Positions 1 through 64,000 of a stretch of DNA of 64,000 bases are shown here, in pieces. The stretch covers positions 1-64,000 of the forward strand of contig NZ_JAHXZR010000002.1 in assembly GCF_019740315.1 (NCBI RefSeq). Reading direction: 5' to 3'. The notes under the pieces were generated by a model. The model did not search any database and was not told where the DNA came from. It saw nothing but the letters and a program-made list of their open reading frames with translations. Positions within the stretch are counted from its first letter, which is position 1; every line of letters starts with the position of its first letter. Made by a program: the position numbers and the translations under genes. The stretch is from Oceanobacter mangrovi (GTDB lineage: Bacteria > Pseudomonadota > Gammaproteobacteria > Pseudomonadales > Oceanobacteraceae).

Positions 1-2
1 TG

Positions 3-119
3 GATATCGGCCGTTATCTGATGGGATTTTACAACCAGCAACGGCCACATACTGCGAATGATGGAATCAGTCCTCACGCCGCAGAAGAAAAACTTAAAAC
101 CGTGTCCGGAATCAGTTGA
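3..119 (+). mobile_element. IS3-family transposase (OrfB/integrase core) C-terminal fragment, truncated by the window edge
   Basis: Frame 3 translates to DIGRYLMGFYNQQRPHTANDGISPHAAEEKLKTVSGIS*, the conserved extreme C-terminus of IS3-family OrfB (YNxxRPHxxLGxxSPxxF motif). No start codon in the window. Confidence 0.5.
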
Positions 120-361
120 CCACTACACATGCCTTGTCAGAAGCGTTTGCGGAATCCAGCAGATTTATGTGTCAGAGAGCTGACTGTCAAGCACCTGAAG
201 GCTCTCTTGGCGGCATCACATCTGGGCTGTACCGATTGAACACCAGCGTGTTGGAAGGCATGAACAACAATATAAAGGTGATCAAACGGATGGCGTATGG
301 ACACCGGGATAACGCTTACTTCTTTTTGAAAATCAAAGCGGCGTTTCCCGGTAAAGTGTGA
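116..361 (+). mobile_element. ISL3-family transposase C-terminal fragment (remnant)
   Basis: The 81-aa ORF ends ...GITSGLYRLNTSVLEGMNNNIKVIKRMAYGHRDNAYFFLKIKAAFPG, matching the ISL3 transposase C-terminal signature (EGxNNKIKxIKRxAYGxR...F.LKI). It is far too short for an intact transposase. It overlaps the end of the IS3 fragment, which suggests nested or degraded insertions. Confidence 0.5.
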
Positions 362-388
362 TGAACCTTTTTATACCGGCCGTCAGTC

Positions 389-2008
389 TCAGGAGCGTTG
401 GAGATCACTCCATTTGAGGCTGAATTTGGCGAGATACTTTTGTAGGCGACTGGAATCATTACTGGAGTTCTTGTGCTGACGGCTGACGTCAAACAACTTG
501 CGACCGGCTGCGGCTAACGAACCGGACTGTTGGCAGATCTTCAGAACAGCAGCCAGTTGCAGCTGATCGAACTGGTCGATTTGCTGAATGGCTTGCTGGT
601 CCAGATACTGACCGAGAATCTCCCCGGTCTGTTGTGCTGCATGGTCTTGCCCTGAATCTTTGGCGCCGTTCCAGCTGCGTTGTAGGCGATCTATTTCCAG
701 CTGTACATCGAAAGTAGTGATGCGGGCAGACTCAGCCAGGGTACAGAGGCGAGTCACGGCGGCCCTCAAATCACGGAAGTTACCGCGCCAAAGGCTTTGC
801 GGTGACTGGGCAAAGCTCAGGAACTGATCTCGGGCTTCCTTATTGAAAAGCACCCTGCGACCATTTTTCTGGCTGTACTGTTCCAGTTCAAAGTTCAGGT
901 TGGCAGGAATGTCTTCGGGGCGTTCGTTCAGTGCGGGAAGTTGCCAGTTCCATAAATTAATGCGCGCCAGCAAATCCTCACGAAACAGCCCTTCGCCAAT
1001 GCGTTGCAGCAGGTTGCGGTTGGTGCCAGCAATTAGCTGAAAATCACTGTGCTGTGGTTGATCGCTGCCGACCGGGTAAAAGCTTTTATGCTCTAACGCA
1101 TGCAGCAACATGGCTTGTTCTTCCTGACCAAGTTCGCCAATTTCATCCAGAAACAGTATGCCTCTGTCGGCTCTTTTCAGAAAGCCTTCGCGACTGCTGT
1201 GGGCGCCTGTAAAAGCGCCTCGGGTGTGACCAAACAAGGCGGCCATGGCGTTGTCACCGTGCAGGGTGGCGCAGTTGACGCTGACCAGTTCGCCCTTGAC
1301 CTGCCCCCTGATTTTCTTCAGCTGATAAATACGGGAAGCCAGTTGGGATTTGCCTGCGCCGGTCGGGCCGGTCAACAGAATTGGCTCTGCCGAGCGAATA
1401 GCGACCTTTTCGATTTCGGCAATCATGCGGTTGAAACGGGGGTTAGCGGTATTGATGCCCTGTTTCAGAAAGTCGCTACCTTGCTGGTGTTCGGTTTCAA
1501 AGCGGCTGGCGAGCTGGTCGTAGCGTGAGAGGTCGAGATCAATGGTTTGTACCCGACCAATCGATTTTACCGGGTTACTGGAATCCGGTGAGCTCTGTAT
1601 CAGTTTGCCAGGGAAGTGGCGGCTTTCTGTGAGCAGAAAGCCGCAGATCTGGGCGACGTGTGTGCCGGTGGTGATGTGAAACAGGTAGTCGTTGTTGTCT
1701 GTATCAAAGGTGTGGTTTTGGCACCAGTCAAACAAACCAGCGTAGACCTCTTCAAAATCCCACGGATCGCGGAAGTTGATCTGCTGCGGAATCACTCTGG
1801 TCTCAGGCGAAACGGATTCAATATCAGCACTGATTCGGCCTGCCAGGCGCTCGTAGTCGCTGTCGTGCAGTAGATATAGCTCATCAATTTGCAGATGTGG
1901 CTGGCTGCACAGGGAAATATTTGGTCGCCAGCGAGCCCAGCGATCATTTCTCTTGCCACTGAAGTCGAGTTGGGTGCCCAGAAAACTCAAAACGATGGTC
2001 TTTTTCAT
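389..2008 (-). CDS. rtcR: Sigma-54-dependent transcriptional activator RtcR (N-terminal CARF domain, AAA+ sigma54-interaction domain, C-terminal HTH)
   Basis: Colinear similarity to E. coli RtcR from the N-terminus (VLSFLGTQLDFSGKR...WRPNISLC...SVSPETRVI...NFRDPWDFEEVYAGLFDWC...YLFHITTGTHVAQICGFLL...LIQSSP). Walker A GPTGAGKS and GAFTGA sigma54-contact motif are present. The gene is divergent from rtcB/rtcA. Start chosen at the MKKTIV codon (2006-2008). Confidence 0.85.
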   Translation of the reverse strand: MKKTIVLSFLGTQLDFSGKRNDRWARWRPNISLCSQPHLQIDELYLLHDSDYERLAGRISADIESVSPETRVIPQQINFRDPWDFEEVYAGLFDWCQNHTFDTDNNDYLFHITTGTHVAQICGFLLTESRHFPGKLIQSSPDSSNPVKSIGRVQTIDLDLSRYDQLASRFETEHQQGSDFLKQGINTANPRFNRMIAEIEKVAIRSAEPILLTGPTGAGKSQLASRIYQLKKIRGQVKGELVSVNCATLHGDNAMAALFGHTRGAFTGAHSSREGFLKRADRGILFLDEIGELGQEEQAMLLHALEHKSFYPVGSDQPQHSDFQLIAGTNRNLLQRIGEGLFREDLLARINLWNWQLPALNERPEDIPANLNFELEQYSQKNGRRVLFNKEARDQFLSFAQSPQSLWRGNFRDLRAAVTRLCTLAESARITTFDVQLEIDRLQRSWNGAKDSGQDHAAQQTGEILGQYLDQQAIQQIDQFDQLQLAAVLKICQQSGSLAAAGRKLFDVSRQHKNSSNDSSRLQKYLAKFSLKWSDLQRS

Positions 2009-2164
2009 TCTGTCCTGGATCCTATCCATAAATATAAATACCTATCTTTAAGGATATATCCGGGCTATAGGAAATACTGCCTGTTTTATCCAGAAAATAA
2101 TCCCGATTTAAATAAATATAATAAAAACAATGACTTAAAATTAATTTTCAGGCCATTTCAAAAA

Positions 2165-2180
2165 CTGGCACGCGACTTGG
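2165..2180 (+). promoter_or_regulatory. Candidate sigma-54 (-24/-12) promoter for the leader-SPFH-rtcB-rtcA operon
   Basis: TGGCACGcgacTTGGaa has a perfect -24 element (TGGCACG) and correct spacing, but the -12 element reads TTGG rather than TTGC. It is positioned divergently from rtcR, as expected for an RtcR-dependent promoter. Confidence 0.4.
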
Positions 2181-2191
2181 AATTACAAGGG

Positions 2192-2480
2192 TGTAACTCA
2201 GGGTGTGATTCTGAATCACCCCGGTGCGCCAGGAATACCTTTGCGTATGCCGTTACAAACACATGAATCGGATAGCTCTATGGCTGAGCCCGGTCGAGAG
2301 GCCGGAGGTGCAGGTTCGATCCCTGCTCCGATAACCAGGAAGCTCGACAAAACGCGGGATTCGAGCCCCCGCTCCTGACTAAATACCCAAGCGAAAGAGG
2401 GGGTGCGAAGACAGTCTCTGAGGATGTAACGGGCGTAAGAATAACGAATAACACAGGCCGGATTGCCGCTGTTATTCCGG
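2192..2480 (+). ncRNA. Structured 5' leader / candidate Y-RNA-like (YrlA-like) ncRNA containing a tRNA-like cloverleaf, ending at a hairpin plus pyrimidine-rich tract
   Basis: Positions 2266-2337 fold as a 72-nt cloverleaf. Acceptor ATCGGA/TCCGAT; D-arm GCTC-tatGGct-GAGC with GG in the loop; T-arm GCAGG-TTCGATC-CCTGC with canonical T-loop; 3' tail AACCA. The 'anticodon' arm is non-canonical (CCGG-8 nt loop-CCGG). A second T-arm-like motif (GCGGG-ATTCGAGCC-CCCGC) lies at about 2361-2380. A bulged hairpin AATAACAcAG...CTGTTATT followed by a T/C-rich tract at about 2437-2490 could be the 3' end or an attenuator. Confidence 0.4.
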
Positions 2481-2541
2481 TTCTTCGCCCCTTCTTCCAC
2501 ACGCTGATTTTCCCACTCTCGATGTTTGAAAAGGACATTTT

Positions 2542-3744
2542 ATGAAATTCAAAACAATCCGGAACGTTACCGATAGCCAGCGTGAGCTGGTCTACAAAGA
2601 CCGCCAGCTGGTACAAATCCTGACCGCCGGACGGCATTCATTTTTTGACTGGAAACAGTCCCTGACTTTTCACAGCTTTGATGTGAACGACATTTACCTG
2701 AGTGATCCGGACACCCTTCGCTGGTACGCCCGTTCGAAGCTGCTGCAACAGCATGTTCACTTCTGGCAATTACAGCCTGACCAGCTGGGGCTGCTGTATC
2801 TCGACGGCATGTTGCGTGGCGTCGTGGCACCGGGTGAACAGGTTTATATCTGGAAGGATGTTGGCAAGGTGGAATTGAAAACCATCGACTTTGAACAACA
2901 GTTGCAGCTCGATAACGGTCTGCTACGCGAAATCAATCGGGTGGGGGCCAACCAGTCCAAACGGTTGATTCGCAGCGAAGCTTCGGTGGCGGTGAAGCCG
3001 GTGACTGAATTCACGGTGGCCAGCTGGCATGTGGGTTTGTTGTATCAGGACGGCGAGTTTGTACGGCAGTTGGCGCCGGGACGTTATGGCTTCTGGCAAT
3101 TCAATCATGAGTATGAGGTTCGTCAGTTTGACCTGCGCGCCACCATGCTGGACATCAGTGGTCAGGAGATTCTCAGCAAGGATCGGGTAAGTCTGCGAAT
3201 CAACCTGTCAGCGACGGTGAAAACCATCGACGTCACGCTGTTGGCTGCCAGTGTCGACCAGCCCCATGAGTACATCTACAAACTGCTGCAGTTGGCATTG
3301 CGGGAAGCCGTTGGTACCAAGACCCTGGACGAACTGCTGCTCGACAAACTGTACGTCAACGAGACAGTGCGCGACATCGTGCGTGAGTCGTTGACAGCCA
3401 TCGGTATCGAGCTGGTAGGCGTGGGCGTCAAGGACATCATTTTGCCCGGTGAGATGAAGGCGATCCTGAATCAGGTGGTCGAAGCCCAGAAAGCGGCAGA
3501 AGCCAATGTGATCAAGCGACGGGAAGAAACCGCCGCCACTCGCAGCCTGCACAATACCGCCAAAGTGATGGATAACAACCCGATTTTGCTGCGCCTGAAG
3601 GAACTGGAAGCACTTGAAAAAGTGGCTGAAAAAATCGACAGCCTGACGGTACATAACGGCCTTGATGGCTTGATGAAAGGATTGGTGACGATGCAGCCAG
3701 CTCAAATCGCTGAGGCTCAGAAACAAGGAAAAAACCATGTGTAA
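2542..3744 (+). CDS. SPFH/band-7 (stomatin/prohibitin-like, slipin family) protein, first ORF of the rtc operon
   Basis: 400 aa. The SPFH core is visible (DRVSLRINLSATVKTIDV...; EAQKAAEANVIKRREETAATR coiled-coil tail). An RBS AAAAGGA precedes the ATG. The stop overlaps the rtcB start by 8 nt. Confidence 0.75.
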   Translation: MKFKTIRNVTDSQRELVYKDRQLVQILTAGRHSFFDWKQSLTFHSFDVNDIYLSDPDTLRWYARSKLLQQHVHFWQLQPDQLGLLYLDGMLRGVVAPGEQVYIWKDVGKVELKTIDFEQQLQLDNGLLREINRVGANQSKRLIRSEASVAVKPVTEFTVASWHVGLLYQDGEFVRQLAPGRYGFWQFNHEYEVRQFDLRATMLDISGQEILSKDRVSLRINLSATVKTIDVTLLAASVDQPHEYIYKLLQLALREAVGTKTLDELLLDKLYVNETVRDIVRESLTAIGIELVGVGVKDIILPGEMKAILNQVVEAQKAAEANVIKRREETAATRSLHNTAKVMDNNPILLRLKELEALEKVAEKIDSLTVHNGLDGLMKGLVTMQPAQIAEAQKQGKNHV

Positions 3745-4966
3745 CCACGATAACTATCAAGTGTTCGATCAGCTTGGCCGAGTGCCTGTCAAAGCTTGGG
3801 TTAACGGCGTGCCGTTTGAAAATGAGGCTCGCAAGCAGTTGGCCAACATTGCCAGTATGGATCTGGTGCATTCCCACATAGCGGTGATGCCTGACGTACA
3901 TTTGGGTAAAGGTGCGACCATTGGCAGCGTGATTCCATCGGTCAACGCGGTGATTCCTGCGGCGGTAGGCGTGGACATCGGCTGCGGTATGGTCGCCAAC
4001 AAAACCAGCCTGAAAGCCCGTGACCTGCCTGACAGCCTGAAGGAAATCCGCCACGCTTTCGAAGCGGCTGTACCGCATGGGCGTTCTTCCGGGCGTGGTC
4101 GCCGCGATACCGGTGCCTGGCACGATTTGCCTGAGCTGGTGGTGGCCGGCTGGAGCACGCTGGCGCAGCGTTTTGAGAAAATTTGCAGCAAGCATCCAGC
4201 GATCCGCCAAACCAACAACATCAATCACCTCGGCACCATGGGGACAGGTAATCATTTCCTGGAGCTGTGCCTGGATACGGAGGGTAGTGTTTGGCTGATG
4301 TTGCACTCTGGCAGTCGTGGGGTGGGTAACCGTATTGGCACCTACTTCATTGAACTGGCCCGTAAGGAAATGGAGCGCCACCAGATTCAGCTGCCGGACA
4401 TGGATCTGGCCTATCTTGAAGAAGGCAGTGAGTATTTTGATGACTACGTGGAAGCGGTGGAGTGGGCTCAGGATTACGCTGCTATCAACCGCGACATCAT
4501 GATGAAAAATGCCATTGCTGCCTTGCAGAAAGTTCTGGGACGGCCGTTCGAGAGCGCGAAATTAGCGGTGAATTGTCACCATAACTACGTTTCGCGTGAG
4601 CACCACTTTGGCAAGGATTGCTACGTTACCCGCAAGGGTGCGGTGCGCGCGCAGCAAGGTGAAATGGGGATTATTCCGGGCAGCATGGGAGCACGATCCT
4701 ACATCGTTCGAGGGTTGGGCAATCCGCAAAGCTTCAACAGTTGCAGTCACGGAGCCGGGCGTGTGATGTCACGCACCAAAGCCAAAAAGGTCTACTCAAT
4801 TGCCGATCAGGAGGCTGCAACCGCCGGAGTCGAGTGCCGCAAGGACGAAGGCATGATTGATGAAATCCCGCATGCCTACAAGGACATCGACAAGGTGATG
4901 GCAGCCCAGCAGGATCTGGTCGAGGTGGTCCATACCCTGAAACAAATTGTCTGCGTGAAAGGGTAA
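3737..4966 (+). CDS. rtcB: RNA-splicing ligase RtcB (3'-phosphate/5'-OH RNA ligase)
   Basis: Near-identical motifs to E. coli RtcB: HIAVMPDVHLGKGATIGSVIP...AAVGVDIGCGM, HSGSRGVGN, NCHHNY. Confidence 0.9.
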   Translation: MCNHDNYQVFDQLGRVPVKAWVNGVPFENEARKQLANIASMDLVHSHIAVMPDVHLGKGATIGSVIPSVNAVIPAAVGVDIGCGMVANKTSLKARDLPDSLKEIRHAFEAAVPHGRSSGRGRRDTGAWHDLPELVVAGWSTLAQRFEKICSKHPAIRQTNNINHLGTMGTGNHFLELCLDTEGSVWLMLHSGSRGVGNRIGTYFIELARKEMERHQIQLPDMDLAYLEEGSEYFDDYVEAVEWAQDYAAINRDIMMKNAIAALQKVLGRPFESAKLAVNCHHNYVSREHHFGKDCYVTRKGAVRAQQGEMGIIPGSMGARSYIVRGLGNPQSFNSCSHGAGRVMSRTKAKKVYSIADQEAATAGVECRKDEGMIDEIPHAYKDIDKVMAAQQDLVEVVHTLKQIVCVKG

Positions 4967-4972
4967 GGAACG

Positions 4973-6004
4973 ATGGTTGTGACATCTTCATGGATGCAGG
5001 TGGACGGTGCCATGGGCGAGGGCGGTGGTCAGGTGCTGCGCACCTCGCTGACGTTGGCGTTGTTGCAGCAGCGGCCACTGCGGATAACCAACATTCGTGC
5101 CGGTCGCAGCAAACCCGGCTTGATGCGTCAGCATCTGGCCTGTGCTCGCGCAGCAGCAGCTATTTGTGCTGGTACGCTGCGGGGGGATGAGCCGGGCTCG
5201 GACTGGCTTGAGTTTGAACCTGCGCCAGTCAAGGGCGGGCTTTACGAATTCGCCATCAGTACCGCAGGCAGCACGGCGCTGGTCTGCCAGACCGTACTGC
5301 TGCCACTGGTACTGGCGTCGGAGCCGTCGACGGCTGAGTTTCGGGGTGGTACTCACAATGGCTTGTCGCCGTCAGTGGATTTTCTGCGGCAATCGTTTTT
5401 GCCGTTGCTGCAAACGATGGGGGTAACCACCCGGTTAAGCCTGCATCGACATGGCTTCATGCCCGCGGGTGGCGGTCATTGGACATTGGAAATCGTGCCC
5501 GTGCAGCAGCTTGTGCCCCTGCAACTGGAGCACGTAGTTCCAGCCGTTGCTGACCCGGTCGCTGTTGTTTGTCAGAATCAGTTACCGCGCAACATTGCCG
5601 AGCGTCAGCTGACCGAGCTGAAGCGCCGGTTGGGAATGGATCTGGTCACAACCGTGGAATTTGTCGATGCCCTCGGTGCTGGCAATATGCTGGCGCTTGA
5701 AGTGGCTTTGCCGGAATTTGTCCAACGCTTTGAACTGCCTGCCGCAATGGGCAGTAGTGCAGAAAAGATCGCCCGCAGGCTGGCCGGGTTTTATCGAAAA
5801 TGGCAGCACAGCAATGTCGCGGTGGACGAATATCTGGCCGACCAACTGTTGTTACCAATTGCATTGGCCGGTGCCGGTCGCTTTACCACCACGGCACCGA
5901 GCCTGCATACCCGTACCAATATCGAGCTGATCGAACAGCTGACTGGCCAACGTTTCCAACAGCAGCAACTCGATGCATCGCGCTGGCTGGTGTCATTGTG
6001 CTGA
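4973..6004 (+). CDS. rtcA: RNA 3'-terminal phosphate cyclase RtcA
   Basis: The N-terminal DGAMGEGGGQVLRTSLTLALL motif is typical of RtcA. Length 343 aa. It lies immediately downstream of rtcB. Confidence 0.85.
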   Translation: MVVTSSWMQVDGAMGEGGGQVLRTSLTLALLQQRPLRITNIRAGRSKPGLMRQHLACARAAAAICAGTLRGDEPGSDWLEFEPAPVKGGLYEFAISTAGSTALVCQTVLLPLVLASEPSTAEFRGGTHNGLSPSVDFLRQSFLPLLQTMGVTTRLSLHRHGFMPAGGGHWTLEIVPVQQLVPLQLEHVVPAVADPVAVVCQNQLPRNIAERQLTELKRRLGMDLVTTVEFVDALGAGNMLALEVALPEFVQRFELPAAMGSSAEKIARRLAGFYRKWQHSNVAVDEYLADQLLLPIALAGAGRFTTTAPSLHTRTNIELIEQLTGQRFQQQQLDASRWLVSLC

Positions 6005-6013
6005 TCACCCGGC

Positions 6014-8092
6014 TTATGCCGGGCTTTCCATCGGATGAATTACTCTTACTACTGGCAGGATTGTTGCCATGTCCAATAACTGAGTGACACACCAGACGGC
6101 ACGCAGCGAATCGAGCGGTGCGGCGGATTGCAGCAGCCGGGCCAGGGCTTTCAGGCCCATATCCTCGCAGCGCCGCGCCAGTTCGGCATGGGCGGCGGCG
6201 CCCGGTGGCTGGTCGGCGAGCTGATCGAGGCAATGAATCAGCAGCTGTTGCAGACGGCTGGTTTGCCCGTTTTGGGTTGGCTGGCTGTTGAGTTTGGCCA
6301 GCCAGCAGCTGAAGCGGGTGGGCCGGTAGCGGTTTTCCAGCGTATCGAAGTAGAGGTTGAACCAGAGAGCAGGTTTTTTCTCGCCTGCTGGCGCTGTGGT
6401 CTGTTCCTGGGTCTCTTGCTCTTTATTCTGAGCTGAGGGCTCCTTGCCCTGAGCTGAAGGCTCTTTGTCCTGCGCTGAGGGCTCTGAATAGCGACTTTTC
6501 GGTGGTTTCGGCAGAACGCTGGCTGGCAGCCGTAGGGTACAGGGCGTCAGCCGCACGCGTACATGGTTGCGCTCAATGCGGGCGACGATTAGTTCCGGCA
6601 AATGCTGTTCCAGCGCCATCAGGTTGATGATTGCCTGTTTTGTCAGGGGGGAGCTGGTCAGCTCAAACCCCAGCATATGGCCGTCTCGATCGGCGTACTG
6701 CACGGTCAGGGTCTGGCTGGCTTCATCAAATTGAGTGCTGTGGCAGGCACTGGGCCGGAAGCAGAGGAATTCTGCCTGCCAGTCGATCTCATCGACATGA
6801 TCAATGCTGACCGGCTCGGCCGGCGCTAATGGCTGATCGGAATTCACAGAGGCGGGCGGTTGGGCATAAACCCGGGTGGCCTGCATCCGTCGCAGCCGGT
6901 TCCAGCCGTTCAGCTCGGCATTGTCGAGGGCCATGATTTTGCCCATCCAGGCCATGCCGGACGGCGCACCGTCGAGCCAGCCGCCGCTTTGCCAGGTCTG
7001 CTCAAAGCTCAGCGCCGGGCTGGCACTGGCCCGGCTCTCGGCCAGCGTCACAAACTGTCCTTGCGGGTCTTGCAGAATCAGGGTGACGCCATGGGCACCG
7101 CTGTCGTTGCGCCATGGATAGCCGCCCAGTCCGAACAGCTGTTGCGGAGCCTGTTGCAGCGGCTTGAGTTGCTCCGGCTGGACCTGCTCCAGACTGACCA
7201 GCAGTTTGGCCATGCTGACCAGAATGGCGCTGCGATCACGAATCCCCCGACCGCTGACGTAACGCTCCAGCCCGCTGAGCAGCTGCTTCAGCGCGGCGCT
7301 GTTCATGCCCAGCCGCTGCATCGGCATCTCCATGGCTTCCAGTTCCAGCAAGGCGGTAGGGCGCAGCTGGTCGATGCCCTGCATCAGCATGTGTTGCAGA
7401 TGATGGCGAATCCGCTCGCCCAGCCACTGTTGTGATTGTTGGCTGATGCCGGCCTGTTGCTGCTGTTCTGCGCCAAGCCAGTCCGGCCATTCAAACCTGA
7501 GCTGTTGCTGCTGGCAGTACAGCCACACCGCCAGCAAGCGCATCGGCTCGCTTTGTGAGTGACAGATCAGATCATCCAGACCGCGCGCCTGGCGAAAGTG
7601 AATCTCATCCTGATGGATCTGTACCCGCACCATGCCAGAGTCGTTTTGAGTCTCGATGCTGTAGGCCCAGCGTTTTTGGCTTTGCTTCCATAACTGGCGG
7701 ACCTTCGCCTTGCCCGCAGATTTCAGCAGGGCGGGGATATCGAGGTCAGGTGCCCAGGGTTGGCAGCCAGCTTTTTGGACTTCAGCGTCTGACGTCTGAC
7801 GTCCGACGTCCGACCCTTGCCCTTCAGTATCCGGCGTCAGACCTCCAGCGTCAGACGTCTGATTTAAGGTCTCCGCCACATACAAACAGACGGCGATGAT
7901 GTGTTTGCACAGTCCGGAGGCGGCGCAGTCGCACTGGCTGAGGTTGGGGTTGTCGCGGTTGAACTGGCCGTGCTGGCCTTCAAATTCAAAGCGGTCGCCA
8001 TCCGCCAGAATCGGGCTGGCCTTGTCCAGTGCCTTGCGGGCGCGGCGCACCAGTCCGGGGCTGCTGAGGCTGGCGAGCAAATCGTCGTTCAT
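6014..8092 (-). CDS. SWIM zinc-finger domain protein (YehQ-like), last gene of the yeh-like cluster
   Basis: N-terminal CDCAASGLCKHIIAVCLY has the SWIM CxC...CxH signature. 692 aa. Its start overlaps the stop of the upstream VWA gene (ATGA at 8089-8092). Contains internal peptide repeats (KEPSAQx)3. Confidence 0.7.
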   Translation of the reverse strand: MNDDLLASLSSPGLVRRARKALDKASPILADGDRFEFEGQHGQFNRDNPNLSQCDCAASGLCKHIIAVCLYVAETLNQTSDAGGLTPDTEGQGSDVGRQTSDAEVQKAGCQPWAPDLDIPALLKSAGKAKVRQLWKQSQKRWAYSIETQNDSGMVRVQIHQDEIHFRQARGLDDLICHSQSEPMRLLAVWLYCQQQQLRFEWPDWLGAEQQQQAGISQQSQQWLGERIRHHLQHMLMQGIDQLRPTALLELEAMEMPMQRLGMNSAALKQLLSGLERYVSGRGIRDRSAILVSMAKLLVSLEQVQPEQLKPLQQAPQQLFGLGGYPWRNDSGAHGVTLILQDPQGQFVTLAESRASASPALSFEQTWQSGGWLDGAPSGMAWMGKIMALDNAELNGWNRLRRMQATRVYAQPPASVNSDQPLAPAEPVSIDHVDEIDWQAEFLCFRPSACHSTQFDEASQTLTVQYADRDGHMLGFELTSSPLTKQAIINLMALEQHLPELIVARIERNHVRVRLTPCTLRLPASVLPKPPKSRYSEPSAQDKEPSAQGKEPSAQNKEQETQEQTTAPAGEKKPALWFNLYFDTLENRYRPTRFSCWLAKLNSQPTQNGQTSRLQQLLIHCLDQLADQPPGAAAHAELARRCEDMGLKALARLLQSAAPLDSLRAVWCVTQLLDMATILPVVRVIHPMESPA

Positions 8093-9198
8093 TTTCTGAA
8101 TCCCATAACACGCGCCAGCCAGTCGGCAAACTGGTCCGGGCTGAGGGCGTTGATGTCCATGCCCAGTTGTTGCAGCTGGCTGGTGGACTGGCTGTTGTAA
8201 AAGGGCGTCGAGTCGCTGGTCATGGCGGTCATGCCGAGCATTTTGATGCCGCTGTCGACCATTTGCGCGGCCTGGCCGAGCATGCCTTGCAGCGGGCCAC
8301 CTTCACAGAAGTCGGAGACGGTGGCGACCACGGTTCTCTGAGGGGCGCTGACCAGTTGCTCGCAGTATTGCCAGGCCTGACCGATCAGGGTGCCGCCACC
8401 GAGCTGGGTGCGCAGCATCACGCTGACCGGATCGTCGGCGTGTTCGCTGAGGTCGACCACCCGGGTATCGAACACCACCAGAGACAGTTTCACGGTGGGC
8501 AGGCGGGTCAGAATCCCGGCAATCACCGCCGAATAGATCATCGACTCGGCCATCGAACCGGATTGGTCGATGCACAGAATCACTCGCCACGGCAGGCTGG
8601 TTTGCTGGCGGGCGTTGAAGTACACCCGCTCGTAGCGCAGCCGTTCGCCGTCGAAGTTTTTCAGGTTTTTGCGAATGGTGGTTTGCCAGTCGAGGTTGGC
8701 CAGCCGTTTGACCGGACTGTGGGCTTGCCGGTTGAGACGGCCGGTCAGGCAGTGGCTAAACACCGGCATCAGCTTGCGCAGCAGCTCCTCGACCACGCCA
8801 CGGATAATCCGCTCGACCTGGTCCCTCAGGGCCGGGTTGTGGTGGGCGTTGAGTTTCATCAGCTGTTTGAGCAGGTCGACGCTGGGGGTGATCTTGTCGA
8901 GCACACCGGGCTGCTTGAGCACATCGGTAAGGCCGTAGTGATCCACCGCGTCCTGTTGCAGCTTGTCGTTGACGCTGCGCGGAAACAGCTTTTCGGCCTG
9001 TTCAAGCCATTGGATGATCTGCGGCTCGCCGCTCTCCAGACCGCCCGACAAATCAAAACCGCGTTCCACCAGACCTTGCTGATAAAGGGTTTGCAGGACC
9101 TGATCCTGACCTTGCTGTTGCGAGCTGAGGTTGGCGTTGAGGTCGTCGGCGTAGCGGCCCAGTACCAGCCGCCAGCGTTGTTTCAGTAGCTCAGCCAT
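8089..9198 (-). CDS. von Willebrand factor A (VWA) domain protein (YehP-like)
   Basis: MIDAS motif in ILCIDQSGSM. Start is probably the internal MAELLKQRW codon (about 9198), since the longest ORF overlaps the upstream gene by about 110 nt. This is the classic partner of a MoxR AAA+ ATPase. Confidence 0.75.
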   Translation of the reverse strand: MAELLKQRWRLVLGRYADDLNANLSSQQQGQDQVLQTLYQQGLVERGFDLSGGLESGEPQIIQWLEQAEKLFPRSVNDKLQQDAVDHYGLTDVLKQPGVLDKITPSVDLLKQLMKLNAHHNPALRDQVERIIRGVVEELLRKLMPVFSHCLTGRLNRQAHSPVKRLANLDWQTTIRKNLKNFDGERLRYERVYFNARQQTSLPWRVILCIDQSGSMAESMIYSAVIAGILTRLPTVKLSLVVFDTRVVDLSEHADDPVSVMLRTQLGGGTLIGQAWQYCEQLVSAPQRTVVATVSDFCEGGPLQGMLGQAAQMVDSGIKMLGMTAMTSDSTPFYNSQSTSQLQQLGMDINALSPDQFADWLARVMGFRK

Positions 9199-11483
9199 GC
9201 GTTCAGTCCTAGCTGGTCGAGGCGTTGTTGCAGTTGCTGTTCGAGCACCATGCCCTGTTCGACGTCTTGCTCGGAGAGGCCTTTTTTCAGCCATTCGAGC
9301 GGGTCGTCCCAGTCGTTGAGGGTACGCAGCTGGCGGGTAATGCCGTCGATCTCGCGGGCGTCCATGCGGCTGAACAGTTTGCGCAGGGCAGGCAGCTGCT
9401 CGGTGAAGTGGTCGTCATCCAGTTGTTCCAGCCAGTGGTTGAGCAACTCCAGCAGCCCGGACGACTGGCGCAACCAGTGTGGCACCACGGTGATGAGGGC
9501 TTCGAGGATGGCATAACGCTCACTGAAGCCCTGACTGTGAACCTGTTGCAGCAGCGCGCTGGCGTCACCGTCGGTCAGTTCCACTTCCAGCGCTTGCAGG
9601 GCAAACCACATCGGCAGCCGGTGGCGGTTGTGGCAGATCAGCCAGTGCAGGCGGTCTTGCCAGGGCTGGTGCAGTTCGTCCTCGTGCTGGCGGGCGATGC
9701 CTTGCAGGGCAACCAGCAGTTCCAGTGCTTCGTCCATATCGAGCTGGTTAAGTGCCGCCAGATGAAAGCCCAGTTGCTGCCACAGTGCCCGGTACAGCTT
9801 ATCCAGCGGCTGGTCGGCAAACAGCGGATGGCGCGACAGCTGGAAGATTTGCATAAAGCTCTGCGACAGCGTCTGGATGTCGGTGCAGTCGTGAATTTGC
9901 TGATACAGGGGTTGCTGCGGCAGATGCTGCTGCAGACCCATTTGCATGGCCTGTTGCAGCAGAGTCACGCTCTGGCCCAGGCTCTGCTGGGGCCGATTCA
10001 GCAGCTGGATGATGATGAGGCGTTCCAGCGTGCTGCCGTTACGGCCCAGTTTGGCCAGCCGTACTTCCACCGATGGCGTCCACTGATAGCTCCAGGATTC
10101 GCGTTTCTTGCTGGCGCTAAAGCTGTAGAAACTGCCTGGTCCACCTGAAGGGGAGGCAAATCCGGCTTCGACAAAGGCCAGCCGACACAGCAGCTGGCGG
10201 CGTTTGGCGGCGGATTCGTTCATATCCAGCAGATCAAAATGGCACTGGCCAGCGGGGCCGACTTTCAGGCGGCTTGCACGGACCTGTTGCAGAACTTCAT
10301 CGACCAGCGGCAGGCCGGGCAGACCTTCCGGCAGCTCGCCAATGGCATCGCCGCGCAGAATCTGTTGCCAGGGCTCCAGCGCATCGGCGGTGAATTGCTG
10401 TTTGACCAGACAGCTGGTCAGCGAGTCGAGCAGATCATTGCTGCCGGGGCGGTCGAGCTGGCGCAGCACGCACAGCTGTTGCAGGTGGTGGATAACGTTC
10501 TGGCGCTGCACCAGAGTCAGGCCGAGTTGCTTGAGCAGAAACAGTATCCATTCTTCGGCATCGCTCTGTTTCTTCTTCAGCCGGTCGGCCAGTTGCCAGC
10601 GACTGAAGGCAGGCCAGGGCATACCGGCGGCGTAGCCGGAGGCCGGATGCAGCAGCTCGTCGCTGTAGCGTACCAGCACCGCAGCCTGACGCGGGGCGGC
10701 GGCATCGGTCTGGTCCAGCGCACTGGCCGGAATCGGCGCGCTTTCGCTTGAAAAGTCGAACAGCGCCGGGGTATGGAAGCCGCCGGTCAGCACCGCGATG
10801 CGCTCAACCTGCTGGCGGGCGTCGCGAATATGAGCGCGCATGCACTGTTCGCGGGGCAGGTCACCAAGCTGTTGCAGGGACTCGTCATCGTGACAGGCAC
10901 GGCTGGCGGCGCAGTACAGCATGACCTGCAAAAAGAAGTCGTCGGCGCTGGCAAAGTCGCGGCATTCAAACAGCCGTTGCCAGACTTCGTCCTGCGAGCG
11001 GCAGCCCAGTTTCTGTTGCAGCTGGCGGGTGTATTCGGAGCCGAGCAGCCGGCTGTCGCTCCAGCGATTGCCGCCTTCATCACTGTCGCCCTCGTTGCTG
11101 TCTACCTCGTTACTGTTATTGGGGGCGCGGTCTGGCTGGTCGAGGTCGATAAACCAGACCGGCACCTGATGAGCGGCGGCCCAGCGAATGGCCTGCCACT
11201 CCGGGCTGTTTTCGGCCATCGGGTAGTAGCTCTGGTGCTGATACAGCGCCAGTGGTGGCCGCACCTCGTCGCCTTGCAGCAAGGGCAGCTGGTCGACAAA
11301 GGCCATCGGCGCTTCGATCAGTACCATTTGCGGTTGCTGGCGGTCGAGCTGCTCGATGGTCATGGCGGCACAGGCCGGGCTGTGATGGCGTACCGGCAGC
11401 CAGCTCAGGCCGTCGTCACGCAAAAACGCTGCCCGGCAGTCGACCAGGTACTGGCCAATATCCGGTTCGGCTATTTCATCCAC
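9183..11483 (-). CDS. Large conserved hypothetical protein (YehM-like, DUF5682-type)
   Basis: 766 aa. Sits between the AAA+ and VWA genes with start/stop overlaps on both sides. Size and position match E. coli YehM. Contains an acidic low-complexity insert (NSNEVDSNEGDSDEGG). Confidence 0.55.
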   Translation of the reverse strand: MDEIAEPDIGQYLVDCRAAFLRDDGLSWLPVRHHSPACAAMTIEQLDRQQPQMVLIEAPMAFVDQLPLLQGDEVRPPLALYQHQSYYPMAENSPEWQAIRWAAAHQVPVWFIDLDQPDRAPNNSNEVDSNEGDSDEGGNRWSDSRLLGSEYTRQLQQKLGCRSQDEVWQRLFECRDFASADDFFLQVMLYCAASRACHDDESLQQLGDLPREQCMRAHIRDARQQVERIAVLTGGFHTPALFDFSSESAPIPASALDQTDAAAPRQAAVLVRYSDELLHPASGYAAGMPWPAFSRWQLADRLKKKQSDAEEWILFLLKQLGLTLVQRQNVIHHLQQLCVLRQLDRPGSNDLLDSLTSCLVKQQFTADALEPWQQILRGDAIGELPEGLPGLPLVDEVLQQVRASRLKVGPAGQCHFDLLDMNESAAKRRQLLCRLAFVEAGFASPSGGPGSFYSFSASKKRESWSYQWTPSVEVRLAKLGRNGSTLERLIIIQLLNRPQQSLGQSVTLLQQAMQMGLQQHLPQQPLYQQIHDCTDIQTLSQSFMQIFQLSRHPLFADQPLDKLYRALWQQLGFHLAALNQLDMDEALELLVALQGIARQHEDELHQPWQDRLHWLICHNRHRLPMWFALQALEVELTDGDASALLQQVHSQGFSERYAILEALITVVPHWLRQSSGLLELLNHWLEQLDDDHFTEQLPALRKLFSRMDAREIDGITRQLRTLNDWDDPLEWLKKGLSEQDVEQGMVLEQQLQQRLDQLGLNAWLSY

Positions 11484-12523
11484 AGTGCTTTACCTGCCGT
11501 GAAGAATTCTTTCCAGCTGGAACGCTCACGCACCACCACATCCAGATAGTGGGCCAGCTTCTTGATGTCGTCCGGTTTGTCCTTGATCAGGGTGCCGTGC
11601 ATTTGCTGGACCAGCTGGGCGGTGTTCATCGGCTGCTGCCAGTACAGGCTGTGGAGGGCGCAGGCATGGACGATGTTCACTGCTTCGGCAGTGGACAGCG
11701 TGGCTTCCAGCGCTTGTGGGCCGGTACTGTGGCGCAGCTCGTGGAACACCTGCACCAGCAGTTCGACCAGATCGGCGTCGAGCGGGTGTTCTGTGCCACT
11801 GTCGGCCAGCCGCTGCTGCACCTGGCTCATGATCAGGGTTTTCTCCATGGCTGCATCGTTAATCACCGGCACGGTTTCGAAATTGAAGCGGCGCTTGAGG
11901 GCGCTGGACATGTCGTTAACACCACGGTCGAGCAGGTTGGCGGTGGCGATGACGTTAAAGCCGGGTTTGGCCTGAATCGCAATGCCCAGTTCGGGAATGG
12001 TGAGGGTTTTCTCCGACATCACTGAAATCAGTACGTCCTGGATTTCCTGCGGACAGCGGGTGATTTCTTCCAGGCGCACCAGCTTGCCCTGTTCCATGGC
12101 CTCGTACACCGGGCTTTTCAGTAAGGCTTCCAGGCTCGGCCCGCCGGACAGTAGCAGGGCGAAGTTCCAGCTGTATTTGATCTGTTCTTCAGTGGTACCG
12201 GCGGTGCCCTGAATCAGCAATTCGCTATGGCCGCTAATGGCAGCGGTCAGCAGTTCCGACAGCATGGATTTGGCGGTGCCTGGTTCACCGACCAGCATCA
12301 AACCGTTGTTGCCCATCAGGCTGACAATAGCGCGCTCAACCAGCGCGTCGTCACCATAGTATTTGCGACTGATGCCATGCACGGCATCGCCGCAGATAAA
12401 GCGGCGCACCGCAGCGGCTGACAGCGCCCAGCCCGGCGGCCGCGGGCTGCTGTCGTGTTCGCGGAGGGTGTCCAGTTCCTGTTGGTAGCGCTGTTCGGCG
12501 CGTTCTCGAATGACGTTTACCAC
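11471..12523 (-). CDS. MoxR-family AAA+ ATPase (YehL-like, AAA_5)
   Basis: Walker A GEPGTAKS, Walker B and sensor region, 350 aa. Start overlaps the stop of the upstream giant gene (12517-12523). Confidence 0.85.
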   Translation of the reverse strand: MVNVIRERAEQRYQQELDTLREHDSSPRPPGWALSAAAVRRFICGDAVHGISRKYYGDDALVERAIVSLMGNNGLMLVGEPGTAKSMLSELLTAAISGHSELLIQGTAGTTEEQIKYSWNFALLLSGGPSLEALLKSPVYEAMEQGKLVRLEEITRCPQEIQDVLISVMSEKTLTIPELGIAIQAKPGFNVIATANLLDRGVNDMSSALKRRFNFETVPVINDAAMEKTLIMSQVQQRLADSGTEHPLDADLVELLVQVFHELRHSTGPQALEATLSTAEAVNIVHACALHSLYWQQPMNTAQLVQQMHGTLIKDKPDDIKKLAHYLDVVVRERSSWKEFFTAGKALWMK

Positions 12524-15500
12524 GGCAGTTTTTTCTCCCAGTCCGGATCAGCAGTGGCTTTGGCGGCCACCGCTTCGTAGTCGAGTGCAATGGCATTGAG
12601 CAGGTTGGCGGGCAGCTCGGCCAGCGGGATGTAATCATCTTCCTGGTGCCAGTAACTGCGGTTCGACAGTTTTACCACCTGCATGCTGTAGATGGCGGCG
12701 CTGACTTGCTCTTCCGGCAGGCAGTTACCACTAAAGGTAAAAATCACCTTGAGGCCAAAGCGGTCGAAGGTTTTGGTGTACTCGCCGAACCAGCCAGCGT
12801 CTTCAGCCTGGCCGCGCTCGTAACCGGCTTTGGTCATTACGCCGCGCACGGTAAAGGCATCGGTCAGATAGCCATGGTAATGATCGATTTTACGCTGGCC
12901 CTGCTTGAAGGCGATTTGCGCTGATCTGAGCTGATCGAACAGCGGTGTGACCTTGTAGTCCTTGAGGTGCTGTTGCCAGGCCTTGATGTCTGCCATATCG
13001 GCTTCAGCCAGTGCTACGGCGCTGAGCAGTCGGATGCGGCTGTTGTAAGGGATGCTGACTTCGTCGTCATCGAGGTTGATGAATTCGTCCTCTTCGGTGG
13101 GGCGGAAGCTGACCCATTCGCCGTCGATCTCTACTTGCCACAGCAAACGTTGTAACAGACGGTTCATCACCGGGTGCTGATGCAGGTATTGCAGCCAGTC
13201 GCCGCTGTGCCATTCGCGGTCGGTGATCATGGCGTCGTACAGTCGGGCCTGTTGTTGCTCGACCACTTGCTTGAGTTCTTTCTTGCTGTTGCTGAACCAC
13301 TTTTTGGTGTCGCTGATGGCTTCCTTGTCGTCGTCCTGACGAGGCTGTGGCAGGGCTTTGATGAGCTTGCCATCAGTGCTGAGTAGTTGCAGTTTCAAGC
13401 TGTCGTCGAGCTGGATGCTGAGGGTGCGACTGCCGTATTCAAATTCGGTCGGGCCGTGCAGCTGTTCCAGACCGGCGGTCTGAATCGTGCGGTCGGCCAG
13501 CTCGTCAGCACTCCAGTCATTGCGGGTCGCGATATTGTCGATCAGTTGACGAGCCAGACTCTGTACTGAGGCGGTGCGGTAGCGGCGGGCAATACCGAGC
13601 ACAAACTGGATCATGACAGGGTCATCACTGTCGCCCACCGCCGCCAGCATGGCTTCGATTTGTGAGCGGCGCTTGTAATGCTCTTTCATGAATGGCCGAA
13701 TCAGCCCCAGCAGTTGCTGGCTGTCACCGCGTTTGGTCAGTGCCAGCAGGCCTTTTTCCTTGATGGCTGAACCGAACAACTGCACCTTGCGATTGCGATA
13801 CAGCTCGCGGTAGGCGTCGTCGGTGGTTTTGTTGGCATACTCGGCTCCCCAGCTGGATTTGGCCCATTGCTGATAGCGGCTGTAAAGCGCAGATTTGCCT
13901 TGCTCGGCGTGTTCGTGAGCCTCTTCATCGGTTGGGCAGCGGGTGTCCTGGTCGATAAAGCTGGATAGCAGGAAGTGTGCGAGGCGCTGATTACTGTTGT
14001 TGTCAAGCAAGGTCAGATAGCTGTCCAGCAGCGCGTTACCTTCCGGTTGTTTGAGTTTGACCGCCAGTACTATCCACCAGAACAACAGCGGTTCCGGTAC
14101 CGCGCTGCCGTCGCTAAAGGTCACTGCCGGCAGTTGCTCGCGCGGGAACCAGTCCATCGATTTTGGTGGTGCCTTGCGCAGACCGGCATTGGCTTCTTTT
14201 TCCAGCAGCTTCAGAGTCAGAAACTCGCTGATGTCATAACCACTGCGTTGCAGGGCATCGATGATCAGTGCTTGGGTCGGTGCGTCTTTTTCTTTTTGCA
14301 AGGCTTGCAGCAAGGCTGGTTGTGATTCCTCAAGGCCGAGGCGGCCAAGCCACTGGATGATGTCTGCACGCAGGGCTTTTTCACGACTTGCAAGCATTTC
14401 TAACACTCGTGAGAGGTCGATGCCGAGAGCCTCAACGGTACGGAACGCTTGCTGGCGTACATAACGGGATTCATGCAGGCAAAGGTCATAGAGGGCGTTA
14501 CTCCAGCGGGCTGGCAGCTGTGGAAAATACTGCAGCAAGCGCAGGCTGCTCATGATGATGTCGTTGCTGTCCAGATGGCCTGTAGCGGTATATTGGCCTT
14601 TGAGGCCATCATCAATCAGCGATTCATGCTCTGCCAGATACGGCCATATTTTCAGCTCGAGCAAGTATTCCGGTATGTCGCCATTGCTGGCAAATAACAG
14701 TGTTTCGATGGATTGCGATTCAACGACTTCTTCGGCGGCAATGGCCATCAGTTGGCGAAAGTCGCTCAGTTCATTCACCAGTCGGGCAAAGTACGGCTGA
14801 TGGCGTAAAAATCCCCAGGAGAGAGTGTGTGTGCCCAGAAAACGAAACAGGTGGCGGAGGTTGGTATCCGGTTGCTGGATAAGATTGGCGTTTCTGAAGA
14901 TGGTGTCCAGTTGCGGGTTGGCTGGCCGAGCTTCTGCATTGGCCAGACAGTCAATCACCTGTTGCAGGTCGGCATCGGTAATTGAACGCAGTTTGACCAG
15001 TGACTGTTTGGCCTTTTCAAGATATTGGACTTCGTATGGACGAGGGCTCTCAGACTGCTCGAGATAACGCTGCTGGTTTTCAATACTGGATTCGGTGTAA
15101 CGAATGCGCTGCTGGCGGGACTGCTGCAGCAGTCCGAACCAGTGGGCCGGAATCTCCTTGCTGATTTCAATCGGGCTGGCCGCAGGAATCTGCCATTCAA
15201 ACGGCGTGTCATCATCGGGCTGCTGGTGATTGGCCAACCGCTGCAGGGCTTCCAGTGCTTTGGGAGCAGTTTCTGTTTCAAGCCATTGTTCTAACAGTGG
15301 TTTGCAATCCGGGTGTTCTGCGGCGGCGGCGACCCAGTGTAGCCGGGTGGATGCTTTGGCTTTGGGATATTGTTGTTGCAGGTACTCGACCAGCGGTTGC
15401 CCCGGTAGTCGGTGGATTTCCAGTAGGGTGGCCTGACGCACACCTTTGGCGCTGTCGGCCGCCAGTTTTAGCAAGGGCTCAATAAATGCTTCGGAATTGG

Positions 15501-16176
15501 TGGTCTGGTCAGTTTGCAGTTGTTTGCCTAACAGGCGTGCCAGTGTGGCACGGGCACTGACGTGCAGATCTTGCAGCGCTTGCAGCCAGTCCGGGTCGCA
15601 GGCAAGGGTCAGCCAGTCGGTGGTGTTTTGAAGACGCTGATGTAATTTGCAGTAATTTAAATAGTAGCTGTAGGTATTTTCCAGCAGCCAGGTATCCAGC
15701 AACATCGGGTCTTGCTGGTATTCCTGCAGGGTAGACACCAGTACCTCACGGTCGATGGCATCGTAATGGCCCGCCAACAGAGCCAGCATTTTGAGAGCCC
15801 AGCCATCCGGGCGGTTGTTCATATGACGGGAGTAACGATAGTCGTAGTACCTACCTGCGTGCATTACCCGCCCCAAACGCACCCATATAGCTGGTTGAGC
15901 TCCGCTTTCGGAGGCGAGAAATTCTTTCAGGGCTTGCTCGACCTTGCTGTGCTGTTTGGTCAACTCATCCGGGAAACCGCCACGACTGCTGCCGGGGTAG
16001 AGGGATTGATTATGGCTGGCCAGATCATCCAAAGCCGTTGCCGGTGAGCCGGTCAGAATGTAGCTGGCAATGGCCTGGCCAAGTCCGGTGTGAAAATACT
16101 CGATGGCGGTGCAGGCAGTGTTGAGCAGGGTAATACTTTCTTGTTGGCTGGGCGCTGGAGTCAGGGTAGCTGACAT
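12517..16176 (-). CDS. Giant DUF4132-family protein (YehI/MolR-like), first gene of the cluster
   Basis: About 1219 aa from the internal start MSATLTPAP (16174-16176). That start has an AAGGAT RBS. The longest ORF (to 16392) would run through the REP-like element. Size and position match E. coli YehI (1210 aa). Confidence 0.6.
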   Translation of the reverse strand: MSATLTPAPSQQESITLLNTACTAIEYFHTGLGQAIASYILTGSPATALDDLASHNQSLYPGSSRGGFPDELTKQHSKVEQALKEFLASESGAQPAIWVRLGRVMHAGRYYDYRYSRHMNNRPDGWALKMLALLAGHYDAIDREVLVSTLQEYQQDPMLLDTWLLENTYSYYLNYCKLHQRLQNTTDWLTLACDPDWLQALQDLHVSARATLARLLGKQLQTDQTTNSEAFIEPLLKLAADSAKGVRQATLLEIHRLPGQPLVEYLQQQYPKAKASTRLHWVAAAAEHPDCKPLLEQWLETETAPKALEALQRLANHQQPDDDTPFEWQIPAASPIEISKEIPAHWFGLLQQSRQQRIRYTESSIENQQRYLEQSESPRPYEVQYLEKAKQSLVKLRSITDADLQQVIDCLANAEARPANPQLDTIFRNANLIQQPDTNLRHLFRFLGTHTLSWGFLRHQPYFARLVNELSDFRQLMAIAAEEVVESQSIETLLFASNGDIPEYLLELKIWPYLAEHESLIDDGLKGQYTATGHLDSNDIIMSSLRLLQYFPQLPARWSNALYDLCLHESRYVRQQAFRTVEALGIDLSRVLEMLASREKALRADIIQWLGRLGLEESQPALLQALQKEKDAPTQALIIDALQRSGYDISEFLTLKLLEKEANAGLRKAPPKSMDWFPREQLPAVTFSDGSAVPEPLLFWWIVLAVKLKQPEGNALLDSYLTLLDNNSNQRLAHFLLSSFIDQDTRCPTDEEAHEHAEQGKSALYSRYQQWAKSSWGAEYANKTTDDAYRELYRNRKVQLFGSAIKEKGLLALTKRGDSQQLLGLIRPFMKEHYKRRSQIEAMLAAVGDSDDPVMIQFVLGIARRYRTASVQSLARQLIDNIATRNDWSADELADRTIQTAGLEQLHGPTEFEYGSRTLSIQLDDSLKLQLLSTDGKLIKALPQPRQDDDKEAISDTKKWFSNSKKELKQVVEQQQARLYDAMITDREWHSGDWLQYLHQHPVMNRLLQRLLWQVEIDGEWVSFRPTEEDEFINLDDDEVSIPYNSRIRLLSAVALAEADMADIKAWQQHLKDYKVTPLFDQLRSAQIAFKQGQRKIDHYHGYLTDAFTVRGVMTKAGYERGQAEDAGWFGEYTKTFDRFGLKVIFTFSGNCLPEEQVSAAIYSMQVVKLSNRSYWHQEDDYIPLAELPANLLNAIALDYEAVAAKATADPDWEKKLPW

Positions 16177-16247
16177 GATGAATCCTTGAACGATGAAAAT
16201 GGCAAGGTGGCGACTGTGATCAGTGGCTGTTGATGAAGAACCTAGGC

Positions 16248-16334
16248 TGCTGTCCCGACATATCATGCCCCTACGCAAGACGTGTAAATTCGCTTGCGTA
16301 GGGGAAAGGCATACCTTGTCGGTAGCCTTGCCAG
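16248..16334. repeat. REP-like triple-hairpin intergenic element, copy A (inverted relative to copies B and C)
   Basis: The reverse complement aligns with copy B: CTGGCAAGGC...CCCCTACGCAAG-loop-CTTGCGTAGGGG...GTCCCGACATaTC. Intergenic, between the Coq4-like stop and the yehI-like start. Confidence 0.6.
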
Positions 16335-16342
16335 ACGCTGGC

Positions 16343-16960
16343 TTACAAGGTCCGTTGGCTGGCCTTGTCGGCTGGGTAACGACGGCGTTCAATCTGGTAG
16401 TAGGCCTTTAACAGTTCGACCTCAACACCAATTTCCTGTCGCACCTGTTTGATTGGCATATCCATATACGGCTCGTAATCTACTTCCGCCAGTGGCGTGC
16501 AGTCCGATACAAAGCCAAGTCGCACGGCATCCTTGAAGACGTGAATGTCTTCGTCATTGAACTTGTACGGGCCGGGGTACAGATACTTGGCGGCCAGTGT
16601 AAAGAGTCGTTCTTCGGTGGTGGTCACCCGATTGGAGCTGCCCATGGTGAAGCCAATCACAAAGGCTTCGTCCTTCGGCAGCATGCCGCGACCCAGTATG
16701 GCGTGAATACAGTCGTGGGCTTCCAGGCCGACCGCACCGTTAAACAGGTTGATGCCGGGAATATCAAATTTGGGGTTCTCAACCAGCTGAACGATCAATG
16801 GGATGTCTTGCTGGCCTGCCTGAAGATGCAGGGCAGTGGCCAGAATTTCGCGTAAGGTCAGCTGTTCTTCGGCAACCGGTACAATCCAGTCGCGCCAGCT
16901 TTCAACGTGATAGGGCTTGGTTTCCATCCATTTTTCCTCGTTGGGTGTCCGTTGTCTCAA
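16343..16960 (-). CDS. Coq4-family protein (ubiquinone biosynthesis Coq4-like, zinc-binding HDxxH-x11-E motif)
   Basis: HDCIHAILGRGMLPKDE matches the Coq4 HDxxH-(x)11-E signature exactly. About 200 aa. It lies 6 nt downstream of TelA on the same strand. Confidence 0.5.
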   Translation of the reverse strand: MRQRTPNEEKWMETKPYHVESWRDWIVPVAEEQLTLREILATALHLQAGQQDIPLIVQLVENPKFDIPGINLFNGAVGLEAHDCIHAILGRGMLPKDEAFVIGFTMGSSNRVTTTEERLFTLAAKYLYPGPYKFNDEDIHVFKDAVRLGFVSDCTPLAEVDYEPYMDMPIKQVRQEIGVEVELLKAYYQIERRRYPADKASQRTL

Positions 16961-16965
16961 TTGGC

Positions 16966-18204
16966 TCAGGCTGGATCGGTGGCATCGATGATCAACAAGC
17001 CCTGCTCCTGTTCGGCGGCACGGCCTTGCTCGACCTTGCGAATGGCTTCTTCCATACGCTCGCTGAGCTGGTTCATGTCTTCGATGGATTCACGCATCGG
17101 TGTCAGAGCCTGCTTGCGGAAGCTCGACAGATCGGCAATCGCCTGTTCGACATTGGCAAAGGCAGCCTTGATCTTGTTGATGTCGAGGTTGGCAGAGCTG
17201 GCCTGTTTCTGGATCTCAACACCCTGGGTACGCAGCTGTTCGGATGTCGACAGCAGCATATCGCTGGTGGTGCTGTTGAGCTCGTTGGTGGCGTCGAGCA
17301 CCTTTTGTTGACGTTTGAGGGCGATTGCCAGGGTTGCCGCCACGCCCAGTGCGGTAATGGTGACGTTTAACGCCCGTTCGACACCACGGATCAGCTGTTT
17401 GTTGTTTTCAACAATCACATCAATCGACAGGTATCCCTGCTGGTTGACCGCCAGTTGCTGTTGCAGATCCATAATGCGCTGGTTGATCGGGAACAGCACC
17501 TTGTCTTGCAGAAAGCCTTTTTGCTGGTCGTCAGTCGTCATGGCACTGACCGCCGCGCTGAGTTTCTTTTCGGCCAGCTGGCCGAGGGTGATGTAGTCTT
17601 CCAGCTGATAGGTGAGCTGGCGCATTACCGACTGGTCATTCATCAGCGTGGTGTTGTCGTTTACCAGCTGCTGTTTGCCCGCTTCCATGTTCTGAACAAT
17701 GTCTTTCAGCACGGCTTCAACGGTCTGGTACTTGGCGTACCAACGTGCCAGCGGTGTACCAAAGCCGGGAATCAGCGACAGCAGCTTGCGAAAGCCACTT
17801 TCTGACAGATTGAACTTGTTGGGGTTAACCTCGGCCACACGCTCCTGCAGTTGCAGCAGGTTTTTCGCCACAGGGCCGCCGTCATCGGCTTCGGAGATCA
17901 GGTGAGCCGGGGCTTTCAGCATGGCACTGCTGTGGCGGTTGAGTTGTTGCTGGGCATCCGCGCCCAGTGTTTCTACGGTCGCGACAGCCTGACGTTGGGC
18001 GGCTTCATTACGGCCATCAATAGCCAGCAGGGAAGCGACGAACTGGTCGGCCTGACGTTCGTATTCGCTTTCAACGGAAGCGGCACGCTGGTCGCGGGAT
18101 GCGTTCAATTGCGGCAGCTTTTCCTGCTTCAGCTGGGTCAGAGTCACCGGCTTGAGTTCAAGACCCGGGCTGGCGTGTTCAACTGGGTTAGTCATCGTAT
18201 TCAT
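16966..18204 (-). CDS. telA: TelA-family toxic-anion-resistance protein
   Basis: About 410 aa, all-alpha and coiled-coil rich, typical TelA/KlaB length. Start overlaps the stop of the upstream XpaC-like gene. The TelA-XpaC pairing is a known conserved dyad (Bacillus yaaN-xpaC). Confidence 0.6.
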   Translation of the reverse strand: MNTMTNPVEHASPGLELKPVTLTQLKQEKLPQLNASRDQRAASVESEYERQADQFVASLLAIDGRNEAAQRQAVATVETLGADAQQQLNRHSSAMLKAPAHLISEADDGGPVAKNLLQLQERVAEVNPNKFNLSESGFRKLLSLIPGFGTPLARWYAKYQTVEAVLKDIVQNMEAGKQQLVNDNTTLMNDQSVMRQLTYQLEDYITLGQLAEKKLSAAVSAMTTDDQQKGFLQDKVLFPINQRIMDLQQQLAVNQQGYLSIDVIVENNKQLIRGVERALNVTITALGVAATLAIALKRQQKVLDATNELNSTTSDMLLSTSEQLRTQGVEIQKQASSANLDINKIKAAFANVEQAIADLSSFRKQALTPMRESIEDMNQLSERMEEAIRKVEQGRAAEQEQGLLIIDATDPA

Positions 18205-18998
18205 TCCTTGTCTTGACGAATGGAGTAGCGCGCCAGGCGCTGGATATGGTGGTCAAATTCTTTCATGGCATCCTGCAATGCCATTTTTTCGAGTGCACCT
18301 GTGGTGATTGAGGCCAGCTCGGCGGCAGAAACATCCAACAGCGTCAGCGCTGCCTCGTTATCAACGAACAACTGCTGCACGGCCTGTTGTTTGTCGTGAT
18401 AAAGCGCCAGTCGGGTGCTCAGGGCCGTGTGTTGCTGCTGCGGTAAATCTGGCTGTTGCAGTTGCTGTTCAAGCTCTGCAACCTGGATGGTACTGATGGA
18501 TTTCAGCAGGTCCGCTGCCTGAATCAGGTTGTCGAGGCTGGCGTGATAAACCGTCATGGCCTTGTTGAGATAACGTGAATAGGTCAGCTCCTGCGGGTCC
18601 AGCTTGCGGCCCAACAGCTCACGGAAATTATCGAATTTTTCATTCAGTTTGCTGAACTGGCGCTGGCCGATAGCCGAATCGAGTTCAACAAAGCTGGCTT
18701 TGAGGGCGGCCAGTTTCTGTTCGCGTTGTTGTTCCATCGCTTGCTGATATTGCTGTAGCAGGCGTTTTTCGATACGGCTTTGGCCGGTGGCCAACAGCAC
18801 TGGCAAATTGATGCAGGACCAGGCCAGCATCAGCCCGGCAGCGGCGTACAGGTAGAGTTGATTACCAAACACAAACAGATTGGCGGCACCCGCCAGTAAC
18901 GCCCCCGTGAGCGGGTAGACAGTACCCGGATGCTCAACCGCCGAGACAATCAGTTTGCGTTTGACGGTGGCCGGATCGAGATAGTTATTGAGAGACAT
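18201..18998 (-). CDS. XpaC-like membrane protein (5-bromo-4-chloroindolyl phosphate hydrolysis protein family)
   Basis: 265 aa with two N-terminal TM helices (YPLTGALLAGAANLFVF; LYLYAAAGLMLAWSCINLPVLL) followed by a long coiled-coil/Q-rich region. Translationally coupled to telA. Confidence 0.45.
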   Translation of the reverse strand: MSLNNYLDPATVKRKLIVSAVEHPGTVYPLTGALLAGAANLFVFGNQLYLYAAAGLMLAWSCINLPVLLATGQSRIEKRLLQQYQQAMEQQREQKLAALKASFVELDSAIGQRQFSKLNEKFDNFRELLGRKLDPQELTYSRYLNKAMTVYHASLDNLIQAADLLKSISTIQVAELEQQLQQPDLPQQQHTALSTRLALYHDKQQAVQQLFVDNEAALTLLDVSAAELASITTGALEKMALQDAMKEFDHHIQRLARYSIRQDKE

Positions 18999-19007
18999 AC
19001 TGCTTCC

Positions 19008-20543
19008 TCAAATGGGATCTCGTTTCAGTATCAGTTCAACCCGTGGCAAACGATAACGCCAGGCTCGCAGTGATTCGCCAGGCTGGCGTTGCAGCGGTTG
19101 CTCGCCCCCAAAACCTGTGGCCATCAGCCGTTTACTGTCGAGCTGATAGTGGCTGCTCAAATAGTCGGCAACGGCCTGGGCACGGGCCAGTGACAACGCC
19201 TTGTTGGCGTCAGCATCGCCCTGATTGGTGGTATGTCCGGCAATCAGGAGGCGGAAGCTGGGATAGTGACGCAGGGTCTGAATCGCATCATCGAGCAGGC
19301 TTTCACCTTCCGGAGTGAGGCTGTGAGAGCCGTTCAGAAATGACACCGGCTGGATTTTTAACGTGCCCACGGTTTCCAGCTGCTGCCAGGCCGCAGCCGA
19401 TAATTCCGTGAAGCGGGTTGTCGGGTTACCAGGCTCGGCCAGGTCACCGGTGTTTTGCAGTACCGAATACAGCTGTTTTAACGGGTTGCTGTAAATCAGC
19501 CGAAAGGGATCGTTATCCGGCAGATTCACCTTGTCCTGGCTGGCAAACGCCTGCAGCGTTGCGCGGGTATCCTGGATGGTTTGTACCAAACCAATATCCG
19601 CCAGTGCGTCGGTAATACCGAACCAGCGTTCGGCATTGGCCTGCAAACCGGCCCAGCCAACACCACGAACCAGCTCGGCGTTCTGGGCCGTTTTCAGGCC
19701 GGTCCAGTCCTGCAGATCCTTGTTAAGGGTGTCTGGCTGGCTGCGGTAATAACGCAAGGTGCGGAAGTAGGCGTTCAGCACGGTACGCAGGGCATCCGGG
19801 TTTTTGCTGGCGAAGTCGCGGTTGGCCAGCAGGATATCAACGATCACACCTTCGGTGCTTTCGGTACCGATCAGACGTTTGATACCGTCAATTTGCAGCG
19901 CCTTGCTGACATCCGGTTCCCATAAAACAGCCGCCGCCACCTGATGCTGTTGCAGTGCTGCCAGCGCTTGTTGGGAGCCGTCGGTATAACGGGCCCAGCT
20001 GTCATCCTGGCGCAGGCGTTCAATATCGAAATGCACCGCCAGTGATTTCAGCAGCTGGTGACTGGGGGAATTGGGCGTTAGCGCGATACGGCTGTCGCCT
20101 TGCTTGAGATCGTCCAGTGATGCCACCTGATCCGCCCAGCCAACCAGCGCGTCACCGCCCTTGGACTCGTCGATTACCGCAATCATGCTGGCGGCCCACT
20201 GATTGGACTGACCGTGCAGCAACCAGGAATCGACGGTGCCGACTGCCAGATCGAGTTTGCCACTACTGAGGGCCTGATAACGGCTGGCGTAGTCGCCATA
20301 ATCATTCACACAGTCAAGCCGGATACCTTCCAGATACAAACGCTTTTGCAGCTCGGATGAACAGAGTGGGAAATAGCCCACCCAGCCATCAACGCCGACC
20401 GTCAGGGTCTGGCGAATCTGCGCCGAATCCGACACCGACTTCTGGTTCGATACCTGTTGCCACTTATTGTAAGTGGCGTAGCCAGCAATGGTGACGGCGC
20501 CAACCAGCAGGATCGAAAGCGCAATATGCTTGTGCTGGGCCAT
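19008..20543 (-). CDS. Membrane-anchored periplasmic substrate-binding-like domain fused to a C-terminal OmpA-like peptidoglycan-binding domain
   Basis: N-terminal TM helix IALSILLVGAVTIAGYA; central NMT1/TauA/PhnD-like SBP fold; C-terminal OmpA_C-like motif (LIAGHTTNQGDADANKALSLARAQAVADYL). Confidence 0.55.
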   Translation of the reverse strand: MAQHKHIALSILLVGAVTIAGYATYNKWQQVSNQKSVSDSAQIRQTLTVGVDGWVGYFPLCSSELQKRLYLEGIRLDCVNDYGDYASRYQALSSGKLDLAVGTVDSWLLHGQSNQWAASMIAVIDESKGGDALVGWADQVASLDDLKQGDSRIALTPNSPSHQLLKSLAVHFDIERLRQDDSWARYTDGSQQALAALQQHQVAAAVLWEPDVSKALQIDGIKRLIGTESTEGVIVDILLANRDFASKNPDALRTVLNAYFRTLRYYRSQPDTLNKDLQDWTGLKTAQNAELVRGVGWAGLQANAERWFGITDALADIGLVQTIQDTRATLQAFASQDKVNLPDNDPFRLIYSNPLKQLYSVLQNTGDLAEPGNPTTRFTELSAAAWQQLETVGTLKIQPVSFLNGSHSLTPEGESLLDDAIQTLRHYPSFRLLIAGHTTNQGDADANKALSLARAQAVADYLSSHYQLDSKRLMATGFGGEQPLQRQPGESLRAWRYRLPRVELILKRDPI

Positions 20544-20546
20544 GGT

Positions 20547-21380
20547 TTATTGGCTGCCTCCATCACTGAAACTGGTGACATCAAACGACGGAGCTTCAGC
20601 GACCACCGCTTCCAGACCGGCGGTCAGTGATTTTTCGTCATTGGCCTGGTAATAGGCGGTAATGCCTGGTTGATTGAGCGGGTGATCCTTACCGATACAG
20701 AAACCAATGGTGTGAATGTTGATCGGTGTGGTGTGGTTCAGTTTGGTAATCACGTTATCCGGTGCTTCACCGTCGCTGGGCAGGCCATCGGTCACAATCA
20801 CCAGGTGGTATTCACCATATCCCAACTGGCGAATGGCCTGCTCGGTGAGCATGCCAGCGGATTCCCTGATGGAAGTTTTTAATGGCGTGCCGGCACCAGC
20901 GACCAGTTTATTGAGTGCTGCGGCCAACTGCTGCTGATTGTAGTGGCCGAGCCCCAGCCGAGGCCCCATGCCAGCCTGATCGAAGGCATAGATACCGACG
21001 TTGGCGTCGGTCGGGACGGATGTCATAAAACTGAGGGCCGCTCGTTTGGCGGCGTCCAGACGGGTGCCTCGATCGGAACATTCAGTGGACCCCATCGACC
21101 CTGAACCGTCGATCAACAACAGATAATTGGCTTGCAACATCTGTTCGGAGTCCAGTGCGGCCGGGCTGCCCTGAGCCACTTTGGGCCAGCTGTTATCCGT
21201 TCCCCGGGCTCCATAGGCTGCCGCGGGTGGTTGCTTTGGCTGGCTGTTGAAGCTGCTGTTGGCCATCGTCGTCTGGCCCGGGTTAGCGGAATCGTCACAA
21301 CCACTGACCAGCAAGGTGAACGCCAGCGGCAGTGCCAGTAGGGCCGGACTACCGAGGGTTTGGCTAAATCCTTTTTTCAT
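20547..21380 (-). CDS. VWA-domain lipoprotein
   Basis: Lipobox LLVSGC after a signal peptide. MIDAS LLLIDGSGSM ... TDG. About 277 aa. Flanked by the two SBP::OmpA paralogues at 4-12 nt spacing. Confidence 0.7.
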   Translation of the reverse strand: MKKGFSQTLGSPALLALPLAFTLLVSGCDDSANPGQTTMANSSFNSQPKQPPAAAYGARGTDNSWPKVAQGSPAALDSEQMLQANYLLLIDGSGSMGSTECSDRGTRLDAAKRAALSFMTSVPTDANVGIYAFDQAGMGPRLGLGHYNQQQLAAALNKLVAGAGTPLKTSIRESAGMLTEQAIRQLGYGEYHLVIVTDGLPSDGEAPDNVITKLNHTTPINIHTIGFCIGKDHPLNQPGITAYYQANDEKSLTAGLEAVVAEAPSFDVTSFSDGGSQ

Positions 21381-21391
21381 CCGAGTGCTCC

Positions 21392-23089
21392 TCACAGTGG
21401 CTTGAAGATGTCTTCTTCAGCAGTGATTGGAATCATCCGGAACACCACTCGCATATTGGACAACCACTGAGCCTCGGTTTTCGGCGCACAGGGGTCCTGA
21501 CCGCAGATGCCGGTGGCCGGGTTGGTAATGCCATAACCAACCAGCGCGAACTGGGATGGATCAAGTGCTACGCCGGCCTTGTTGCTGTAGGCAATAATGG
21601 CGTCACGAACTTCGCGGGCTCGGCTGTAGGAAAGGTTCTTGCCAGACTGTTTCAGGCGGTTCAGAACGATGCTGCTCTTGCCCTCTTTTTGGGCCCGCAG
21701 CCAGGCCATCGGATCGGAATGGCCTTCGACCGTAATAATCGCGCCGCTGTAGGTAGCCGCCATATCCATGGCTTTGGCGAAGTCGCTGCCATACAAATCG
21801 GTAGAGAAGTTTTCCTGATTGGGGCGGAACAACACCTCGAAGGAGAACTCGCCATCGGATTCCAGCGTACCGGCTTTCTGTTTCTGGCTCACCAGCGAGG
21901 CAACTTTCTGTTCATCGAATTGCTGGTTACGGGAAACGCCGGACGATTTAACACCGGCTGCCAGATTGGCGAAGTTCCAGCTGGCGATTTGTACCGGATG
22001 GGCGCTTTTCAACATGCCCAGTGAAACCAGACCCGCCTGGATTTCATCAGCCAGTTTGAACACGTTGCGTGGGTAGTTGCTGTCGTTGAAGAACAAACGG
22101 TTGGCTTCGGCGTCAGCCAGTTGGGCATCGGCAAAGAAACCGGCCACTTCGTCGGTTGCGTTGGCGCTGTCAAACAGCACTGCTGCAGAACCACGGGCCA
22201 GTTTGTCGTAGCCGCCTGCACGGCTTTTCATCAGTGCCACTACCTGTTCATCCGCCTGCATCAGACCGGAGACAAAGGCCTCTACCGCTGCCGGATTACG
22301 CTTGAGGTAGTCATCACGGACGGCATAAACGTCGGCGATGATGCGGTTGGCAGAGCGGGTATCCAGCGCGATTCGGGCACCTTTGACGGAACCTTCTGCA
22401 CCGGTACCAACAGTACCGTCGGAAGTCAGGGCAAGTGCATCCGGGGTAATCACAAAGACCGCATCAACGTCTTGCTGGTAGAGGGCTTCCGCGGGGGAAT
22501 TCTCCGTGCCGGTCAGGTCTGGCAGCCACTTGAGGGTGACCTCGTTGAGACCAATGCCAGCGTCTTTCAGTACCCGCGCCATATAGTCAACGTGAGGGCC
22601 GTAAGCTTGCAGGGCAATGGTTTTGCCTTTCAGATCAGCCAGAGAACGAATGTTGTCTTTCACCACCAGAGCGTCGCCACCGGCCGACCAGCTCATCTGG
22701 TAAATCACTACTGGCTTGATGTTGTGTTTGGCGAGCAATTCCTGCGAGGCCAGCACCATCCCCAGCGTGCCACGCAGGTAGGGAGATTTACCGCTGACAA
22801 AGTTCTCTAACTGGGTATCAAAGGAATCGACCCGTTCAATCGACAGGTTCAGGCTGGACTGCTGGAATAGCGAGGCATTGGCCGTTTTGGGCTGGTCACC
22901 GTTGGCGTGAATCACCTTCATATCGGCGGGCCAGGTAATGACGGGTACAGAGACCGAGCGGACCGAGGCGACATCGCCATACTGGACGGGCAGTTCGAGC
23001 AGGGGTTTGGGAGAAATATAAGCCGGGCTGGCAAACGCAAAGGTGCTGAATAAAGACAGCAGGCAGCCAGCGAGATAACCTGATCGCAT
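21392..23089 (-). CDS. Secreted substrate-binding-like domain fused to C-terminal OmpA-like domain (paralogue of 19008-20543)
   Basis: Start chosen at MRSGYLAGCLLSLFSTFAFA (signal peptide; AAGGA RBS). C-terminal OmpA-like segment (ITVEGHSDPM...SYSRAREVRDAI). Same domain architecture as the gene at 19008. Confidence 0.55.
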   Translation of the reverse strand: MRSGYLAGCLLSLFSTFAFASPAYISPKPLLELPVQYGDVASVRSVSVPVITWPADMKVIHANGDQPKTANASLFQQSSLNLSIERVDSFDTQLENFVSGKSPYLRGTLGMVLASQELLAKHNIKPVVIYQMSWSAGGDALVVKDNIRSLADLKGKTIALQAYGPHVDYMARVLKDAGIGLNEVTLKWLPDLTGTENSPAEALYQQDVDAVFVITPDALALTSDGTVGTGAEGSVKGARIALDTRSANRIIADVYAVRDDYLKRNPAAVEAFVSGLMQADEQVVALMKSRAGGYDKLARGSAAVLFDSANATDEVAGFFADAQLADAEANRLFFNDSNYPRNVFKLADEIQAGLVSLGMLKSAHPVQIASWNFANLAAGVKSSGVSRNQQFDEQKVASLVSQKQKAGTLESDGEFSFEVLFRPNQENFSTDLYGSDFAKAMDMAATYSGAIITVEGHSDPMAWLRAQKEGKSSIVLNRLKQSGKNLSYSRAREVRDAIIAYSNKAGVALDPSQFALVGYGITNPATGICGQDPCAPKTEAQWLSNMRVVFRMIPITAEEDIFKPL

Positions 23090-23437
23090 GATCTGTTCCT
23101 TGGTAATGACTGGGCGAATCACATGGTGCTGCGGCGGTGATCGCAAGCAACAGTTGGTTGAGTGACGATTTCCCGGTTCATGGCATCCATGCGAGATGGA
23201 CAGGTTAACAGACTGACAAAATGGCTTGGTGATCAATACAGCAAAAATTGCCGCCAGGTGACTGGATGAGGTGTGTGCCTAATTGGCAAAGTTGCCATTG
23301 TTATGTATTTGTTCGATTGGTCATTTCATTGTTTGGCGTTGCTCTGAATTTAAAGGAGCGGTGCAAAAAACGAATTTGAGAGGGCAAATGTGGCAGGGAC
23401 AAACGGATCTGGCGACGGTAGAGCAAGAGAGAAAAAC

Positions 23438-24100
23438 ATGAAGTTTCTGATATTCCTGGGGTCAGTGCGTGACAGTACGCCGCCGCGTCCGGCGCGTTTG
23501 GGGGCCCGGCTGGTGCAAGCGTGCCTGACGTGTTTGCAGGTGAATTATGGCGACCATCAATTTGAAGTTATTGATCCGCTCGACTATCCACTCGAACCCG
23601 TATTCAAACCACATTTTGCCTATTCCAGTCGTCAGGTTCCTGAACCCCTTCAGCGGCTGGCTGATAAAATTGCCGCAGCAGACGGCTATGTGATGGTCAG
23701 CCCGGAATACAACCATTCCATGAGTCCGGCGCTGGCCAACCTGCTGAACCACTTTGGCAGCTCGCTGTTCGCCTTTAAACCCAGCGCCATCGTTACCTAT
23801 TCGGCAGGCCAGTGGGGTGGTATGCGAGCGGCGGTGGGAATGCGCACCTTTTTATCTGAATTGGGATGCTTGCCGGTATCGGCGATGATTCACGTACCGA
23901 AAGTGCAGGACGTGTTTGATGAGCAGGGTGAGCCTCTGGCCGGGGTTGAGTTGGCCGATTGGCAGGCGTATTTCGGTCGCACTTTTAATCAGCTGCTGTG
24001 GTGGGCGGATGCGACGGCCAAACAACGTGCCGCGGTTGATCCTCATCAGGCCATTGGCCATTTTCAGCGTTCAGCAGATCAGCGTAATGCGCCGGGCTGA
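23438..24100 (+). CDS. NAD(P)H-dependent FMN reductase-like flavoprotein (FMN_red / flavodoxin-like fold)
   Basis: MKFLIFLGSVRDSTPPRP...SPEYNHSMSPALANLLNH...YSAGQWGG is the characteristic SsuE/NAD(P)H:FMN reductase signature. Confidence 0.75.
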   Translation: MKFLIFLGSVRDSTPPRPARLGARLVQACLTCLQVNYGDHQFEVIDPLDYPLEPVFKPHFAYSSRQVPEPLQRLADKIAAADGYVMVSPEYNHSMSPALANLLNHFGSSLFAFKPSAIVTYSAGQWGGMRAAVGMRTFLSELGCLPVSAMIHVPKVQDVFDEQGEPLAGVELADWQAYFGRTFNQLLWWADATAKQRAAVDPHQAIGHFQRSADQRNAPG

Positions 24101-25258
24101 TTACGCTCCTCTGTCAGCTGCTTCCGCCAGCCGTTCATCCGTCAGCAGCTCAGCTGCGATTCTGGATGCGGCTCGCAGAGCGCCTTCCAGATAGCCGCCA
24201 AAAGCCGGATCGGTTTCGCTGCTGCCAAACCAGAGTTTGTTGCTCCAGTGGTCGAGCCGCAACCAGGGATGGCCATAGTCCGGGTGACTGGTGGGTAAGT
24301 TGGCATCGGCAGCCACGGCGGTGGTGTCTTGCCGGAACCAGTCCTGAATATGAATGGCATCCGGGCTGGCGGCCTGTGGTCCAAACAGTTGACATAACTG
24401 CTCGACGATCAGGTCAGGTAAGTCTTGCCGGTATTGCTGGCGCAGCTGGGTTGGCAAGGCAAAAAATCCGCCCAGCGCCGCTTGGCTGGTATCGGCATTA
24501 CAGGCGTCAAAAATTTCTCCCAGCATCGCACCGGGATATTGCGCAAAACCATTGCCGGACAAACCCTGCTGACGCCAGAACGGCGTCGGGTATTGAATGA
24601 TGGCTTTGGCATGGCCTGCCATCCAGGTTGGCGTGTTATCCAACAGCTGTTTTAGTTTGTTATCGAGTGGCGGCTCACATTGGATTTGCTGGCTGACCAG
24701 TCGCGGCGGCAGACACAGCACCACCTTGCGGGCCTGCAGACGCAGTTCGTTCTGGTTCGGCGTGTTGAATACCAGTTCGACCCGATCGTCATGATTCAGC
24801 AACGCTGTCAGCCGCTGATGCAAGTGAATGCATGTGGTTGGAATCTGTCTCTGCAAAATTTCTATCAGGCGTTCAACACCACCTTCAATGCGGTAGGCAC
24901 CCCGATAACCCTGCTGATCGGGGAACTGCACGGTGGGCTGTTCCAGCGCGCTTTTGTAGACCGCCTGACCACGCTGGTACTGCGGAAAAACCGGTAACTG
25001 GTGCTGGATAGCAAACTGGCGAATATGGCTTTGGTCATCCGGCCAGATCCAGGTAGGGCCAAGATCAAAGCGGCTATTCGGGCTTTCGCTTGTATGCGGG
25101 CTTTCGCTTGATAGCGGCGTTGAGAGAATACGGCCACCCAGCCGGTTGTTCGCCTCAAAGACAGCCAGTCGCTTGTCAGGCGCCTGTTGGCTTAGTTGAG
25201 CGGCGAGGGCCAGACCCGATAAACCGCCACCAATAATTGCCAGATCGAGAATCGCCAT
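24101..25258 (-). CDS. FAD-dependent oxidoreductase of the flavin amine oxidase family
   Basis: N-terminal dinucleotide-binding LDLAIIGGGLSGLALA...VFEANNRLGGR. Start ATG overlaps the stop of the upstream ORF (ATGA). Confidence 0.7.
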   Translation of the reverse strand: MAILDLAIIGGGLSGLALAAQLSQQAPDKRLAVFEANNRLGGRILSTPLSSESPHTSESPNSRFDLGPTWIWPDDQSHIRQFAIQHQLPVFPQYQRGQAVYKSALEQPTVQFPDQQGYRGAYRIEGGVERLIEILQRQIPTTCIHLHQRLTALLNHDDRVELVFNTPNQNELRLQARKVVLCLPPRLVSQQIQCEPPLDNKLKQLLDNTPTWMAGHAKAIIQYPTPFWRQQGLSGNGFAQYPGAMLGEIFDACNADTSQAALGGFFALPTQLRQQYRQDLPDLIVEQLCQLFGPQAASPDAIHIQDWFRQDTTAVAADANLPTSHPDYGHPWLRLDHWSNKLWFGSSETDPAFGGYLEGALRAASRIAAELLTDERLAEAADRGA

Positions 25259-26145
25259 CAGAGCTGGTCCGAGCCGCTCAGGGTATTGGATTGCCACTGT
25301 GGCAGCTGCCAGCCTTCATGACCAACAACGGGTGGCATCAATTTACGACGGCTGATTGTCCAGCTGCTGTCGGTGGGTTCGACCCGCATACTCCAGCCCC
25401 AGCTGATCGGTGCATAGGCGGGCACCCAGATGGAGTTTTCTGGCACGTCTGACAGGGGCCGTTCCATAAAATAACTGCAGAATTGCTCCAGTACCGTCAC
25501 ACTTTTCACGGCCAGCCCGCTGGCCTGGCGAGGCAAGAACTGCTCAATGCGGTAGTCAAATACATGATCGCGGGTACTGCCCTGCGGTTGCCAGGGTGCT
25601 TGCTGACGTACAACCTGTTGGTCTTCGTGGTCCTGTAGGTACAACAGCGCATCGTCCTCACTGTCTTGTAGCACCAGCGTCGAGCCATCTTCCAGGGTCA
25701 GCAGGCGTTTGGAACTGACCAGCCGGACCTCTCCCAGTCGCACGGCATAGTCCCGAGCCAGATAACGGACATGAAACACCGCCAGGATTGACAGCCATGA
25801 ACCATTGGCACCAGCCAGAATTTCCGGCCCCTCCAGAGCCGATTTCATCAGCTGGAACTCATTGGCCGCCAGCTGGCTGGCAGGCAGTGCGTCGTTGTCC
25901 CAGACAAAGGCGGTTTGGGTCGGGGAAGCATCGGCGCTGCCGCTGGTCAGCGTCAGGTTCTGACCGCTGACACAACCCTCTTCGTCAGCATCCATCAGGG
26001 TTTCTGCCGGATACGCCAGGCCCCGAATGATCAGGGCTGGGCGGTGTTCCGGTCGTGGTTGATTGTTGTCCTGGGCAGTTTTGATCAGGCGCAGGTGGGG
26101 CGATTTGGCGGTGATCGGAAATGGCGGTCGGGACATATAAGTCAA
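25258..26145 (-). CDS. Hypothetical protein translationally coupled to the amine oxidase
   Basis: 295-aa ORF with consistent coding content. No family recognised from sequence alone. Confidence 0.4.
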   Translation of the reverse strand: MTYMSRPPFPITAKSPHLRLIKTAQDNNQPRPEHRPALIIRGLAYPAETLMDADEEGCVSGQNLTLTSGSADASPTQTAFVWDNDALPASQLAANEFQLMKSALEGPEILAGANGSWLSILAVFHVRYLARDYAVRLGEVRLVSSKRLLTLEDGSTLVLQDSEDDALLYLQDHEDQQVVRQQAPWQPQGSTRDHVFDYRIEQFLPRQASGLAVKSVTVLEQFCSYFMERPLSDVPENSIWVPAYAPISWGWSMRVEPTDSSWTISRRKLMPPVVGHEGWQLPQWQSNTLSGSDQL

Positions 26146-26469
26146 TCCGTTGTCTGGCTGGGAAAATGATTGGCGCTGCAGCCAGGGGCTGCCGGGCCTG
26201 TGTCTGGCATCATGATTCGTGCCAGTCTCGCTTGGGTGGCTGGTAAATCTTGCCAGTCTGAGCCTGATCCTGAAATTGGCCCTGGCGACTTTGGCAGGAT
26301 GGCAAAGTGCCGGGGCTGTCAGCTTTGGTACAAATGCTGGCGGATTTTGTTGGTTGTATGGGAGTTTGGGGCTGGAATCGGTTGCTTTCGCAGGGTTTTG
26401 AGGCGGTCGGATTTTTGCAGTGCCCTGTCAGCACACACAGAAATGGTCTGTATTCAGGAGTGGATCCGA

Positions 26470-26919
26470 ATGGCAAAAATTCAGCTGATAGTGGGTACGG
26501 TTAATGGCACGGCCTGGCAAGTAGGCGAGGTGGTTGCTGCCTTGTTGCGCAAACTGGGGCATGACGTGGAGACCAATGAGGAGTCGGTGCCAGCGGATTT
26601 ACTGCGTGATCCGGAAGAAATTCTGCTGGTTTGTTGTGCCACCACTGGCGACGGCGAGGTGCCGCGCAATATTTACCCTGTTTATGCGGCGCTGGATAAC
26701 GAAGCGGTGTCGCTCAAGGGACGTCAGTATGGGGTGATTTCACTCGGTGACAGTGGTTATCCGCGTTTTGCCCATGCTGGCTTGTTGCTGGAAGATGCGT
26801 TCTATCGCAGTGGCGCGACCCGCCTGGGAGAGGTGTTTACCCTGGACGCCCAACAGCACGACAAGCCAGCGCTGGAAGCGGCGATGTGGGCGAAAGACTG
26901 GATTACCGCTGTGGCTTAA
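26470..26919 (+). CDS. Flavodoxin-like protein (MioC/FldA-type short flavodoxin)
   Basis: MAKIQLIVGTVNGTAWQVGE...LLVCCATTGDGEVP...ISLGDSGYPRF is the flavodoxin signature. Start at 26470 with an AGGAG RBS; the longer ORF from 26170 is rejected. Confidence 0.7.
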   Translation: MAKIQLIVGTVNGTAWQVGEVVAALLRKLGHDVETNEESVPADLLRDPEEILLVCCATTGDGEVPRNIYPVYAALDNEAVSLKGRQYGVISLGDSGYPRFAHAGLLLEDAFYRSGATRLGEVFTLDAQQHDKPALEAAMWAKDWITAVA

Positions 26920-26983
26920 CGGCCTGATGGCGATACAGGGTCGGGTCAGTACAGACTACTGACCCCATCCTGTTGGTTGTTGA

Positions 26984-27961
26984 TCAATCAGGATCACGGC
27001 CCAGACCAACCTTGAGGGAGCTGGCAATCGCCATGCTGTCCGGACTTTGGCCATCCAGGGTTTTGACGCCTTTAAGCCAATGGGCCAGTTGAGCCTCGTT
27101 CTGGTTCATCCACATGTGCACTGCACGCTTGGTTGGCACAAAACCGTTCATCACCTGATCCATGACTTTCTCTTCCATCTCCAGTGAGAAGGTCAGATTG
27201 GTCAGCAGCCGTGCAACGTTCGGACACTCTTCTTTCAGACCACCACGGACAATCGTACGAACCTGGGCGGCGCCCTTGTTGGGGCCAAAATAGTCGTCGG
27301 CACCGTCAAGATAAGCGATGTCGAAGTTCTGGTTCATCGGGTGTGGCGTCCAGGCCAGGAACGCGATCCAGTCGCCCTTGCGGGTTTTGCCTTTTACCTG
27401 GGCCAGCATCAGGCGTTCGGAGGTTTCGATCAGCTTGAATTTGCCAAGACCAAAGGCGTTCTTGTCGATCATTGACTGGACTTCCTTGTTGCCGTCGTTA
27501 CCGGCTTCCAGACCATAAATGCGGTCGCCGAAACGGTCGGCATATCGGGCCAGATCAGCTACGCTGGTGACGCCCTGGTCGTAGACATATTGTGGTACTG
27601 CGAGGGTGTACATGGCACCGTTGAGATTGGTTTCCAGTACCTCCAGCTCGCGACGACCGAGATAGGGAGCGATTGATTCGGAAGAGGTTGGAATCCAGTT
27701 ACCGAGGAAGGCATCGGCGTTTTTGCTGGCCATTTGCTGGTAGATGCCATCAACGCTGTCGGTCACGGTATTGACCTTATAACCGAGTTTTTCCAGTAAC
27801 ACCTCAGCCACGGTACTGGTCACTTCCAGATCGGTCCATTCCACCAGTCCCAGGGTGACATTGTGACAACTGGCCGGATCAGCCTGAACCGCAGCGGTCG
27901 GCAGTAGAACACTGCTGATACTCAGCAGTCCGGCAAACAGGGATTGGCTAACTCGGTTCAT
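26984..27961 (-). CDS. Glycine betaine/choline-type ABC transporter substrate-binding protein (OpuAC/ProX-like); orphan, no permease or ATPase adjacent
   Basis: Signal peptide, then the OpuAC-family fold (LGLVEWTDLEV..., GNWIP...W). 325 aa. Confidence 0.65.
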   Translation of the reverse strand: MNRVSQSLFAGLLSISSVLLPTAAVQADPASCHNVTLGLVEWTDLEVTSTVAEVLLEKLGYKVNTVTDSVDGIYQQMASKNADAFLGNWIPTSSESIAPYLGRRELEVLETNLNGAMYTLAVPQYVYDQGVTSVADLARYADRFGDRIYGLEAGNDGNKEVQSMIDKNAFGLGKFKLIETSERLMLAQVKGKTRKGDWIAFLAWTPHPMNQNFDIAYLDGADDYFGPNKGAAQVRTIVRGGLKEECPNVARLLTNLTFSLEMEEKVMDQVMNGFVPTKRAVHMWMNQNEAQLAHWLKGVKTLDGQSPDSMAIASSLKVGLGRDPD

Positions 27962-28263
27962 GGCGTTCTCTCAAGGCTCCCCATGGCAGGGTGTAAAAGT
28001 TGACTTGGGTCAATAATCCTCGATTGCCGGATTGTCTGATTGCTTGTTTGCGGCACTCGACGTGCCTGCCTGCTCCATTTGAATGCACTGTCGGATTTGG
28101 CGGCTTTGCTCCAAATTGTTGGGCTTGCCTCGCTGAAGCTTTCGCTTATTTTTCCTAACTCATTGATTTCAAATAACTAATGATGCTCTGGATACGCGGG
28201 TCTGATGGTTCGGCGTTTGCTTCGTCAGCCTTACAACAATCAAAAAATGCTTGATGGGGAATA

Positions 28264-28935
28264 TTGATGAACACCACTGCACTCAGCTACGCCGACAAGC
28301 TGGAACTGGCCGCAGGCTCTCGCCAGCAGGCTTTGCAACAGCTGTTTGACTATCCACTGTTTTCGCTGACGTCACTGATGGGGCCTGTTGACGGGCCGGA
28401 CTGGCCGTCGGATGCGGCCTGGCTGGTCAGCAAGCTGGAAGGAGAGGCGTGCCTGATCTCGGATGGATTGTCGGACCCCTGGGTGGAACCCGACCGGCCA
28501 CAAACCGGGCTGGGGCTGGAAGTGTTGTTGGTGTCATCTGATTTTCAGCTGGTGGAAGGTGAGTCGGCCATGGTCATGGCCGACACCTGGATGTTCCCGA
28601 TGATTGCCGAGATCAGCCACACCCTGGCCTGCTATCCGCGGTTGTGCAGCAAGTTGCTGGCAGCTGAACCGCTGTCGTTGCGCTTCAACATCGAACATAT
28701 CAAGGACGGCCGCGGGTTGGTGGGGGCGTTGCTGCACCAGCCGAGGGACATGGTCAGTCAGATTGATACCGAATTCGGACCGGTGCAGCTGATCGCCGCG
28801 ACGCTGCTGACAGGCAAGGAATTGAGCTGGTTGGTCGGCAAGGGCGAAGAGGGCCGGCGGCAGCTGCTGGAGCGGTTGTACGACGCCGGCGTTGGTTGTC
28901 GTTCGCTGGGCCGGCGGGCTTCCGTTGTTGAATGA
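28264..28935 (+). CDS. Hypothetical protein (possibly SUFU-like domain)
   Basis: 223-aa ORF. Family assignment is tentative. Confidence 0.35.
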   Translation: MMNTTALSYADKLELAAGSRQQALQQLFDYPLFSLTSLMGPVDGPDWPSDAAWLVSKLEGEACLISDGLSDPWVEPDRPQTGLGLEVLLVSSDFQLVEGESAMVMADTWMFPMIAEISHTLACYPRLCSKLLAAEPLSLRFNIEHIKDGRGLVGALLHQPRDMVSQIDTEFGPVQLIAATLLTGKELSWLVGKGEEGRRQLLERLYDAGVGCRSLGRRASVVE

Positions 28936-28980
28936 CCTCGCCAGCAACCACAACGTGCGCGCTGTTCGGCGCGCATGCCA

Positions 28981-29475
28981 ATGGATAAACAGAGTCTGGA
29001 GCAAACCTTGACTGAGACACAGAATCCAACCCCGAACTATAACGACGGCGATCAGGCGTACAAAGCGCTGGGAGAGCTGGATGGTATTACCCGGCTGGTA
29101 AACCGCTTTTATGAATTGATGGACAGCGAGCCGCATGCCCGTGAGCTGCGCGACATGCATCCGGCTGATCTGACGGGCGCCCGCAACAAGCTGGTGGCCT
29201 TTATCTCCGGCTGGAGCGGCGGTCCGGCGCTGTATGCCGAACGTTATGGTGGCCGCAGCCTGGCGATGACCCATAAACATTTTATTATCGACAACGACAC
29301 CACCCGCAGCTGGCTCGATTGCATGCAGCAGGCACTGGCGGATATGGGCTACGAACCAGCCTTGCAGGAATACATGAACAGCAAGTTCTACGGTCCGGCC
29401 CAGAGTATTCAGATGATGAGTGAGTTCGAGCAGAACCGACCGGTGATGAAGGGTAGTTATCATGATCCGCTGTGA
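28981..29475 (+). CDS. Group II truncated haemoglobin (trHbO-type globin)
   Basis: LVNRFYELMDSEP...MHPADLTGARNKLVAFISGWSGGPALY...MTHKHF matches the 2/2 haemoglobin group II signature (proximal His in HKHF). Confidence 0.7.
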   Translation: MDKQSLEQTLTETQNPTPNYNDGDQAYKALGELDGITRLVNRFYELMDSEPHARELRDMHPADLTGARNKLVAFISGWSGGPALYAERYGGRSLAMTHKHFIIDNDTTRSWLDCMQQALADMGYEPALQEYMNSKFYGPAQSIQMMSEFEQNRPVMKGSYHDPL

Positions 29476-30100
29476 TGTCTCGACCATGCTGGCGAAACCT
29501 CTGGCACGTCATATTCGCAGTGGTGCGCCGACCTCGCCAGACCTCTACTGGCGCGCTGACCTGGTGGTGATTGGCACCGAACCCTGCGTGGTGGCGGAAG
29601 AAATCCAGACCGGCTATGTGATGGTCTTTTGTTGTCTGGATGAGCGCGATTTCGGCCGATTCCCACAGCTGTTTCGGGATCGGTTCTGGCGCGAGCTGGC
29701 GGCTATTTGCAAACATACCGGTGCTTACGACAGCCAGACGCTGGCGAGTGGTTTTCAGGCGCTGTTTGCCGATCAGTATTACCATCATGACCCTTATCCC
29801 ATCGAAGAAGGGCGAGTGCTCAAGGCCAGTGAAAAGCTGGAGCGGCATTTCCTTTATAAACAGCAACCGCTGCCAGCCGATGGCCGTTCAGCGTTTGAAT
29901 TTGGCTTCGCCTTTAACAGCCGTCAGGGGCGTAACAAAGATGCACCGACTGCACTGGAGATGATGGGCAATCACTGCCTGAACTGGCTGGAGCAATATCT
30001 GGAGGAAAATCCAGCGGTTGCTGAGCCCGACTTGCCGGTAGCGGTGACATCGATTGAAGACAATATTGTCACGGTGGATTTTGGGCGTAGCAGGCGCTAA
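29462..30100 (+). CDS. Hypothetical protein, overlaps the trHb stop by 14 nt (co-transcribed)
   Basis: 212-aa ORF with coding-like composition. No recognisable family. Confidence 0.4.
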   Translation: MIRCDVSTMLAKPLARHIRSGAPTSPDLYWRADLVVIGTEPCVVAEEIQTGYVMVFCCLDERDFGRFPQLFRDRFWRELAAICKHTGAYDSQTLASGFQALFADQYYHHDPYPIEEGRVLKASEKLERHFLYKQQPLPADGRSAFEFGFAFNSRQGRNKDAPTALEMMGNHCLNWLEQYLEENPAVAEPDLPVAVTSIEDNIVTVDFGRSRR

Positions 30101-30140
30101 CCCTGTAAAGGATAACTGGTGTGGTGTGGTGTGGTGGGAT

Positions 30141-30171
30141 CGGCACGGGTAGCGCCAGCCGCACCGTGCCG
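30141..30171. terminator. Stem-loop between convergent genes (possible bidirectional terminator), preceded by a (GTGGT)n microsatellite
   Basis: CGGCACGG-(15 nt)-CCGTGCCG inverted repeat. gtggtgtggtgtggtgg lies at 30116-30137. Confidence 0.35.
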
Positions 30172-30178
30172 CCTATGC

Positions 30179-30697
30179 TCAGAAGGTGTAAGTCGCCCGT
30201 GCGGAGAACCCGGTCAGATCGTAACGTCCGGTGCTGAGCATATTGTCGTATTCGATCTTCATGCCCCAGTCCGGGGTGAATTTGAATGAGGCTCCAAATC
30301 CCCACGAAATGCCGGTATCGGTGAAGTCATTGGCGGCAACACCACCACCTGTAGCGGTCGCGTTAAACATGGTAAAACCCAGCGCTCCAAACACCGAAAT
30401 ACGAGGGTTGATGGGGTACGACGGCACTGCCATCAGTTGAAAATAATAATCCGGATCCAGTTTGAAACCGCTGTGCTCATCGTCATTAAGGCCCAGACCA
30501 TAACGCAGTTCTGTGCCGATATAAGGGTCATACTTATAGCCGATCGCACCCTCAATAGCCTGGGCGTTAAAATCAGCCAGGCCTGATTCGGAGTAGGTCA
30601 GCCGATTGTGGCCTGCGGTGATATAGCCCACGCCGGCCATGGCCGAAATGGATGAACAACTGCATAGAACGGCAACTGCCAGTTTTTTCAGGCTCAC
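30179..30697 (-). CDS. Small outer-membrane beta-barrel protein (OmpW/OmpA-like porin family)
   Basis: GTG start with AAGGAG RBS. Signal peptide KKLAVAVLCSCSSISAMA. Alternating amphipathic strands, C-terminal ...ARATYTF with terminal aromatic residue. Confidence 0.6.
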   Translation of the reverse strand: MSLKKLAVAVLCSCSSISAMAGVGYITAGHNRLTYSESGLADFNAQAIEGAIGYKYDPYIGTELRYGLGLNDDEHSGFKLDPDYYFQLMAVPSYPINPRISVFGALGFTMFNATATGGGVAANDFTDTGISWGFGASFKFTPDWGMKIEYDNMLSTGRYDLTGFSARATYTF

Positions 30698-30922
30698 AAC
30701 TTGCTCCTTTGAGGTGCTGAAGGGTCTTGACCGGGTGATAGAAAACCAGTTGCGTCGGCTTGTCAACGACCGCAACAGAGGTCAACAAATCCCTACACTC
30801 AGAGAAGTTATTTATTAGAAAAAATTACTCAATGCTTATTTTGTGATATAGGTACTTCTTTTTAGTGGTCTTAATTTGAGCCTTTGTTGGTTTAAAAGCT
30901 TGAGCATGGGAGTTATTGGCGT

Positions 30923-31294
30923 ATGGCCTATCATACTCACTGGGAGGCCGCTGGCATTTACCGGCGTTTTTACGGCGTCACCAGTGCGGAAGAAATTCTG
31001 CAGGCCAATTTCGATATGCACCGCAACCCGGCCTATTTTCAGATGCGTTACGTCATTAACGATTTCAGTGCCATCACAGGTCATAGCGTCACGCCTGGTC
31101 AGACTCGTATTCTTGCAGGGGCGGATGAAGTTATCGCCGTGTCGCTGGGGGAAATGAAAATCGCCCTGGTCATCGACAACGATGAATATACCGAGGTTTG
31201 TGAGGCCTATCTGCAGCACATGCGCGATGCGGTGTTCCAGTGTCGACTGTTCCGTCAGCTGGCGGATGCCCGTGATTGGGCCCGCCAGCGCTGA
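30923..31294 (+). CDS. Hypothetical small protein
   Basis: 123-aa ORF. No recognised motif. Confidence 0.3.
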   Translation: MAYHTHWEAAGIYRRFYGVTSAEEILQANFDMHRNPAYFQMRYVINDFSAITGHSVTPGQTRILAGADEVIAVSLGEMKIALVIDNDEYTEVCEAYLQHMRDAVFQCRLFRQLADARDWARQR

Positions 31295-31318
31295 TTGCTT
31301 ACCGTTGATTGGCTGAGG

Positions 31319-32422
31319 CTATTGTGCGGTCGGGTAGTCCAGCAAACCTTCGGCACCACCACCAAATAGCAGGTCCGCCCGTACCTCATTTAATGGGATC
31401 GCCTGTTGCAGGCGGTGGGGCAGGTCCGGGTTGGCAATAAACGGGCGGCCAAAACCGACCATGTCGGCATAGCCTTGTTGTAATACCCATTCCGCCCGTT
31501 CGTAGGTGTAGTTGCCCGCGACAATGATCATATTCGGATAGATTGCCCGTGCCAGCGCCCGGAATTCCTCTGGCACATCTGGTTCGGCGTCCCAGTCGAC
31601 CTCGGCAAAATGCACAAAACCAATCTGTAGATCGGCCATTTTTTTCATCGCCAGCAATACGGTTTCCGGGGTGTCCGGGTCGTCCATACCACGGGTCTGG
31701 TTATGGGGAGCAAAACGCACTCCCAGACGCTCCGACGGGAACACCTCAGCCATGCGTTGCAGTATTTCAATCACAAAGCGAATGTGGTTGGCCGGGCTGC
31801 CTCCATACTGGTCGGTTCGCTGATTCGAGCTTTTACGCAGGAACTGGTCAATCAAATAGCCGTTACCACCATGTAATTCGACACCGTCAAAACCGGCTTC
31901 ACGGGCATTTACCGTCGCCTGCACAAAGGCATCCTGCACGTTCTTGATATCCTCCAGTGTCATGGCGGTTGGCGGCGTGCACTCATGTACCGTACCACCA
32001 TTGCCATCGGGGTTGGCAATCCACACGCCTGTACCCGGTGGGGTAGCAATGGCGGATGGTGCCTTGGGGGGCAGGCCTGCGTGGAAGCTGGTATGCGACA
32101 TCCGGCCGGTATGCCAGAGTTGCAGGAAAATCTTGCCACCTTGCTGGTGAACTTCTCGGGTCACCAGCTGCCAGCCAGCGATTTGTTCCGGGGTGTGAAT
32201 GCCGGGCGTAAAGGAATAGCCCTGGGCATCGGCAGAGACCTGGGTCGCCTCGGCAATAATCAAACCGGCACTGGCGCGCTGACCATAATATTCAGCCATC
32301 AGAGCTGTTGGAATATTGCCCGGTTGGGCTGAGCGGCAACGGGTCATGGGCGGCATGACGATCCGGTTGGCGAAGGTCAGATCACCGTGAGTGAATGAAG
32401 AAAAAAGTTTGTCTGAACTCAT
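31319..32422 (-). CDS. NADH:flavin oxidoreductase / alkene reductase (Old Yellow Enzyme family, NemA-like)
   Basis: FANRIVMPPMTR...LWHTGR...GFDGVELHGGNGYLIDQF are canonical OYE motifs. Start at MSSDKLF (GGAG RBS). Confidence 0.85.
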   Translation of the reverse strand: MSSDKLFSSFTHGDLTFANRIVMPPMTRCRSAQPGNIPTALMAEYYGQRASAGLIIAEATQVSADAQGYSFTPGIHTPEQIAGWQLVTREVHQQGGKIFLQLWHTGRMSHTSFHAGLPPKAPSAIATPPGTGVWIANPDGNGGTVHECTPPTAMTLEDIKNVQDAFVQATVNAREAGFDGVELHGGNGYLIDQFLRKSSNQRTDQYGGSPANHIRFVIEILQRMAEVFPSERLGVRFAPHNQTRGMDDPDTPETVLLAMKKMADLQIGFVHFAEVDWDAEPDVPEEFRALARAIYPNMIIVAGNYTYERAEWVLQQGYADMVGFGRPFIANPDLPHRLQQAIPLNEVRADLLFGGGAEGLLDYPTAQ

Positions 32423-32517
32423 GCCAGAACTCCGTGGCTGGTGGGAGACGTTTTTCGTGAATGCAATGGCAAAGGGTTGCATCCCTTTGCCTTGTGTCGA
32501 CGCAGGAGGCGTTGCAT

Positions 32518-33468
32518 TTAACAGGCACTGGCATCGTTGAGCAGCTGTATGTCTGATGCCGCAAGTTTGAGGTCAGCAGCGGCTGCAATCTGCCGCAGCT
32601 GTTCAACGTTGGTGGCGCTGGCAATGGGCGCTGTGACGGATGGACGATTGATAATCCAGGCAAGTGCAACCGTGGCTGCAGGGCAGTTATAAGCCCGGGA
32701 AACCTGATCAAGCGCGGCCAGAATTTTCAATCCCCGTTCGGTCATGTATTTGTCGAGGAAGATACCGCGCCTGGATTGTTTGAGGTCTTCTGCATTACGG
32801 TATTTACCAGACAAAAATCCACTGGCCAGTGAAAAATAGGTGACAACGCCAAGCTCATTTTGCTGGCAAACGGATTCCAGTTCATCCTCATAGCCTGCTC
32901 GATCAAACAGGTTGTATTCCGGCTGATGGGCGATAAATGCGGGCAGATTGTTCTGCTTGCTGAAGCTGAGTGCAGCTTGTAGCCGTTCGGCAGAATAGTT
33001 GGAGGAAGCAATGTGGCGTACCTTGCCTGCTTCAATCAATTGCTGAAAAGCCGCAAAGGTTTCTTCAAAGGGAACGGTGGGGTCGTCGATATGGGCGTAG
33101 AGCACATCAACGTAGTCGGTTTTAAGACGCTCCAGAGACGCTTCTGTCTGGTCTATGATGTACTGTCTGCCGAGTCCTCTGGAACCGTCAGTCAATGGCA
33201 TGCCTACCTTGGTCGCTATGATGACCTGCTGCCGTTTGCCGGACTTTTGCAGCCAGTTACCAATGACGGTTTCTGATTCTCCTCCCTGATTGCCCTCAGC
33301 CCAGGCCGAATAGACGTTGGCGCTGTCAATCATATTGATGCCATGGTCAAGACAGGCATCCAGTAATTCAAATGAGCGCTGCTGATCTGCAGTCCATCCA
33401 AATACGTTGCCACCAAACACCACGGGGGCAATTTGCAGTTTCGAACGACCCAGAAATTGTTTTTGCAT
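32518..33468 (-). CDS. Aldo/keto reductase family oxidoreductase
   Basis: IAPVVFGGNVFGW...GINMIDSANVYS...IATKVG is the AKR signature. Start at MQKQFLG with GGAG RBS. Confidence 0.85.
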   Translation of the reverse strand: MQKQFLGRSKLQIAPVVFGGNVFGWTADQQRSFELLDACLDHGINMIDSANVYSAWAEGNQGGESETVIGNWLQKSGKRQQVIIATKVGMPLTDGSRGLGRQYIIDQTEASLERLKTDYVDVLYAHIDDPTVPFEETFAAFQQLIEAGKVRHIASSNYSAERLQAALSFSKQNNLPAFIAHQPEYNLFDRAGYEDELESVCQQNELGVVTYFSLASGFLSGKYRNAEDLKQSRRGIFLDKYMTERGLKILAALDQVSRAYNCPAATVALAWIINRPSVTAPIASATNVEQLRQIAAAADLKLAASDIQLLNDASAC

Positions 33469-33577
33469 GACGAAGCTCCTGTGCATTTCGGAATATATCC
33501 TTGAGTGATATGTTCGTTGTTTGTTGCAAATTTATAATTGGCTTTTTCGTGAACTATTTGTTTGGAAATATTTGATA

Positions 33578-34483
33578 ATGATCGAGTATTTGTCGGATTT
33601 GCGGTTGTTTCGGGAGATCAGTAAAACCCTCAACTTTCGTCAGGCGGGAGAGCAGCTGGGCTACTCGCCAGCAGTGGTCAGTATGCGGGTGAAGCGGCTT
33701 GAAACTGTGACAGGTAAAACCCTGTTTCTGAGGTCGACGCGCCACATCGCCATCACGGAGGAGGGCCGCGAGTTACTGCAGCTGGCGGAGCAGACACTGG
33801 ATCTGGCGGAATTGATGACTTCCTCACGGGCGTCAGATGATCGCCAGGCGATTCAGGGTCAGGTGCGCATTGGCGCACCGCATTCGTTTGCCCGGGTATT
33901 TCTGCTCCAACCGATTCGAATGCTGCACCAGCAATTCCCCGGACTGACAATCGAACTCTTGTTAGATGATCAGCTGACACCATTGGTGCGTGAGGGCATT
34001 GATCTGTCGTTTCGTATTGGTTACCTCGGTGAGAGCCATGTCGCCAGCCAGGATCTGATTGTCGATAAACGTATTCTGATCGCCAGCCCGGACTATTTGC
34101 AGCGTTACGGTGAGCCTGAGCGGCCGGCGCAGCTGAAGGATCATCTGATTCTGAGTCATTTGCACATGCGGCATTGGGATCTGGTCGGCAATGGCGAGAC
34201 GGTAAGGGTGCCGCTGCAGCGGGTGATGTACTGCAACACTGGTGATTATCTGAGCTGGCTGGCCATTGATGGCGCCGGTATCACGGTGAAATCCGAATGG
34301 TCGGTACAGGAATATATCAACCGGGGCCTGTTACAGCGGCTGCTGCCGGAATACACCCTGGGAACAGCCAGATTTGTACGGGTGGTGACGCCGCAACGTG
34401 AAGTGACGCCATTACGCGTGCGACACGTTCTGGAAGTGATTCGGGCGCATATTGAAGCCGTCACAGCGCAGACTCTCAGTTGA
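33578..34483 (+). CDS. LysR-family transcriptional regulator
   Basis: N-terminal HTH (LRLFREISKTLNFRQAGEQLGYSPAVVSMRVKRLE) and LysR substrate-binding domain. Divergent from the AKR/OYE genes. Confidence 0.8.
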   Translation: MIEYLSDLRLFREISKTLNFRQAGEQLGYSPAVVSMRVKRLETVTGKTLFLRSTRHIAITEEGRELLQLAEQTLDLAELMTSSRASDDRQAIQGQVRIGAPHSFARVFLLQPIRMLHQQFPGLTIELLLDDQLTPLVREGIDLSFRIGYLGESHVASQDLIVDKRILIASPDYLQRYGEPERPAQLKDHLILSHLHMRHWDLVGNGETVRVPLQRVMYCNTGDYLSWLAIDGAGITVKSEWSVQEYINRGLLQRLLPEYTLGTARFVRVVTPQREVTPLRVRHVLEVIRAHIEAVTAQTLS

Positions 34484-34544
34484 CGGGCGGCCAGTCTCCT
34501 GGCCGTCGTCAGAGCCGTTATCAGATCCATTCGAACTTCGCTGG

Positions 34545-35720
34545 TTACTCATTAACCACGGTGCTGATGGCGGCATTTTGTTTGCTGCGCTGGAACAGTA
34601 GCACCAGTACTAGCCCGCTGGCCGAGGTGGCCGCGCCTGCCAGTGCCACTGACGGCAACCCCAGGCCGGCATAAATTACCGCGCCACCCAGCGCTGCACC
34701 GAAGGCATTCCCAAGATTAAAGGCCGCGATATTCATGGATGAGGCCAGGTTCGGTGCATCACTGGCTTGCTGCACCACCAGTGCTTGCAGCGGCGGCACA
34801 ATGGCAAAGCTGACGATCCCCCAGCAGAAGATCAGTGGTGCGACCAGCCACTGGCTTTGCATGGTAAAGGCGAACAGTACCAATAACAGCACAGTGACCA
34901 GCAGCGCAATGACCAGAGTACCGTCGAGCGAACGGTCGGCAAAGCGTCCGGCCAGCCAGTTGCCGACTGCCAGACCACAGCCATAAATAATCAGTATTGT
35001 GGTTATGAAGCCGGTGCTGGCGAGAGTTTCGTCTTCCAGAATCGGTACGATATAGGTGAATACCGTGAACATGGAACTGGCGCCGACCACAGTTAACAGC
35101 AGCGCAAACAGCACTGAGCCGCGGCCAAGGACGGCCAGTTCATCGCGAATACTGGTTGCACCATTGGAGGCCAGTTTCGGCAGCCAAATCCGCAAGGCAA
35201 TCAGGGTGATCAGGCCGATGGCGGCCATGCCATAAAAGGAGGTGCGCCAGCCGATTGTTTCGCCAACATAGGCTGCCAACGGCACGCCACCAATATTGGC
35301 GATGGTCAGACCGGAGAACACGGCTGCCACGGCACCCGCCCGTTTGTCCGGCGCCACCAGGGTGGTGGCGACGACGGTACCGACACCAAAAAATGCGCCA
35401 TGGTTGAAGGATGTAATGATGCGGCCAATCAACAAGGTGTTGTAGCTGTCGGCCAATGCGGATACCAGATTACCGATAGTGAAAATACTCATCGCCAGCA
35501 ACAGCAGGTTACGGCGTGACATATTGGCAAACCCCAGCGTCATGATGGGCGCACCAACCACCACTCCCAGCGCATAGGCACTAATCAACATACCGGCAGT
35601 GGGGATGCTGACCTGTAGATCTTCCGCGATGCTGGATAGCATACCCATCGGGCCGAACTCGGTGACACCAATCCCAAAAGCACCCAGTGCCAGCGCCAGC
35701 AGGGGAGGATTTATCTTCAT
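34545..35720 (-). CDS. MFS transporter (12-TM)
   Basis: 391 aa, hydrophobic throughout, with the MFS motif pattern (GxLaDRxGRR-like FADRSLDG). Confidence 0.8.
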   Translation of the reverse strand: MKINPPLLALALGAFGIGVTEFGPMGMLSSIAEDLQVSIPTAGMLISAYALGVVVGAPIMTLGFANMSRRNLLLLAMSIFTIGNLVSALADSYNTLLIGRIITSFNHGAFFGVGTVVATTLVAPDKRAGAVAAVFSGLTIANIGGVPLAAYVGETIGWRTSFYGMAAIGLITLIALRIWLPKLASNGATSIRDELAVLGRGSVLFALLLTVVGASSMFTVFTYIVPILEDETLASTGFITTILIIYGCGLAVGNWLAGRFADRSLDGTLVIALLVTVLLLVLFAFTMQSQWLVAPLIFCWGIVSFAIVPPLQALVVQQASDAPNLASSMNIAAFNLGNAFGAALGGAVIYAGLGLPSVALAGAATSASGLVLVLLFQRSKQNAAISTVVNE

Positions 35721-35868
35721 TTTTACTCTCCGTAATTTGTGAATGTGGCGAATATACAGGAGCTTGAATGTGCGGATTAGAGAGGCATACTGTTAGCCAG
35801 CTTTGCATACGGCGCACAAATAAGAGCGATTCTTGCGTTGTTGATGGACAACTGCAGCAGGTGGATAA

Positions 35869-36807
35869 ATGGCTTTGAACAACCGGCGAATTGATCGCAC
35901 CAGTGAAATGGAAACCTTTCTGGCGGTGGCTTGTGCGGGCAGCCTGAGTGGTGCCGCCCGGACGTTGGGGCTGACACCATCGGCAGTCAGTCGGGTGGTC
36001 TCTCGGATTGAAGAACGACTTGGCATTCGCTTGCTGGTGCGGACGACGCGCAGCTTGCGGCTGACCCGAGAAGGCGAGGATTACGCCCTGGCGGCGCGGC
36101 GTATTCTGGCCGATTTGCAGCAAACTGAATCTGCCATTGCCGACAGGGCCAGCCCTAAAGGTCAGCTGCGGGTCAGCATGGCCCACGCGCACGGGCGTTT
36201 GATCATAGTGCCACTGCTGCAGGAATTCCTGGCACGCTACCCGGGTATCCAACTGGAAGTACAGATCAGTGATGAACTGGCGGATGTTCAGGGCGGCCAC
36301 GTGGATGTGGCGATTCGTTTTGGCAGCTTGCCGGACAGCGCGCTGACGGCTCGTTATCTGGGCAGCACCGGACGCGTGGTAGTGGCTTCCCCCAGCTATC
36401 TGCAAAGACATGGTGAGCCACAACATCCATTCGACCTGACACAGCACAACTGCCTCGATTTCAGCTTTCGACGGATTGAACCTGGCTGGCCATTCCGCCT
36501 GGAGGGCAAAGATCAATTGTTACCGGTCAATGGCAATTTGCGGGCAAACAATGGTGAAACCCTGGTGCAGCTTGCGTTACAGGGGCTGGGAATTACCCGC
36601 ATTGGCTGTTTTCATGTCGGACCAGAACTGGCCTGCGGCCAGCTGGTGGCCTTGCTGGAAGACTTTAACCCCTGCGACCGGGAAGAGATCCACGCCCTGT
36701 TTGTGGGCGGTGCCAACATGCCTGCCCGGGTTCGGGTATTTATCGACTTCCTGCTGGAACAGCTGCAGCCGGATGCCCGCGCAGGACAGTCATCAAGCAA
36801 CCGTTAA
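35869..36807 (+). CDS. LysR-family transcriptional regulator
   Basis: HTH METFLAVACAGSLSGAARTLGLTPSAVSRVVSRIEERLG followed by a LysR effector domain. Divergent from the MFS gene. Confidence 0.8.
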   Translation: MALNNRRIDRTSEMETFLAVACAGSLSGAARTLGLTPSAVSRVVSRIEERLGIRLLVRTTRSLRLTREGEDYALAARRILADLQQTESAIADRASPKGQLRVSMAHAHGRLIIVPLLQEFLARYPGIQLEVQISDELADVQGGHVDVAIRFGSLPDSALTARYLGSTGRVVVASPSYLQRHGEPQHPFDLTQHNCLDFSFRRIEPGWPFRLEGKDQLLPVNGNLRANNGETLVQLALQGLGITRIGCFHVGPELACGQLVALLEDFNPCDREEIHALFVGGANMPARVRVFIDFLLEQLQPDARAGQSSSNR

Positions 36808-37087
36808 AAGCAATACTTTGGGCCTATTCTGAAACAGCTAAAGTAGTGTTTTTTTGCGGCCAGTCCTGCCACACACTGTCAACATCATCATCGGTATTCG
36901 TTCCGGCTGGAACCTGCAAAGGCTGGTGATATCATTGGTATCGGAAAGGCGATATTAGCCGTAAAGGTCTACGACTACTGATACCTCTCCATAGACCCAA
37001 GTGCGGATGGTATAAACCAGAAGCCTTTGGGAAGGTGTTCAAGGGACAGGAATTACCCTGTCTCATAACAATAAGAGGAAACAACTA

Positions 37088-37159
37088 TGTGGACTAAACC
37101 AGCCTACAAAGATCTGCGTATCGGCTTCGAAGTAACCATGTACTTCAGCCATCGCTAAG
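37088..37159 (+). CDS. pqqA: PqqA, the 23-aa PQQ precursor peptide (absent from the ORF track because it is under 60 aa)
   Basis: ATG TGG ACT AAA CCA GCC TAC AAA GAT CTG CGT ATC GGC TTC GAA GTA ACC ATG TAC TTC AGC CAT CGC TAA gives MWTKPAYKDLRIGFEVTMYFSHR. Compare Klebsiella PqqA [23 protein letters not shown], with the conserved E-x3-Y. RBS GAGGAAA lies upstream. Confidence 0.85.
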
Positions 37160-37270
37160 CAAGCCAGGGCGTGATGATACAGCACAGCAGGTTATACCTT
37201 TTTAACCTGTCCATGCCGTTTCAGAGCGCTCTCGTGAGCTGATTGCCCTCGGCTATGCCGAAGGGCTGGG

Positions 37271-37307
37271 AATGCCCGGGGTAGTGATATTCCGGGCATT
37301 TTCGCTT
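37271..37307 (+). terminator. pqqA-pqqB intergenic stem-loop (attenuator/terminator)
   Basis: AATGCCCGG-12 nt-CCGGGCATT followed by TTCGCTT. Its position after pqqA matches the known partial terminator that keeps pqqA mRNA in excess. Confidence 0.5.
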
Positions 37308-37434
37308 AAACGGTCTGATGTATGAATTTCGGTATTCTATCCATAACTTTTTGTAGTGCCGAAAAGACTGTTCCGCTAAAGACTGAATGACCGTTAGCAA
37401 CAATAATTAGAAAAAGCGTCGTACAGGACATCTC

Positions 37435-38352
37435 ATGAAAATCCACGTTCTTGGCTCCGCAGCTGGCGGTGGCTTCCCGCAGTGGAATTGTAACTGCGCC
37501 AACTGCAAGGGCTTCCGTGATGGCACCGTGCAGGCTCAGGCTCGTACCCAATCTTCAATTTGTGTTTCCACCGATGGTGAACACTGGCTGCTGTTTAATG
37601 CCTCGCCGGATATTCGTAATCAGCTGGCCTCCTTTGCGCCGTTGCAACCGGCGCGCAAGCTGCGTGATACCGGTATCGAAGCCGTGGTGGTGATGGACGC
37701 CCAGATTGATCACACCACCGGGCTATTGATGTTGCGCGAAGGTCTGCCACTGGATGTTTATTGTACCGACCCGGTTTATGAAGACCTGAGCACAGGCTAC
37801 CCGCTGTTTACCATGCTGAAAAAATGGAATGGCGGTTTGCAGCGCAAGGCTATTTCACTGGATACCGACAGCGGTTTCACAGTGCCGGGTATCGATAACC
37901 TGCGTGTTCATGCGATGCCACTCGACAGCAACGCTCCGCCGTATTCGCCACGCCGTGACAATCCGGTGCCGGGCGACAACATTGGTGTGTTCCTGCAAGA
38001 CACCAACACCGGTGGTTCGGTGTTCTATGCGCCGGGTCTTGGCAAGATTGAACCGCACCTGATTCCGTGGATGGAAAAAGCCGACGTACTGCTGGTGGAT
38101 GGCACCGTCTGGCGCGATGACGAAATGATTGTGCTGGGAGCGGGTAAATCCACCGGCCAGCAGATGGGGCATCTGGCGCAGTCCGGCCCTGGCGGCATGC
38201 TGGAAGTGCTGGCGCAGTATCCCGACAAGCGCAAGGTGTTGATCCACATTAACAACACCAATCCGATTCTGGACGAGAACTCTGAACAACGTGCCATTGT
38301 TGAAAGTCAGGGTGTTGAGATTTCCTTCGACGGAATGGAAATCGAGATTTAA
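37435..38352 (+). CDS. pqqB: PQQ biosynthesis protein PqqB (metallo-beta-lactamase fold)
   Basis: [24 protein letters not shown] is the canonical PqqB N-terminus. 305 aa. Confidence 0.85.
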
Positions 38353-38468
38353 CGGTGAACTATTGTTGGTCGGATCAGCCTGTGCCATCCGACCACTGGG
38401 GAAAGCGCAGAACAATAATAAATTCCCCATCGCAGTAAGGCTGCGAACCATATATGAGGTGTTAACGC

Positions 38469-39245
38469 ATGACAGATCAAAACAGCAACCAGCCCTGGTC
38501 CCGCGAGGAATTTGAACAACGCCTGCGTGCCAAGGGCGCGCTGTACCATATTCATCACCCGTACCATGTAGCCATGCACATGGGTGAATGTACCCCGGAA
38601 CAGATTCGGGGCTGGGTTGCCAACCGGTTTTATTACCAGATCATGATCCCGGTGAAAGATGCCAACATCATGGCCAACTGCCGGGACCGCGAAGAGCGTC
38701 GTCAGTGGGTGCAGCGGATTCTGGATCACGATGGTTATGGCGGTGCCCAAGGGGGTATCGAGGCCTGGTTGCAGCTCGGTGAAGCCGTCGGTATTGATCG
38801 TGACACCATGCTGTCACAGGAGCTGGTATTGCCCGGCGTACGTTTCGCCGTTGATGCCTACGTCAACTTTGCCCGGCGCGCCAGCTGGCAGGAAGCGGCC
38901 TGTTCGTCGCTGACCGAAATGTTTGCGCCGGAAATCCACCAGTCACGACTGGATACCTGGCCACAGAATTACCCCTGGATTGACCAGCAAGGGCTGCAAT
39001 ATTTCCGTGGTCGTCTCAGTGAGGCCCGCCGGGATGTCCAACACGGTTTGCGAGTCACGCTGGATCACTTCCAGACCCGTGCCCAGCAGGAACAGGCTCT
39101 GGATATCCTGCAATTCAAACTGGATATCCTCTGGACCATGCTGGATGCCATGACCATGGCCTATTATCTCGACCGCAAGCCCTATCACACGGTAGATGCC
39201 GATGGCATGGGCAACCCGGTGCAGTATCACAAGGGAGTTTACTAA
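38469..39245 (+). CDS. pqqC: Pyrroloquinoline-quinone synthase PqqC
   Basis: 258 aa; [28 protein letters not shown] matches PqqC. Confidence 0.9.
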
Positions 39246-39523
39246 TGGCTCTGATGACACCTGAACAGGTGCCGGTTATCAGCTCGATTTACCGCCTGCA
39301 GTGGGAAGACAGCCAGCAGTCGCACGTACTCTTGTACCCGGAAGGTATGGTGCAGCTGAACGGCAGCGCCGGTGAAATCATGGTGATGGTGGATGGTGAG
39401 CGTTCGGTCGCTGAGATTATCAGTGCACTGCAGGCCAAATTCCCCGAAGCTGGTGATTTGACTGACGACATCGTTGAATTTCTGGGAGTAGCCCATGAGC
39501 GACAGTGGATTCAATTCGCCTGA
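39245..39523 (+). CDS. pqqD: PQQ biosynthesis peptide chaperone PqqD
   Basis: 92 aa; start overlaps the pqqC stop; stop overlaps pqq[31 protein letters not shown] is typical. Confidence 0.8.
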
Positions 39524-40700
39524 GATGCCAGCCAAAACACCAGCCAACCCGCACGGTGCCGGACGACCGTTCTGGCTACTGGCGGAGCTGACTTACAAGT
39601 GCCCGCTGCAATGCACCTATTGCTCAAACCCGCTCGACCTCAAGGGTAGCGGCAAGGAGCTGACGACTGATCAGTGGATCAGTGTGTTTGAGCAGGGGCG
39701 CAAGATGGGAGCCGCTCAGCTGGGTTTTTCCGGCGGTGAACCGCTGGTGCGACAGGATCTGGAAATCCTGATCCGTGAAGCTCGCGCGATGGGCTATTAC
39801 ACCAACCTGATTACCTCCGGGTTGGGGATGGATGATCGCCGGGTGGCTGATTTCAAGGCCGCCGGGCTGGATCATATTCAGGTCAGCTTTCAGGCCAGTT
39901 CCGAAGAACTCAACAATCGGCTGGCCGGTAGTCAGAAAGCCTTTCAGCAAAAACTGGCGATGGCGCGTGAAGTGAAAGAGCAGGGTTATCCGATGGTGCT
40001 CAACTTCGTGATTCATCGTGACAATATTGATGAAATCGACAAGATCATTGAACTGTCGATTGAGCTGAAAGCAGATTTTGTGGAACTGGCAATCGCCCAG
40101 TACTACGGCTGGGCCTTTATCAATCGCGAGCATCTGCTGCCGACCAAAGCCCAGCTACAACGGGCGGAAGCCATTACCAATCAGTATCGCGACAAGCTTG
40201 GCGGTGCCGGGCCGAAGCTGATTTTCGTAACGCCGGACTATTACGAAGAGCGACCCAAAGCCTGTATGAATGGCTGGGGTAATATTTTCCTTACCATCGC
40301 TCCGGACGGCACTGCCTTGCCGTGCCACAGTGCCCGTGAACTACCGATCGACTTCCCCAATGTGCTCGATCACTCGTTAGAGGAAATCTGGTATCGCTCG
40401 ACCGGCTTTAACCACTTCCGTGGTTACGAGTGGATGAAAGAACCTTGTCGCTCCTGTGATGAAAAGGAAAAGGATTTTGGTGGTTGCCGTTGTCAGGCGT
40501 TCAAGCTCACCGGTGATGCCGCCAACGCCGACCCGGTTTGCAGCAAATCGTCTGCCCACGGCAAGATTCTGCAAGCCCGTTACGAGGCCGAGTCGATGGC
40601 GGCTGGCGGAGCTGGTCACAGTCCCAAACTGGCCCGTAACACGCATAACCAGCAAGCAGCACTGGCGTTAAATGAACGCAACATCATCGCCCGTTCATAA
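39495..40700 (+). CDS. pqqE: Radical SAM / SPASM enzyme PqqE
   Basis: [10 protein letters not shown] radical-SAM cluster motif and C-terminal SPASM cysteines ([19 protein letters not shown]). Confidence 0.9.
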
Positions 40701-42708
40701 GGACAGCCTGCGAGCGGCCCAACAGGGTAAACAGTGGGCAGAACTGAGAACCGCGGGTAACTGGTTGGGCTGGCTGGAATTCGATCCGCTGCTGGCCAGT
40801 AACCGCATTTGTCTGGCCAATCTGAATCGCCCGGATCTGTTTGAGTATCCCTTGCCGCAGTTCAGCAGTCGCAGCCGGGTGCATGAATACGGTGGTGGTA
40901 GCTGGTGTTTGTGGTCTGGCTCAGCACATCAGGAGACTGCTGCAGGCCTCGCGTTTGTGAACGAAAAAGATCAGCGCATTTATTGGCTGGAGTTAACCGA
41001 CGACGGGGATGTATCACAATTGCCAGAGCCAGTCTGCCTCTGGTGGGCTCCGCACTGTCGCTACGGCGATCTGATATTCGATCCTGTGTTCCAGCGTATT
41101 GTTGCGGTGGAAGAAGACCACAGCGGAGTTGAGCAGGGCACTGCCAAGGAAGCAGTGAACCGGCTGGTGGCGATTGCGCTGACGGGGGAGCGCTCGGTGC
41201 TGGCCGAGGGCTGTGATTTTTATTCCAGCCCTGCGCTGGATTCAACTTCCTCACAACTGGCCTGGTTAAGCTGGAACCACCCCTGGCAACCCTGGCTGGC
41301 AACCAGTCTGACACTGGCTTCGCTGGACGACACCGGGGGCGTTGCTGATATTAGCTGGCAGTTTAATGCCGAGCTGGATGACATCTCCTGTGTACAGCCG
41401 GGATTTGACTCTGCTGATCGGCTGGTTTGGGTTAGTGATCATCTGAGCCCGACAGCCGGGATGGATCAGGCGGAATCCAGCTGGAATTTATACCGTTATC
41501 ATTCAATCTCTGCAGATTCAGCTGCCGAGGTTGAATCCCTGTGTCCCTCCGACGCGGAATTTGCAGCAGCACAATGGCAGCTGGGCGGCCGTCATTGGGC
41601 CTGTTTACCGGGTAATACATTGGTCGCCGCATTTACGCAGCAAGGACAGGCGGGATTTGGCCAGCTGTTTGAGCAAGGCATACAGACGCTGACGCAGGGA
41701 ATATCAGATGCCGCCCGCTATCATTCAGTGGTCGCCAATCATCAGCGGTTGCAATGCTTTACCATGGTTGAAAGCCAGTTGGGTGGGCCGATGATTGCCA
41801 GCTGGCAGCAGATGGATTATGGCCTGCAGGCATCGGCTTCCTGTTTGTTTCGCCTGCAGCCGGGTGCTGAAGAGCTGGTCGAGACATCAATAGCGATCAG
41901 CCGCCCGCAGCTATTAACGATTCCGTTGCCTGACTCGATGGCGACAGCCGCCGTACAACAGTTATATGGCTGGTTTTATCCGGCCGTTGCGGCAGCGGCT
42001 GACAAGCGTTTGATTATCCAGCTGCATGGCGGTCCGACGGCCTTTGCCGACAGCAGCTTTGATGCTCAGCGGCAGTTCTGGTGCGATCAGGGCTTTGCTG
42101 TGCTGGTGCTGAATTATCGCGGCAGCTCCGGCTTTGGTCGCAGTTATCGTCATGCCCTGCAGCGACGCTGGGGAATCACCGACATTGAAGACGTGTTTGT
42201 CGCCTGCGATTTTATCTGTCAGCAAGGGCTGGCAAACCATGGCCAGATTTTTGTGCGCGGCAACAGTGCTGGTGGTTATAGCGTCTTGCAGGTGTTAGCT
42301 CAGGCGGAAGCGGCTCAACACGGTATTGCCGGTGGCGCCAGTTTATATGGCATCAGCGACTTACTGCTGCTGAATCAATTCACTCACAAATTTGAGTCGC
42401 ACTATTTGCACTGGCTGATTGGTGATGCGGCAACGGAGCAGGATATCTACCGGCAACGTTCGCCGATTGAGCAGCTCGACAGCTTTCAGCTGCCAGTGAT
42501 CTTCTTTCAGGGCAGCCTCGACAAAGTAGTGCCTCCGGCCCAGACGCGGGATATTTTTGATGCCCTGCAGCATCGGGGAATTGAATCGGAATACCAGCTG
42601 TTTGAAGGCGAGGGCCACGGCTTCCGCAAGGCAGCAAACCGGGCTTTGTTATTAGAACGGGAGTTGGCGTTTTACCAGCGGTTGGTCCGCAGTGACGTTA
42701 TTGTATAA
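40672..42708 (+). CDS. S9 prolyl-oligopeptidase-family peptidase associated with the pqq operon (PqqH/PqqG-like)
   Basis: C-terminal alpha/beta-hydrolase region with GNSAGG nucleophile elbow and downstream catalytic Asp/His (GSLDKVV; GEGHGF). Start overlaps pqqE. Confidence 0.7.
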
Positions 42709-42740
42709 AGCGGAGCGGCCGGGCGAATCAGAATGAATCC
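42697..42740. repeat. Direct repeat copy 1 (about 44 bp) overlapping the pqqH-like stop codon
   Basis: GTTATTGTATAAAGCGGAGCGGCCGGGCGAATCAGAATGAATCC; about 40/44 identical to copy 2. Confidence 0.55.
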
Positions 42741-42855
42741 CGGGGCAAGCCCGGGATGACGGTGGTGGTATAGCGGTTTGATTGATTTTAACCCGTCTTC
42801 CCGAACGAGCTTGCGAGATTCGGGATCCATACGGCAATACCGGGTTCAACGGTTG

Positions 42856-42899
42856 GTTATTTTATAAAGCGGAGCGGCTGGACGAATCAGCATGGATCG
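42856..42899. repeat. Direct repeat copy 2 (about 44 bp), abutting the stop of the lipoprotein gene
   Basis: GTTATTTTATAAAGCGGAGCGGCTGGACGAATCAGCATGGATCG; 159 bp from copy 1. Confidence 0.55.
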
Positions 42900-42901
42900 A
42901 C

Positions 42902-43498
42902 TCAGGGATTCAGCTCCAGCTTCTTGTCGCGACCACGGTAGTCTTCCACCATCCGGCCCTTGAATTCCCGCCGTTCATCAATTACTTCCTGCAAAGAGTC
43001 TGTATCAACCCAGAGCTGTGGCACCTGAAACTGCTGCGGGCCACATTCCATTGCCAGACCAGTTTGCATGGTGAACCATTTACCATCGTAGAAAACTTCG
43101 AAACTGCCATTTTGCTGGCGACCAAGAATCTTGTAGGCGCCCTGATCGCCAACATTTTCTACCCCGAATGGTAACCCAAGACCACGTTCGAAGCTGATTG
43201 CGACAATATTTTCAGTTGCAAGCAGTGAAACCCCGGGAGTCCATTCGTCGGCCTGCAGTTTGATGTCATAAGTGCCATCACGCTGAATCAGCACGCCCTT
43301 CTTGACCATGCTGTCATCGATCTTGTCGTGGAACGAGATGCTTACCCCCGGACACACAAAATATTGCAGCTTCATCATCTCTTCGTCAGAGATTTTTTCC
43401 TGTTGGCGCAACTCCTGGGTCATTGGAATGTAGGAAGGAGCGCTACAGCCTGCCAGCGACAAGCAGATAAACAGACCGAAAATACTGGGCTTGTTCAT
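42902..43498 (-). CDS. Hypothetical lipoprotein
   Basis: Signal peptide with lipobox LSLAGC (MNKPSIFGLFICLSLAGCSAP). About 198 aa. No recognisable family. Confidence 0.45.
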   Translation of the reverse strand: MNKPSIFGLFICLSLAGCSAPSYIPMTQELRQQEKISDEEMMKLQYFVCPGVSISFHDKIDDSMVKKGVLIQRDGTYDIKLQADEWTPGVSLLATENIVAISFERGLGLPFGVENVGDQGAYKILGRQQNGSFEVFYDGKWFTMQTGLAMECGPQQFQVPQLWVDTDSLQEVIDERREFKGRMVEDYRGRDKKLELNP

Positions 43499-43522
43499 AT
43501 TCTGGTGATATTCCATCAGTGA

Positions 43523-44299
43523 ATGAGGCGAGAACTATTCTTGTCTGGCAAAATCCATTACAACAAGGCGAATGAAACTTTACCCGATGTTATGGGTAAT
43601 GCCGACAGCTTAATAACTTTTTTACAGTATAACGCGTTAAACAGAGGGGAATGGACAGTGAAAATCTGGGACGGATTTATTCGTGGCTACCACTGGCTGC
43701 AGCTGGTGTTAATTGGAGGCTGCTGGTGGACTGCCGAGGAGGCTGAAATGGGCTGGCATATGACGTTGGCGGCCTGTCTGGGGGCATTGTGGATTACCCG
43801 TATCCTGTGGGGTTTTATCGGTTCGGAAAACGCCCGTTTTACATCCTTTATCAAAGGCCCAGGTGCTATTCGCCAATATGCTGCCAGCATATTGTCAGGC
43901 AAACCGACAAATCATACCGGTCACAATCCAATGGGGGCGTTGATGGTTGTAGCATTGTTACTGGTTATCGGCATGCAATGGGTATCTGGTTTATTTGCCA
44001 CCGATGAAATTTTTACCGAAGGACCACTGGTGCAATATGTATCGGCTGAAACCGCCACGACGTTTTCGCAACTGCATCACCTGATATTTAATTTTATTAT
44101 CGGTTTTGTGGTGATCCACGTACTGGCGGTGATTGTATATCGGATCAAGGGTGAGCGGCTGGCGGAGGCCATGGTTAGCGGCAAACGCAAGGATATGGTA
44201 GATGCTGACGTCACTGCGCCGAAGCTGAAAAATGGCCTGATCGCCTGGGCAATGTTTTTGCCAATCTGGGGTGGTTGTTACTACTGGATTGTTGGTTGA
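43523..44299 (+). CDS. Cytochrome b (Ni/Fe-hydrogenase b-type / cytochrome b561 family, PF01292). The true start is probably internal (GTG at about 43658 or ATG 43592).
   Basis: IWDGFIRGYHWLQLVL...four TM helices with conserved His pairs (HNPMGAL...; HHLIFNFIIGFVVIHVL). Confidence 0.65.
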   Translation: MRRELFLSGKIHYNKANETLPDVMGNADSLITFLQYNALNRGEWTVKIWDGFIRGYHWLQLVLIGGCWWTAEEAEMGWHMTLAACLGALWITRILWGFIGSENARFTSFIKGPGAIRQYAASILSGKPTNHTGHNPMGALMVVALLLVIGMQWVSGLFATDEIFTEGPLVQYVSAETATTFSQLHHLIFNFIIGFVVIHVLAVIVYRIKGERLAEAMVSGKRKDMVDADVTAPKLKNGLIAWAMFLPIWGGCYYWIVG

Positions 44300-44317
44300 T
44301 TCGGAGAACAGACAAAG

Positions 44318-44340
44318 CCGGGTTGCTGTTGCAACCCGGC
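44318..44340 (+). terminator. Perfect stem-loop downstream of the cytochrome b gene
   Basis: GCCGGGTTGC-tgt-TGCAACCCGGC followed by TTGAT. Confidence 0.5.
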
Positions 44341-44349
44341 TTGATCAAC

Positions 44350-44420
44350 CTGGCAAGGCATGCCTTGCCCCTACGCAGGTGAATTTACACCGCCTGCGTA
44401 GGGTCCCGACATGTCGGGAC
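44350..44420. repeat. REP-like triple-hairpin element, copy B
   Basis: GGCAAGGCATGCCTTGCC (18-bp palindrome) + CCTACGCAGG-tgaatttacaccg-CCTGCGTAGG + GTCCCGACATGTCGGGAC (18-bp palindrome). Confidence 0.65.
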
Positions 44421-44454
44421 AACGGCTCTGGTATGCTGGCAGGCCTTTTACAAA

Positions 44455-44913
44455 TTAACGATTTTTGTAATCGGTATGGCAAGCCTTGCAGTTTTTGGCG
44501 GCTTCCATAAAGGCTGGCTTGATGGTGTCCAGATTGCCGGATTTGGCAGCCGCAGACAGCGCAGCGGTATCAGACACAAACTTGTTCATTTTGGTCTTGA
44601 AGCCGTCCATGTCTTCCCATACGGCTGGTTTGGCCTTGGTGTCGCCCTTGTCGGAACCTGGATAGGTAAAACCTTCCAGACCCATCTTGGCCAGTGCCGC
44701 CATGCTGTCTGCACGGTATTGGAATTCAGCGGCGTCGAAATCCTTTTTACCCTTGATCATGTCGCCCATCTGGCCAGTGTGTGCACCGACCAGGTGAAAT
44801 ACGGACTGACGAAATTCGATGGCGTCTTCAGCGTCTTCCATGGCGTGAGCAGAAGCAATACTGGCTGCGGTAATCATGGAAGCAGTTACGATGGCCTTGA
44901 AATTCAGTTTCAT
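44455..44913 (-). CDS. Cytochrome c' (class II cytochrome c, NO/CO-binding)
   Basis: Signal peptide, four-helix-bundle length (152 aa), and a single haem-binding CKACH near the C-terminus. Confidence 0.8.
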   Translation of the reverse strand: MKLNFKAIVTASMITAASIASAHAMEDAEDAIEFRQSVFHLVGAHTGQMGDMIKGKKDFDAAEFQYRADSMAALAKMGLEGFTYPGSDKGDTKAKPAVWEDMDGFKTKMNKFVSDTAALSAAAKSGNLDTIKPAFMEAAKNCKACHTDYKNR

Positions 44914-45041
44914 GAGGTTCCCTTTTTAACGGTCATGGGTGTAACAGGTGATGTTATTACTTGAATCTTAAATAGACCTGAACAAAAAGGGAATTACTCG
45001 CGACCGCTTCTCATTGTCGCAGCTGTCTCTGGTCTGGTTGT

Positions 45042-45794
45042 TCACCCTTCAAACAAGCTCAGTGAATCTGCCGCGAGCCTTGCTGCATGCTGCTTGAGGT
45101 CCAGAGGGGTTTCTGCCAGATCGGTTTCAAGATTGCTGAAATAAGGGATATGACCCAAATTTGGAACCTTGTGTTTTGCGAAGGCCTGCAGCAAATAATC
45201 CATATTGGCGTTTTCGACTTCCATCGCCGGGCTCAGGCTGTTGGCAACCCAGCCCGCGACGTCCAGTCCGGATGCCTGAATTGCCTGCAAGGTCAGCATG
45301 GCGTGGTTGATACAGCCGAGGCGCAGGCCAACCACCAGAATCACTTTTAATGGTCGGGTTTTGTTCAGCTCGACCGCCAGGTCCGCCAGCGTATGCTGGT
45401 TGTTGATTGGCACCAGCCAGCCACCGGCACCTTCGACCAGTTCAACGTCGGCGCTGCTTTGATCCAGACTGTGGTGGCAGGCTGCCAGCAGGCCATCCAG
45501 TGTCAGTGGGCTGCCTGTTTGTTCAGCGGCGATATGCGGCGCGATAGCGGCCTGCAGTGCAATCGGGTTGTGTACGGCATAGTCCAGCGCCGGAGCACTG
45601 AACATCTGGTGCAGTAGAGCATCGGAATTTTTCAGCTGACCATCGGCATCCTGTTCACAGCCCGCAGCCACGGGTTTCAGACCAAAAGTCGACAACCCGT
45701 GTTGTTGTGCCGACGCCAGGATGGCGGCCGATACCAGGGTTTTGCCAGCGTCAGTATCGGTGCCGGTAATGAAAAAGCGCTGTTTGGCAGCCAT
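45042..45794 (-). CDS. bioD: Dethiobiotin synthetase BioD
   Basis: MAAKQRFFITGTDTDAGKT P-loop, typical of BioD. Start at 45792-45794; the longer ORF to 46007 is rejected. Confidence 0.85.
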   Translation of the reverse strand: MAAKQRFFITGTDTDAGKTLVSAAILASAQQHGLSTFGLKPVAAGCEQDADGQLKNSDALLHQMFSAPALDYAVHNPIALQAAIAPHIAAEQTGSPLTLDGLLAACHHSLDQSSADVELVEGAGGWLVPINNQHTLADLAVELNKTRPLKVILVVGLRLGCINHAMLTLQAIQASGLDVAGWVANSLSPAMEVENANMDYLLQAFAKHKVPNLGHIPYFSNLETDLAETPLDLKQHAARLAADSLSLFEG

Positions 45795-45864
45795 GGGGAA
45801 ACTCCGGAAATTCGAGATGATCAGGTGCTGAGATTCAGGTTGCTGGTATTCAGGTTGCTGGTAT

Positions 45865-46809
45865 TCAGGTCGTTTGAGATTCAGGTTTGTACGCAATAAA
45901 CCAGCACAGCTGATAACTGAGCGGACAATGGCCGTTGTTGTCTTTGGGGTAGTACTGCTCGAACAGTCGTACCAGCTGACGTCCGGCCAAACCCGGGCGG
46001 CGGCCACTGTTTACATTGGTGGCACCAATGGCTTTCAGACCTTTTAACAAGGCAGTGACCGACGAGTAATCTTCCTGCAGCAGGCCGGTTTGCCATTGCT
46101 GCAGCTGCCAGCCACTGTTGGCCAACGCCTGTTGCAGCACCGGTTCAGTCACGAAGTTGTTAACGTGACGGTACTGGTCGATCTGTTGCCAGGTGCTGGC
46201 AATTTCTGCATGGGTGCCCGGCAGCAGGGTGGCGACGGCGAGGGTGGCGCCTGGCTGTGCCGCCCGAAACCATTCTCTCAGGGTTAACTCCGGATCTTCC
46301 GACCACTGCAGCATCAGGCTGGACAAAATGCCATTGGCGAGCAGCCTGCTTTTGCCATTCTGACCACCGCCGGTACTCTCCGGCTGAATCGGCAGCTGAT
46401 CCGCATCGGCCTGGCTGAAACGCACCGGGCAGGGCAGGGATTCAGCTTTCTGGCGGGCGATTCTGAGCATGCCATCGGCCAGGTCGATGCCGTGCAGGCT
46501 GCTGGCACCGAGCAACTGCAGTGGCTGCAGACCCATGCCGGTGCCACAACCGATATCGAGCCAGTGGCCGTTGATACCGTCCGGGTGCTGTTGTTGCAGC
46601 AAGCGGATCAGCTGATTCAGTGCCTGTTGTTGAATCGACGCGGCGCTGTCATAGCTGCTGGCCGCACGACTGAACTGGCGGCTGACCTGGTTTTTGTCAC
46701 GCAGCGGCTGTGGGCTGCTGGTTTGCTGGTCAGTCGTTTGTTGATCCGCTGCTTGTTGATCGGTCGCTTGTTGATCAGCTGCCAGAGTAGCTGGAGTTAA
46801 ATTGCTCAT
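45865..46809 (-). CDS. bioC: Malonyl-[ACP] O-methyltransferase BioC
   Basis: SAM-MTase motif LDIGCGTGMG; bioC position between bioH and bioD. N-terminal low-complexity (ADQQ/TDQQ)n encoded by 15-bp tandem repeats. Confidence 0.8.
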   Translation of the reverse strand: MSNLTPATLAADQQATDQQAADQQTTDQQTSSPQPLRDKNQVSRQFSRAASSYDSAASIQQQALNQLIRLLQQQHPDGINGHWLDIGCGTGMGLQPLQLLGASSLHGIDLADGMLRIARQKAESLPCPVRFSQADADQLPIQPESTGGGQNGKSRLLANGILSSLMLQWSEDPELTLREWFRAAQPGATLAVATLLPGTHAEIASTWQQIDQYRHVNNFVTEPVLQQALANSGWQLQQWQTGLLQEDYSSVTALLKGLKAIGATNVNSGRRPGLAGRQLVRLFEQYYPKDNNGHCPLSYQLCWFIAYKPESQTT

Positions 46810-47636
46810 TAATGACTTCCTGCCAGCAGTTGCAGGCGTTGGATCAGGGCATCTTGTAGATCGGCTTCCAGCACAGCTGCGTGGCTTTGGCCGTGGTTTG
46901 CAAGCTGTTTGGCCTGCAAGTCGCCCGGCGTCAGGGCATCACTGCTGGCGTACCAAACGGCACTGTCGGTCAGGTTCTGCAGCGGATATTGCTGATTGAG
47001 GTCGTATTGGGTCAGCCACTGCAACGTGGTGGCCAGCAAGGTTTGATTGCTGGACTCATCGCTGTTCTGCAGCGGTAACTGGAATTGAGCCAGTTCGCTG
47101 GCCAGATTTTTGGCGTTATCCGCACCCTGACAGCACAACATCAAAAAGCGTTTGAGGGTTTTGGCGGGCAGCTTGTCGAAACCGGCACAGAATGCTTCAA
47201 AGGTATCCGACGCCATACCGCTGTCACCGGCTTGTTGCTGTAAAAAGCGGTTGCCGGTGGCCAACACGGTCAGGCTTTGAGCCGCTTGCGGCTTGTTAGC
47301 GAGCTGGCTGCAACAGGCTTGCGCCAGCGCGCCGCCCAATGACCAGCCGATCCAGTGGGCTGGTCGCGATTGTGCTGTTTGTTGTTGATCTGTATGGCCT
47401 GGGCTGCTGCTTATCAATTCAACCGCCGCTGCAAAATCTGCTGTGGCAGACTTTTCTTGCAGCGCTGCCCACAAGGCCCGGTAGTCAAGGCCGTAGTGTT
47501 GACCGGGCAGTTGCTGGCTGATGGCGGCAAAAATATCGGCGCTGAAGCTCCAGCCCGGCAGCCAATAATAAACAGCGCCTTCATTTGAACCTAGTTTGGC
47601 GGTCGCAGATGGCAAGGCGTGCCAGATAGCGGTCAT
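46809..47636 (-). CDS. bioH: Pimeloyl-[ACP] methyl ester esterase BioH (alpha/beta hydrolase)
   Basis: GWSLGGALA nucleophile elbow. 275 aa. Start and stop overlap bioF and bioC. Confidence 0.7.
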   Translation of the reverse strand: MTAIWHALPSATAKLGSNEGAVYYWLPGWSFSADIFAAISQQLPGQHYGLDYRALWAALQEKSATADFAAAVELISSSPGHTDQQQTAQSRPAHWIGWSLGGALAQACCSQLANKPQAAQSLTVLATGNRFLQQQAGDSGMASDTFEAFCAGFDKLPAKTLKRFLMLCCQGADNAKNLASELAQFQLPLQNSDESSNQTLLATTLQWLTQYDLNQQYPLQNLTDSAVWYASSDALTPGDLQAKQLANHGQSHAAVLEADLQDALIQRLQLLAGSH

Positions 47637-48817
47637 AGACGTTGCTCCGCAGGTACATGGCGGTCGAGTGCCACCAGCAGCCGGTCAATGTGCTGGCTCT
47701 GATGGGCAGCGGTAAGGGTAATACGCAAACGGCTGCTGCCTTCTGGCACGGTGGGGGGCCGAATAGCCGTAACCCAGATGCCATCGGCTTCCAGCGCGGC
47801 ACTGATTGCCAGAGTATCGGTTTCCGGGCCAACCATAAGCGGCTGGATCGGTGAGTCAGAAGCCATCAGATTCAAACCCAGTTCACTGGCGCGCTGGCGG
47901 AAATAACGGATCGAGTCATGCAGTTGCAGCCGCAGCTGATCGTTTTTCATGCGTTCGAGATTGGCCAGCATCGCCGCTGCAACGGCCGGTGGCAATGCGG
48001 TGGTATAAATGTAGGGACGGGCGAACTGCACCAGATAATCCATGGTCGCTTCGTCACCGGCGGCAAAGGCTCCAAAACCGCCAAGCGCCTTGCCCAGCGT
48101 ACCGATATACAGCGGCAGTTCAGCAGCACTCAAATCGAAGTGATCGCGGACGCCAGCGCCGTGTTGACCCAAAACGCCAAGGCCATGGGCATCATCAATC
48201 ATCAACATGGCATTCTGTTGCTGGCACAGCTGGCTGAGCCGGGCGACATCGGCAAGGTCGCCGTCCATGCTGAAAATACTGTCGGACACGACCAGTGCCA
48301 TTTCCTGCTTGCGTTGTTCTAACTGGCGTTGCAGCTGGTCGTAGTCGAGATGGCGATAACGCTGGAAATCGGCCCTGCTTAACAAGGCGCCGTCGATCAG
48401 CGAGGCGTGATTGAGTTTGTCCTGCAGAATCAGGTCGCCACGCTGGGTCAGTGCATTGATACACCCCAGATTGGCCATAAAACCGGTCGAAAACAGCAAG
48501 GCACGGGGGTAACCCGTATGGGCGGCCAGTGCCTGTTCCAGTTCATCATGGACACTGGAATGGCCACACACCAGATGCGAAGCGCCGCTGCCGAGGCCCC
48601 ATTGCAGCGCCGCCTTGGCAAGGTCTTCACCGGCCTGATTGGCCAGCCCCAGATAATCATTGCTGCAGAAGTTCAGCAGCGTCCGGCCATCCTGTTCTAC
48701 TTCAATCGCTTGCGCCGATGCCAATGTACGGCGACGGCGCCATTGATTAGCCTGCTGCCGTTGCTGATTGGCGCTGGCAATACGTTGTTGCCAGATGGGA
48801 GTAGTGGCGTTGGCCAT
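47633..48817 (-). CDS. bioF: 8-amino-7-oxononanoate synthase BioF (PLP-dependent)
   Basis: AONS family signature (FCSNDYLGL...; SxSKALG PLP-lysine region TLGKALGGFGA). Confidence 0.85.
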   Translation of the reverse strand: MANATTPIWQQRIASANQQRQQANQWRRRRTLASAQAIEVEQDGRTLLNFCSNDYLGLANQAGEDLAKAALQWGLGSGASHLVCGHSSVHDELEQALAAHTGYPRALLFSTGFMANLGCINALTQRGDLILQDKLNHASLIDGALLSRADFQRYRHLDYDQLQRQLEQRKQEMALVVSDSIFSMDGDLADVARLSQLCQQQNAMLMIDDAHGLGVLGQHGAGVRDHFDLSAAELPLYIGTLGKALGGFGAFAAGDEATMDYLVQFARPYIYTTALPPAVAAAMLANLERMKNDQLRLQLHDSIRYFRQRASELGLNLMASDSPIQPLMVGPETDTLAISAALEADGIWVTAIRPPTVPEGSSRLRITLTAAHQSQHIDRLLVALDRHVPAEQRL

Positions 48818-48871
48818 GAATAAACCTTGTGGAATTCGTCAGCATCGACACTAATCCAGCATCAGCACAGG

Positions 48872-48913
48872 TCAATCAGCATGTGACGCCGGGGTTTACT
48901 GGTGCTGATTGAT
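48872..48913. promoter_or_regulatory. 10-bp-arm inverted repeat in the bioF/bioA divergent intergenic region (candidate operator)
   Basis: TCAATCAGCA-22 nt-TGCTGATTGA. No E. coli-type BirA bioO sequence was recognised. Confidence 0.3.
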
Positions 48914-49037
48914 ACCACTCTGGTTAGATTTTCGGGCGCTGTAGTTGCCTTGGTTGCGCTTTCGATCTGCGGATCGTCACAGATTTGCGGTAGTCTTGCC
49001 GGCAATTGAATTCTGAACGATTTGCCGAAGGTACAGC

Positions 49038-50393
49038 ATGTCTGATTCCCGTTCTGCTGGCGGTTTTTCCCGCAGCCCAAGCTACTCACCACTGGATACC
49101 CTGGCGTTTGATCGTCAGCACATCTGGCACCCCTACAGCTCCATGACCCAGCCCGGTCCGGTGTGGGAAGTGGTCTCGGCACATGGTGTGCGGTTGCGGC
49201 TGAAAGATGGCCGTGAGCTGATCGACGGCATGGCGTCCTGGTGGTGTGCGGTGCATGGTTACAATCATCCACGCCTGAATCAGGCCGCGCGCGAGCAGCT
49301 CGATGCCATGTCGCACGTGATGTTCGGTGGTCTGACTCACGAACCGGCGGTGGAACTGGCCAAACGTCTGGTGGCACTGACGCCTGCCGGGCTCGACAAG
49401 GTGTTCCTGGCGGATTCGGGGTCTGTGTCGGTCGAAGTCGCGATCAAGATGGCGATTCAATACCAGCATGCCCGTGGGTATCCGCAGAAGCAGCGTTTGC
49501 TGGCGCTGGAGCGTGGCTATCATGGTGACACCATGGGCGCCATGTCGGTATGTGACCCGCAGCGCGGCATGCACCATCTGTTCGCAGGCATGTTGCCACA
49601 GCAGTTGTTTTTGAAAGAGCCGCAGGTTTGTTTCCCTCGTGATGATGTCGAATTCGATGCTGAGCAGCTGGATCGGGACATCGCCGCGTTACATGAAAAA
49701 CTCAGCCTGCATCACCACGAACTGGCAGCGCTGATTGTGGAGCCAATCGTGCAGGGCGCCGGCGGTATGCGCTTCTATCATCCGGACTACCTGAAAGCTG
49801 CGCGGCTGCTGTGTGATGAGTTTGACGTACTGCTGATCGCTGATGAAATCGCTACCGGCTTTGGCCGTACCGGCAAGCTGTTCGCCTGTGAACATGCGGA
49901 TATCAGCCCGGACATTCTGTGTGTCGGTAAAGCCATCACCGGCGGTTACATGACCCTGGCAGCCACGCTGGCGACGACCCATGTGGCGGAAACCATCAGC
50001 AAGGGCGAAGCCGGTTGTTTTATGCACGGGCCAACCTTTATGGCCAACCCACTGGCTTGCCGGGTGGCCTGCGAAAGTATTGACGTGCTGATGCAATCTG
50101 GCTGGCAGCAAAAAGTCGAACGTATTGCCGCCGGTTTGAACAAGGGGCTGGCGCCATTACGAGGCCATGCTGGTGTCAGGGATGTACGCGTGTTAGGTGC
50201 GATTGGGGTGGTGCAGCTGGAGCAGCCTGCCGAACTGGCCAGACTGCAGCCGCTGTGCGTTGAGCAGGGCATCTGGATTCGCCCATTTGCCGACAATGTC
50301 TACGTGATGCCACCGTTTGTTATGAGCGAAGAGGACCTTGGCAAACTTACCGACGGACTGGTGACGGCGGTGCAGACCTATTTAAAAGGCTGA
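49038..50393 (+). CDS. bioA: Adenosylmethionine-8-amino-7-oxononanoate aminotransferase BioA
   Basis: Class-III aminotransferase with BioA-specific N-terminus (HIWHPYSSM...PVWEVVSAHGVRLRLKDGRELIDGMASWWC). Confidence 0.9.
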   Translation: MSDSRSAGGFSRSPSYSPLDTLAFDRQHIWHPYSSMTQPGPVWEVVSAHGVRLRLKDGRELIDGMASWWCAVHGYNHPRLNQAAREQLDAMSHVMFGGLTHEPAVELAKRLVALTPAGLDKVFLADSGSVSVEVAIKMAIQYQHARGYPQKQRLLALERGYHGDTMGAMSVCDPQRGMHHLFAGMLPQQLFLKEPQVCFPRDDVEFDAEQLDRDIAALHEKLSLHHHELAALIVEPIVQGAGGMRFYHPDYLKAARLLCDEFDVLLIADEIATGFGRTGKLFACEHADISPDILCVGKAITGGYMTLAATLATTHVAETISKGEAGCFMHGPTFMANPLACRVACESIDVLMQSGWQQKVERIAAGLNKGLAPLRGHAGVRDVRVLGAIGVVQLEQPAELARLQPLCVEQGIWIRPFADNVYVMPPFVMSEEDLGKLTDGLVTAVQTYLKG

Positions 50394-50526
50394 TTACTGC
50401 GCTGGCGGGATCAAATTTGCAGCAACAAATCATACTGCTGGTGCAGTGATGCTGTCGTAAGGATACGGTATAGTCAGCGCCGCCTGGTAATTGGCCGGGC
50501 GGAATTGCTAATCAGGAGCCGTTGAA

Positions 50527-51003
50527 ATGCGCTTGAAGTTGCTGGCTGGTCTGTTGCCACTGTTATTGGCAGCACCAGTTGCCATAGCCGCAGAAAATCC
50601 CTCAGCAGATGAGGTAAACCGGGTTTTTTCCTATATCTACGAAGGCCAGTATCCGCTGTTGCTGGAAGCCAAGGCCTGTAGTCAGGTGGTGAGAGGCGCT
50701 GATAATGCCGCCCAGTGTGCTGGCGAGCTGGACACCAATCGTATTGTGCAAGGCTCGCGGCCATTGCTGTGGATGAGTTTCCTGGTTCCCAAACAGGCGG
50801 ATGCGGAAGTCCGTATGAGCTTCCGTTATGAAAGCCGACCGTATCCGCACACCTTGCTGAAAACCGCCAAAGGCATGCGTTATCGGGTCACCCGATATCT
50901 GGAGACGGCGCATGTTGGCCGCTGGCAGGTGGAGCTGAGCCAGCTCACGGATCACGGTTTCGAGCCGATTGCGACCATTCCCTATACCGTGGTGGCTCAT
51001 TGA
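50527..51003 (+). CDS. Secreted hypothetical protein (signal peptide)
   Basis: MRLKLLAGLLPLLLAAPVAIAAE signal peptide. 158 aa with 2 Cys. No family recognised. Confidence 0.45.
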   Translation: MRLKLLAGLLPLLLAAPVAIAAENPSADEVNRVFSYIYEGQYPLLLEAKACSQVVRGADNAAQCAGELDTNRIVQGSRPLLWMSFLVPKQADAEVRMSFRYESRPYPHTLLKTAKGMRYRVTRYLETAHVGRWQVELSQLTDHGFEPIATIPYTVVAH

Positions 51004-51020
51004 GTCGAAGTAACGCCCTG

Positions 51021-52853
51021 TTAATCCCGATCCAGCAAATACGACATTAATACCCGCAGCTTGGCCGGTTTGACCGGCTTGTTGAGGCGGGCTGCGCCGA
51101 GTTGCTGGATTTCCTGACGCACTGGATCGCTGCGATCGGCGGTGATCAATACCGTCGGGGTGTAAAGCATATCTGGATGTTGCTGGCGCAGTTGGCGAAT
51201 CACTTCCGTGCCGGTTTCACCATGATCGAGATGGTAATCAGCCATCACGATATCTGGCTGGAACGACAGCCAGGCTTCGTGGGCAACTTCACCATTGCTG
51301 GCGGTAATCACCTGACAGCCCCAGGCTTGCAGCAGGCTTATCATGCTGACCCGAATACTTTCCTCGTTATCGATCACCAGCACCCGGGCGCGGTCAAATC
51401 TGGGTTGCAGGTTGCCGATTAATGGCAAGGTATCGGCCTTTAACGGCTGTTCGGTAGCCTGATTGGGCAAGTTCTCCAATCTTGGCACCCGCACTGAAAA
51501 GCGGCTGCCAACACCGACCCGGGAATCGACATACACCTGATGCCCTAACATGCGGCTGATTCGTTCGACGATGGCCAGCCCCAGGCCAACCCCTTTGCTG
51601 CGGCCCTTGGTGGCGTTGTCGAGCTGACGGAATTCGCGGAAAATTTCAGCTCGCAGGTGCTCGGCGATACCGGGGCCTGAGTCCGCCACCATCAGCTCCA
51701 GCTCATCCCCCTTGCGACGGCAGCCAATCAGTACCCGGCCAGACGGCGTATAACGAATGGCGTTGCTGACGAAGTTACGCAAGATGCGCATCAACAAACG
51801 GGAGTCGCTGCGAATCCTGTGGTTGCTGCCAACCATGCGCAGTTCCAGCCCGGCTTGTTCGGCAACCGGCTGAAATTCGCTGAACAAGGGCTGCAGCAGT
51901 TCGGCGACGGCAAACTCTTCGACGTCGGGGGTCACTGCGTTGGCGTCAAGGCGGGAAATATCCAGCAGATCTCCCAGTAATTCCTCCGCCCCGCCGAGCG
52001 CGGTGTGGATGCGTTCGACCAGTATCTGATTATCCGGGCCTAATTGCTTTTCCTGCAGGGTGGCCACCAGCAACCGAGCGGCGTTCATTGGTTGCAGCAG
52101 GTCGTGACTGGCGGCAGCGAGGTATTTGTCCTTGCTGAGGTTGGCGGCTTCGGCTTCCTGTTTGGCCGCTTCCAGCTCCCGGGTGCGTTCGGTGACGCGT
52201 TGCTCCAGCTCGGTATTGATGCGAGCCATGGCAGCCTGGGCGCGTTTGCGTTCGGTAATATCGTAGACAAACACTTCCACCAGGCCCTGGCTGGCGTCTT
52301 TTAACAGCACGTTGATGGAAACCGGCACCGGTTCCTGAGCGTTGTTGCGCTTGAAACGGGTTTCAAATGAGCGGATCGAGGAATGATCGAGCAGATCTTC
52401 CATCAGACGGTCGAAATCATCGGCAACATCAAACAGGTCATCGCGCACCGAGTGCATGGCGCGCAGAAATTCTGTGGCATTGCGATAACCACAAATGTGC
52501 GCCATGGCCGGGTTGGCGTTACGAATACCATCATGGGTGCTGGCCTGAAAAATACCGTGCAGGGCGTTTTCAAACAGCCATTGATAGCGTTCCTTTTCGA
52601 CTTCCAGCTCGTCGATTTTTTCCAGTAATTCGGGGTAATAACTCTTGCGGGCAGAGAAGGCTCCCAGCCCGATCAGGCTTTGCACCAGCGTATTGTCTTC
52701 CTGATTTTGCTGCTCGCTGTAGTGCGTTGGCTGCCGTACGGCGCTGTCAGGTTGTTTGGTTTCAGCCACCGCCTGACGCTTGCGTGGTGGTGCACCAGCG
52801 CTGCCAGTGACATCGAATGGCCATCCCGAGCCAGCCTCAAAGGGCTTCTTCAT
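51021..52853 (-). CDS. PAS-domain hybrid sensor histidine kinase/response regulator
   Basis: HisKA H-box AASHDLLQPMNAARLL; HATPase (GLGLAIV); C-terminal REC (VLVIDNEESIRVSMISLL...DYHLD). Start at MKKPFEAG overlaps the Fe-ADH stop. Paralogue of 59662-62286. Confidence 0.8.
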   Translation of the reverse strand: MKKPFEAGSGWPFDVTGSAGAPPRKRQAVAETKQPDSAVRQPTHYSEQQNQEDNTLVQSLIGLGAFSARKSYYPELLEKIDELEVEKERYQWLFENALHGIFQASTHDGIRNANPAMAHICGYRNATEFLRAMHSVRDDLFDVADDFDRLMEDLLDHSSIRSFETRFKRNNAQEPVPVSINVLLKDASQGLVEVFVYDITERKRAQAAMARINTELEQRVTERTRELEAAKQEAEAANLSKDKYLAAASHDLLQPMNAARLLVATLQEKQLGPDNQILVERIHTALGGAEELLGDLLDISRLDANAVTPDVEEFAVAELLQPLFSEFQPVAEQAGLELRMVGSNHRIRSDSRLLMRILRNFVSNAIRYTPSGRVLIGCRRKGDELELMVADSGPGIAEHLRAEIFREFRQLDNATKGRSKGVGLGLAIVERISRMLGHQVYVDSRVGVGSRFSVRVPRLENLPNQATEQPLKADTLPLIGNLQPRFDRARVLVIDNEESIRVSMISLLQAWGCQVITASNGEVAHEAWLSFQPDIVMADYHLDHGETGTEVIRQLRQQHPDMLYTPTVLITADRSDPVRQEIQQLGAARLNKPVKPAKLRVLMSYLLDRD

Positions 52854-54000
52854 AGACGACCTCAACGTCACGTTTGTTCGACTTGCGCGGGTTGGTGAGG
52901 ATGCAAGGGTCAGTAATGGCGTTACCTGACAACGCTGGAATATCGGCCATGCTGACACCGGCTTCTCCCAGTGTCTGGGTCAGCCCAAGCTCGGTTTTGA
53001 GGTCACGAATATGAGTCACCAACGCCTTTTGCAGCTGGGGTGTCGACAGCTGGCGGGTGTCGATCCCCAGCGTGTTGGCAATGACCTTGAAGCGGTCGGG
53101 AGCGGCACTGAAATTAAAATCGACGACTCGTTCAATCAGAATCGAGTTACAGAGACCGTGAGGCAGGTCGAGAAAACCGCCCAGACTGTGCGACATGGCA
53201 TGTACCGCGCCTAGAATGGCATTGGAAAATGCCAACCCGGCCTTCAGCGACGCCAGCATTAGCTGCTCGCGTAATGCCACATCGTTGGGGTTCCTGATCA
53301 GGTTTGGCAGATTGGTGGAGACCAGATTGATGGCTTCCAGCGCCATCGAATCCGTCAGCGGCCCGGAGGCGGTAGACACAAAAGCTTCAATCGCATGCAC
53401 CATGGCGTCCACACCGGTACAGGCGGTCAGGAATGGGTCCATGGTGAGGGTTGTTTCCGGGTCGATCAGGGTTACGTCCGGCACCACCGCCTTGCTGACA
53501 ATCGACACCTTCATACGGGTGTCCTGATCCGAAATAATCGCGAACTGGGATACGTCGGCCGAGGTGCCGGCTGTGGTAGGGATAAACACCAGCGGCGGAA
53601 TTGGCGAATGAATGCGGTCGACGCCTTCAAACATCAGAATATGCTGGTTATTGGCCGAAACAATGCCAATGCCCTTGGCGCAGTCCATCGGGCTGCCGCC
53701 ACCGACGGCAACAATCAGGTTGCAGCCTTCTTCGTTATAGAGACGGGCTCCCGTCATGACTTCTTCAGCACGCGGGTTGGGGCTGACGCCCGCAAATACC
53801 CGGTATTCGATAGCAATTTCATCCAGACTGTCCTGCACATCCTTGACCCAGCCACTGGCGATCACACCAGGGTCGGTCACGATCAGCACCCGCTGGGCGC
53901 CAAAGTTGCGGGCAAAATTACCCACGGCCTTGCGGGCACCAACGCCAAAAATGATTTCCGGAGCGACAAATTTGCGGAGGCTGGAGATGCTGGTAGTCAT
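52837..54000 (-). CDS. Iron-containing (group III) alcohol dehydrogenase
   Basis: Fe-ADH signatures (GGGSPMDCAKGIGIV; His-rich metal site HAMSHSLGG). 387 aa. Confidence 0.85.
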   Translation of the reverse strand: MTTSISSLRKFVAPEIIFGVGARKAVGNFARNFGAQRVLIVTDPGVIASGWVKDVQDSLDEIAIEYRVFAGVSPNPRAEEVMTGARLYNEEGCNLIVAVGGGSPMDCAKGIGIVSANNQHILMFEGVDRIHSPIPPLVFIPTTAGTSADVSQFAIISDQDTRMKVSIVSKAVVPDVTLIDPETTLTMDPFLTACTGVDAMVHAIEAFVSTASGPLTDSMALEAINLVSTNLPNLIRNPNDVALREQLMLASLKAGLAFSNAILGAVHAMSHSLGGFLDLPHGLCNSILIERVVDFNFSAAPDRFKVIANTLGIDTRQLSTPQLQKALVTHIRDLKTELGLTQTLGEAGVSMADIPALSGNAITDPCILTNPRKSNKRDVEVVYEEAL

Positions 54001-54144
54001 ATTGTTGTTATTTTGATGTAGGGATTGGCAGCAAGTTATACCGCGAATCGGGACAGCGCAAACCCCACGGGGAAATTTGATCCGTTAGTCTAGTGAGATT
54101 CGTTCGCAGGTATTGGTTTGTACGCTGTTTATACAGCTTTTTCC

Positions 54145-54187
54145 GAACGACATTCAGAACGACGACTCGAACGACATCCCGAACGAC
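54145..54187. promoter_or_regulatory. Array of four GAACGAC heptamers at exact 12-bp periodicity upstream of the Fe-ADH/hybrid-kinase operon
   Basis: GAACGACattcaGAACGACgactcGAACGACatcccGAACGAC, located 145-190 bp upstream of the Fe-ADH start codon. Confidence 0.35.
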
Positions 54188-54221
54188 AATGCGCGATTTG
54201 ACCGCCATGAGGATGGGAATC

Positions 54222-54291
54222 GGGCAAGGCATGCCTTGCCCCTACGAAAGTGAATCTTGTATCACCTTCGCAGGGGCTCGACATGTCGGGA
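54222..54291. repeat. REP-like triple-hairpin element, copy C
   Basis: GGCAAGGCATGCCTTGCC + CCCTACGAAAG-loop-CTTCGCAGGGG (compensatory changes maintain pairing) + CTCGACATGTCGGGAC. Confidence 0.6.
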
Positions 54292-54309
54292 CAGCGGATT
54301 GCGCTGCCA

Positions 54310-56484
54310 TCAACCTGTTGCGATCAAGGTGTTGGTTTCTTCTTTATTAGCAGACTGCCGCTGTTGCCGTTGGGCCTTTTTCTGCTCGGTGATACTGCTG
54401 ACGCACTGCTGCGGATCGTGCAGGATCACCACGCATTCCAGACACTGAATGCACTCGTTGTAATCGATTTCACCGGTCTTTTTGATCGCCTTGATTTCGC
54501 AGCGATGGCTACAGAGCTGGCAGGGCGTGCCACACATATCGACCCGGTCGAGCCAGCTGAACAGCCGCAGTTTCCCCAGTACCGCCAGCCCGGCACCCAG
54601 TGGACACAGGTACCGGCAGTAGAATTTATGGATAAACATGCTGCCGACCACCAGGGCCACGGCATACAAGACAAATGGCCAATAACGATCGAAGTAGAGG
54701 GTGATACTGGTTTTGAAAGGCTCGATTTCTGCCAGGCGTTCGGCCAGTGTCAGCGAGCCAAAGGCAGTGGCCACCAGCCCGAGCAGAATCGGGTACTTCA
54801 GCAGGATCAATTTGCGGTGAATGGTATCTGGCACCTTGTACTGTCTAAAACCCAGCTTTTTACCGAGCCAGGAAGCCATTTCCTGCAAGGCTCCAAACGG
54901 ACACAGCCAGCCGCAGAACAGCCCGCGTCCCCAGATAAACAGGCTGACAAAGGTGTAGCTCCAGAGGATAAAAATCACCGGGTCGAGCAGGAATATATTG
55001 AGGTCAAAGCCGTCGACGATGTTGAGGAACAGGGTGTAGATGTTCACCACCGACAACTGTCCCTGAGCGTAAAAACCGAGATAGAAGAGGGTGAAAAACA
55101 GGAAGCCCCAGCGGAAACGGTGCAGCAGTTTCGGAAAACGGGTGAGATAGCGTTGCCAGACGAACAGCGCCGTCAGCAGCACCAATGCGATACTGACCAG
55201 CGTGATCGACAGCCAACGATCTTTCCACAGTCCCACCCATAAAGGTGCACGCTGGTTGGCGCTGTCGTCCACTTCAATAAATTCAAACAGTTCGGGAGGG
55301 AAGGAGACCGGCGCTTCGAAGTGGGCATGGTCAGTGACCAGGTGGTTGCGCGGTAGTTGCAGGTTCAACACCAGCTGGCTGGGGGCGCCCGGGTTAAAAC
55401 CGGCGTTGCCGCCGACTGCAAACAGGTTGGCCTGTTCAAATTCCGGCAGCCCGGCAACCTGTAACTGGATGGTCCCCCCCAGGGCGTTCATATCTCGCAT
55501 TTCGACCGACAGACCACCTTGTTCCAGTGCTAATCGGCTTGGCACTGTGCCGGGTTTGAAGTCGTCTGGCACATGGGTAAACAGGCCGTTAGACATCACC
55601 ACCATGACCTGTTGATCCGGTTTCAGTGACGCCATCAGCTTGTTGTAGCCATCGTCACCCAGCAGGTTGCGGCCAATCGACGGCGCATTGATATAGCTGT
55701 ACCAGATTTCACTGAAGGCTTCATCCGGGTCGGGTTCACGCAGCGACGGGTAACTGTCGAGACTGGTACCCAACGCCCGTTCTGCGGCGTTGATGTCCAG
55801 GCGCCAGTGATCGACATAACCTTTATCCAGCAAGCCTTGCCAATCGAGCGGCTGATAGAGATCCATCAACGCTCGGGCCGCTGGCGGCTGGGCAAATCCT
55901 TCAAGCTTGTGGCGGGCAACCTTGAGTGCCGACGACAGTACAACGTCGTTGATGATTATCACCGACACCGTCGCCTTGGAGACGCCGTCGAAATACACCA
56001 CACCCTCGGTGGTGCTGCCATCGCCCTTGCTGGAATCAATCACAATATGGTCGGTGAGTGAGTTGCCCTGGTACTGGCCAACAAAGTCCAACAGCGGCTG
56101 CGGGCCAAGCCCATGCAGAAACACAGGTTCGTGGTGATCCAGCACCCTGACGCCCACAAATTCCCCAATCGCCGAAATACCAATCAGCAGACTCAGGGGC
56201 TTGCCCGAGAAGCCGGGCAGGTCGCTGATATCGCGGGATTCATAAGCATAGCCAAGCAATTCGTTGAGCTGGTAAACCGGATAAACCGGGTAGTCGGCTT
56301 GCTTCGGCTCTATGCGGGTCGCCTTGGGAAACAGCTGCTGAATATGCTGTTCGATGGATAGCTGTGGCTGAGCCTCATCGCTTGCCTGTGCCGGAGCAAC
56401 CGGCAGACACCAGAGTAATAACAGAATTGGCAACCACAGCCAGACACCATCGTGACGGACTGTCAGTTCCTTTAACGCCGACAT
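54310..56484 (-). CDS. NosR/NirI-family membrane-bound FMN-binding polyferredoxin regulator (orphan; no nos/nir structural genes in the window)
   Basis: Signal/TM, periplasmic FMN-binding-type domain, multiple TM helices, NapH-like CxxxCP motifs (CGWLCPFG, CRYLCPLG) and a C-terminal 2x[4Fe-4S] ferredoxin (CQLCSHRC...CIQCLEC). Start at MSALKEL with GGGAG RBS. Confidence 0.65.
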   Translation of the reverse strand: MSALKELTVRHDGVWLWLPILLLLWCLPVAPAQASDEAQPQLSIEQHIQQLFPKATRIEPKQADYPVYPVYQLNELLGYAYESRDISDLPGFSGKPLSLLIGISAIGEFVGVRVLDHHEPVFLHGLGPQPLLDFVGQYQGNSLTDHIVIDSSKGDGSTTEGVVYFDGVSKATVSVIIINDVVLSSALKVARHKLEGFAQPPAARALMDLYQPLDWQGLLDKGYVDHWRLDINAAERALGTSLDSYPSLREPDPDEAFSEIWYSYINAPSIGRNLLGDDGYNKLMASLKPDQQVMVVMSNGLFTHVPDDFKPGTVPSRLALEQGGLSVEMRDMNALGGTIQLQVAGLPEFEQANLFAVGGNAGFNPGAPSQLVLNLQLPRNHLVTDHAHFEAPVSFPPELFEFIEVDDSANQRAPLWVGLWKDRWLSITLVSIALVLLTALFVWQRYLTRFPKLLHRFRWGFLFFTLFYLGFYAQGQLSVVNIYTLFLNIVDGFDLNIFLLDPVIFILWSYTFVSLFIWGRGLFCGWLCPFGALQEMASWLGKKLGFRQYKVPDTIHRKLILLKYPILLGLVATAFGSLTLAERLAEIEPFKTSITLYFDRYWPFVLYAVALVVGSMFIHKFYCRYLCPLGAGLAVLGKLRLFSWLDRVDMCGTPCQLCSHRCEIKAIKKTGEIDYNECIQCLECVVILHDPQQCVSSITEQKKAQRQQRQSANKEETNTLIATG

Positions 56485-56929
56485 AACGACTCCCGATTTG
56501 TTGTTCTTATTGGTTTGCAGAGTTTGCAGGGAATCATTCGATGCTAGAGCCGGGCGGCACAAACTCAATGCTTCTTTGGGGTTGGTCAGGGCGCTACCAA
56601 AGCGGTAGATGGCGGGCTGGTCGCGCAGGTCAGGGAACTGAGAAGGTGGGCTCTCACCGGTAAAGGCGCTCTGGTACACGAGCTCTGATACGTTAGATAG
56701 CAGCTTTCTAACAGCTGTTTCATGACTTAACTGACAGCTTTACCGCATTTCCAGTACTCAGGGAGTAGGGACGAAGACTTTGGTGTGAGGAAGCCAATGC
56801 ACCAAAGGCGAGCAACCAAAGAGCGCGCCAATGCCAATGAAGGAAGCATACCGGCCAGCCGCTGCCGCAGGGATAGTGAAGCAGTTGTTCAGGGCTCGTG
56901 TCCTGCACCGCTTCAGAGTGTTCCTGTTT

Positions 56930-56958
56930 GGGGTGGGCGTAAGCCCACCCCCTTTTCA
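56930..56958 (+). terminator. Strong Rho-independent-type terminator on the + strand in the NosR-like/porin divergent region
   Basis: GGGGTGGGC-gtaa-GCCCACCCC followed by CTTTTCAT. No annotated + strand gene ends here. Confidence 0.4.
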
Positions 56959-57076
56959 TATACAGACATCTGACCCGGCGGGCGCACGGGTTTGCTGAAG
57001 TTAGCCGGACGGCTGGCTGTGGCAAACAGGGCAACACTTCTCCTGAACACAACAACAACACAATCAGGGTTAGACA

Positions 57077-58177
57077 ATGAAAAATAATAATATTGCCAAA
57101 CTTCTGCCGCTCGCGGCAGCCGTTGCCATCAGCTCACAGGCATCCGCCGCGATCACCTTGTACGATCATGAAGAGACCACTTTCTCCGTCGATGGCCTGT
57201 TCAACACTTTCTATGTGAACAGCGACTCCAGCGCTGACGGTGCCAACGACGTATCCCAGGCCCGGATCAAAATGGGCTTCCTGCCAAACGTGATTGGTTT
57301 TAACTTCAGCAAGCAGGTAGATGACCTCAAGCTGGGTGGCCGCTCGTCCTTCTGGGCGACCATCAACGACGGTAACTCCAACCTCACTGATTCCTTGATC
57401 GACACTCGTCAGTTCTACGCTACGGTAGACGGCAGCTTTGGTCAGATATTGATTGGTAAGGACTTTGCGCTGTTCAACCGCTCCAACATCCTCGGTGACG
57501 AAATCCTGCTGGGTTTCGGTCAGACCATGACCACCGGCGACGATGGCAACAATGTCTCGTTCGGTAATATTGGCGCTGGTTATCTGTATCCATTCCCGAA
57601 CTCCCAAATCACTTATCGGACCCCGGACATGGGCGGTTTTAACCTGGCGGTCGGCTTGATGGACCCGGCCAAGCGCGATGCCGCTTCTGAAGAAAGTCGC
57701 CCACGTATTGAAGCTGAAGCTTCCTACGCCACCGACTTTGACGGTGGTTCGGTGAAAGGCTGGCTCGGTTATATGAACCAGGAATCCAAACTGGCTGGTG
57801 ACGCCATGACCGCCAAAGGCGTTTCCTACGGTGTTAACGTCAAATTCGCTGGTTTGGCACTGACCGCATCTGGCTTCAAGGCTGATGGTGTTGGGACTGC
57901 TGGCCTGGGCAACCTGCTCACCACCAGTGATGGTGAGGTCGATGGTAAATTGCTGCAGGCTTCATACACCATCAACGGCACCCGTCTGGTACTGTCGCGC
58001 GGTGAAAACGATGGTGGTTCGACAGCCAATGCCAGTGATCTGGACCTGACCAACAAAACCTTTGCGGTCTTCCATTCCCTGAACAGTAATCTGACTTTGG
58101 TAGGTGAATACAACAAGGCAGAGACCGATACGGCCGAAATCAAAACCATCGCGCTGGGCGCAGTCGTGACCTTCTGA
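57077..58177 (+). CDS. Outer-membrane porin (general Gram-negative porin family)
   Basis: Signal peptide LAAAVAISSQASA; 366 aa with alternating beta-strand pattern; C-terminal ...GAVVTF ending in Phe. Confidence 0.7.
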   Translation: MKNNNIAKLLPLAAAVAISSQASAAITLYDHEETTFSVDGLFNTFYVNSDSSADGANDVSQARIKMGFLPNVIGFNFSKQVDDLKLGGRSSFWATINDGNSNLTDSLIDTRQFYATVDGSFGQILIGKDFALFNRSNILGDEILLGFGQTMTTGDDGNNVSFGNIGAGYLYPFPNSQITYRTPDMGGFNLAVGLMDPAKRDAASEESRPRIEAEASYATDFDGGSVKGWLGYMNQESKLAGDAMTAKGVSYGVNVKFAGLALTASGFKADGVGTAGLGNLLTTSDGEVDGKLLQASYTINGTRLVLSRGENDGGSTANASDLDLTNKTFAVFHSLNSNLTLVGEYNKAETDTAEIKTIALGAVVTF

Positions 58178-58242
58178 TCGACCCATTTGACCGGTGCCAG
58201 TCTGTCTGAGCCAAACAGACACAAGGCTACCAATTGGCAAAA

Positions 58243-58280
58243 CAAGGGATGGCCTGTGCCATCCCTTGTTGTTTGTGTCT
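58243..58280 (+). terminator. Rho-independent terminator of the porin gene
   Basis: CAAGGGATGGC-ctgt-GCCATCCCTTG (11-bp stem) followed by TTGTTTGTGTCT. Confidence 0.6.
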
Positions 58281-58504
58281 GGAAAAGATGGGCTTTAGCC
58301 AGGCAGCCAGTGCGGAACGCCTATTCCATCAGTTTCTGTAGCACTCCCCAAACCAGCCCGGAAGTCTCCGATTGGGGAACAAAACCCGGTGCTGAAGTAG
58401 CATATGCCGGGGTTTTGAAGCTGTTTAGACTGTGTTTCCGGTAGTAATCCGGTAACCTGATTTGCGATACACAACCATCCGGAGGAGCTATGCCAGGAGG
58501 ATCC

Positions 58505-59665
58505 ATGCTCGCGGTAGAAACTCAATGCTACGAGTCCGTCAGAACGGCCAGTTCGACTCAAACGGATGTAGTTCTGGCCGCGGATGAGGTGTACCAGGCG
58601 CTGGCGAATATTGAAATGAGCCAGGTGGTTTTTTTCTGCTCCAATGATTTTGATTTTGATGCGCTTGCCAAAGCCTTGCGGCAGCGGTTTGGCGATATCA
58701 ACCTGGTTGGTTGCACTACCGCCGGGGAAATTTCTCCTCTGGGCTATTGCAGTGGCAGCATCACAGCGATTGGTTTCCCGGCTTCATCCTTTGCCGTCAA
58801 GGCGGCGCTGGTATCCGATCTCGCCGAATTCAGTTTCACCGATGCCCAGACGCTGATTCACAGTATGCTCGACGACTGCGCTTCCCGTCAGGTGGCGCCG
58901 ATCAAGGGCAATACTTTTGCACTGACCCTGCTGGATGGCCTGTCGGTAGAAGAGGAACGCTTGCTGCGCTTGTTGAATGCCCATTTGGGCAGTATTCCCT
59001 TATTGGGTGGCTCGGCGGCAGACGATATGTGCCTGAGCAAAACCCACGTCTATTTTGATGGCCGCTTTTTAACTGATTCGGCCATTGTTTTGATGGTTAA
59101 TACCCGGTTCGATTTTGAAGCCTTCACCATCCATCACCTGTTGCCAACCGACGAAAAACTGGTGGTCACGGATGCCGATCCGATGGAACGGCGGGTGTTT
59201 GAAATCAATGCCGAGCCAGCGGCACTGGAATACGCCAGAGTACTGAATCTCGACGTTCATTCGCTCAACCCGGAAGTCTTTGCGCTGAATCCGCTGTCCG
59301 TGCGGATTGGAGACCGCTATTACCCGCGCGCGATCCAGAAGGTCAACGAAGATAACAGTCTGTCTTTTTATTGTGCTGTCGACACCGGCATTGTGCTGAC
59401 CTGTTCTCATGCAGGCGACATGCTGGAGCAGCTGGAAGGGCTGTTTCGCGACATTACACGCCGTATTGGTACGCCGCAGCTTATCCTCGGCTACGATTGT
59501 ATTTTGAGACGGATTGAACTGGAGCATAAACAACTGCACCAGCAGGCGTCTGAACTGTTTGCCCGTCACCGGGTAATCGGCTTCAACACTTACGGCGAGC
59601 AATTTAACGGTATGCACTTGAATCAAACCTTCACCGGCGTTGCGCTCGGGGGACCTGACTATTGA
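58505..59665 (+). CDS. FIST-domain sensor protein (FIST_N + FIST_C)
   Basis: About 386 aa; the FIST architecture is commonly found upstream of signalling proteins. Stop overlaps the start of the hybrid kinase (ATGA). Confidence 0.6.
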   Translation: MLAVETQCYESVRTASSTQTDVVLAADEVYQALANIEMSQVVFFCSNDFDFDALAKALRQRFGDINLVGCTTAGEISPLGYCSGSITAIGFPASSFAVKAALVSDLAEFSFTDAQTLIHSMLDDCASRQVAPIKGNTFALTLLDGLSVEEERLLRLLNAHLGSIPLLGGSAADDMCLSKTHVYFDGRFLTDSAIVLMVNTRFDFEAFTIHHLLPTDEKLVVTDADPMERRVFEINAEPAALEYARVLNLDVHSLNPEVFALNPLSVRIGDRYYPRAIQKVNEDNSLSFYCAVDTGIVLTCSHAGDMLEQLEGLFRDITRRIGTPQLILGYDCILRRIELEHKQLHQQASELFARHRVIGFNTYGEQFNGMHLNQTFTGVALGGPDY

Positions 59666-62286
59666 ATCCCGAGGTCGAGGATCTCAATCGCCAGCTGGCA
59701 GAACTGCAACAGGAAAATCAGCGCCTGAAGAAGATCAACCAGGCTCTGATGCAGCGGGTCGAAGCCGGGCCAGACAGTACCGATGGCGCGTACGATAACT
59801 TCAAGCACTCGGTGTTTCTGGCGGAACAGGTACGTGAGCGTACTGAAGCGCTGAATGAAGCCATGCACAGCCTCAAAAGTACCAACACCGAACTGGTACA
59901 GGCCAATGCTGCCGCCACGCATGCCCACGAACTGTTGAAGCAGGCCATCGAAAGTATTTCCGATGCCTTTGTGCTGTACGATGCCGAACGCAAGTTAGTG
60001 ATGGCTAACTCCCGTTTCAATCAGTTCTGGGTCAACTCCGGCATTGAAATCTGCCCGGGCATGGAGCAACAGCAGATCCACAAATTATCCCAGCGTCACC
60101 GGCTGATCGACCGTTATTACGGTGATTCAGTGGCGACCGCCCAGCGGGCTTTGCCGGGGGATGGAAAGGTCTTTCATATGCGCAGCGGCGCCTGGGTGCA
60201 CGTTAGTGAACGGCCAACCCAGGATGGTGGTTTGGTGGTTCTGTACAAAGACATCAGCGCCCTTATCGAAAACGAACGGGCCTTGCGTGAAGAAGCGCTG
60301 GCGAAAAAATCCCAGCTGCTGCAAAACACTCTGGATAACCTCTCGCAAGGGGTGGTGCTGGTTAACCGCAATCGTAAACCGGAAACCTGGAACCGGCGTT
60401 TTATCGAGTTGACGGGGCTGATCCAGAGCCAGCTCGACGACAGTGGTTCTTTCTTTGAGGTGATGGAGCAAACCGAGGTTTGTGACCTTAACCCCTGGTC
60501 CCGCGATGAATACGGCCAGCTCACCTTACAACGGGAACAGGTGTTGTCGGATGGACGGGTGTTAGAAATCAAGACCCATCCAATGCCGGGTGGGGCGTTT
60601 GTAAACACTTACACCGACATCACAGAACGCAGCCAGGCGGTGAAGGCGCTGGCTGAAAGTGAGCAGCGTATCCGGGTGATTACCGACACGGTTCCGGCCC
60701 TGATTGGTTATGTCGACAAGGACATGCAGCTGACCTTTTCCAACCGTGCCTATGAGCAATGGTATGGCTACGACCGCAAGGCGATCCTGGGTAAAAAACT
60801 TGATGAAACGGTTGGCGCCGAGCAGTTCAAACGTCTCAGACCTTATATCGAACGGGCGTTAAGTGGCCGCAGTGTGTCGTTTGAAATTACGGATCCTGCA
60901 CCCGATGGCGAAGTCCGCCATGTGGTGAAAAACTATGTGCCGGAATTTGATGAATACGGCGCGGTGCAGGGGTTGTACGTGCTGATCCAGGACATCACCG
61001 AAATCCGCCGGACTTCCGAGGCACTGGCGCAGGCCTATCAGCATCTGGAACAGCGAGTTGAGGATCGTACCCGCGCGCTGACCGAGCTGAACGGTCAGTT
61101 ACGGCAGGAAATCGATGAACGTCGGCAAATTGAAAACCGCTTGCGCGAAGCCAAACTGGATGCCGAGCAGGCCAACCACAGCAAGACCAAATTCCTCGCG
61201 GCGGCCAGTCATGACCTGCTGCAACCCATGAATGCAGCACGGCTGTTCTGTGCCTCGCTGATGGAACACCCGCTTGATGATCGCACCCGTCAGCTGGTCA
61301 ACTCACTGAGCTATTCGCTGGAAGACGTCGAAACCCTGCTGGCTGCCCTGGTTGATATTTCCAAGCTGGACGCCGGTGTAGTGAAACCGGATATCACGGC
61401 TTTTGGCGCCGGTGATCTGCTTGGTAACCTGGCCAATGAATACCGCACGCTGGCAGCAGATTCGGGTCTCGATTTTGAGTACATCGCCACCAGTTCAGTG
61501 ATTATGTCCGACTCCCAGTTGCTGGCGCGGATTCTGCGAAACTTCCTCACCAACTCAGTGCGTTACACCCCGAGGGGCAAGATCACCCTTGGCTGTCGTC
61601 GTCGCAAGGATGGCCTCGAAATCCAGGTGTGGGATACCGGTATGGGCATCGCCGAAGACAAGCTGGAAGAAATCTTTCTTGAGTTTAATCGCGGCAGCCA
61701 GAAAGACAGCGGGCGCGACAAGGGACTTGGTCTGGGGCTGGCGATCGTCGACAAGATGTCCGGCATTCTGAAAACACCCATCAAGGTGCGTTCGCGGCTC
61801 GGTTTTGGTTCCTGTTTCTCGGTGCTGGTGCCTTATGGTCGCAAGCAACAGGTACGGCGTGCCGCAACGCCTGGCTTCCTGTTACCGGGTAACCAGCAAT
61901 TCTGTGGGCGCCGGGCATTGGTGCTGGATAACGAAGCGTCTATTTGTCATGCCATGGAGGTGCTGCTCAGCAGCTGGGGTTTTGAGGTGCTGGCAGTGCA
62001 GAGCTACGAAGAACTCTTGTTATGTCGGGATGAGCTTGAGGCGGGTATCGATCTGATTCTGGCGGACTATCACCTTGACGACGGCGAAACCGGCATCGAC
62101 GCGGTGGCATTGATGCGCAGCGATCTGGGGCTGGAAGCTCCGGTGCTGATGATTACCGCCAACTACACCAACAGCCTCAAGCAGGAAGTGCGCGAGCAAG
62201 GCTACCGGCTGATGAACAAACCGGTACGCCCGGCCAAACTCAAGGCTATGATCCATCATATGCTGCAGCAGGCCGTGGTGGCCTGA
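59662..62286 (+). CDS. PAS-domain hybrid sensor histidine kinase/response regulator with N-terminal coiled coil
   Basis: N-terminal leucine-zipper-like LNRQLAELQQENQRLKKINQALMQR. Multiple PAS segments. H-box KTKFLAAASHDLLQPMNAARLF; HATPase; C-terminal REC (ALVLDNEASICHAMEVLL...DYHLDDGETG). Paralogue of 51021-52853. Confidence 0.8.
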   Translation: MNPEVEDLNRQLAELQQENQRLKKINQALMQRVEAGPDSTDGAYDNFKHSVFLAEQVRERTEALNEAMHSLKSTNTELVQANAAATHAHELLKQAIESISDAFVLYDAERKLVMANSRFNQFWVNSGIEICPGMEQQQIHKLSQRHRLIDRYYGDSVATAQRALPGDGKVFHMRSGAWVHVSERPTQDGGLVVLYKDISALIENERALREEALAKKSQLLQNTLDNLSQGVVLVNRNRKPETWNRRFIELTGLIQSQLDDSGSFFEVMEQTEVCDLNPWSRDEYGQLTLQREQVLSDGRVLEIKTHPMPGGAFVNTYTDITERSQAVKALAESEQRIRVITDTVPALIGYVDKDMQLTFSNRAYEQWYGYDRKAILGKKLDETVGAEQFKRLRPYIERALSGRSVSFEITDPAPDGEVRHVVKNYVPEFDEYGAVQGLYVLIQDITEIRRTSEALAQAYQHLEQRVEDRTRALTELNGQLRQEIDERRQIENRLREAKLDAEQANHSKTKFLAAASHDLLQPMNAARLFCASLMEHPLDDRTRQLVNSLSYSLEDVETLLAALVDISKLDAGVVKPDITAFGAGDLLGNLANEYRTLAADSGLDFEYIATSSVIMSDSQLLARILRNFLTNSVRYTPRGKITLGCRRRKDGLEIQVWDTGMGIAEDKLEEIFLEFNRGSQKDSGRDKGLGLGLAIVDKMSGILKTPIKVRSRLGFGSCFSVLVPYGRKQQVRRAATPGFLLPGNQQFCGRRALVLDNEASICHAMEVLLSSWGFEVLAVQSYEELLLCRDELEAGIDLILADYHLDDGETGIDAVALMRSDLGLEAPVLMITANYTNSLKQEVREQGYRLMNKPVRPAKLKAMIHHMLQQAVVA

Positions 62287-63237
62287 CTAGCTGCCAATCG
62301 TCAACACCAGTCGCTCCGGCCCGGTGTACTGCCAGGCCTCGCTGACCTGTTCCAGCGGCATGGTGTGGGTGGCAATTTGCAATCCGGCCGGGCGAGCCAT
62401 CTGCAGCACCTGTCCGATACAGTAAAGCAAGGCGGCGTTACTGACGCTGCCCAGGCCGCTGCCCATCAGTTGCAGGTTCTTGCTGCGTAAAATACTGGCG
62501 TTTAGAGGAATATCTGCACCCGCCAACGAGCCGATATTGACGAACTTCAGGGCATTGGTCATCGCTGTATTGGCCGCCGCGGTCAAAATAGCAGCGGCTG
62601 GCGTTCCCCATAAATAGTCCAGCACGATGTCGATGCCAGACTGGATCATGCTCTCTTTAAGTCGGGCAATCAGCTGCTCGTGCGGTTGTGCCAAGCAGAT
62701 AAACTCATCGGCTCCAAGCGCCAGCAGGCTGCTTTCTTCGGCAGCGTTACGAGCGCTGGCAATAATTTTGCCAGCCCCCAGATAGCGGGCAATCTGGATC
62801 GCCAGCCGGCCGGAAGCACCGGCGGCACCATTGATCAGCACATTGTCACCAGACTTGAAACCAGCCCGATATTGCAACGCTGCCACAGACGACATCCCCG
62901 GGTTTCCCAGTGCCGCAGCAGTGACGTCGTCCAGATCATCGGGTACCGCGACACATTGGCTGCGTTTGACCAACGTTTGTTCTGCCATTGACCCCATTGG
63001 CGGAAACGCAAAAAACACCCGTTCGCCCGATGCCAGTCTGCCAACGCCATCAACACCTGGTACAAACGGCAACGATAGGTTGGCACTGTAATGACGGCCA
63101 GATGCTTTGGCCCTGACCAGCTGACTGATCGTGCTTGCTGTTGGATACACCAGCAGATCGTCAGCTTGTGGGGTAGGAGCATCGGTGATGCCAAAAACAG
63201 GCGGGTTATTGAGGTCGGTTACAAGTGCGGCTTTCAT
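62287..63237 (-). CDS. Zinc-type alcohol dehydrogenase-like / NADPH:quinone oxidoreductase (MDR superfamily)
   Basis: MKAALVTDLNNPP...; Rossmann GAAGASGRLAIQIARYLGA. Start at 63235-63237. Confidence 0.8.
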   Translation of the reverse strand: MKAALVTDLNNPPVFGITDAPTPQADDLLVYPTASTISQLVRAKASGRHYSANLSLPFVPGVDGVGRLASGERVFFAFPPMGSMAEQTLVKRSQCVAVPDDLDDVTAAALGNPGMSSVAALQYRAGFKSGDNVLINGAAGASGRLAIQIARYLGAGKIIASARNAAEESSLLALGADEFICLAQPHEQLIARLKESMIQSGIDIVLDYLWGTPAAAILTAAANTAMTNALKFVNIGSLAGADIPLNASILRSKNLQLMGSGLGSVSNAALLYCIGQVLQMARPAGLQIATHTMPLEQVSEAWQYTGPERLVLTIGS

Positions 63238-63321
63238 GGAGTTCCTGCTACTGTTGTTATCTGGAATGCAGCGCATTTTGGCCATAAACTGGCTGGCGAA
63301 CTTTCAGAATCCAGTCATTCT

Positions 63322-64000
63322 ATGCAGAAAACCCGACACGATTGGCAACGAGTGCCCCTGATTACGCTGCCTGAAGGCAAGCCATCTCGACCCGTGAGCG
63401 TGCTGTATCGCAATTTGCAGCCACAGACGGTTGTTGCTGCCCATGCTCATAATTGGGGGCAGCTGGTTTATTGTCGCCAGGGCGTGCAGGACGTGATTAC
63501 CCCGGAGGGACGTTTTTTGATTCCGCCGGACCGTGCTGTCTGGGTTCCGCCCAATGAACCTCACGAAATCTCGACGCTTTATGGCGCTGAAATTTCCAGT
63601 ATTTATATAACTCCGGAAGCGGCAGTTGATTTGCCTGCACACTGCAAGGTGCTGGAAGTCTCGCAGTTGCTGCGGGCTTTGATTCTCGAAGCGCTCAAAC
63701 AACCGGTCGACTATGACTGGCACAGCCCGGTTGGACGGCTGTTCAGAACCCTGCGTGACCAGATCGCAGCGGCTCCAGAAGCACCGTTACACCTGCCGTT
63801 ACCGGTCGATTCAAGGCTGCGTAATATTGCCTATCAGCTGGAGCAAGACCCAGGACTGGATTTAACACTGGCGCAATGGGGGGAACGAGTAGGGGCGTCT
63901 GAACGAACCTTGCAACGACTGTTTCAGAAAGAAGCCCGTATGACCTTTCAACAGTGGCGGCAACAGCTGCGCTTACAGGTGGCACTGGAGCGACTGGTCG
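63322..64000 (+). CDS. AraC-family transcriptional regulator (N-terminal cupin + C-terminal HTH), 3'-truncated by the window edge. Not in the ORF track because no stop codon lies in the window.
   Basis: Open frame from ATG 63322 to the window end: MQKTRHDWQRVPLITLPEGKPSRPVSVLYRNLQP...AHAHNWGQLVYCRQG (cupin) ... LTLAQWGERVGASERTLQRLFQKEARMTFQQWRQQLRLQVALERL (AraC HTH). Confidence 0.75.
   Translation, partial: MQKTRHDWQRVPLITLPEGKPSRPVSVLYRNLQPQTVVAAHAHNWGQLVYCRQGVQDVITPEGRFLIPPDRAVWVPPNEPHEISTLYGAEISSIYITPEAAVDLPAHCKVLEVSQLLRALILEALKQPVDYDWHSPVGRLFRTLRDQIAAAPEAPLHLPLPVDSRLRNIAYQLEQDPGLDLTLAQWGERVGASERTLQRLFQKEARMTFQQWRQQLRLQVALERLV

What the first reader, a model, noticed from the sequence alone, without database searches (positions are those of the whole stretch)
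389..6004. rtc RNA-repair locus with an SPFH/band-7 gene in the position usually occupied by Rsr, preceded by a tRNA-like structured leader
rtcR (CARF-sigma54 activator) is divergent from an operon of SPFH protein, RtcB and RtcA, with overlapping stop/start between the SPFH gene and rtcB. In enterobacteria the equivalent position carries rsr and Y-RNA-like (yrlA/yrlB) genes. Here there is no Ro60 orthologue. A membrane-scaffold SPFH protein is co-translated with the RNA ligase instead, and the roughly 350-nt leader contains a tRNA-like cloverleaf. Together this suggests an RNA-damage sensing/repair module with a possibly membrane-associated and tRNA-mimic component. CARF-containing RtcR is thought to sense an RNA-derived ligand, so the leader RNA itself could be relevant. 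The locus sits directly beside IS remnants.
Basis: partly seen in the sequence, partly recalled or inferred. Interest (0 to 1): 0.65.

Follow-up and report, generated by a model that had tools for sequence, protein, structure and literature searches.

The report
Known Band-7/tRNA-like RtcB repair operon
This is an ordinary member of an RNA-repair operon type predicted in 2016, in which a soluble SPFH/Band-7 protein and a non-decoding tRNA look-alike sit beside the RtcB RNA ligase; what may be new is that the same untranslated leader holds two more conserved RNA structures.

Summary
In this Oceanobacter mangrovi window, rtcR (389-2029, minus strand) faces a sigma-54-type promoter, a ~350-nt leader, then Band-7/SPFH, rtcB and rtcA. 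The Band-7 stop and rtcB start overlap by 8 nt. The leader holds a real tRNA-like cloverleaf at 2266-2337 (Rfam tRNA 34.3 bits, threshold 29). Its anticodon arm is a closed GAGA tetraloop hairpin, so it cannot decode.

The arrangement is not new. Burroughs & Aravind (NAR 2016), as cited by Wang et al. [quoted passage not shown] In 80 related loci, 73 have such an element just upstream of the Band-7 gene on the same strand.

The membrane reading is not supported. The protein has no transmembrane segment. Its model has N-terminal beta repeats, an SPFH core and a long helix, and it aligns over the greatest length to major vault protein.

Possibly new: two further conserved leader structures. One is a three-way junction at the 5' end of the leader (2192-2257). 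The other is a ~125-nt hairpin (2397-2520) with strong covariation. I could not read the 2016 paper to check whether it reports them.

The parts
389..2029 (-). rtcR: CARF-domain, sigma-54-dependent transcriptional activator
   Evidence: Pfam RtcR E 1.2e-77 and Sigma54_activat E 6e-46. NCBIfam NF038308 equivalog, 771 bits against a cut-off of 650.
2166..2181 (+). Sigma-54-type promoter TGGCACgcgacTTGGA. The -12 element is TTGG rather than the TTGC consensus.
   Evidence: Pattern scan. The same TGGCAC-N5-TTGGA variant occurs at the equivalent place in L003, L005, L018, L021, L022, L028 and L029. No sigma-70-like site was found in 1900-6400. Promoter function is inferred, not shown.
2192..2257 (+). 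Three-way-junction element at the 5' end of the leader: closing stem UGUAAC/GUUACA, hairpin 1, invariant CGGUGC ... GUAUNCC, hairpin 2
   Evidence: MFE -23 kcal/mol, z -2.7. A strict pattern finds the same motif in 26 of 81 loci; where a promoter-like site was identifiable (window, L011, L018, L021, L028) it lies directly after it. CGGTGC and GTAT.CC are invariant, and hairpin 1 covaries at pairs 19/33 and 21/31 (A5).
2266..2337 (+). Band-7-associated tRNA-like element (b7a-tRNA type). Acceptor stem of 6 bp plus an A:A mismatch; D arm with GG; anticodon arm replaced by CCGGUC-GAGA-GGCCGG; canonical T arm GCAGGUUCGAUCCCUGC; encoded A-CCA at 2334-2337.
   Evidence: Rfam tRNA 34.3 bits, gathering score 29. 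ARAGORN tRNA-???. R1 50 bits, the only hit in 64 kb. Cloverleaf is the MFE fold. Homologous elements lie upstream of the Band-7 gene in 73 of 80 loci.
2338..2379 (+). Degenerate module with a T-arm-like hairpin (GCGGG-AUUCGAGCC-CCCGC, 2354-2372). Possibly a decayed second tRNA-like unit.
   Evidence: Not significant on its own: R1 2.9 bits, fold z -0.07. Included only because relatives carry a second tRNA-like unit or a 'small hairpin + T arm' module at this position.
2397..2520 (+). Long imperfect hairpin of about 125 nt with a conserved apex (window GGC-CGGAUU-GCC; relatives AGC-NGGAU-GCU)
   Evidence: MFE -49.7 kcal/mol, z -4.34, 0 of 200 shuffles as stable. Model R2, built without the window, scores it 24.5 bits, E about 1e-4, the best hit in 12 kb. 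In the sequence-anchored alignment A4, 71% of cells pair against 32-42% in the slid controls, and 37 of 42 pairs change on both sides. In the model-fitted alignment A7, 89.7% pair against 30-42%.
2531..2535 (+). Shine-Dalgarno AAGGA, 6 nt before the Band-7 ATG
   Evidence: Read from the sequence.
2542..3744 (+). Band-7/SPFH ('slipin family') protein, 400 aa, with no membrane anchor
   Evidence: Pfam Band_7 E 7e-26. Identical to WP_221794479.1 of Oceanobacter mangrovi. No transmembrane segment. AlphaFold2 model, mean pLDDT 81: three beta units, an SPFH core and a helix at 303-364. Structure matches to stomatin, HflK and MVP.
3737..4966 (+). rtcB RNA ligase (joins 3'-phosphate or 2',3'-cyclic phosphate ends to 5'-OH ends)
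   Evidence: Pfam RtcB E 4.5e-130. Identical to WP_221794481.1. 8-nt overlap with the Band-7 stop codon.
4973..6004 (+). rtcA RNA 3'-terminal phosphate cyclase
   Evidence: Pfam RTC E 3.9e-75. NCBIfam NF003246, 364 bits against a cut-off of 352.

Best explanation
The locus is a member of the RtcR/sigma-54-controlled RNA-repair operons of the Band-7/b7a-tRNA type.

Shown here: the gene content and order; a sigma-54-type promoter motif; a 350-nt ORF-free leader holding a non-decoding tRNA-like cloverleaf; conservation of that element next to Band-7 genes in other genomes; two more conserved leader structures; and a Band-7 protein with no membrane anchor.

Inferred by orthology: RNA damage activates RtcR through its CARF domain, and RtcR then drives sigma-54 transcription from about position 2192. 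In Salmonella the reported signal is tRNA halves with 2',3'-cyclic phosphate ends.

Inferred from tRNA likeness: the acceptor/T-arm minihelix, the D-loop GG, the T loop and the encoded ACCA make the element a likely substrate for tRNA-processing enzymes such as RNase P. Processing would release a stable RNA of about 72 nt. It would also leave the Band-7-rtcB-rtcA mRNA starting near the long hairpin.

Inferred by analogy with Ro60/Y RNA and with SPFH cages: the soluble Band-7 protein oligomerises through its C-terminal helix. Together with the tRNA-like RNA, and possibly the hairpin, it would form a ribonucleoprotein that acts as scaffold or cofactor for RtcB. RtcA makes 2',3'-cyclic phosphate ends and RtcB seals them to 5'-OH ends.
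For: Gene identities.

tRNA-like element.

Prior description of RtcB + Band-7 + b7a-tRNA: bioRxiv 10.1101/312249, citing Burroughs & Aravind 2016. Band-7 in the P. aeruginosa rtc locus: PMC13086221 and PMC8619066.

Conservation. ARAGORN finds 1-4 same-strand tRNA-like elements within 900 nt upstream of the Band-7 gene in 55 of 80 loci. Model R1 finds them in 73 of 80. All 7 negative loci still carry a GGTTCGAnnCC T loop there. The element stays with the Band-7 gene when that gene lies after rtcB/rtcA or without rtcB.

Non-decoding. 'Anticodons' differ freely between close relatives, loops of 6 or 8 nt are common, and stop anticodons occur. In the window the arm is a GAGA tetraloop hairpin.

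Cloverleaf covariation: 92.6% of cells pair against 33-45% in slid controls.

Band-7 protein: soluble, with a fold that fits cage formation.

RtcR ligand literature: PMC7790460, PMC10159003, PMC9650030.
Against: No expression, processing or binding data exist for this organism. According to the 2018 preprint, none existed for any b7a-tRNA, and I found nothing newer in the library.

A P. aeruginosa deletion of the orthologous SPFH gene (paFlo8) showed no phenotype in growth, virulence-factor, motility, biofilm or oxidative-stress assays (PMC13086221).

The cloverleaf covariation comes from sequences chosen by a cloverleaf finder, so it is partly circular. The -12 promoter element departs from consensus (TTGG instead of TTGC). 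The Band-7-RNA interaction rests on gene adjacency alone.
Confidence: 0.75

Rival explanations
1. The leader is purely cis-acting. The tRNA-like unit serves only as an RNase P/RNase E processing signal that trims the sigma-54 transcript. The long hairpin then protects the new 5' end of the Band-7-rtcBA mRNA or tunes translation. No trans-acting ncRNA or RNP is involved.
For: All modules lie on the coding strand between the promoter and the Shine-Dalgarno sequence, with no terminator between them. The hairpin ends about 10 nt before the SD. The position of the hairpin just upstream of the Band-7 start is conserved.
Against: The tRNA-like element keeps full tertiary-interaction signatures: D-loop GG and invariant GGTTC.A..CC. 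That is more than a processing site needs. It is duplicated 2-4 times in many loci. It follows the Band-7 gene rather than the promoter, including in loci where that gene lies downstream of rtcB/rtcA. The analogous YrlA is a stable trans-acting RNA (PMC4201824).
Confidence: 0.15
2. The element is a decoy or sensor substrate. Ribotoxins that cut tRNAs also cut the tRNA-like RNA. The fragments then feed back on the RtcR CARF domain, or they titrate the toxin.
For: In Salmonella, RtcR is reported to respond to 5' tRNA halves with cyclic phosphate ends (PMC7790460, PMC10159003). The element is tRNA-shaped and is made only when the system is on.
Against: The anticodon loop is the target of the classical anticodon nucleases (general knowledge). 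It is the least conserved part of the family and is absent in the window. This idea gives no role to the Band-7 gene, although it almost always has such an element just upstream.
Confidence: 0.07
3. It is a decaying ordinary tRNA gene or an integration-site remnant, left by mobile DNA next to the ISL3 fragment, and has no function.
For: The window copy scores lower than most relatives: 50 bits with R1 against mostly 60-80. It has an A:A mismatch at the top of the acceptor stem. An ISL3 remnant lies 2 kb away.
Against: The same-strand position just upstream of the Band-7 gene is conserved in 73 of 80 loci spanning several orders of Gamma- and Betaproteobacteria. The D and T arms are intact. The ISL3 fragment lies on the far side of rtcR.
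Confidence: 0.03

Closest known systems
[quoted passage not shown] 2018, bioRxiv 10.1101/312249)
   Same: A Band-7/SPFH gene next to rtcB, with a predicted ncRNA that strongly resembles a tRNA. It was proposed to be functionally redundant with Rsr/YrlA. The window matches on gene content, on position and strand of the RNA, and on the cloverleaf.
   Different: Nothing essential. The window copy is a divergent member: the proteins are about 60% identical to the nearest relatives found, the anticodon arm is a GAGA tetraloop, and there is one full unit rather than the 2-3 tandem units of many Alteromonadales. I could not read the 2016 paper, so I cannot say whether the 5' junction element and the long hairpin are described there.
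Salmonella Typhimurium rtcR / rsr-yrlB-yrlA-rtcB-rtcA operon (Ro60 orthologue plus Y RNAs)
   Same: A divergent RtcR. The operon carries rtcBA plus a putative RNA-binding scaffold protein and a tRNA-mimicking ncRNA (PMC4201824, PMC7790460, 10.1101/312249).
   Different: There is no TROVE/Ro60 gene. No Y-RNA-type family was matched in Rfam. The RNA lies upstream of the scaffold gene rather than between rsr and rtcB. It is a full cloverleaf, not a tRNA-like domain mounted on a Ro-binding stem.
Pseudomonas aeruginosa rtc locus with PA4582 / PA14_60630 (PaFlo8)
   Same: An SPFH gene embedded in an rtcR-rtcB-rtcA locus (PMC13086221, PMC8619066).
   Different: Those papers treat the protein as a flotillin-like membrane factor or as 'unknown function' and do not mention an RNA. 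The P. aeruginosa locus was not examined here.
Escherichia coli rtcR / rtcBA
   Same: The same regulator and the same two enzymes. A sigma-54 promoter is established for E. coli; here only a promoter-like motif was found.
   Different: From my own knowledge, E. coli has no scaffold gene and no structured tRNA-like leader. This was not tested here.
Eukaryotic vault (major vault protein, vault RNA and the TROVE protein TEP1)

Membership tests
Rtc RNA-repair operon (RtcR-RtcB-RtcA) | RtcR with an N-terminal CARF-type RtcR domain and a sigma-54 AAA+ domain, divergent from the operon | tested here: met
   Pfam RtcR and Sigma54_activat; NF038308 at 771 bits, cut-off 650. Minus strand, 512 nt from the Band-7 ATG.
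Rtc RNA-repair operon (RtcR-RtcB-RtcA) | RtcB ligase and RtcA cyclase in one same-strand gene cluster | tested here: met
   Pfam RtcB E 4.5e-130; RTC E 3.9e-75. Gaps between genes are -8 nt and 6 nt.
Rtc RNA-repair operon (RtcR-RtcB-RtcA) | Sigma-54 (-24 GG / -12 GC) promoter upstream of the operon | tested here: inconclusive
   TGGCAC-N5-TTGGA at 2166-2181. The -24 element is perfect; the -12 is TTGG, not TTGC. The same variant recurs in 7 relatives. Activity was not tested.
[quoted passage not shown] | Lies next to a Band-7/SPFH gene that is linked to an RNA ligase gene | tested here: met
   205 nt separate the element's end from the Band-7 ATG, on the same strand. rtcB overlaps the Band-7 stop codon.
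[quoted passage not shown] | Strong resemblance to an authentic tRNA (cloverleaf with D and T arms) | tested here: met
   Rfam RF00005 34.3 bits, gathering score 29. Cloverleaf is the MFE fold. 50 bits with R1, built from 67 Band-7-adjacent elements including this one.
[quoted passage not shown] | Expressed as a discrete ncRNA | not testable with these tools
   There are no transcript data. The 2018 preprint says b7a-tRNA had not been validated experimentally.
Ordinary decoding tRNA | 7-nt anticodon loop with an anticodon, on a 5-bp stem | tested here: not met
   The arm is CCGGUC-GAGA-GGCCGG: 6 bp closed by a 4-nt loop in the MFE. ARAGORN reads a 6-nt loop with a 2-base 'anticodon'.
Ordinary decoding tRNA | Fully paired 7-bp acceptor stem and conserved identity across relatives | tested here: not met
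   A2266:A2333 mismatch. 'Anticodons' differ freely among close relatives and include stop anticodons and loops of the wrong size.
Bacterial Y RNA (YrlA/YrlB type) | Encoded next to an rsr (Ro60/TROVE) gene | tested here: not met
   There is no gene other than Band-7 between rtcR and rtcB. The rest of the window was not scanned for TROVE.
Bacterial Y RNA (YrlA/YrlB type) | Long stem formed by the 5' and 3' ends, carrying the Ro-binding helix, with the tRNA-like domain at its tip | tested here: not met
   The tRNA-like element closes on its own acceptor stem. The long hairpin 2397-2520 is a separate downstream unit. No Rfam family other than tRNA matched at E<=10.
Membrane-anchored SPFH scaffolds (stomatin, HflK/C, flotillin, prohibitin) | SPFH/Band-7 domain followed by a coiled-coil helix | tested here: met
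Membrane-anchored SPFH scaffolds (stomatin, HflK/C, flotillin, prohibitin) | N-terminal transmembrane helix or hydrophobic hairpin | tested here: not met
   The highest Kyte-Doolittle 19-residue mean is 1.59, and it falls inside the SPFH core. The N-terminal 150 residues are predicted beta repeats. Lipid modification or peripheral binding cannot be excluded.
Major vault protein | Tandem MVP repeats, shoulder (SPFH-like) domain and cap helix | tested here: inconclusive

The most novel reading that the evidence does not exclude
The b7a-tRNA may be only one module of a larger conserved leader RNA. Besides the cloverleaf, the leader carries two other structures. One is a three-way junction at its 5' end with invariant CGGUGC...GUAUNCC. 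The other is a ~125-nt hairpin with a conserved apical loop and extensive covariation. Some lineages instead have a 550-980-nt conserved ORF-free stretch at the place of the hairpin. If these parts have not been reported, and if they are the binding platform for the soluble, vault-like Band-7 oligomer, the system would be a bacterial cage-type RNP. It would be built like a Y RNA, with a protein-binding stem plus a tRNA-like effector module, and it would serve RNA ligation.
Probability: 0.2. Interest if true: 0.65.

Novelty: already known. Interest (0 to 1): 0.3.

Why it matters
The role of scaffold proteins and tRNA-mimicking RNAs in bacterial RNA repair is still an open question. As of the 2018 preprint the b7a-tRNA had not been shown to exist as an RNA, and I found nothing newer in the library searched. 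This locus adds no new principle.

The comparative work does give concrete handles for experiments:
- A calibrated model of the element. It finds a copy upstream of the Band-7 gene in 73 of 80 related loci.
- Evidence that the partner protein has no membrane anchor and aligns over its whole length with major vault protein, not with membrane-anchored SPFH proteins.
- Two further covarying leader structures that could be the protein-binding part.

If the Band-7 protein proves to be a soluble cage that binds these RNAs, that would connect SPFH cages, vault-like particles and Ro/Y RNA-type cofactors in RNA repair.

Tried and rejected
- Reading Burroughs & Aravind 2016: not held under its DOI, PMC id or PubMed id. 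Prior art rests on the citation in 10.1101/312249 and on my memory of the abstract.
- Y-RNA or other known RNA family in the leader: Rfam at E<=10 gives only tRNA and a chance mir-207 match.
- Second tRNA-like unit at 2338-2379: the T-arm-like hairpin is not significant (R1 2.9 bits; z -0.07). I keep it only as a possible relic.
- RNAalifold on a plain MAFFT alignment of the long hairpin recovered only the apex. The arms needed an apex-anchored structure or a covariance model.
- R2 with default filters missed the window hairpin. It was found only with filters off.
- Known RNA families in the 7 loci without an R1 hit and in the loci with very long leaders: none apart from tRNA.
- Link between the rtc locus and the neighbouring DUF4132/AAA_5/DUF5682/VWA/SWIM cluster: no homologues near any of the 80 related loci.
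- Pfam Vault-repeat or any other domain in the N-terminal 163 residues of the Band-7 protein: none at E<=10.
- Literature on experimental follow-up of the b7a-tRNA or of the rtc leader: nothing found.

Full report
WHAT IS THERE

The window comes from Oceanobacter mangrovi. The Band-7, RtcB and RtcA proteins are identical to NCBI records of that species, including WP_221794479.1 ('slipin family protein') and WP_221794481.1.

- rtcR, 389-2029, minus strand. CARF-type RtcR domain plus sigma-54 AAA+ domain; NCBIfam equivalog at 771 bits.
- Band-7/SPFH protein, 2542-3744.
- rtcB, 3737-4966.
- rtcA, 4973-6004.

The rtcB ATG overlaps the Band-7 TAA in ATGTGTAA. No Ro60/TROVE gene lies between rtcR and rtcB. 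ORF 116-361 is the C-terminal tail of an ISL3 transposase.

THE LEADER

A sigma-54-type motif, TGGCAC-N5-TTGGA, lies at 2166-2181. The same unusual -12 TTGG recurs at the equivalent place in seven related loci. No sigma-70-like site was found. Transcription should therefore start near 2192, which leaves a 350-nt leader.

At 2266-2334, Rfam's tRNA model scores 34.3 bits, above its gathering score of 29. ARAGORN reports a 'tRNA-???'. On its own the stretch folds into a cloverleaf that accounts for 63% of the ensemble. Reading the sequence gives these features:
- an acceptor stem of six pairs under an A:A mismatch;
- a D loop with GG;
- a canonical T arm, GCAGG-UUCGAUC-CCUGC;
- an encoded A-CCA at 2334-2337;
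- an 'anticodon arm' that is a six-pair stem closed by GAGA.

With no anticodon loop, the element cannot decode.

IT IS A KNOWN KIND

Wang et al. (bioRxiv 10.1101/312249) state that in certain bacteria RtcB is encoded next to a Band-7 domain protein and a predicted ncRNA. [quoted passage not shown] They cite Burroughs & Aravind 2016. They add that it was proposed to be functionally redundant with YrlA and that it had not been validated experimentally.

The SPFH gene in the P. aeruginosa rtc locus (PA4582, PaFlo8) is also on record. Its deletion gave no phenotype in standard assays. I could not open the 2016 paper itself.

MY OWN COMPARATIVE TEST

The Band-7 protein has at least 7,963 homologues at E<=1e-10. 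I fetched 80 genomic loci at 39-61% identity from Alteromonadales, Vibrionales, other Gammaproteobacteria and Betaproteobacteria.

- Gene order. Most close relatives share rtcR, then the leader, then Band-7, rtcB and rtcA. In other loci the Band-7 gene follows rtcB/rtcA or has no rtcB within 5 kb.
- ARAGORN. It finds one to four tRNA-like elements on the same strand within 900 nt upstream of the Band-7 gene in 55 of 80 loci.
- Covariance model. A model built from 67 of these elements (R1) finds them in 73 of 80. The seven negative loci still have a GGTTCGAnnCC T loop there.
- Association. The element travels with the Band-7 gene, not with the promoter.
- Sequence pattern. D and T arms are nearly invariant, while the 'anticodons' vary freely. 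Loops of 6 or 8 nt and stop anticodons occur.
- Covariation. The cloverleaf pairs in 92.6% of cells, against 33-45% when partners are slid. That set was chosen by a cloverleaf finder, so the positional conservation is the stronger argument.
- The window copy. It is the only R1 hit in 64 kb (50 bits). It is a relatively divergent member.

THE PROTEIN IS PROBABLY NOT A MEMBRANE SCAFFOLD

There is no transmembrane segment. The highest 19-residue hydropathy mean is 1.59, and it lies in a conserved SPFH strand.

The AlphaFold2 model has a mean pLDDT of 81. It shows three five-stranded beta units (residues 4-47, 72-116 and 154-197), the SPFH core, and a long helix at 303-364.

All top structural matches come from ring- or cage-forming assemblies. 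A soluble oligomeric scaffold is therefore a reasonable inference, but it is not shown.

WHAT ELSE IS IN THE LEADER

Long hairpin. Downstream of the tRNA-like unit(s), close relatives have a long imperfect hairpin with a conserved apex, GCAAGC-NGGAU-GCUCCC.
- The window equivalent is 2397-2520 (z -4.34).
- On a sequence-anchored alignment of 27 loci, one common structure pairs 71% of cells, against 32-42% for slid controls. 37 of 42 pairs change on both sides.
- A covariance model built without the window (R2) hits 15 non-seed loci, always just upstream of the Band-7 gene.
- With filters off, R2 hits window 2397-2520 at 24.5 bits, E about 1e-4, the best hit in 12 kb. Default filters missed it.
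- The model-fitted alignment pairs 89.7% of cells, against 30-42%.

5' junction element. At the 5' end of the leader, 2192-2257 folds as a three-way junction (z -2.7). It carries invariant CGGUGC and GUAUNCC. A strict pattern finds the motif in 26 of 81 loci, and one hairpin covaries.

Possible relic. The stretch 2338-2379 has a T-arm-like hairpin that is not significant on its own. It may be the remains of the second tRNA-like unit or of the 'hairpin + T arm' module seen in relatives.

None of these matches an Rfam family. I cannot tell whether they were reported in 2016.

HOW IT MOST LIKELY WORKS

By orthology, RNA damage activates RtcR. In Salmonella the signal is 5' tRNA halves ending in a 2',3'-cyclic phosphate (PMC7790460, PMC10159003). 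In E. coli, RtcA and RtcB bind the CARF domain (PMC9650030). RtcR then drives sigma-54 transcription of the leader and the three genes.

The tRNA-like unit has the acceptor/T-arm minihelix and the encoded CCA that tRNA-processing enzymes recognise. It is therefore probably excised as a stable RNA. YrlA, the analogous RNA, is modified by tRNA enzymes (PMC4201824).

The constant pairing with the Band-7 gene suggests that the two form an RNP. That RNP would assist or organise RtcB ligation, as proposed for Ro60/Y RNA. RtcA supplies the cyclic phosphate ends.

Shown: the anatomy and its conservation. Inferred: transcription start, processing, binding and function.

RIVALS

- A purely cis-acting processing and stabilising leader (0.15).
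- A decoy or feedback substrate for tRNA-cutting toxins (0.07). This is weakened because the anticodon loop is the least conserved part.
- A dead tRNA or an integration relic (0.03). This is contradicted by the conserved synteny.

VERDICT

The finding is already known as a predicted class. Interest is low to moderate. What lifts it slightly is that the class lacks experimental validation and that the leader carries extra conserved modules.

Noticed in passing
window 6014-16392 (minus strand): A five-gene cluster convergent with rtcA: DUF4132+HEAT (12517-16392), AAA_5/MoxR-like ATPase (11471-12523), DUF5682 (9183-11483), VWA CoxE-like (8089-9294) and a SWIM zinc-finger protein (6014-8092). No homologues lie next to any of the 80 related Band-7 loci, so it appears to be an unrelated neighbour of unknown function.
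   Followed up: partly
window 116-361 (+): The C-terminal 34 residues of an ISL3-family transposase (Pfam E 1.7e-7). This is an IS remnant on the far side of rtcR.
   Followed up: no
L037:4020-5000, L042:4361-5000, L044:4456-5000, L046:4354-5000: In Marinicella and Alcanivoracaceae loci, the space between the tRNA-like elements and the Band-7 gene holds a 550-980-nt stretch. It is conserved between genomes, has no ORF above about 60 aa (checked in L042) and matches no Rfam family. It may be a large ncRNA occupying the place of the 125-nt hairpin.
   Followed up: partly
L045:900-4700, L036:2700-4600, L073:380-1750, L069:3900-4740, L061:4290-4680, L068:4260-4670: Some Band-7 loci without rtcR have arrays of 3 to more than 12 ordinary-looking tRNA genes directly upstream of the b7a-tRNA/Band-7 pair on the same strand. 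Some of them have an encoded CCA.
   Followed up: no
L018, L021-L023, L025-L027, L029 (Pseudoalteromonas luteoviolacea group): These Band-7 proteins are about 540 aa, roughly 150 aa longer than the others. The extra residues are located in the N-terminal part. ARAGORN misses their tRNA-like element, but R1 finds it at 64-71 bits. In several of these loci the Band-7 and rtcB matches overlap by a few nt, as the genes do in the window.
   Followed up: no
L066, L075 (Erwinia), L016, L032, L052, L077: These loci have no full cloverleaf by R1 or Rfam. Each still has a 'small hairpin + T arm' module (GGTTCGAnnCC) upstream of the Band-7 gene. This may be a reduced or differently built tRNA mimic.
   Followed up: partly

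Follow-up and report, generated by a model that had tools for sequence, protein, structure and literature searches.

Partial mimicry of tRNA is known from RNAs that bind tRNA-recognising proteins, among them the operator in the 5′ leader of E. coli thrS and tmRNA. The mimicry is confined to the anticodon arm in the thrS operator; in tmRNA, which is aminoacylated, it covers the acceptor and T arm. In contrast, the tRNA-like element described here, at positions 2266–2337 of a 64,000-nucleotide stretch of Oceanobacter mangrovi DNA (contig NZ_JAHXZR010000002.1; hereafter the window), keeps the whole L-shape except for the anticodon loop and shows no tmRNA features by ARAGORN. Neither ARAGORN nor Rfam reported a tmRNA in the window.

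Two described RNA families lie closer to this element. The first is the b7a-tRNA (band-7-associated tRNA), found beside Band-7 and RtcB and predicted by Burroughs and Aravind (Nucleic Acids Res 2016;44:8525), as related in bioRxiv 10.1101/312249. The discussion of that preprint terms the b7a-tRNA predicted and not validated; on the strength of that discussion, the family appears to be known by computational prediction, and an experimental test has apparently never been made. The second is YrlA, a bacterial Y RNA in which T arm, closed acceptor, and D arm are circularly permuted and whose two ends lie in a Ro-binding stem with the motif GNCGAAN0-1G (PMC4201824). The YrlA of M. smegmatis, with a 7-bp acceptor, is cleaved by RNase P and receives CCA (PMC4201824), and Salmonella YrlA is encoded in the rsr-yrlBA-rtcBA operon (PMC4201824, PMC7790460). 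For the Salmonella operon, activation of RtcR by RNA damage is established (PMC7790460).

The O. mangrovi element belongs to an RNA-repair locus with the gene order rtcR, SPFH, rtcB, and rtcA, in which rtcR is divergent from the other three genes. The rtcR gene (389..2029, minus strand) encodes a CARF-type RtcR domain and a sigma54-activator AAA+ domain (Pfam RtcR 1.2e-77 and Sigma54_activat 6.2e-46). The plus strand carries an SPFH/Band-7 ('slipin') gene of 400 aa (2542..3744; Pfam Band_7 7.3e-26), the RNA ligase gene rtcB (3737..4966; Pfam RtcB 4.5e-130), whose start overlaps the SPFH stop codon, and the RNA 3′-phosphate cyclase gene rtcA (4973..6004; Pfam RTC 3.9e-75). The rtcB product is identical to WP_221794481.1 (Oceanobacter mangrovi), and the rtcA product has an exact match in a database cluster named RNA 3'-terminal phosphate cyclase, also of Oceanobacter mangrovi. 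An ISL3 transposase fragment lies at 116–361, beyond rtcR as seen from the tRNA-like element. A preliminary description of this DNA had placed the element in an rtcR-rtcB intergenic region; the region is really that between rtcR and SPFH, as the 400-aa Band_7 gene at 2542–3744 precedes rtcB. The SPFH gene, the real genomic partner of the element, was missing from that description.

A predicted sigma54-type promoter, TGGCACGCGACTTGGAAT (2166..2183, plus strand; −24 GG and −12 region), agrees with TGGCAC-N5-TTG-N-WAT, the consensus of an alignment of 28 related leaders, is the sole match to this consensus within the window, and probably acts as the promoter of the operon. Neither a sigma70-like promoter nor a plus-strand terminator was found in 1950–2650. 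The single sigma54 consensus and the lack of a sigma70 promoter or terminator before the SPFH gene suggest that the tRNA-like element is co-transcribed with that gene, which lies on the same strand and starts 204 nt after the end of the element. A position in the leader of a sigma54/RtcR-controlled transcript, as proposed earlier, is supported.

Across the 64-kb window, ARAGORN reports one gene only, 2266–2337 on the plus strand, as 'tRNA-???' with a 2-nt 'anticodon'. The Rfam tRNA model (RF00005) matches 2266–2334 with 34.3 bits, above its gathering score of 29 (E=0.0021 for the whole window and 2.3e-5 for 2000–2700), and the minimum free energy (MFE) fold of 2266–2337 is the cloverleaf, at 63% of the ensemble. 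The 72-nt cloverleaf of the preliminary description is confirmed by these three approaches, and family covariation, described below, upholds it as a structure of the b7a-tRNA type. Taken by itself, the 72-mer has an unremarkable thermodynamic z-score (−1.77); the case for a structure beyond chance is made by the covariance-model scores and by conservation across loci, and not by the fold z-score.

The acceptor stem (2266–2272/2327–2333) has six Watson-Crick pairs and an A.A at 1:72. The D arm (2275–2289) consists of GCUC/GAGC with GG in the loop, and the T arm (2310–2326) reads GCAGG-UUCGAUC-CCUGC. The discriminator A at 2334 is followed by an encoded CCA at 2335–2337. These parts are as first described. 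The arm at the anticodon position (2290–2305) had rightly been called aberrant; its reading as a 4-bp stem with an 8-nt loop gives way to a 6-bp stem (CCGGUC/GGCCGG, one pair being G.U) with a GAGA tetraloop of the GNRA type on top. The variable region between this arm and the T arm is AGGU. In the Rfam and family consensus alignments, the tertiary nucleotides U8, A14, G18G19, T54-psi55-C56, and A58 are kept, in UAGCUC..GG..GAGC and GGUUCGAUCC.

In place of the canonical 7-nt anticodon loop, with its U33 and its purine at position 37, stands a GAGA loop on a 6-bp stem. Because of this arm, the element is unable to decode. The conclusion that it is a tRNA mimic and not a decoding tRNA is supported, in agreement with the first reading of the sequence. 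A functional decoding tRNA that ARAGORN left unclassified would account for the Rfam tRNA score over threshold and for the encoded CCA; however, the 4-nt loop, the A.A mismatch at 1:72, and the family loops of 3–9 nt without a consistent anticodon make this explanation vanishingly improbable. Across the family, the MFE anticodon loop has 7 nt in only 24 of 61 copies and 3–6 or 8–9 nt in the rest, and no consistent anticodon is found among family members. A divergent member in which a tetraloop replaces the anticodon loop argues for selection on the tRNA body and against selection for decoding. Elements of this kind should be annotated neither as tRNA genes nor as pseudogenes.

Homologous elements were sought in 47 loci, collected via the SPFH protein in contigs of one genome per species. 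At least one tRNA-like match was present on the plus strand, about 0.2–1.1 kb upstream of SPFH, in 42 of these loci (one to three units each), and two further loci have a T arm only. Loci with tRNA-like units span Gammaproteobacteria, Myxococcota, and Planctomycetota. Two loci outside the model, from Saccharophagus degradans (L049) and Microbulbifer celer (L051), served as an independent test and were both positive, each with an aberrant 'tRNA-???' about 400–490 nt upstream of SPFH. All SPFH-adjacent matches are upstream and on the same strand. Where units occur in tandem, neighbouring copies either adjoin directly or share about 4 nt. Of 61 copies, 8 have CCA directly after the discriminator, against about 1 in 64 expected by chance.

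The family alignment contains double changes in 18 of the 21 cloverleaf pairs. Paired cells amount to 91.2%, compared with 70.1% in shuffled and 37–48% in slid alignments, and the covariation score is 0.578 versus 0.186, a value of 0.578 being reached by none of 500 shuffles. This covariation supports the cloverleaf as a structure apparently maintained across the family. The check on homologous loci suggested at the outset has thus yielded homologues at the same position with compensatory base changes. The family model R1 scores the window element at 50.7 bits, a value inflated because the window sequence was among the R1 training sequences. Genuine tRNA-Met and tRNA-Tyr genes in these loci score 31–60 bits with the same model. 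Since R1 does not separate b7a-type elements from genuine tRNAs, its score was not used as a membership criterion, and family membership rests on context.

A decayed tRNA gene or mobile-element integration scar, functionless in either case, would be consistent with the ISL3 transposase fragment at 116–361 and with the aberrant anticodon loop. On the other hand, the four arms are intact, the element is syntenic, with compensatory changes, in 42 of 47 loci and in both test loci, it stands between two other conserved RNA structures, and the transposase fragment lies beyond rtcR. A scar is therefore highly improbable, and the earlier suggestion of a degraded tRNA or att remnant left by mobile elements is refuted by an element that is complete and syntenic over several phyla.

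Context places 2266–2337 very probably in the b7a-tRNA family, as a divergent member. It scores and folds as a cloverleaf, adjoins a Band-7/SPFH gene, and sits in an operon with rtcB, and its homologues occupy the matching position in 44 other loci, beside orthologous SPFH genes, with structure-preserving changes. In contrast to the b7a-tRNA as described, the window copy is a single unit. Its anticodon arm is GNRA-capped, positions 1 and 72 face each other as A.A, CCA is encoded, and a degenerate minihelix takes the place of further full units. The locus thus adds a divergent single-unit member to a family already predicted.

The element shares with YrlA the character of a tRNA mimic in which the tertiary nucleotides of the D and T arms are kept and anticodon function is lost, and, like YrlA, it belongs to an RNA-repair operon under RtcR control, next to the gene of a putative scaffold protein. 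In contrast to YrlA, the window element is not permuted; it runs in the order acceptor, D, anticodon, T, acceptor, and its ends pair as the acceptor stem. YrlA has Ro60 as its partner, whereas the window element has no Ro-binding stem, no Ro60 gene found, and no model match. Neither YrlA (RF02553) nor Y_RNA matched 2000–2700 at E<=10, and across the window neither reached its gathering score. Pfam detected no Ro60/TROVE domain among the operon neighbours or in 18 of the 22 window ORFs of at least 380 aa (the other four lie at 31–59 kb), and the motif GNCGAAN0-1G is absent from 2185–2545. A YrlA-like permuted order is confined to relatives, where it spans the junctions between tandem units and scores 33 bits against a gathering score of 69. 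A YrlA-type Y RNA working with Ro60 is suggested by these sub-threshold junction matches and by the presence of a tRNA mimic in an rtcBA operon, as with Salmonella YrlA (PMC4201824, PMC7790460). [quoted passage not shown]

The genomic association of the element extends beyond the RNA-repair genes. The order found in O. mangrovi recurs in loci L001-L026 and L046, and in four others (L027, L028, L049, L051) rtcB or rtcA remnants are found on one side of the tRNA-like unit and SPFH on the other. Among the loci whose neighbours were scanned, six (L030, L031, L034, L036, L044, L045) carry the tRNA-like unit and SPFH amid unrelated metabolic genes, with no Rtc match within about 4 kb. The E. coli rtcR-rtcB locus, which has no SPFH gene, served as a negative control; its 188-nt intergenic region has the sigma54 promoter, TGGCACGACGGTTGCAAT, in the corresponding position and lacks a tRNA-like element (best score 3.7 bits). 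A search of E. coli genomes by DNA similarity with the window leader gave no match. As gene neighbourhoods indicate, the coupling of the tRNA-like element is to SPFH and not to Rtc, and the distribution shows the tRNA-like unit and SPFH to be a mobile unit, independent of Rtc genes. The SPFH gene PA4582/PaFlo8 of P. aeruginosa also lies within an rtc locus (PMC13086221); it is absent among the 120 listed homologues of the L027 SPFH. A transcriptome paper on A. baumannii and tigecycline that mentions rtcB (PMC7652931) contains nothing on a tRNA-like leader.

The coupling to SPFH bears on a further explanation, an uncleavable tRNA decoy. Induced along with the repair enzymes, it would draw toxins that attack tRNA, anticodon nucleases for instance, away from the tRNAs of the cell, and would itself resist them because its anticodon loop has been replaced. 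The conserved tRNA body with variable or deleted anticodon loops (a GNRA tetraloop here) and the presence of up to three copies placed first in the transcript would suit this function. However, most anticodon nucleases recognise the anticodon loop, which is absent here, and a few leader copies would face a very large tRNA pool. Moreover, the obligatory pairing with SPFH, including loci without a nearby Rtc gene, is left unexplained, and a decoy function is considered quite unlikely.

In an AlphaFold2 model (mean pLDDT 78.5, pTM 0.57), the SPFH protein is laid out as two N-terminal beta repeats, the SPFH domain, and a long helix, and no transmembrane helix is seen by inspection. Foldseek matches of the model include stomatin, HflK/C, prohibitin, and the major vault protein (MVP). 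The alignment of the monomer with the major vault protein covers the whole length over about 490 columns (E 1.6e-9, TMq 0.39–0.40, 13–15% identity). The partner thus resembles MVP in its beta repeats, SPFH-like shoulder, and long helix, and as in vaults, a small structured RNA is tied genetically to a protein of the SPFH fold, here a putative cage-former. In contrast, the SPFH partner has two repeats and MVP has nine, the likeness holds at the fold level only (TM about 0.4), and vault RNAs are not tRNA-shaped. The exact window protein is not on record. Its closest relative on record is 62% identical, and as no SPFH relative exceeds this value, comparison within the genus and covariation analysis of this variant are impossible.

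The best explanation, to which we give about even confidence, is that non-decoding modules of tRNA shape are encoded directly before the gene of a soluble SPFH/Band-7 protein, are transcribed with that gene, and act together with the protein. The RNA would most likely serve a soluble, vault-like SPFH assembly as partner or as operator. RNA damage would activate RtcR at this locus as it does in Salmonella, the sigma54 promoter at 2166–2183 would fire, and the leader would fold while emerging, into structures that are predicted and supported by covariation. The key part would be the tRNA body, with its acceptor stem, D/T-loop elbow, and encoded CCA; the anticodon end is presumably dispensable because it varies from 3 to 9 nt across the family and is a GNRA tetraloop here. 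The SPFH protein of the next gene, vault-like in architecture, would then bind the tRNA body, as strict genomic coupling suggests. In one variant, an RNA-repair particle would have this RNA as its stable cofactor or scaffold, much as Ro60 has Y RNA and MVP has vault RNA; in the other, the RNA would be a tRNA-mimicking operator in the SPFH mRNA. That the SPFH protein binds the tRNA-like RNA in either capacity, as cofactor/scaffold or as operator, has a prospect that is even or slightly less than even. [quoted passage not shown] Bacterial RtcB/RtcA repair has few characterised substrates and accessory factors, and a tRNA-shaped RNA tied to a putatively cage-type SPFH protein over several phyla points to an uncharacterised ribonucleoprotein in this pathway.

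The element is not the only structure in the leader. Ahead of SPFH, the transcript appears to be a structured leader of about 330 nt, in which a 5′ three-way module is followed by the tRNA-like unit, then by a degenerate minihelix, and last by a long hairpin whose apex carries GGA. In the 5′ module (2192..2257, plus strand), a pair of hairpins, GGGUGUGAUUC..AUCACCCC and GGUGCGC..GCGUAUGCC, is enclosed by the stem UGUAAC/GUUACA. Its MFE fold has z=−2.48, and its blocks GUGAUUC, UCAC, GGUGCGC, and GCGUAUNCC are almost invariant in alignment A6 of 19 gammaproteobacterial leaders; Rfam gave no match in 2192–2257.

The minihelix (2336..2377, plus strand) is formed by the stem CAGGA/UCCUG (2336–2340/2373–2377) and a T-arm-like hairpin at 2353–2372, and it overlaps the CCA at the end of the first unit. 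The preliminary description had put this second T-arm-like hairpin at about 2361–2380, a location now corrected to 2353–2372 with closure by 2336–2340/2373–2377. On its own, the hairpin is not significant with the family model (2.2 bits, E=2.3), and its treatment as an independent tRNA-like gene was dropped on account of this score. The segment 2336–2377 is tentatively taken as a probable degenerate second tRNA-like unit. A second T-loop motif about 45 nt past the first also occurs in L027, L028, L029, and L035, within an intact D-armless unit with a GNRA hairpin, and L031, L032, and L044 have a comparable D-armless unit at other spacings.

These neighbouring structures and the fixed arrangement of the leader bring in a cis-acting alternative. 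Here, the tRNA fold would recruit RNase P and 3′-processing enzymes, which would trim the SPFH-rtcBA mRNA and make it more stable, or serve translational control with the GGA-apex hairpin, and the excised RNA would be functionless. The element is always upstream of SPFH on the same strand, has no promoter or terminator of its own, and precedes a conserved long hairpin before the start codon, whose apical loop carries a conserved SD-like or CsrA-like GGA. The 7-position acceptor stem, the encoded A-CCA, and the enrichment of CCA across the family would also suit a processing signal, and the fixed order of RNA, hairpin, and SPFH fits a purely cis-regulatory leader equally well. However, a processing signal needs no one to three complete L-shaped units with tertiary nucleotides conserved over several phyla, and tandem units that abut or overlap by about 4 nt are ill suited to the clean excision of each. 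Moreover, a cis-acting signal gives no account of why the element tracks SPFH over other first genes of rtc operons. On this balance, a leader that acts in cis only is unlikely, and the reading with an SPFH partner is retained. A bolder form of the latter can be put forward tentatively, although it is doubtful as a whole: the tRNA-like unit may be one domain of the composite non-coding leader of about 330 nt, which with a soluble vault-like SPFH cage would form a bacterial ribonucleoprotein for RNA repair, the prokaryotic equivalent of Ro/Y-RNA or vault/vRNA particles, and YrlA-type Y RNAs may be related to tandem b7a-tRNA arrays via circular permutation at unit junctions.

The long imperfect hairpin (2399..2520, plus strand) is the MFE structure in context, and its robust part is the apical segment 2431–2490. 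The apex (2446–2477) reads GAAUAACA-CA-GGC-CGGAUU-GCC-GC-UGUUAUUC, with GGA in the loop. A different pairing, AAGAGGGGGUGCGAAGA/UCUUCGCCCCUUCUUC, had come from a chance mir-207 alignment and the fold of 2395–2498 alone; with more context, the MFE structure pairs 2399–2520, which is preferred because it agrees with the length of the hairpin in relatives. The apical segment 2431–2490 is the sole part common to both folds, and in the window copy the lower stem can also pair differently. The hairpin is homologous to one of about 120–125 nt in all gammaproteobacterial relatives, with the apex ..CA-AGC-NGGAN-GCU-CC.., and compensatory changes are found in 22 of 26 pairs; in this comparison, the apex is 84% paired, compared with 30–48% in slid controls. 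In gammaproteobacterial rtc loci, the tRNA-like unit is thus flanked by two conserved structures, the 5′ three-way module and the GGA-apex hairpin, and the long GGA-apex hairpin is also present in the distant loci inspected. The flanking structures and the distant GGA-apex hairpins provide concrete handles for experiments.

The only ARAGORN gene in the entire window lies at 2266-2337 (+), and it is labelled 'tRNA-???' because its anticodon loop is abnormal. The Rfam tRNA model, proposed along with ARAGORN as a check, also calls the element (2266-2334, 34.3 bits, gathering score 29), and the cloverleaf is the minimum-energy fold of the 72-mer, comprising 63% of the ensemble. The three results agree that the cloverleaf is real. 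Six Watson-Crick pairs and an A.A at 1:72 make up the acceptor stem; GCUC pairs with GAGC in the D arm, whose loop carries GG; GCAGG-UUCGAUC-CCUGC forms the T arm; and the 3' end reads A-CCA. These parts stand as given in the preliminary description, whereas its anticodon arm of a 4-bp stem and an 8-nt loop is replaced by a 6-bp stem capped with a GAGA tetraloop, which is the preferred description.

The unit had been placed in an rtcR-rtcB spacer, but an SPFH/Band-7 protein gene (400 aa; 2542-3744, +) intervenes before rtcB. The regulator gene rtcR occupies 389-2029 on the minus strand, while rtcB (3737-4966, +), whose product is identical to Oceanobacter mangrovi WP_221794481.1, and rtcA (4973-6004, +) follow the SPFH gene. 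The rtcB ATG and the end of the SPFH ORF overlap by 8 nt (3737-3744), an arrangement suggesting that SPFH and RtcB are translationally coupled. A sigma54-type promoter, TGGCACGCGACTTGGAAT, occupies 2166-2183; it agrees with the consensus given by an alignment of related leaders, and no other site in the window does. Neither a sigma70-like promoter nor a + strand terminator was found from there to the SPFH start. Therefore, the tRNA-like unit most likely belongs to the 5' leader of an RtcR-dependent transcript. Past the 3' end of rtcR lies part of an ISL3-family transposase, its C-terminal portion (116-361, +), and no other mobile-element trace was noticed near the locus. Convergent with rtcA is a cluster on the minus strand (6014-16392) comprising a SWIM-finger protein, a vWA (CoxE-like) protein, DUF5682, a MoxR-type AAA_5 ATPase, and a 1291-aa DUF4132/HEAT protein, and it looks like a MoxR-vWA system.

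When the SPFH protein was used to search one genome per species, 47 loci were recovered, belonging to Alteromonadales, Vibrionales, Oceanospirillales-like MAGs, Lysobacterales, Myxococcota, and Planctomycetota. In 42 of these, ARAGORN together with a family covariance model detects between one and three tRNA-like genes, which share the strand of SPFH and lie about 0.2-1.1 kb upstream of it; two loci have the T-arm alone, and one of the remaining three has no sequence upstream of the SPFH match. Both test loci outside the model, Saccharophagus degradans and Microbulbifer celer, also carry an aberrant 'tRNA-???' upstream of SPFH. The suggestion that the element is the scar of a mobile element is rejected on this conservation and is highly improbable. 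The alignment of 51 sequences folds as a cloverleaf, in which 18 of 21 pairs show changes on both sides. Paired cells amount to 91%, against 70% in shuffled alignments and 37-48% with slid partners, and the covariation score of 0.578 (vs 0.186) is reached by none of 500 shuffles, so the compensatory changes sought in orthologous leaders are present.

Across the family, the nucleotides of the D-loop/T-loop tertiary interaction, together with U8 and A14, are invariant or almost so, and the acceptor and anticodon stems covary. Of 61 copies, 24 have a minimum-energy anticodon loop of 7 nt, 32 one of 3-6 nt, and 5 one of 8-9 nt; GNRA tetraloops occur in the window copy and a few others. CCA directly follows the discriminator in 8 of the 61, far above chance, and 'AC' is common at this place; neighbouring tandem units abut or overlap by ~4 nt. 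Selection acts on the L-shaped body, elbow and acceptor end included, and not on decoding. With no consistent anticodon in the 61 copies and a GAGA tetraloop at this position in the window, the earlier statement that this is not a canonical tRNA holds, and a genuine decoding tRNA is extremely improbable even with such a cloverleaf. The unit is a real, conserved, non-decoding tRNA mimic. An uncleavable decoy against tRNA-targeting toxins would be another use of such a body, and it is considered rather doubtful.

The tRNA-like unit occurs in several gene orders. The Alteromonas-type order is a divergent rtcR followed by tRNA-like unit(s), SPFH, rtcB, and rtcA, and four loci (L027, L028, and those of S. 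degradans and M. celer) have the unit between rtcB, or rtcA remnants, and SPFH. Many loci of Lysobacterales, Planctomycetota, and related MAGs have no Rtc gene within about 4 kb. In six whose neighbours were scanned (L030, L031, L034, L036, L044, L045), the tRNA-like unit and SPFH form a stand-alone pair; the surrounding genes are metabolic and unrelated, and RtcB, RtcA, and RtcR all lack a match over that distance. The 188-nt rtcR-rtcB spacer of E. coli, which has no SPFH gene, contains a sigma54 promoter and no tRNA-like element (best 3.7 bits). What is conserved as a unit is therefore the pair of tRNA-like RNA and SPFH, with the Rtc operon as one frequent host. In addition to its aberrant unit, the S. 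degradans locus has a tRNA-Asn(GUU)-like gene (593-668, +; 61.6 bits) about 60 nt upstream of rtcB and, downstream at 6023-6673, a gene whose product weakly matches a bacterial RNase A domain.

The conserved leader as a whole is larger, and the tRNA-like unit forms one of its modules. The sigma54 promoter is followed immediately by a three-way module of ~65 nt (2192-2257, +), built from a closing stem and two hairpins. Across 19 gammaproteobacterial rtcR-SPFH leaders, there is hardly any change in its blocks GUGAUUC..UCAC..GGUGCGC..GCGUAUNCC. On the 3' side, a probable degenerate acceptor and T-arm 'minihelix' (2336-2377, +), with a short stem and a T-arm-like hairpin, overlaps the CCA of the tRNA-like unit. 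The second T-arm-like hairpin previously put at 2361-2380 is actually at 2353-2372, and alone it is not significant. In four relatives (L027, L028, L029, L035), a second T-loop motif lies ~45 nt past the first, within an intact D-armless mini-tRNA in which a short GNRA-capped hairpin precedes a perfect T arm (L027 3707-3750, L028 3679-3725, L029 85-130); L031, L032, and L044 have a comparable unit at different spacings. Before the SPFH start there is a ~120-nt hairpin (2399-2520, +; apex 2446-2477) in which 22 of 26 pairs show compensatory changes; pairing in its apex reaches 84%, and slid controls give 30-48%. The window apex, ..CA-GGC-CGGAUU-GCC-GC.., has its homologue, ..CA-AGC-NGGAN-GCU-CC.., in every gammaproteobacterial relative, GGA is always in the apical loop (AGC-AGGAU-GCU in relatives, GGC-CGGAUU-GCC in the window), and a long hairpin topped by a GGA loop is present in distant loci too (L027, L028, L031). 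No Rfam family matches the flanking structures. The GGA-apex hairpin is similar to GGA hairpins of the CsrA/RsmA type or to a mimic of a Shine-Dalgarno sequence. RsmA levels are reported to be altered in a P. aeruginosa delta-rtcB strain (PMC8619066). A purely cis-acting element, serving processing or translation, is possible but unlikely.

The AlphaFold2 model of the SPFH protein (mean pLDDT 78.5) has two N-terminal beta repeats, similar to the opening strands of the SPFH domain that comes next, and then a long helix; no transmembrane helix is seen in it. By Foldseek, the SPFH-helix part matches the cage- or ring-forming stomatin, HflK/C, and prohibitin, and an end-to-end alignment with major vault protein (9bw6_A, 4v60_A) spans about 490 columns. 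The model agrees with a soluble oligomeric scaffold without proving it. The exact sequence has no record in the protein collection, where RtcB and RtcA of the operon are recorded. The favoured reading, held with about even confidence, is that the tRNA-shaped body would be an RNA ligand of the SPFH assembly, either a stable cofactor, as Y RNA is to Ro60, or an operator in the SPFH mRNA that mimics tRNA. The RNA would be transcribed from the RtcR/sigma54 promoter, its tRNA-like unit may be recognized by tRNA-processing enzymes, and the SPFH protein would bind the tRNA shape.

The class is already in the literature. [quoted passage not shown] The window unit is a new, divergent member of this family, which is known from prediction and uncharacterised. 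What may be new is the pair of conserved structures that flank the unit, and also the stand-alone module of tRNA-like RNA and SPFH. The YrlA label, under which the element was first likened to a bacterial Y RNA, is rejected, since the unit shows none of the YrlA features examined (Rfam match, Ro60 gene among the operon's neighbours and 18 of the window's 22 ORFs of at least 380 aa, Ro-binding motif stem, permuted domain), and this identity is very improbable. Some likeness appears at the junctions of tandem units in relatives, where T arm, acceptor strands, and D arm follow the circularly permuted order found in YrlA. Adjacent units have almost the same acceptor stem, so a permuted YrlA-type domain can be built from the T arm of a unit, the acceptor strands, and the D arm of the unit after it. 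Two such junctions in one SPFH locus (L009, 3645-3706 and 3718-3774) score 33 and 32 bits with Rfam YrlA, below its gathering score of 69. The b7a-tRNA arrays and YrlA may be evolutionarily linked. RNase P cleaves the YrlA of M. smegmatis, whose acceptor stem has 7 bp, and CCA is added to this RNA (PMC4201824).

What the first reader, a model, noticed from the sequence alone, without database searches (positions are those of the whole stretch)
16966..23089. Envelope-associated operon: two paralogous SBP-like::OmpA fusions flanking a VWA lipoprotein, followed by XpaC-like and TelA
Five consecutive minus-strand genes are separated by 12 nt or less, or overlap (ATGA couplings at 21392/21395 and 18201/18204). 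The architecture is unusual. Two paralogues combine a periplasmic solute-binding-protein fold with a C-terminal OmpA peptidoglycan-binding domain. One is TM-anchored and one is secreted. They bracket a MIDAS-containing VWA lipoprotein. The operon ends with the TelA-XpaC dyad implicated in toxic-anion or membrane-stress resistance. No ABC permease or ATPase is present, so the SBP domains are probably sensors or tethers rather than transport components. This looks like a periplasm/cell-wall-anchored sensing or stress-response module. I do not recognise it as a characterised system.
Basis: partly seen in the sequence, partly recalled or inferred. Interest (0 to 1): 0.7.

Follow-up and report, generated by a model that had tools for sequence, protein, structure and literature searches.

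The report
Conserved TelA envelope operon, transporter missing here
The five genes are real and form the core of an uncharacterised, horizontally spread envelope gene cluster that in about 85% of other bacteria also encodes a guanidine/urea-type ABC importer, giving a testable lead on the long-enigmatic TelA protein.

Summary
The five tightly packed minus-strand genes exist as described in Oceanobacter mangrovi. They are:
- g1: a secreted SsuA/TauA-like binding protein with a divergent OmpA-like end.
- g2: a lipoprotein VWA with a full MIDAS.
- g3: a membrane-anchored binding protein fused to OmpA.
- g4: a 2-TM helical protein.
- g5: TelA.

- The g1/g2 junction is GTGA, and g2 probably starts at ATG 21380.
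- g4 shows no detectable homology to XpaC. It shares only position and topology.
- The operon continues into a sixth gene, a Coq4-like HDxxH-x11-E protein at 16343-16927.

Comparative result:
- The order g1-g2-g3-g4-g5 recurs across at least eight phyla and on Vibrio plasmids.
- In 42-44 of 51 fully sampled loci it is joined to an ABC importer whose binding protein is a TIGR03427 equivalog. In one locus a second copy of that binding protein sits behind a guanidine-I riboswitch.
- This window is a minority form that lacks the importer. The inference "no transporter, hence sensors" therefore does not hold for the family.

Best model (low confidence): a trans-envelope module. A peptidoglycan-attached, ligand-binding periplasmic arm works with the importer. 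A g4-TelA arm acts at the inner face of the membrane.

I found no published description. The neighbouring DUF4132-MoxR-VWA-SWIM cluster is unrelated.

The parts
23090..23389 (.). Intergenic region upstream of g1, shared with a divergent FMN-reductase gene (23435-24100, +). Presumed promoter/leader of the operon.
   Evidence: Sequence. AAGGAA Shine-Dalgarno before ATG 23089. No sigma-70 consensus site. No Rfam family at gathering score and only a chance-level hit at E 0.019. No leader conserved across taxa. FMN_red hit.
21392..23089 (-). g1: secreted periplasmic protein of 565 aa. Signal peptide (…FAFA|SP), an NMT1/SsuA/TauA-type binding-protein domain, a helical middle region, and a divergent OmpA-like C-terminal domain with a ~16-residue insertion. 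Conserved C-terminal tail AE…F.PL.
   Evidence: NMT1 E 5e-9 (36.8 bits, cut-off 20.5) and SsuA_fam E 1e-15. OmpA E 5.7e-4 on the C-terminus. hhalign to the g3 OmpA domain 92.9%. EGHSD aligns to EGHTD of 3td3. Conservation in 69 orthologues. N-terminal hydrophobic segment in 53/70 sequences.
20547..21380 (-). g2: membrane-tethered periplasmic VWA protein with a complete MIDAS. In this genome it is a lipoprotein (LVSG-C-DD). An alternative GTG start at 21395 would overlap the g1 stop.
   Evidence: VWA_2 E 6e-11 and VWA E 2e-7. Start-site reading. DxSxS/T/D, WP, GYGEY and IGFC conserved in 72 orthologues. Many orthologues carry an uncleaved N-terminal TM helix instead of a lipobox.
19008..20543 (-). 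g3: inner-membrane-anchored protein of 511 aa. N-terminal helix, TauA/SsuA-fold binding-protein domain, linker, and OmpA-like peptidoglycan-binding domain.
   Evidence: OmpA E 3.5e-16. SsuA_fam E 5e-14. AF2 pLDDT 86, pTM 0.81, helix 2-37. Best PDB matches are TauA 6ssy and SsuA 3uif/2x26, TM 0.69-0.74. OmpA-like PDB hits down to E 1e-21. 100% identical to an Oceanobacter mangrovi protein.
18201..18998 (-). g4: 265-aa inner-membrane protein. N-terminal TM hairpin followed by a cytoplasmic all-helical bundle. An unnamed family, always directly upstream of telA in this cluster.
   Evidence: No Pfam or NCBIfam hit. AF2 pLDDT 90, all helices. No specific PDB neighbour. Family of 548 50%-identity clusters. 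Conserved motif ELTxxRYLGxAEQVYLxxLDNL.
16966..18204 (-). g5: TelA-family protein of 412 aa. Cytoplasmic and helical, with one hydrophobic segment at 278-296. Translationally coupled to g4 (ATGA).
   Evidence: PF05816 E 1.1e-65, 222 bits against a cut-off of 30. Junction. No solved relative. Hydrophobic segment.
16343..16927 (-). g6: 194-aa soluble protein with an invariant HDxxH-x11-E motif (Coq4-like metal site). Sixth gene of the operon here, and an optional member of the cluster elsewhere.
   Evidence: Start and Shine-Dalgarno. Coq4 C-terminal half at E 0.003-0.005 in three independent members, below cut-off. Motif invariant in 11/11. Linked in 14/51 loci at up to 75% identity, sometimes between S and P.
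16268..16304 (-). Perfect 12-bp hairpin in the 166-nt gap after g6. Probable 3' boundary of the transcription unit. It has no U tract, so it is not a canonical intrinsic terminator.
   Evidence: Sequence. dG -26.4 kcal/mol, z -4.4, 0 of 200 shuffles as stable. The genes beyond it are never linked to the module elsewhere.

Best explanation
Window 16343-23089 (minus strand) is a six-gene operon of Oceanobacter mangrovi. It is the transporter-less form of a conserved, horizontally mobile envelope gene cluster.

The full form of the cluster has these parts:
- g1: a secreted binding protein fused to an OmpA-like domain.
- g2: a membrane-tethered periplasmic MIDAS-VWA protein.
- g3: an inner-membrane-anchored binding protein fused to an OmpA domain.
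- g4: a 2-TM protein with a cytoplasmic helical bundle.
- g5: TelA.
- A NitT/TauT-family ABC importer (binding protein S, permease P, ATPase A).
- Sometimes g6 (a Coq4-like protein) and a classical AAA ATPase.

Shown:
- The domain content and the topology signals.
- The conservation of gene order across phyla and on plasmids.
- The tight but permutable linkage to the importer.
- S is a TIGR03427 equivalog. In one locus a second copy of that family sits behind a guanidine-I riboswitch. The NitT/TauT binding protein GimA binds guanidine (KD about 97 nM).

Inferred mechanism:
- g3 spans from the inner membrane to the peptidoglycan.
- With peptidoglycan-bound g1 and the MIDAS-VWA protein g2, it forms a wall-attached periplasmic assembly. 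Its Venus-flytrap domains bind the same or a related small solute as the importer, probably a guanidinium/urea-class compound.
- g4 anchors and regulates TelA at the cytoplasmic face, as XpaC appears to do for TelA in Firmicutes. Occupancy or flux of that solute is thereby coupled to a TelA-dependent adjustment or protection of the membrane.
- In O. mangrovi the importer genes are absent from the locus. The module then either works with an importer encoded elsewhere or acts as a stand-alone sensing and protection unit.
For: Genes, spacing and coupling.

Domains.

Organism.

Distribution: 240 species hold a g3 relative. The 80 loci fetched span Gamma- and Betaproteobacteria, Desulfobacterota, Bdellovibrionota, Elusimicrobiota, Verrucomicrobiota, Bacteroidota and Nitrospirota, all at a uniform 40-48% identity.

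Gene content in 51 loci with full flanks:
- g1, g2 and g3 in 51.
- g4 in 48 and g5 in 46.
- P in 44, A in 43 and S in 42.
- Orders: 12345SPA (16 loci), PA12345S (6 loci), A12345SP (3 loci).
- Linkage that survives rearrangement argues for a functional tie.

The same cluster lies on Vibrio plasmids pAM7 and pSEA2 (MOBH).

The importer:
- S matches TIGR03427 at 508 bits against a cut-off of 334.
- In L019 a guanidine-I riboswitch (89 bits) precedes a second S copy that shares all motifs with the operon copy.
- GimA data come from PMC12704784.
- The proposed GimA site residues (W59, W62, D135, F205, D233) map at a constant offset of about 24 onto conserved W35, W38, D112, W181, D208 of S.
- Four of these five positions are chemically similar in g3 (Y57, D131, W208, D236), and those g3 residues are invariant in A1. 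Two or three are kept in g1.

Inner-membrane tethering of g2: orthologues have an uncleaved TM anchor, and the window copy has Asp at +2.

g4/TelA as a pair: ATGA coupling and co-presence in 46/51 loci.

XpaC-TelA precedent: a DaptoR phenotype of delta-xpaC appears only when telA is intact (PMC6811118). A telA mutant is nisin-sensitive (cited in PMC12791056).
Against: - No experiment exists on any member of the cluster.
- The ligand assignment is indirect. I could not obtain the GimA sequence, so the residue mapping rests on numbering offsets.
- By NCBIfam, g1 and g3 score better against generic SsuA_fam than against TIGR03427.
- g1 lacks two of the five aromatic or acidic positions.
- No guanidine riboswitch lies upstream of the module in the window or in seven loci tested. 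A crude nhmmer scan of all loci also found none.
- No guanidine-catabolic genes are consistently linked.
- About 14% of loci, including this window, lack S, P and A. A few lack TelA: L058 keeps g4 but not TelA, and L063 stops after g3.
- g3 lacks the canonical Asp of the GHTD peptidoglycan-binding motif: T in this copy and G in the family consensus, with no Asp conserved there. Its wall binding is therefore unproven.
- Physical contacts between the parts are not tested.
Confidence: 0.42

Rival explanations
1. It is a self-contained periplasm/cell-wall-anchored sensing or stress-response module. The binding-protein domains act purely as sensors or tethers, TelA/g4 is the stress effector, and there is no functional dependence on a transporter. 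The importer often found next to it is a passenger.
For: The window and about 7 of 51 fully sampled loci carry g1-g5 without S, P or A. All five genes here are intact and keep the family-invariant residues, so the module is presumably functional without an adjacent importer. The pocket of g1 has diverged from that of S. TelA/XpaC are tied to envelope stress in Firmicutes.
Against: S, P and A are in the cluster in 82-86% of loci. Linkage is retained through at least three gene-order permutations and on plasmids. A passenger would not be expected to do that. S immediately follows telA in most loci. An importer elsewhere in the O. mangrovi genome was not excluded.
Confidence: 0.25
2. It is a transport accessory only. 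g1 and g3 are wall-immobilised substrate-capture proteins that concentrate a scarce solute in the periplasm and hand it to S or the permease, with g2 as an assembly factor. g4 and TelA only regulate or stabilise the transporter.
For: There are three paralogous binding-protein domains per cluster (hhalign 96-97%). g3 keeps four of the five putative ligand positions. The g1-g2-g3 trio is the most constant part (51/51), and it can occur with S-P-A but without TelA (L058/L066).
Against: Clusters lacking the transporter persist. No precedent is known to me for OmpA-anchored capture proteins feeding an ABC importer. It does not explain the near-constant presence of TelA/g4 or the MIDAS-VWA.
Confidence: 0.15
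3. It is an anti-phage or conflict system related to the Ter/TelA world. An envelope-located sensor of phage attachment or injection triggers a TelA-mediated membrane response.
For: The distribution is patchy, crosses phyla and includes plasmids. TelA and vWA proteins are grouped with Ter phage-inhibition systems by Iyer et al. (PMC7824862). An AAA ATPase with an IetA-like AAA domain adjoins the cluster in 15/80 loci. In this window it lies beside a MoxR-VWA cluster.
Against: There is no meaningful PADLOC hit for g1-g6. The only hits are generic MotB/OmpA-domain matches for g3 and a marginal RT_UG33 hit for TelA. No nuclease, protease, toxin or NTPase effector lies in the core. Only 1 of 2.9 million viral contigs carries a g3 relative. 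The MoxR cluster is never co-located elsewhere. The tight link to a nutrient-type importer is atypical for defence islands.
Confidence: 0.08
4. It is a chance juxtaposition of unrelated envelope genes with no common function.
For: None beyond the absence of experiments.
Against: The genes have 3-11-nt gaps and an ATGA overlap. The same order occurs in 46-51 of 51 loci from many phyla.
Confidence: 0.01

Closest known systems
xpaC-telA (yaaN) dyad of Bacillota (B. subtilis xpaC-yaaN; L. monocytogenes lmo1966-1967; E. faecium xpaC-telA)
   Same: A small N-terminally membrane-anchored helical protein is encoded immediately upstream of, and coupled to, a TelA-family gene. TelA is a true family member. 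There is a functional link to cell-envelope stress in the literature.
   Different: g4 is not detectably homologous to XpaC. There is no PF10112 hit in 57 orthologues, and hhalign is no better than a reversed control. The Bacillota dyad has no periplasmic partners, no OmpA or binding-protein fusions, and no linked ABC importer.
GimABC guanidine importer / TIGR03427 'urea-carboxylase-region' ABC transporters (NitT/TauT family)
   Same: In other genomes the cluster contains a TIGR03427-equivalog binding protein with a permease and an ATPase. A paralogue in L019 is guanidine-I-riboswitch controlled. g1 and g3 carry the same binding-protein fold.
   Different: GimABC and its relatives sit with guanidine-degrading enzymes and are NtcA- or riboswitch-regulated. 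Here there are no catabolic genes and no riboswitch before the module. The window itself has no S, P or A. The binding-protein domains of g1 and g3 are fused to wall-binding domains.
Inner-membrane-anchored OmpA-like wall binders (MotB/PomB, TssL, YiaD) and Pal/YfiB
   Same: g3 has an N-terminal membrane anchor, a periplasmic spacer and a C-terminal OmpA-like domain. Its best sequence matches include YiaD, PomB/MotB, TssL, Pal and YfiB.
   Different: The spacer is a complete TauA/SsuA-type binding protein. There is no MotA/ExbB/TolQ-type partner. The canonical Asp of the GHTD motif is missing in g3.
Ter tellurite/phage-resistance clusters with vWA proteins (TerY/TerF) and TelA
   Same: A TelA-family protein and a MIDAS-type vWA protein co-occur in one cluster that is patchily distributed and plasmid-borne. 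Ter systems are described as membrane-linked stress or defence complexes (PMC7824862).
   Different: No TerB, TerC or TerD domain is found in any cluster protein. The vWA here is periplasmic (signal or lipobox) rather than cytoplasmic. There is no biosynthetic or kinase/phosphatase module.

Membership tests
TelA (PF05816, toxic anion resistance protein) | Full-length match to the family profile above the curated cut-off | tested here: met
   g5: E 1.1e-65, 222.3 bits against a cut-off of 30, profile positions 13-331 of 332.
[quoted passage not shown] | Sequence-profile match to PF10112 | tested here: not met
   No hit for g4 at E<=1. No hit in any of 57 orthologues scanned individually.
XpaC (PF10112) | Profile-profile similarity to bona fide XpaC above background | tested here: not met
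   hhalign of A2 against 18 PF10112 proteins gives prob 19%, score 30.3. The reversed XpaC alignment scores 31.9 and block shuffles reach 28.6.
XpaC (PF10112) | Architecture and context: N-terminal TM segments, cytoplasmic helical domain, gene directly upstream of telA | tested here: met
   AF2 model has a TM hairpin at 24-42 / 48-~70 followed by a helical bundle. There is an ATGA overlap with telA. Compare xpaC-telA in L085-L087. This shows analogy, not membership.
OmpA_C-like peptidoglycan-binding domain (PF00691) | Profile match above the curated cut-off | tested here: met
   g3: 59.8 bits against 27.2, with PDB OmpA-like hits down to E 1e-21. g1: only 20.6 bits against 27.2, but hhalign to the g3 domain gives 92.9%, E 3.7e-7. 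This is met for g3 and sub-threshold but supported for g1.
OmpA_C-like peptidoglycan-binding domain (PF00691) | Conserved Asp (GHTD) and Arg (LSxxRA) that contact the diaminopimelate of the wall peptide. The residue roles are recalled from the A. baumannii OmpA structures, not checked here. | tested here: inconclusive
   g1 has both: EGHSD, aligned to EGHTD of 3td3, and SRA. g3 has the Arg (R454, invariant) but T in place of the Asp, and the family consensus has G there. Binding itself is not testable here.
NitT/TauT-type periplasmic binding protein (NMT1 PF09084 / SsuA_fam TIGR01728) | Binding-protein fold of the SsuA/TauA class | tested here: met
   g1: NMT1 36.8 bits against a cut-off of 20.5. 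g3: Pfam scores just below cut-off (18.6 against 20.5), but the AF2 model matches TauA/SsuA with target TM 0.69-0.74, E 4e-15. Both score far below the NCBIfam equivalog cut-offs.
ABC import system | Cognate permease and ATPase encoded with the binding protein | tested here: not met
   There is no P or A homologue anywhere in the window. Elsewhere the feature is met in 43-44 of 51 loci.
GimABC / TIGR03427 guanidine(urea)-class importer | Binding protein reaching the TIGR03427 equivalog score | tested here: not met
   Window proteins: g3 36 bits and g1 18 bits against a cut-off of 334. The S gene of related loci does reach it (508 bits) but is absent here.
GimABC / TIGR03427 guanidine(urea)-class importer | High-affinity binding of guanidine | not testable with these tools
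   Only an indirect residue mapping onto the published GimA site was possible.
VWA domain with MIDAS | Profile match plus the DxSxS...T...D metal-site motif | tested here: met
   VWA_2 43.3 bits against 27. D96-G-S98-G-S100, T170 and D203 are conserved in 72 orthologues.
Bacterial lipoprotein | Lipobox with the acylated Cys after a signal peptide | tested here: met
   g2 has LLVSG-C-DDS. This is not a family-wide feature: many orthologues have an uncleaved TM anchor instead.
Ter (terZABCDEF) system | TerB, TerC or TerD domain proteins in the cluster | tested here: not met
   No such Pfam or NCBIfam hit in g1-g6.
Catalogued anti-phage defence systems (PADLOC-DB 2.0) | Match of the cluster proteins to a system's models | tested here: not met
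   The only hits are generic MotB/OmpA-domain matches for g3 (ZorB, E 3.5e-6) and a marginal RT_UG33 hit for TelA (E 3.6e-4).

The most novel reading that the evidence does not exclude
TelA-family proteins are the cytoplasmic effector of a trans-envelope system. The periplasmic, wall-anchored Venus-flytrap domains of that system recognise guanidinium or guanidino compounds, possibly including arginine-rich cationic agents. The cluster would couple detection or import of such compounds to a TelA-mediated change in membrane state. This would give the first defined ligand and input pathway for TelA, and the first example of ABC-type binding-protein domains used as ligand-gated struts between membrane and peptidoglycan.
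Probability: 0.15. Interest if true: 0.8.

Novelty: new variant of a known kind. Interest (0 to 1): 0.6.

Why it matters
TelA has been linked to tellurite, bacteriocin, lipopeptide and phage resistance for decades, yet no mechanism or input signal is known.

This cluster places TelA in a fixed genetic partnership with three things:
- defined periplasmic ligand-binding domains;
- a MIDAS-VWA protein;
- an importer family for which a ligand (guanidine) and a riboswitch are now known.

That partnership yields direct experiments: ligand-binding assays, uptake and tolerance phenotypes, and interaction mapping.

Binding proteins fused to peptidoglycan-binding domains are also an unusual architecture for solute recognition.

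The cluster is mobile. It crosses phyla and sits on Vibrio plasmids, including a mobilisable (MOBH) plasmid, so it probably confers a selectable trait in aquatic bacteria.

For annotation, names such as 'phosphate ABC transporter substrate-binding/OmpA family protein' and 'nitrate ABC transporter substrate-binding protein' for g3 and g1 are probably misleading.

Tried and rejected
1. XpaC homology of g4 was rejected by three tests. These were a Pfam scan of g4 and of 57 orthologues, hhalign against 3 and then 18 XpaC sequences, and reversed and shuffled controls. A local motif resemblance (RYLxAEQVYxxLDNL against RFYxAExFYxxLDS) is noted but is not above background.
3. A word-index homologue search with g4 found only 2 proteins. 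The exhaustive HMMER search was needed to recover the family.
4. I looked for a functional link with the downstream DUF4132-MoxR-DUF5682-VWA_CoxE-SWIM genes and rejected it. None of these genes occurs in the 80 related loci, and a strong hairpin within a 166-nt gap separates them.
5. No guanidine riboswitch or other RNA leader lies upstream of the module. No leader is conserved across taxa.
6. Defence-system membership was not supported. There are no PADLOC matches and only one viral contig hit.
7. No further conserved neighbours such as guanidine or urea catabolism genes were found. The only recurring extras are the AAA ATPase (15 loci) and g6.
8. The exact TelA protein was not on record in the contig index.
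9. The comparative-genomics paper most likely to have mentioned this neighbourhood is Anantharaman, Iyer and Aravind 2012 (PMC4104200). It is not held, so prior in-silico mention cannot be excluded. Five full-text searches found no description.
10. The sigma-70 and terminator consensus scans were uninformative.

Full report
**What is in the window**

The window comes from Oceanobacter mangrovi (Oceanospirillaceae). The g3 and g4 products are 100% identical to proteins of that species.

Five minus-strand ORFs lie at the coordinates given. I read the junctions directly:
- g2/g3: a 3-nt gap.
- g3/g4: a 9-nt gap.
- g4/g5: an ATGA overlap at 18204-18201.
- g1/g2: the tetranucleotide is GTGA, not ATGA. 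An ATG at 21380 preceded by GAGGAG is the more plausible g2 start, which leaves 11 nt after the g1 stop.

A 194-aa gene (g6, 16343-16927) begins 38 nt after the telA stop, with its own Shine-Dalgarno sequence. After g6 comes a 166-nt gap that holds a perfect 12-bp hairpin (dG -26.4 kcal/mol, z -4.4).

**Domain checks**

g5 is an unambiguous TelA (PF05816, E 1e-65).

g3 carries a canonical OmpA-like domain (E 3.5e-16; PDB relatives include YiaD, Pal, PomB, TssL and YfiB). Its AF2 model (pLDDT 86, pTM 0.81) shows three parts. These are a long N-terminal helix (2-37), a type-II binding-protein fold whose best solved neighbours are TauA and SsuA (target TM 0.69-0.74), and the OmpA-like domain.

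g1 has a signal peptide and an NMT1/SsuA-type domain above the Pfam cut-off. Its C-terminal domain is a divergent OmpA-like domain:
- Pfam gives 20.6 bits, and only when the C-terminus is scanned alone.
- hhalign against the g3 domain gives 92.9%, with a ~16-residue insertion.
- EGHSD aligns to EGHTD of A. baumannii OmpA.

g1 and g3 are old paralogues and not recent duplicates: 28% identity over 148 aa.

g2 is a VWA protein with a full, conserved MIDAS and, here, a lipobox followed by Asp-Asp. Many orthologues replace the lipobox with an uncleaved TM helix. By established knowledge, Asp at +2 is a Lol-avoidance signal. I therefore infer an inner-membrane-tethered periplasmic protein.

**g4 is not XpaC**

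g4 has no Pfam or NCBIfam hit. None of 57 orthologues hits PF10112 at E<=1.

I obtained genuine XpaC sequences from xpaC-telA loci of B. subtilis, S. aureus and Cytobacillus and from a homologue search. The profile-profile comparison gave only 19% probability (score 30.3). The reversed XpaC alignment scored 31.9, so the match is at background level.

The AF2 model of g4 (pLDDT 90) is a TM hairpin followed by a helical bundle, with no specific solved neighbour. g4 defines its own family of 548 clusters at 50% identity. It is a positional and topological analogue of XpaC. It is not a demonstrated homologue.

**Comparative genomics: the main result**

A scan of one genome per species found g3 relatives in 240 species. 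I fetched 80 loci with 10-kb flanks. They come from the following groups, all at 40-48% identity, a pattern that indicates horizontal spread:
- Gamma- and Betaproteobacteria
- Desulfobacterota
- Bdellovibrionota
- Elusimicrobiota
- Verrucomicrobiota
- Bacteroidota
- Nitrospirota
- a few others

tblastn of the window proteins against these loci shows g1-g2-g3-g4-g5 in that order almost everywhere. Counts among 51 loci with complete flanks:

| Gene | Loci (of 51) |
|---|---|
| g1, g2, g3 | 51 |
| g4 | 48 |
| g5 | 46 |
| permease (P) | 44 |
| ATPase (A) | 43 |
| NMT1-type binding protein (S) | 42 |
| g6 | 14 |

- The three importer genes occur in several permutations: 12345SPA, PA12345S and A12345SP.
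- g6 shows up to 75% identity to the window protein and sometimes sits between S and P.
- A classical AAA ATPase adjoins the cluster in 15 of 80 loci.
- The whole cluster (A-1-2-3-4-5-S-P) is carried by Vibrio plasmids pAM7 and pSEA2, the latter MOBH-type.

The window has no S, P or A homologue at all. It is therefore a minority form lacking the importer.

**What the importer is**

S is an equivalog-level member of TIGR03427, the 'putative urea ABC transporter' of urea-carboxylase regions (508 bits against a cut-off of 334).

In Thalassolituus maritimus (L019), a second copy of this family lies 7 kb from the module, directly behind a guanidine-I riboswitch (89 bits). It shares every conserved motif with the operon copy.

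A 2025 study showed that the NitT/TauT binding protein GimA of Synechocystis binds guanidine with a KD of about 97 nM. It proposed a site made of W59, W62, F205, D135 and D233 (PMC12704784).
- At a constant offset of about 24 residues, these map onto the conserved W35, W38, W181, D112 and D208 of S.
- hhalign places the g3 residues Y57, L60, W208, D131 and D236 at the same positions. All five are invariant in alignment A1.
- g1 keeps W52, D139 and D253.

This mapping is an inference. I could not retrieve the GimA sequence. By NCBIfam, g1 and g3 also score better against generic SsuA_fam than against TIGR03427.

No riboswitch precedes the module itself, and no catabolic genes are consistently linked.

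**Mechanism**

Shown: the parts, their predicted compartments, and their conserved genetic coupling.

Inferred:
- g3 bridges the inner membrane and the peptidoglycan.
- g1 is wall-bound and free of the membrane.
- g2 supplies a metal-dependent protein-binding site. A conserved acidic C-terminal tail on g1 (A557-E558…F562-x-P564-L565) is a candidate ligand.
- Together they form a wall-attached ligand-binding assembly that works with the S-P-A importer on a guanidinium/urea-class solute.
- On the cytoplasmic side, g4 tethers or regulates TelA. This is analogous to XpaC-TelA, where delta-xpaC has a phenotype only if telA is intact.

I put about 0.4 on this coupled trans-envelope model.

Rivals:
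- A stand-alone sensor or stress module: 0.25.
- A pure substrate-capture accessory: 0.15.
- A defence system: 0.08. There is no PADLOC support and only one viral contig.
- Chance juxtaposition is excluded.

**Neighbouring cluster**

Downstream, on the same strand, five overlapping genes encode:
- DUF4132+HEAT
- a MoxR-type AAA_5 ATPase
- DUF5682
- VWA_CoxE
- a SWIM protein

These lie at 6014-16176. They never accompany the TelA module in other genomes and are separated from it by the hairpin and gap. I therefore treat them as an independent unit. From memory, they resemble the E. coli molR/yehI-yehLMPQ genes.

**Novelty**

Five full-text searches found no description of this cluster. The 2012 Ter/TelA comparative-genomics paper could not be read, so an earlier in-silico mention remains possible.

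All domains are known. The combination, and its link to a guanidine-class importer, appear uncharacterised. I class it as a new variant of the TelA-centred membrane systems, with interest of about 0.6.

Noticed in passing
window 6014-16176 (-): Five overlapping genes lie directly downstream of the finding: DUF4132+HEAT (12517-16176), MoxR-type AAA_5 ATPase (11471-12523), DUF5682 (9183-11483), VWA_CoxE (8089-9294) and a SWIM zinc-finger protein (6014-8092). They have no PADLOC match and are never linked to the TelA module in 80 other loci. From memory, they resemble E. coli molR/yehI-yehLMPQ. This was not tested.
   Followed up: partly
window 16268-16304 (-): A perfect 12-bp hairpin with a 13-nt loop (dG -26.4 kcal/mol, z -4.4) lies in the 166-nt gap between g6 and the DUF4132 gene. 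It has no U tract, so it could be a terminator variant, an RNA-stability element or a REP-like repeat.
   Followed up: partly
window 389-6004: An rtc locus: rtcR (389-2029, -), then on the + strand an SPFH/Band-7 gene (2542-3744), rtcB (3737-4966) and rtcA (4973-6004). A tRNA-like element at 2266-2337 (+) lies in the rtcR-SPFH intergenic region. Rfam scores it as tRNA at 34 bits, and ARAGORN calls it a tRNA with an undetermined anticodon. It may be a Y-RNA-like or tRNA-like regulatory RNA of the rtc operon.
   Followed up: partly
L019 20614-20729 (Thalassolituus maritimus): A guanidine-I riboswitch (89 bits) lies immediately upstream of a second TIGR03427-type binding-protein gene, 7 kb downstream of the TelA module. 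It shares all conserved motifs with the operon-encoded copy.
   Followed up: yes
L012 15996-17498; L060 16990-19357; L044, L045, L047, L061, L063, L069, L074, L076 about 5650-7320 (-): A classical AAA ATPase of about 490 aa (PF00004, with an IetA-like AAA domain in PADLOC) adjoins the cluster in 15 of 80 loci. It is often divergent from g1, or fused in order with g6. In L060 it is followed by a PPK2 polyphosphate kinase.
   Followed up: partly
L089 (V. rotiferianus pAM7) and L090 (V. alfacsensis pSEA2) 2651-12034: The complete cluster (ATPase, g1, g2, g3, g4, TelA, S, permease) is plasmid-borne, a few kb from an RctB-type replication initiator gene. It is preceded by a 196-aa hypothetical protein that is not g6.
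   Followed up: partly
L086 5107-5837 (S. aureus); L087 4118-5945 (Cytobacillus spongiae): In two Bacillota records a VWA-domain (NorD-like) gene lies convergent to, and within 2 kb of, the xpaC-telA pair. This hints that TelA-VWA proximity may recur outside this cluster. It could be coincidence.
   Followed up: no
window 16343-16927 (-) and orthologues in L012, L013, L022, L038, L053, L060, L069, L070, L072, L081: g6 carries an invariant HDxxH-x11-E motif (11 of 11 sequences). From memory, this spacing is the proposed zinc site of eukaryotic Coq4. The Pfam Coq4 hits cover only the C-terminal half and stay below the cut-off.
   Followed up: partly
L091 (IMG/VR contig of 545 kb) 10001-11452: This is the only g3 relative among 2.9 million viral contigs. 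The contig size suggests a megaphage, a plasmid or a misclassified cellular contig.
   Followed up: no
window 23435-26145: Upstream neighbours are a divergent NADPH-dependent FMN reductase (23435-24100, +), a flavin amine oxidoreductase (24101-25297, -) and a 295-aa ORF with no Pfam hit (25258-26145, -). None recurs next to the module elsewhere.
   Followed up: partly
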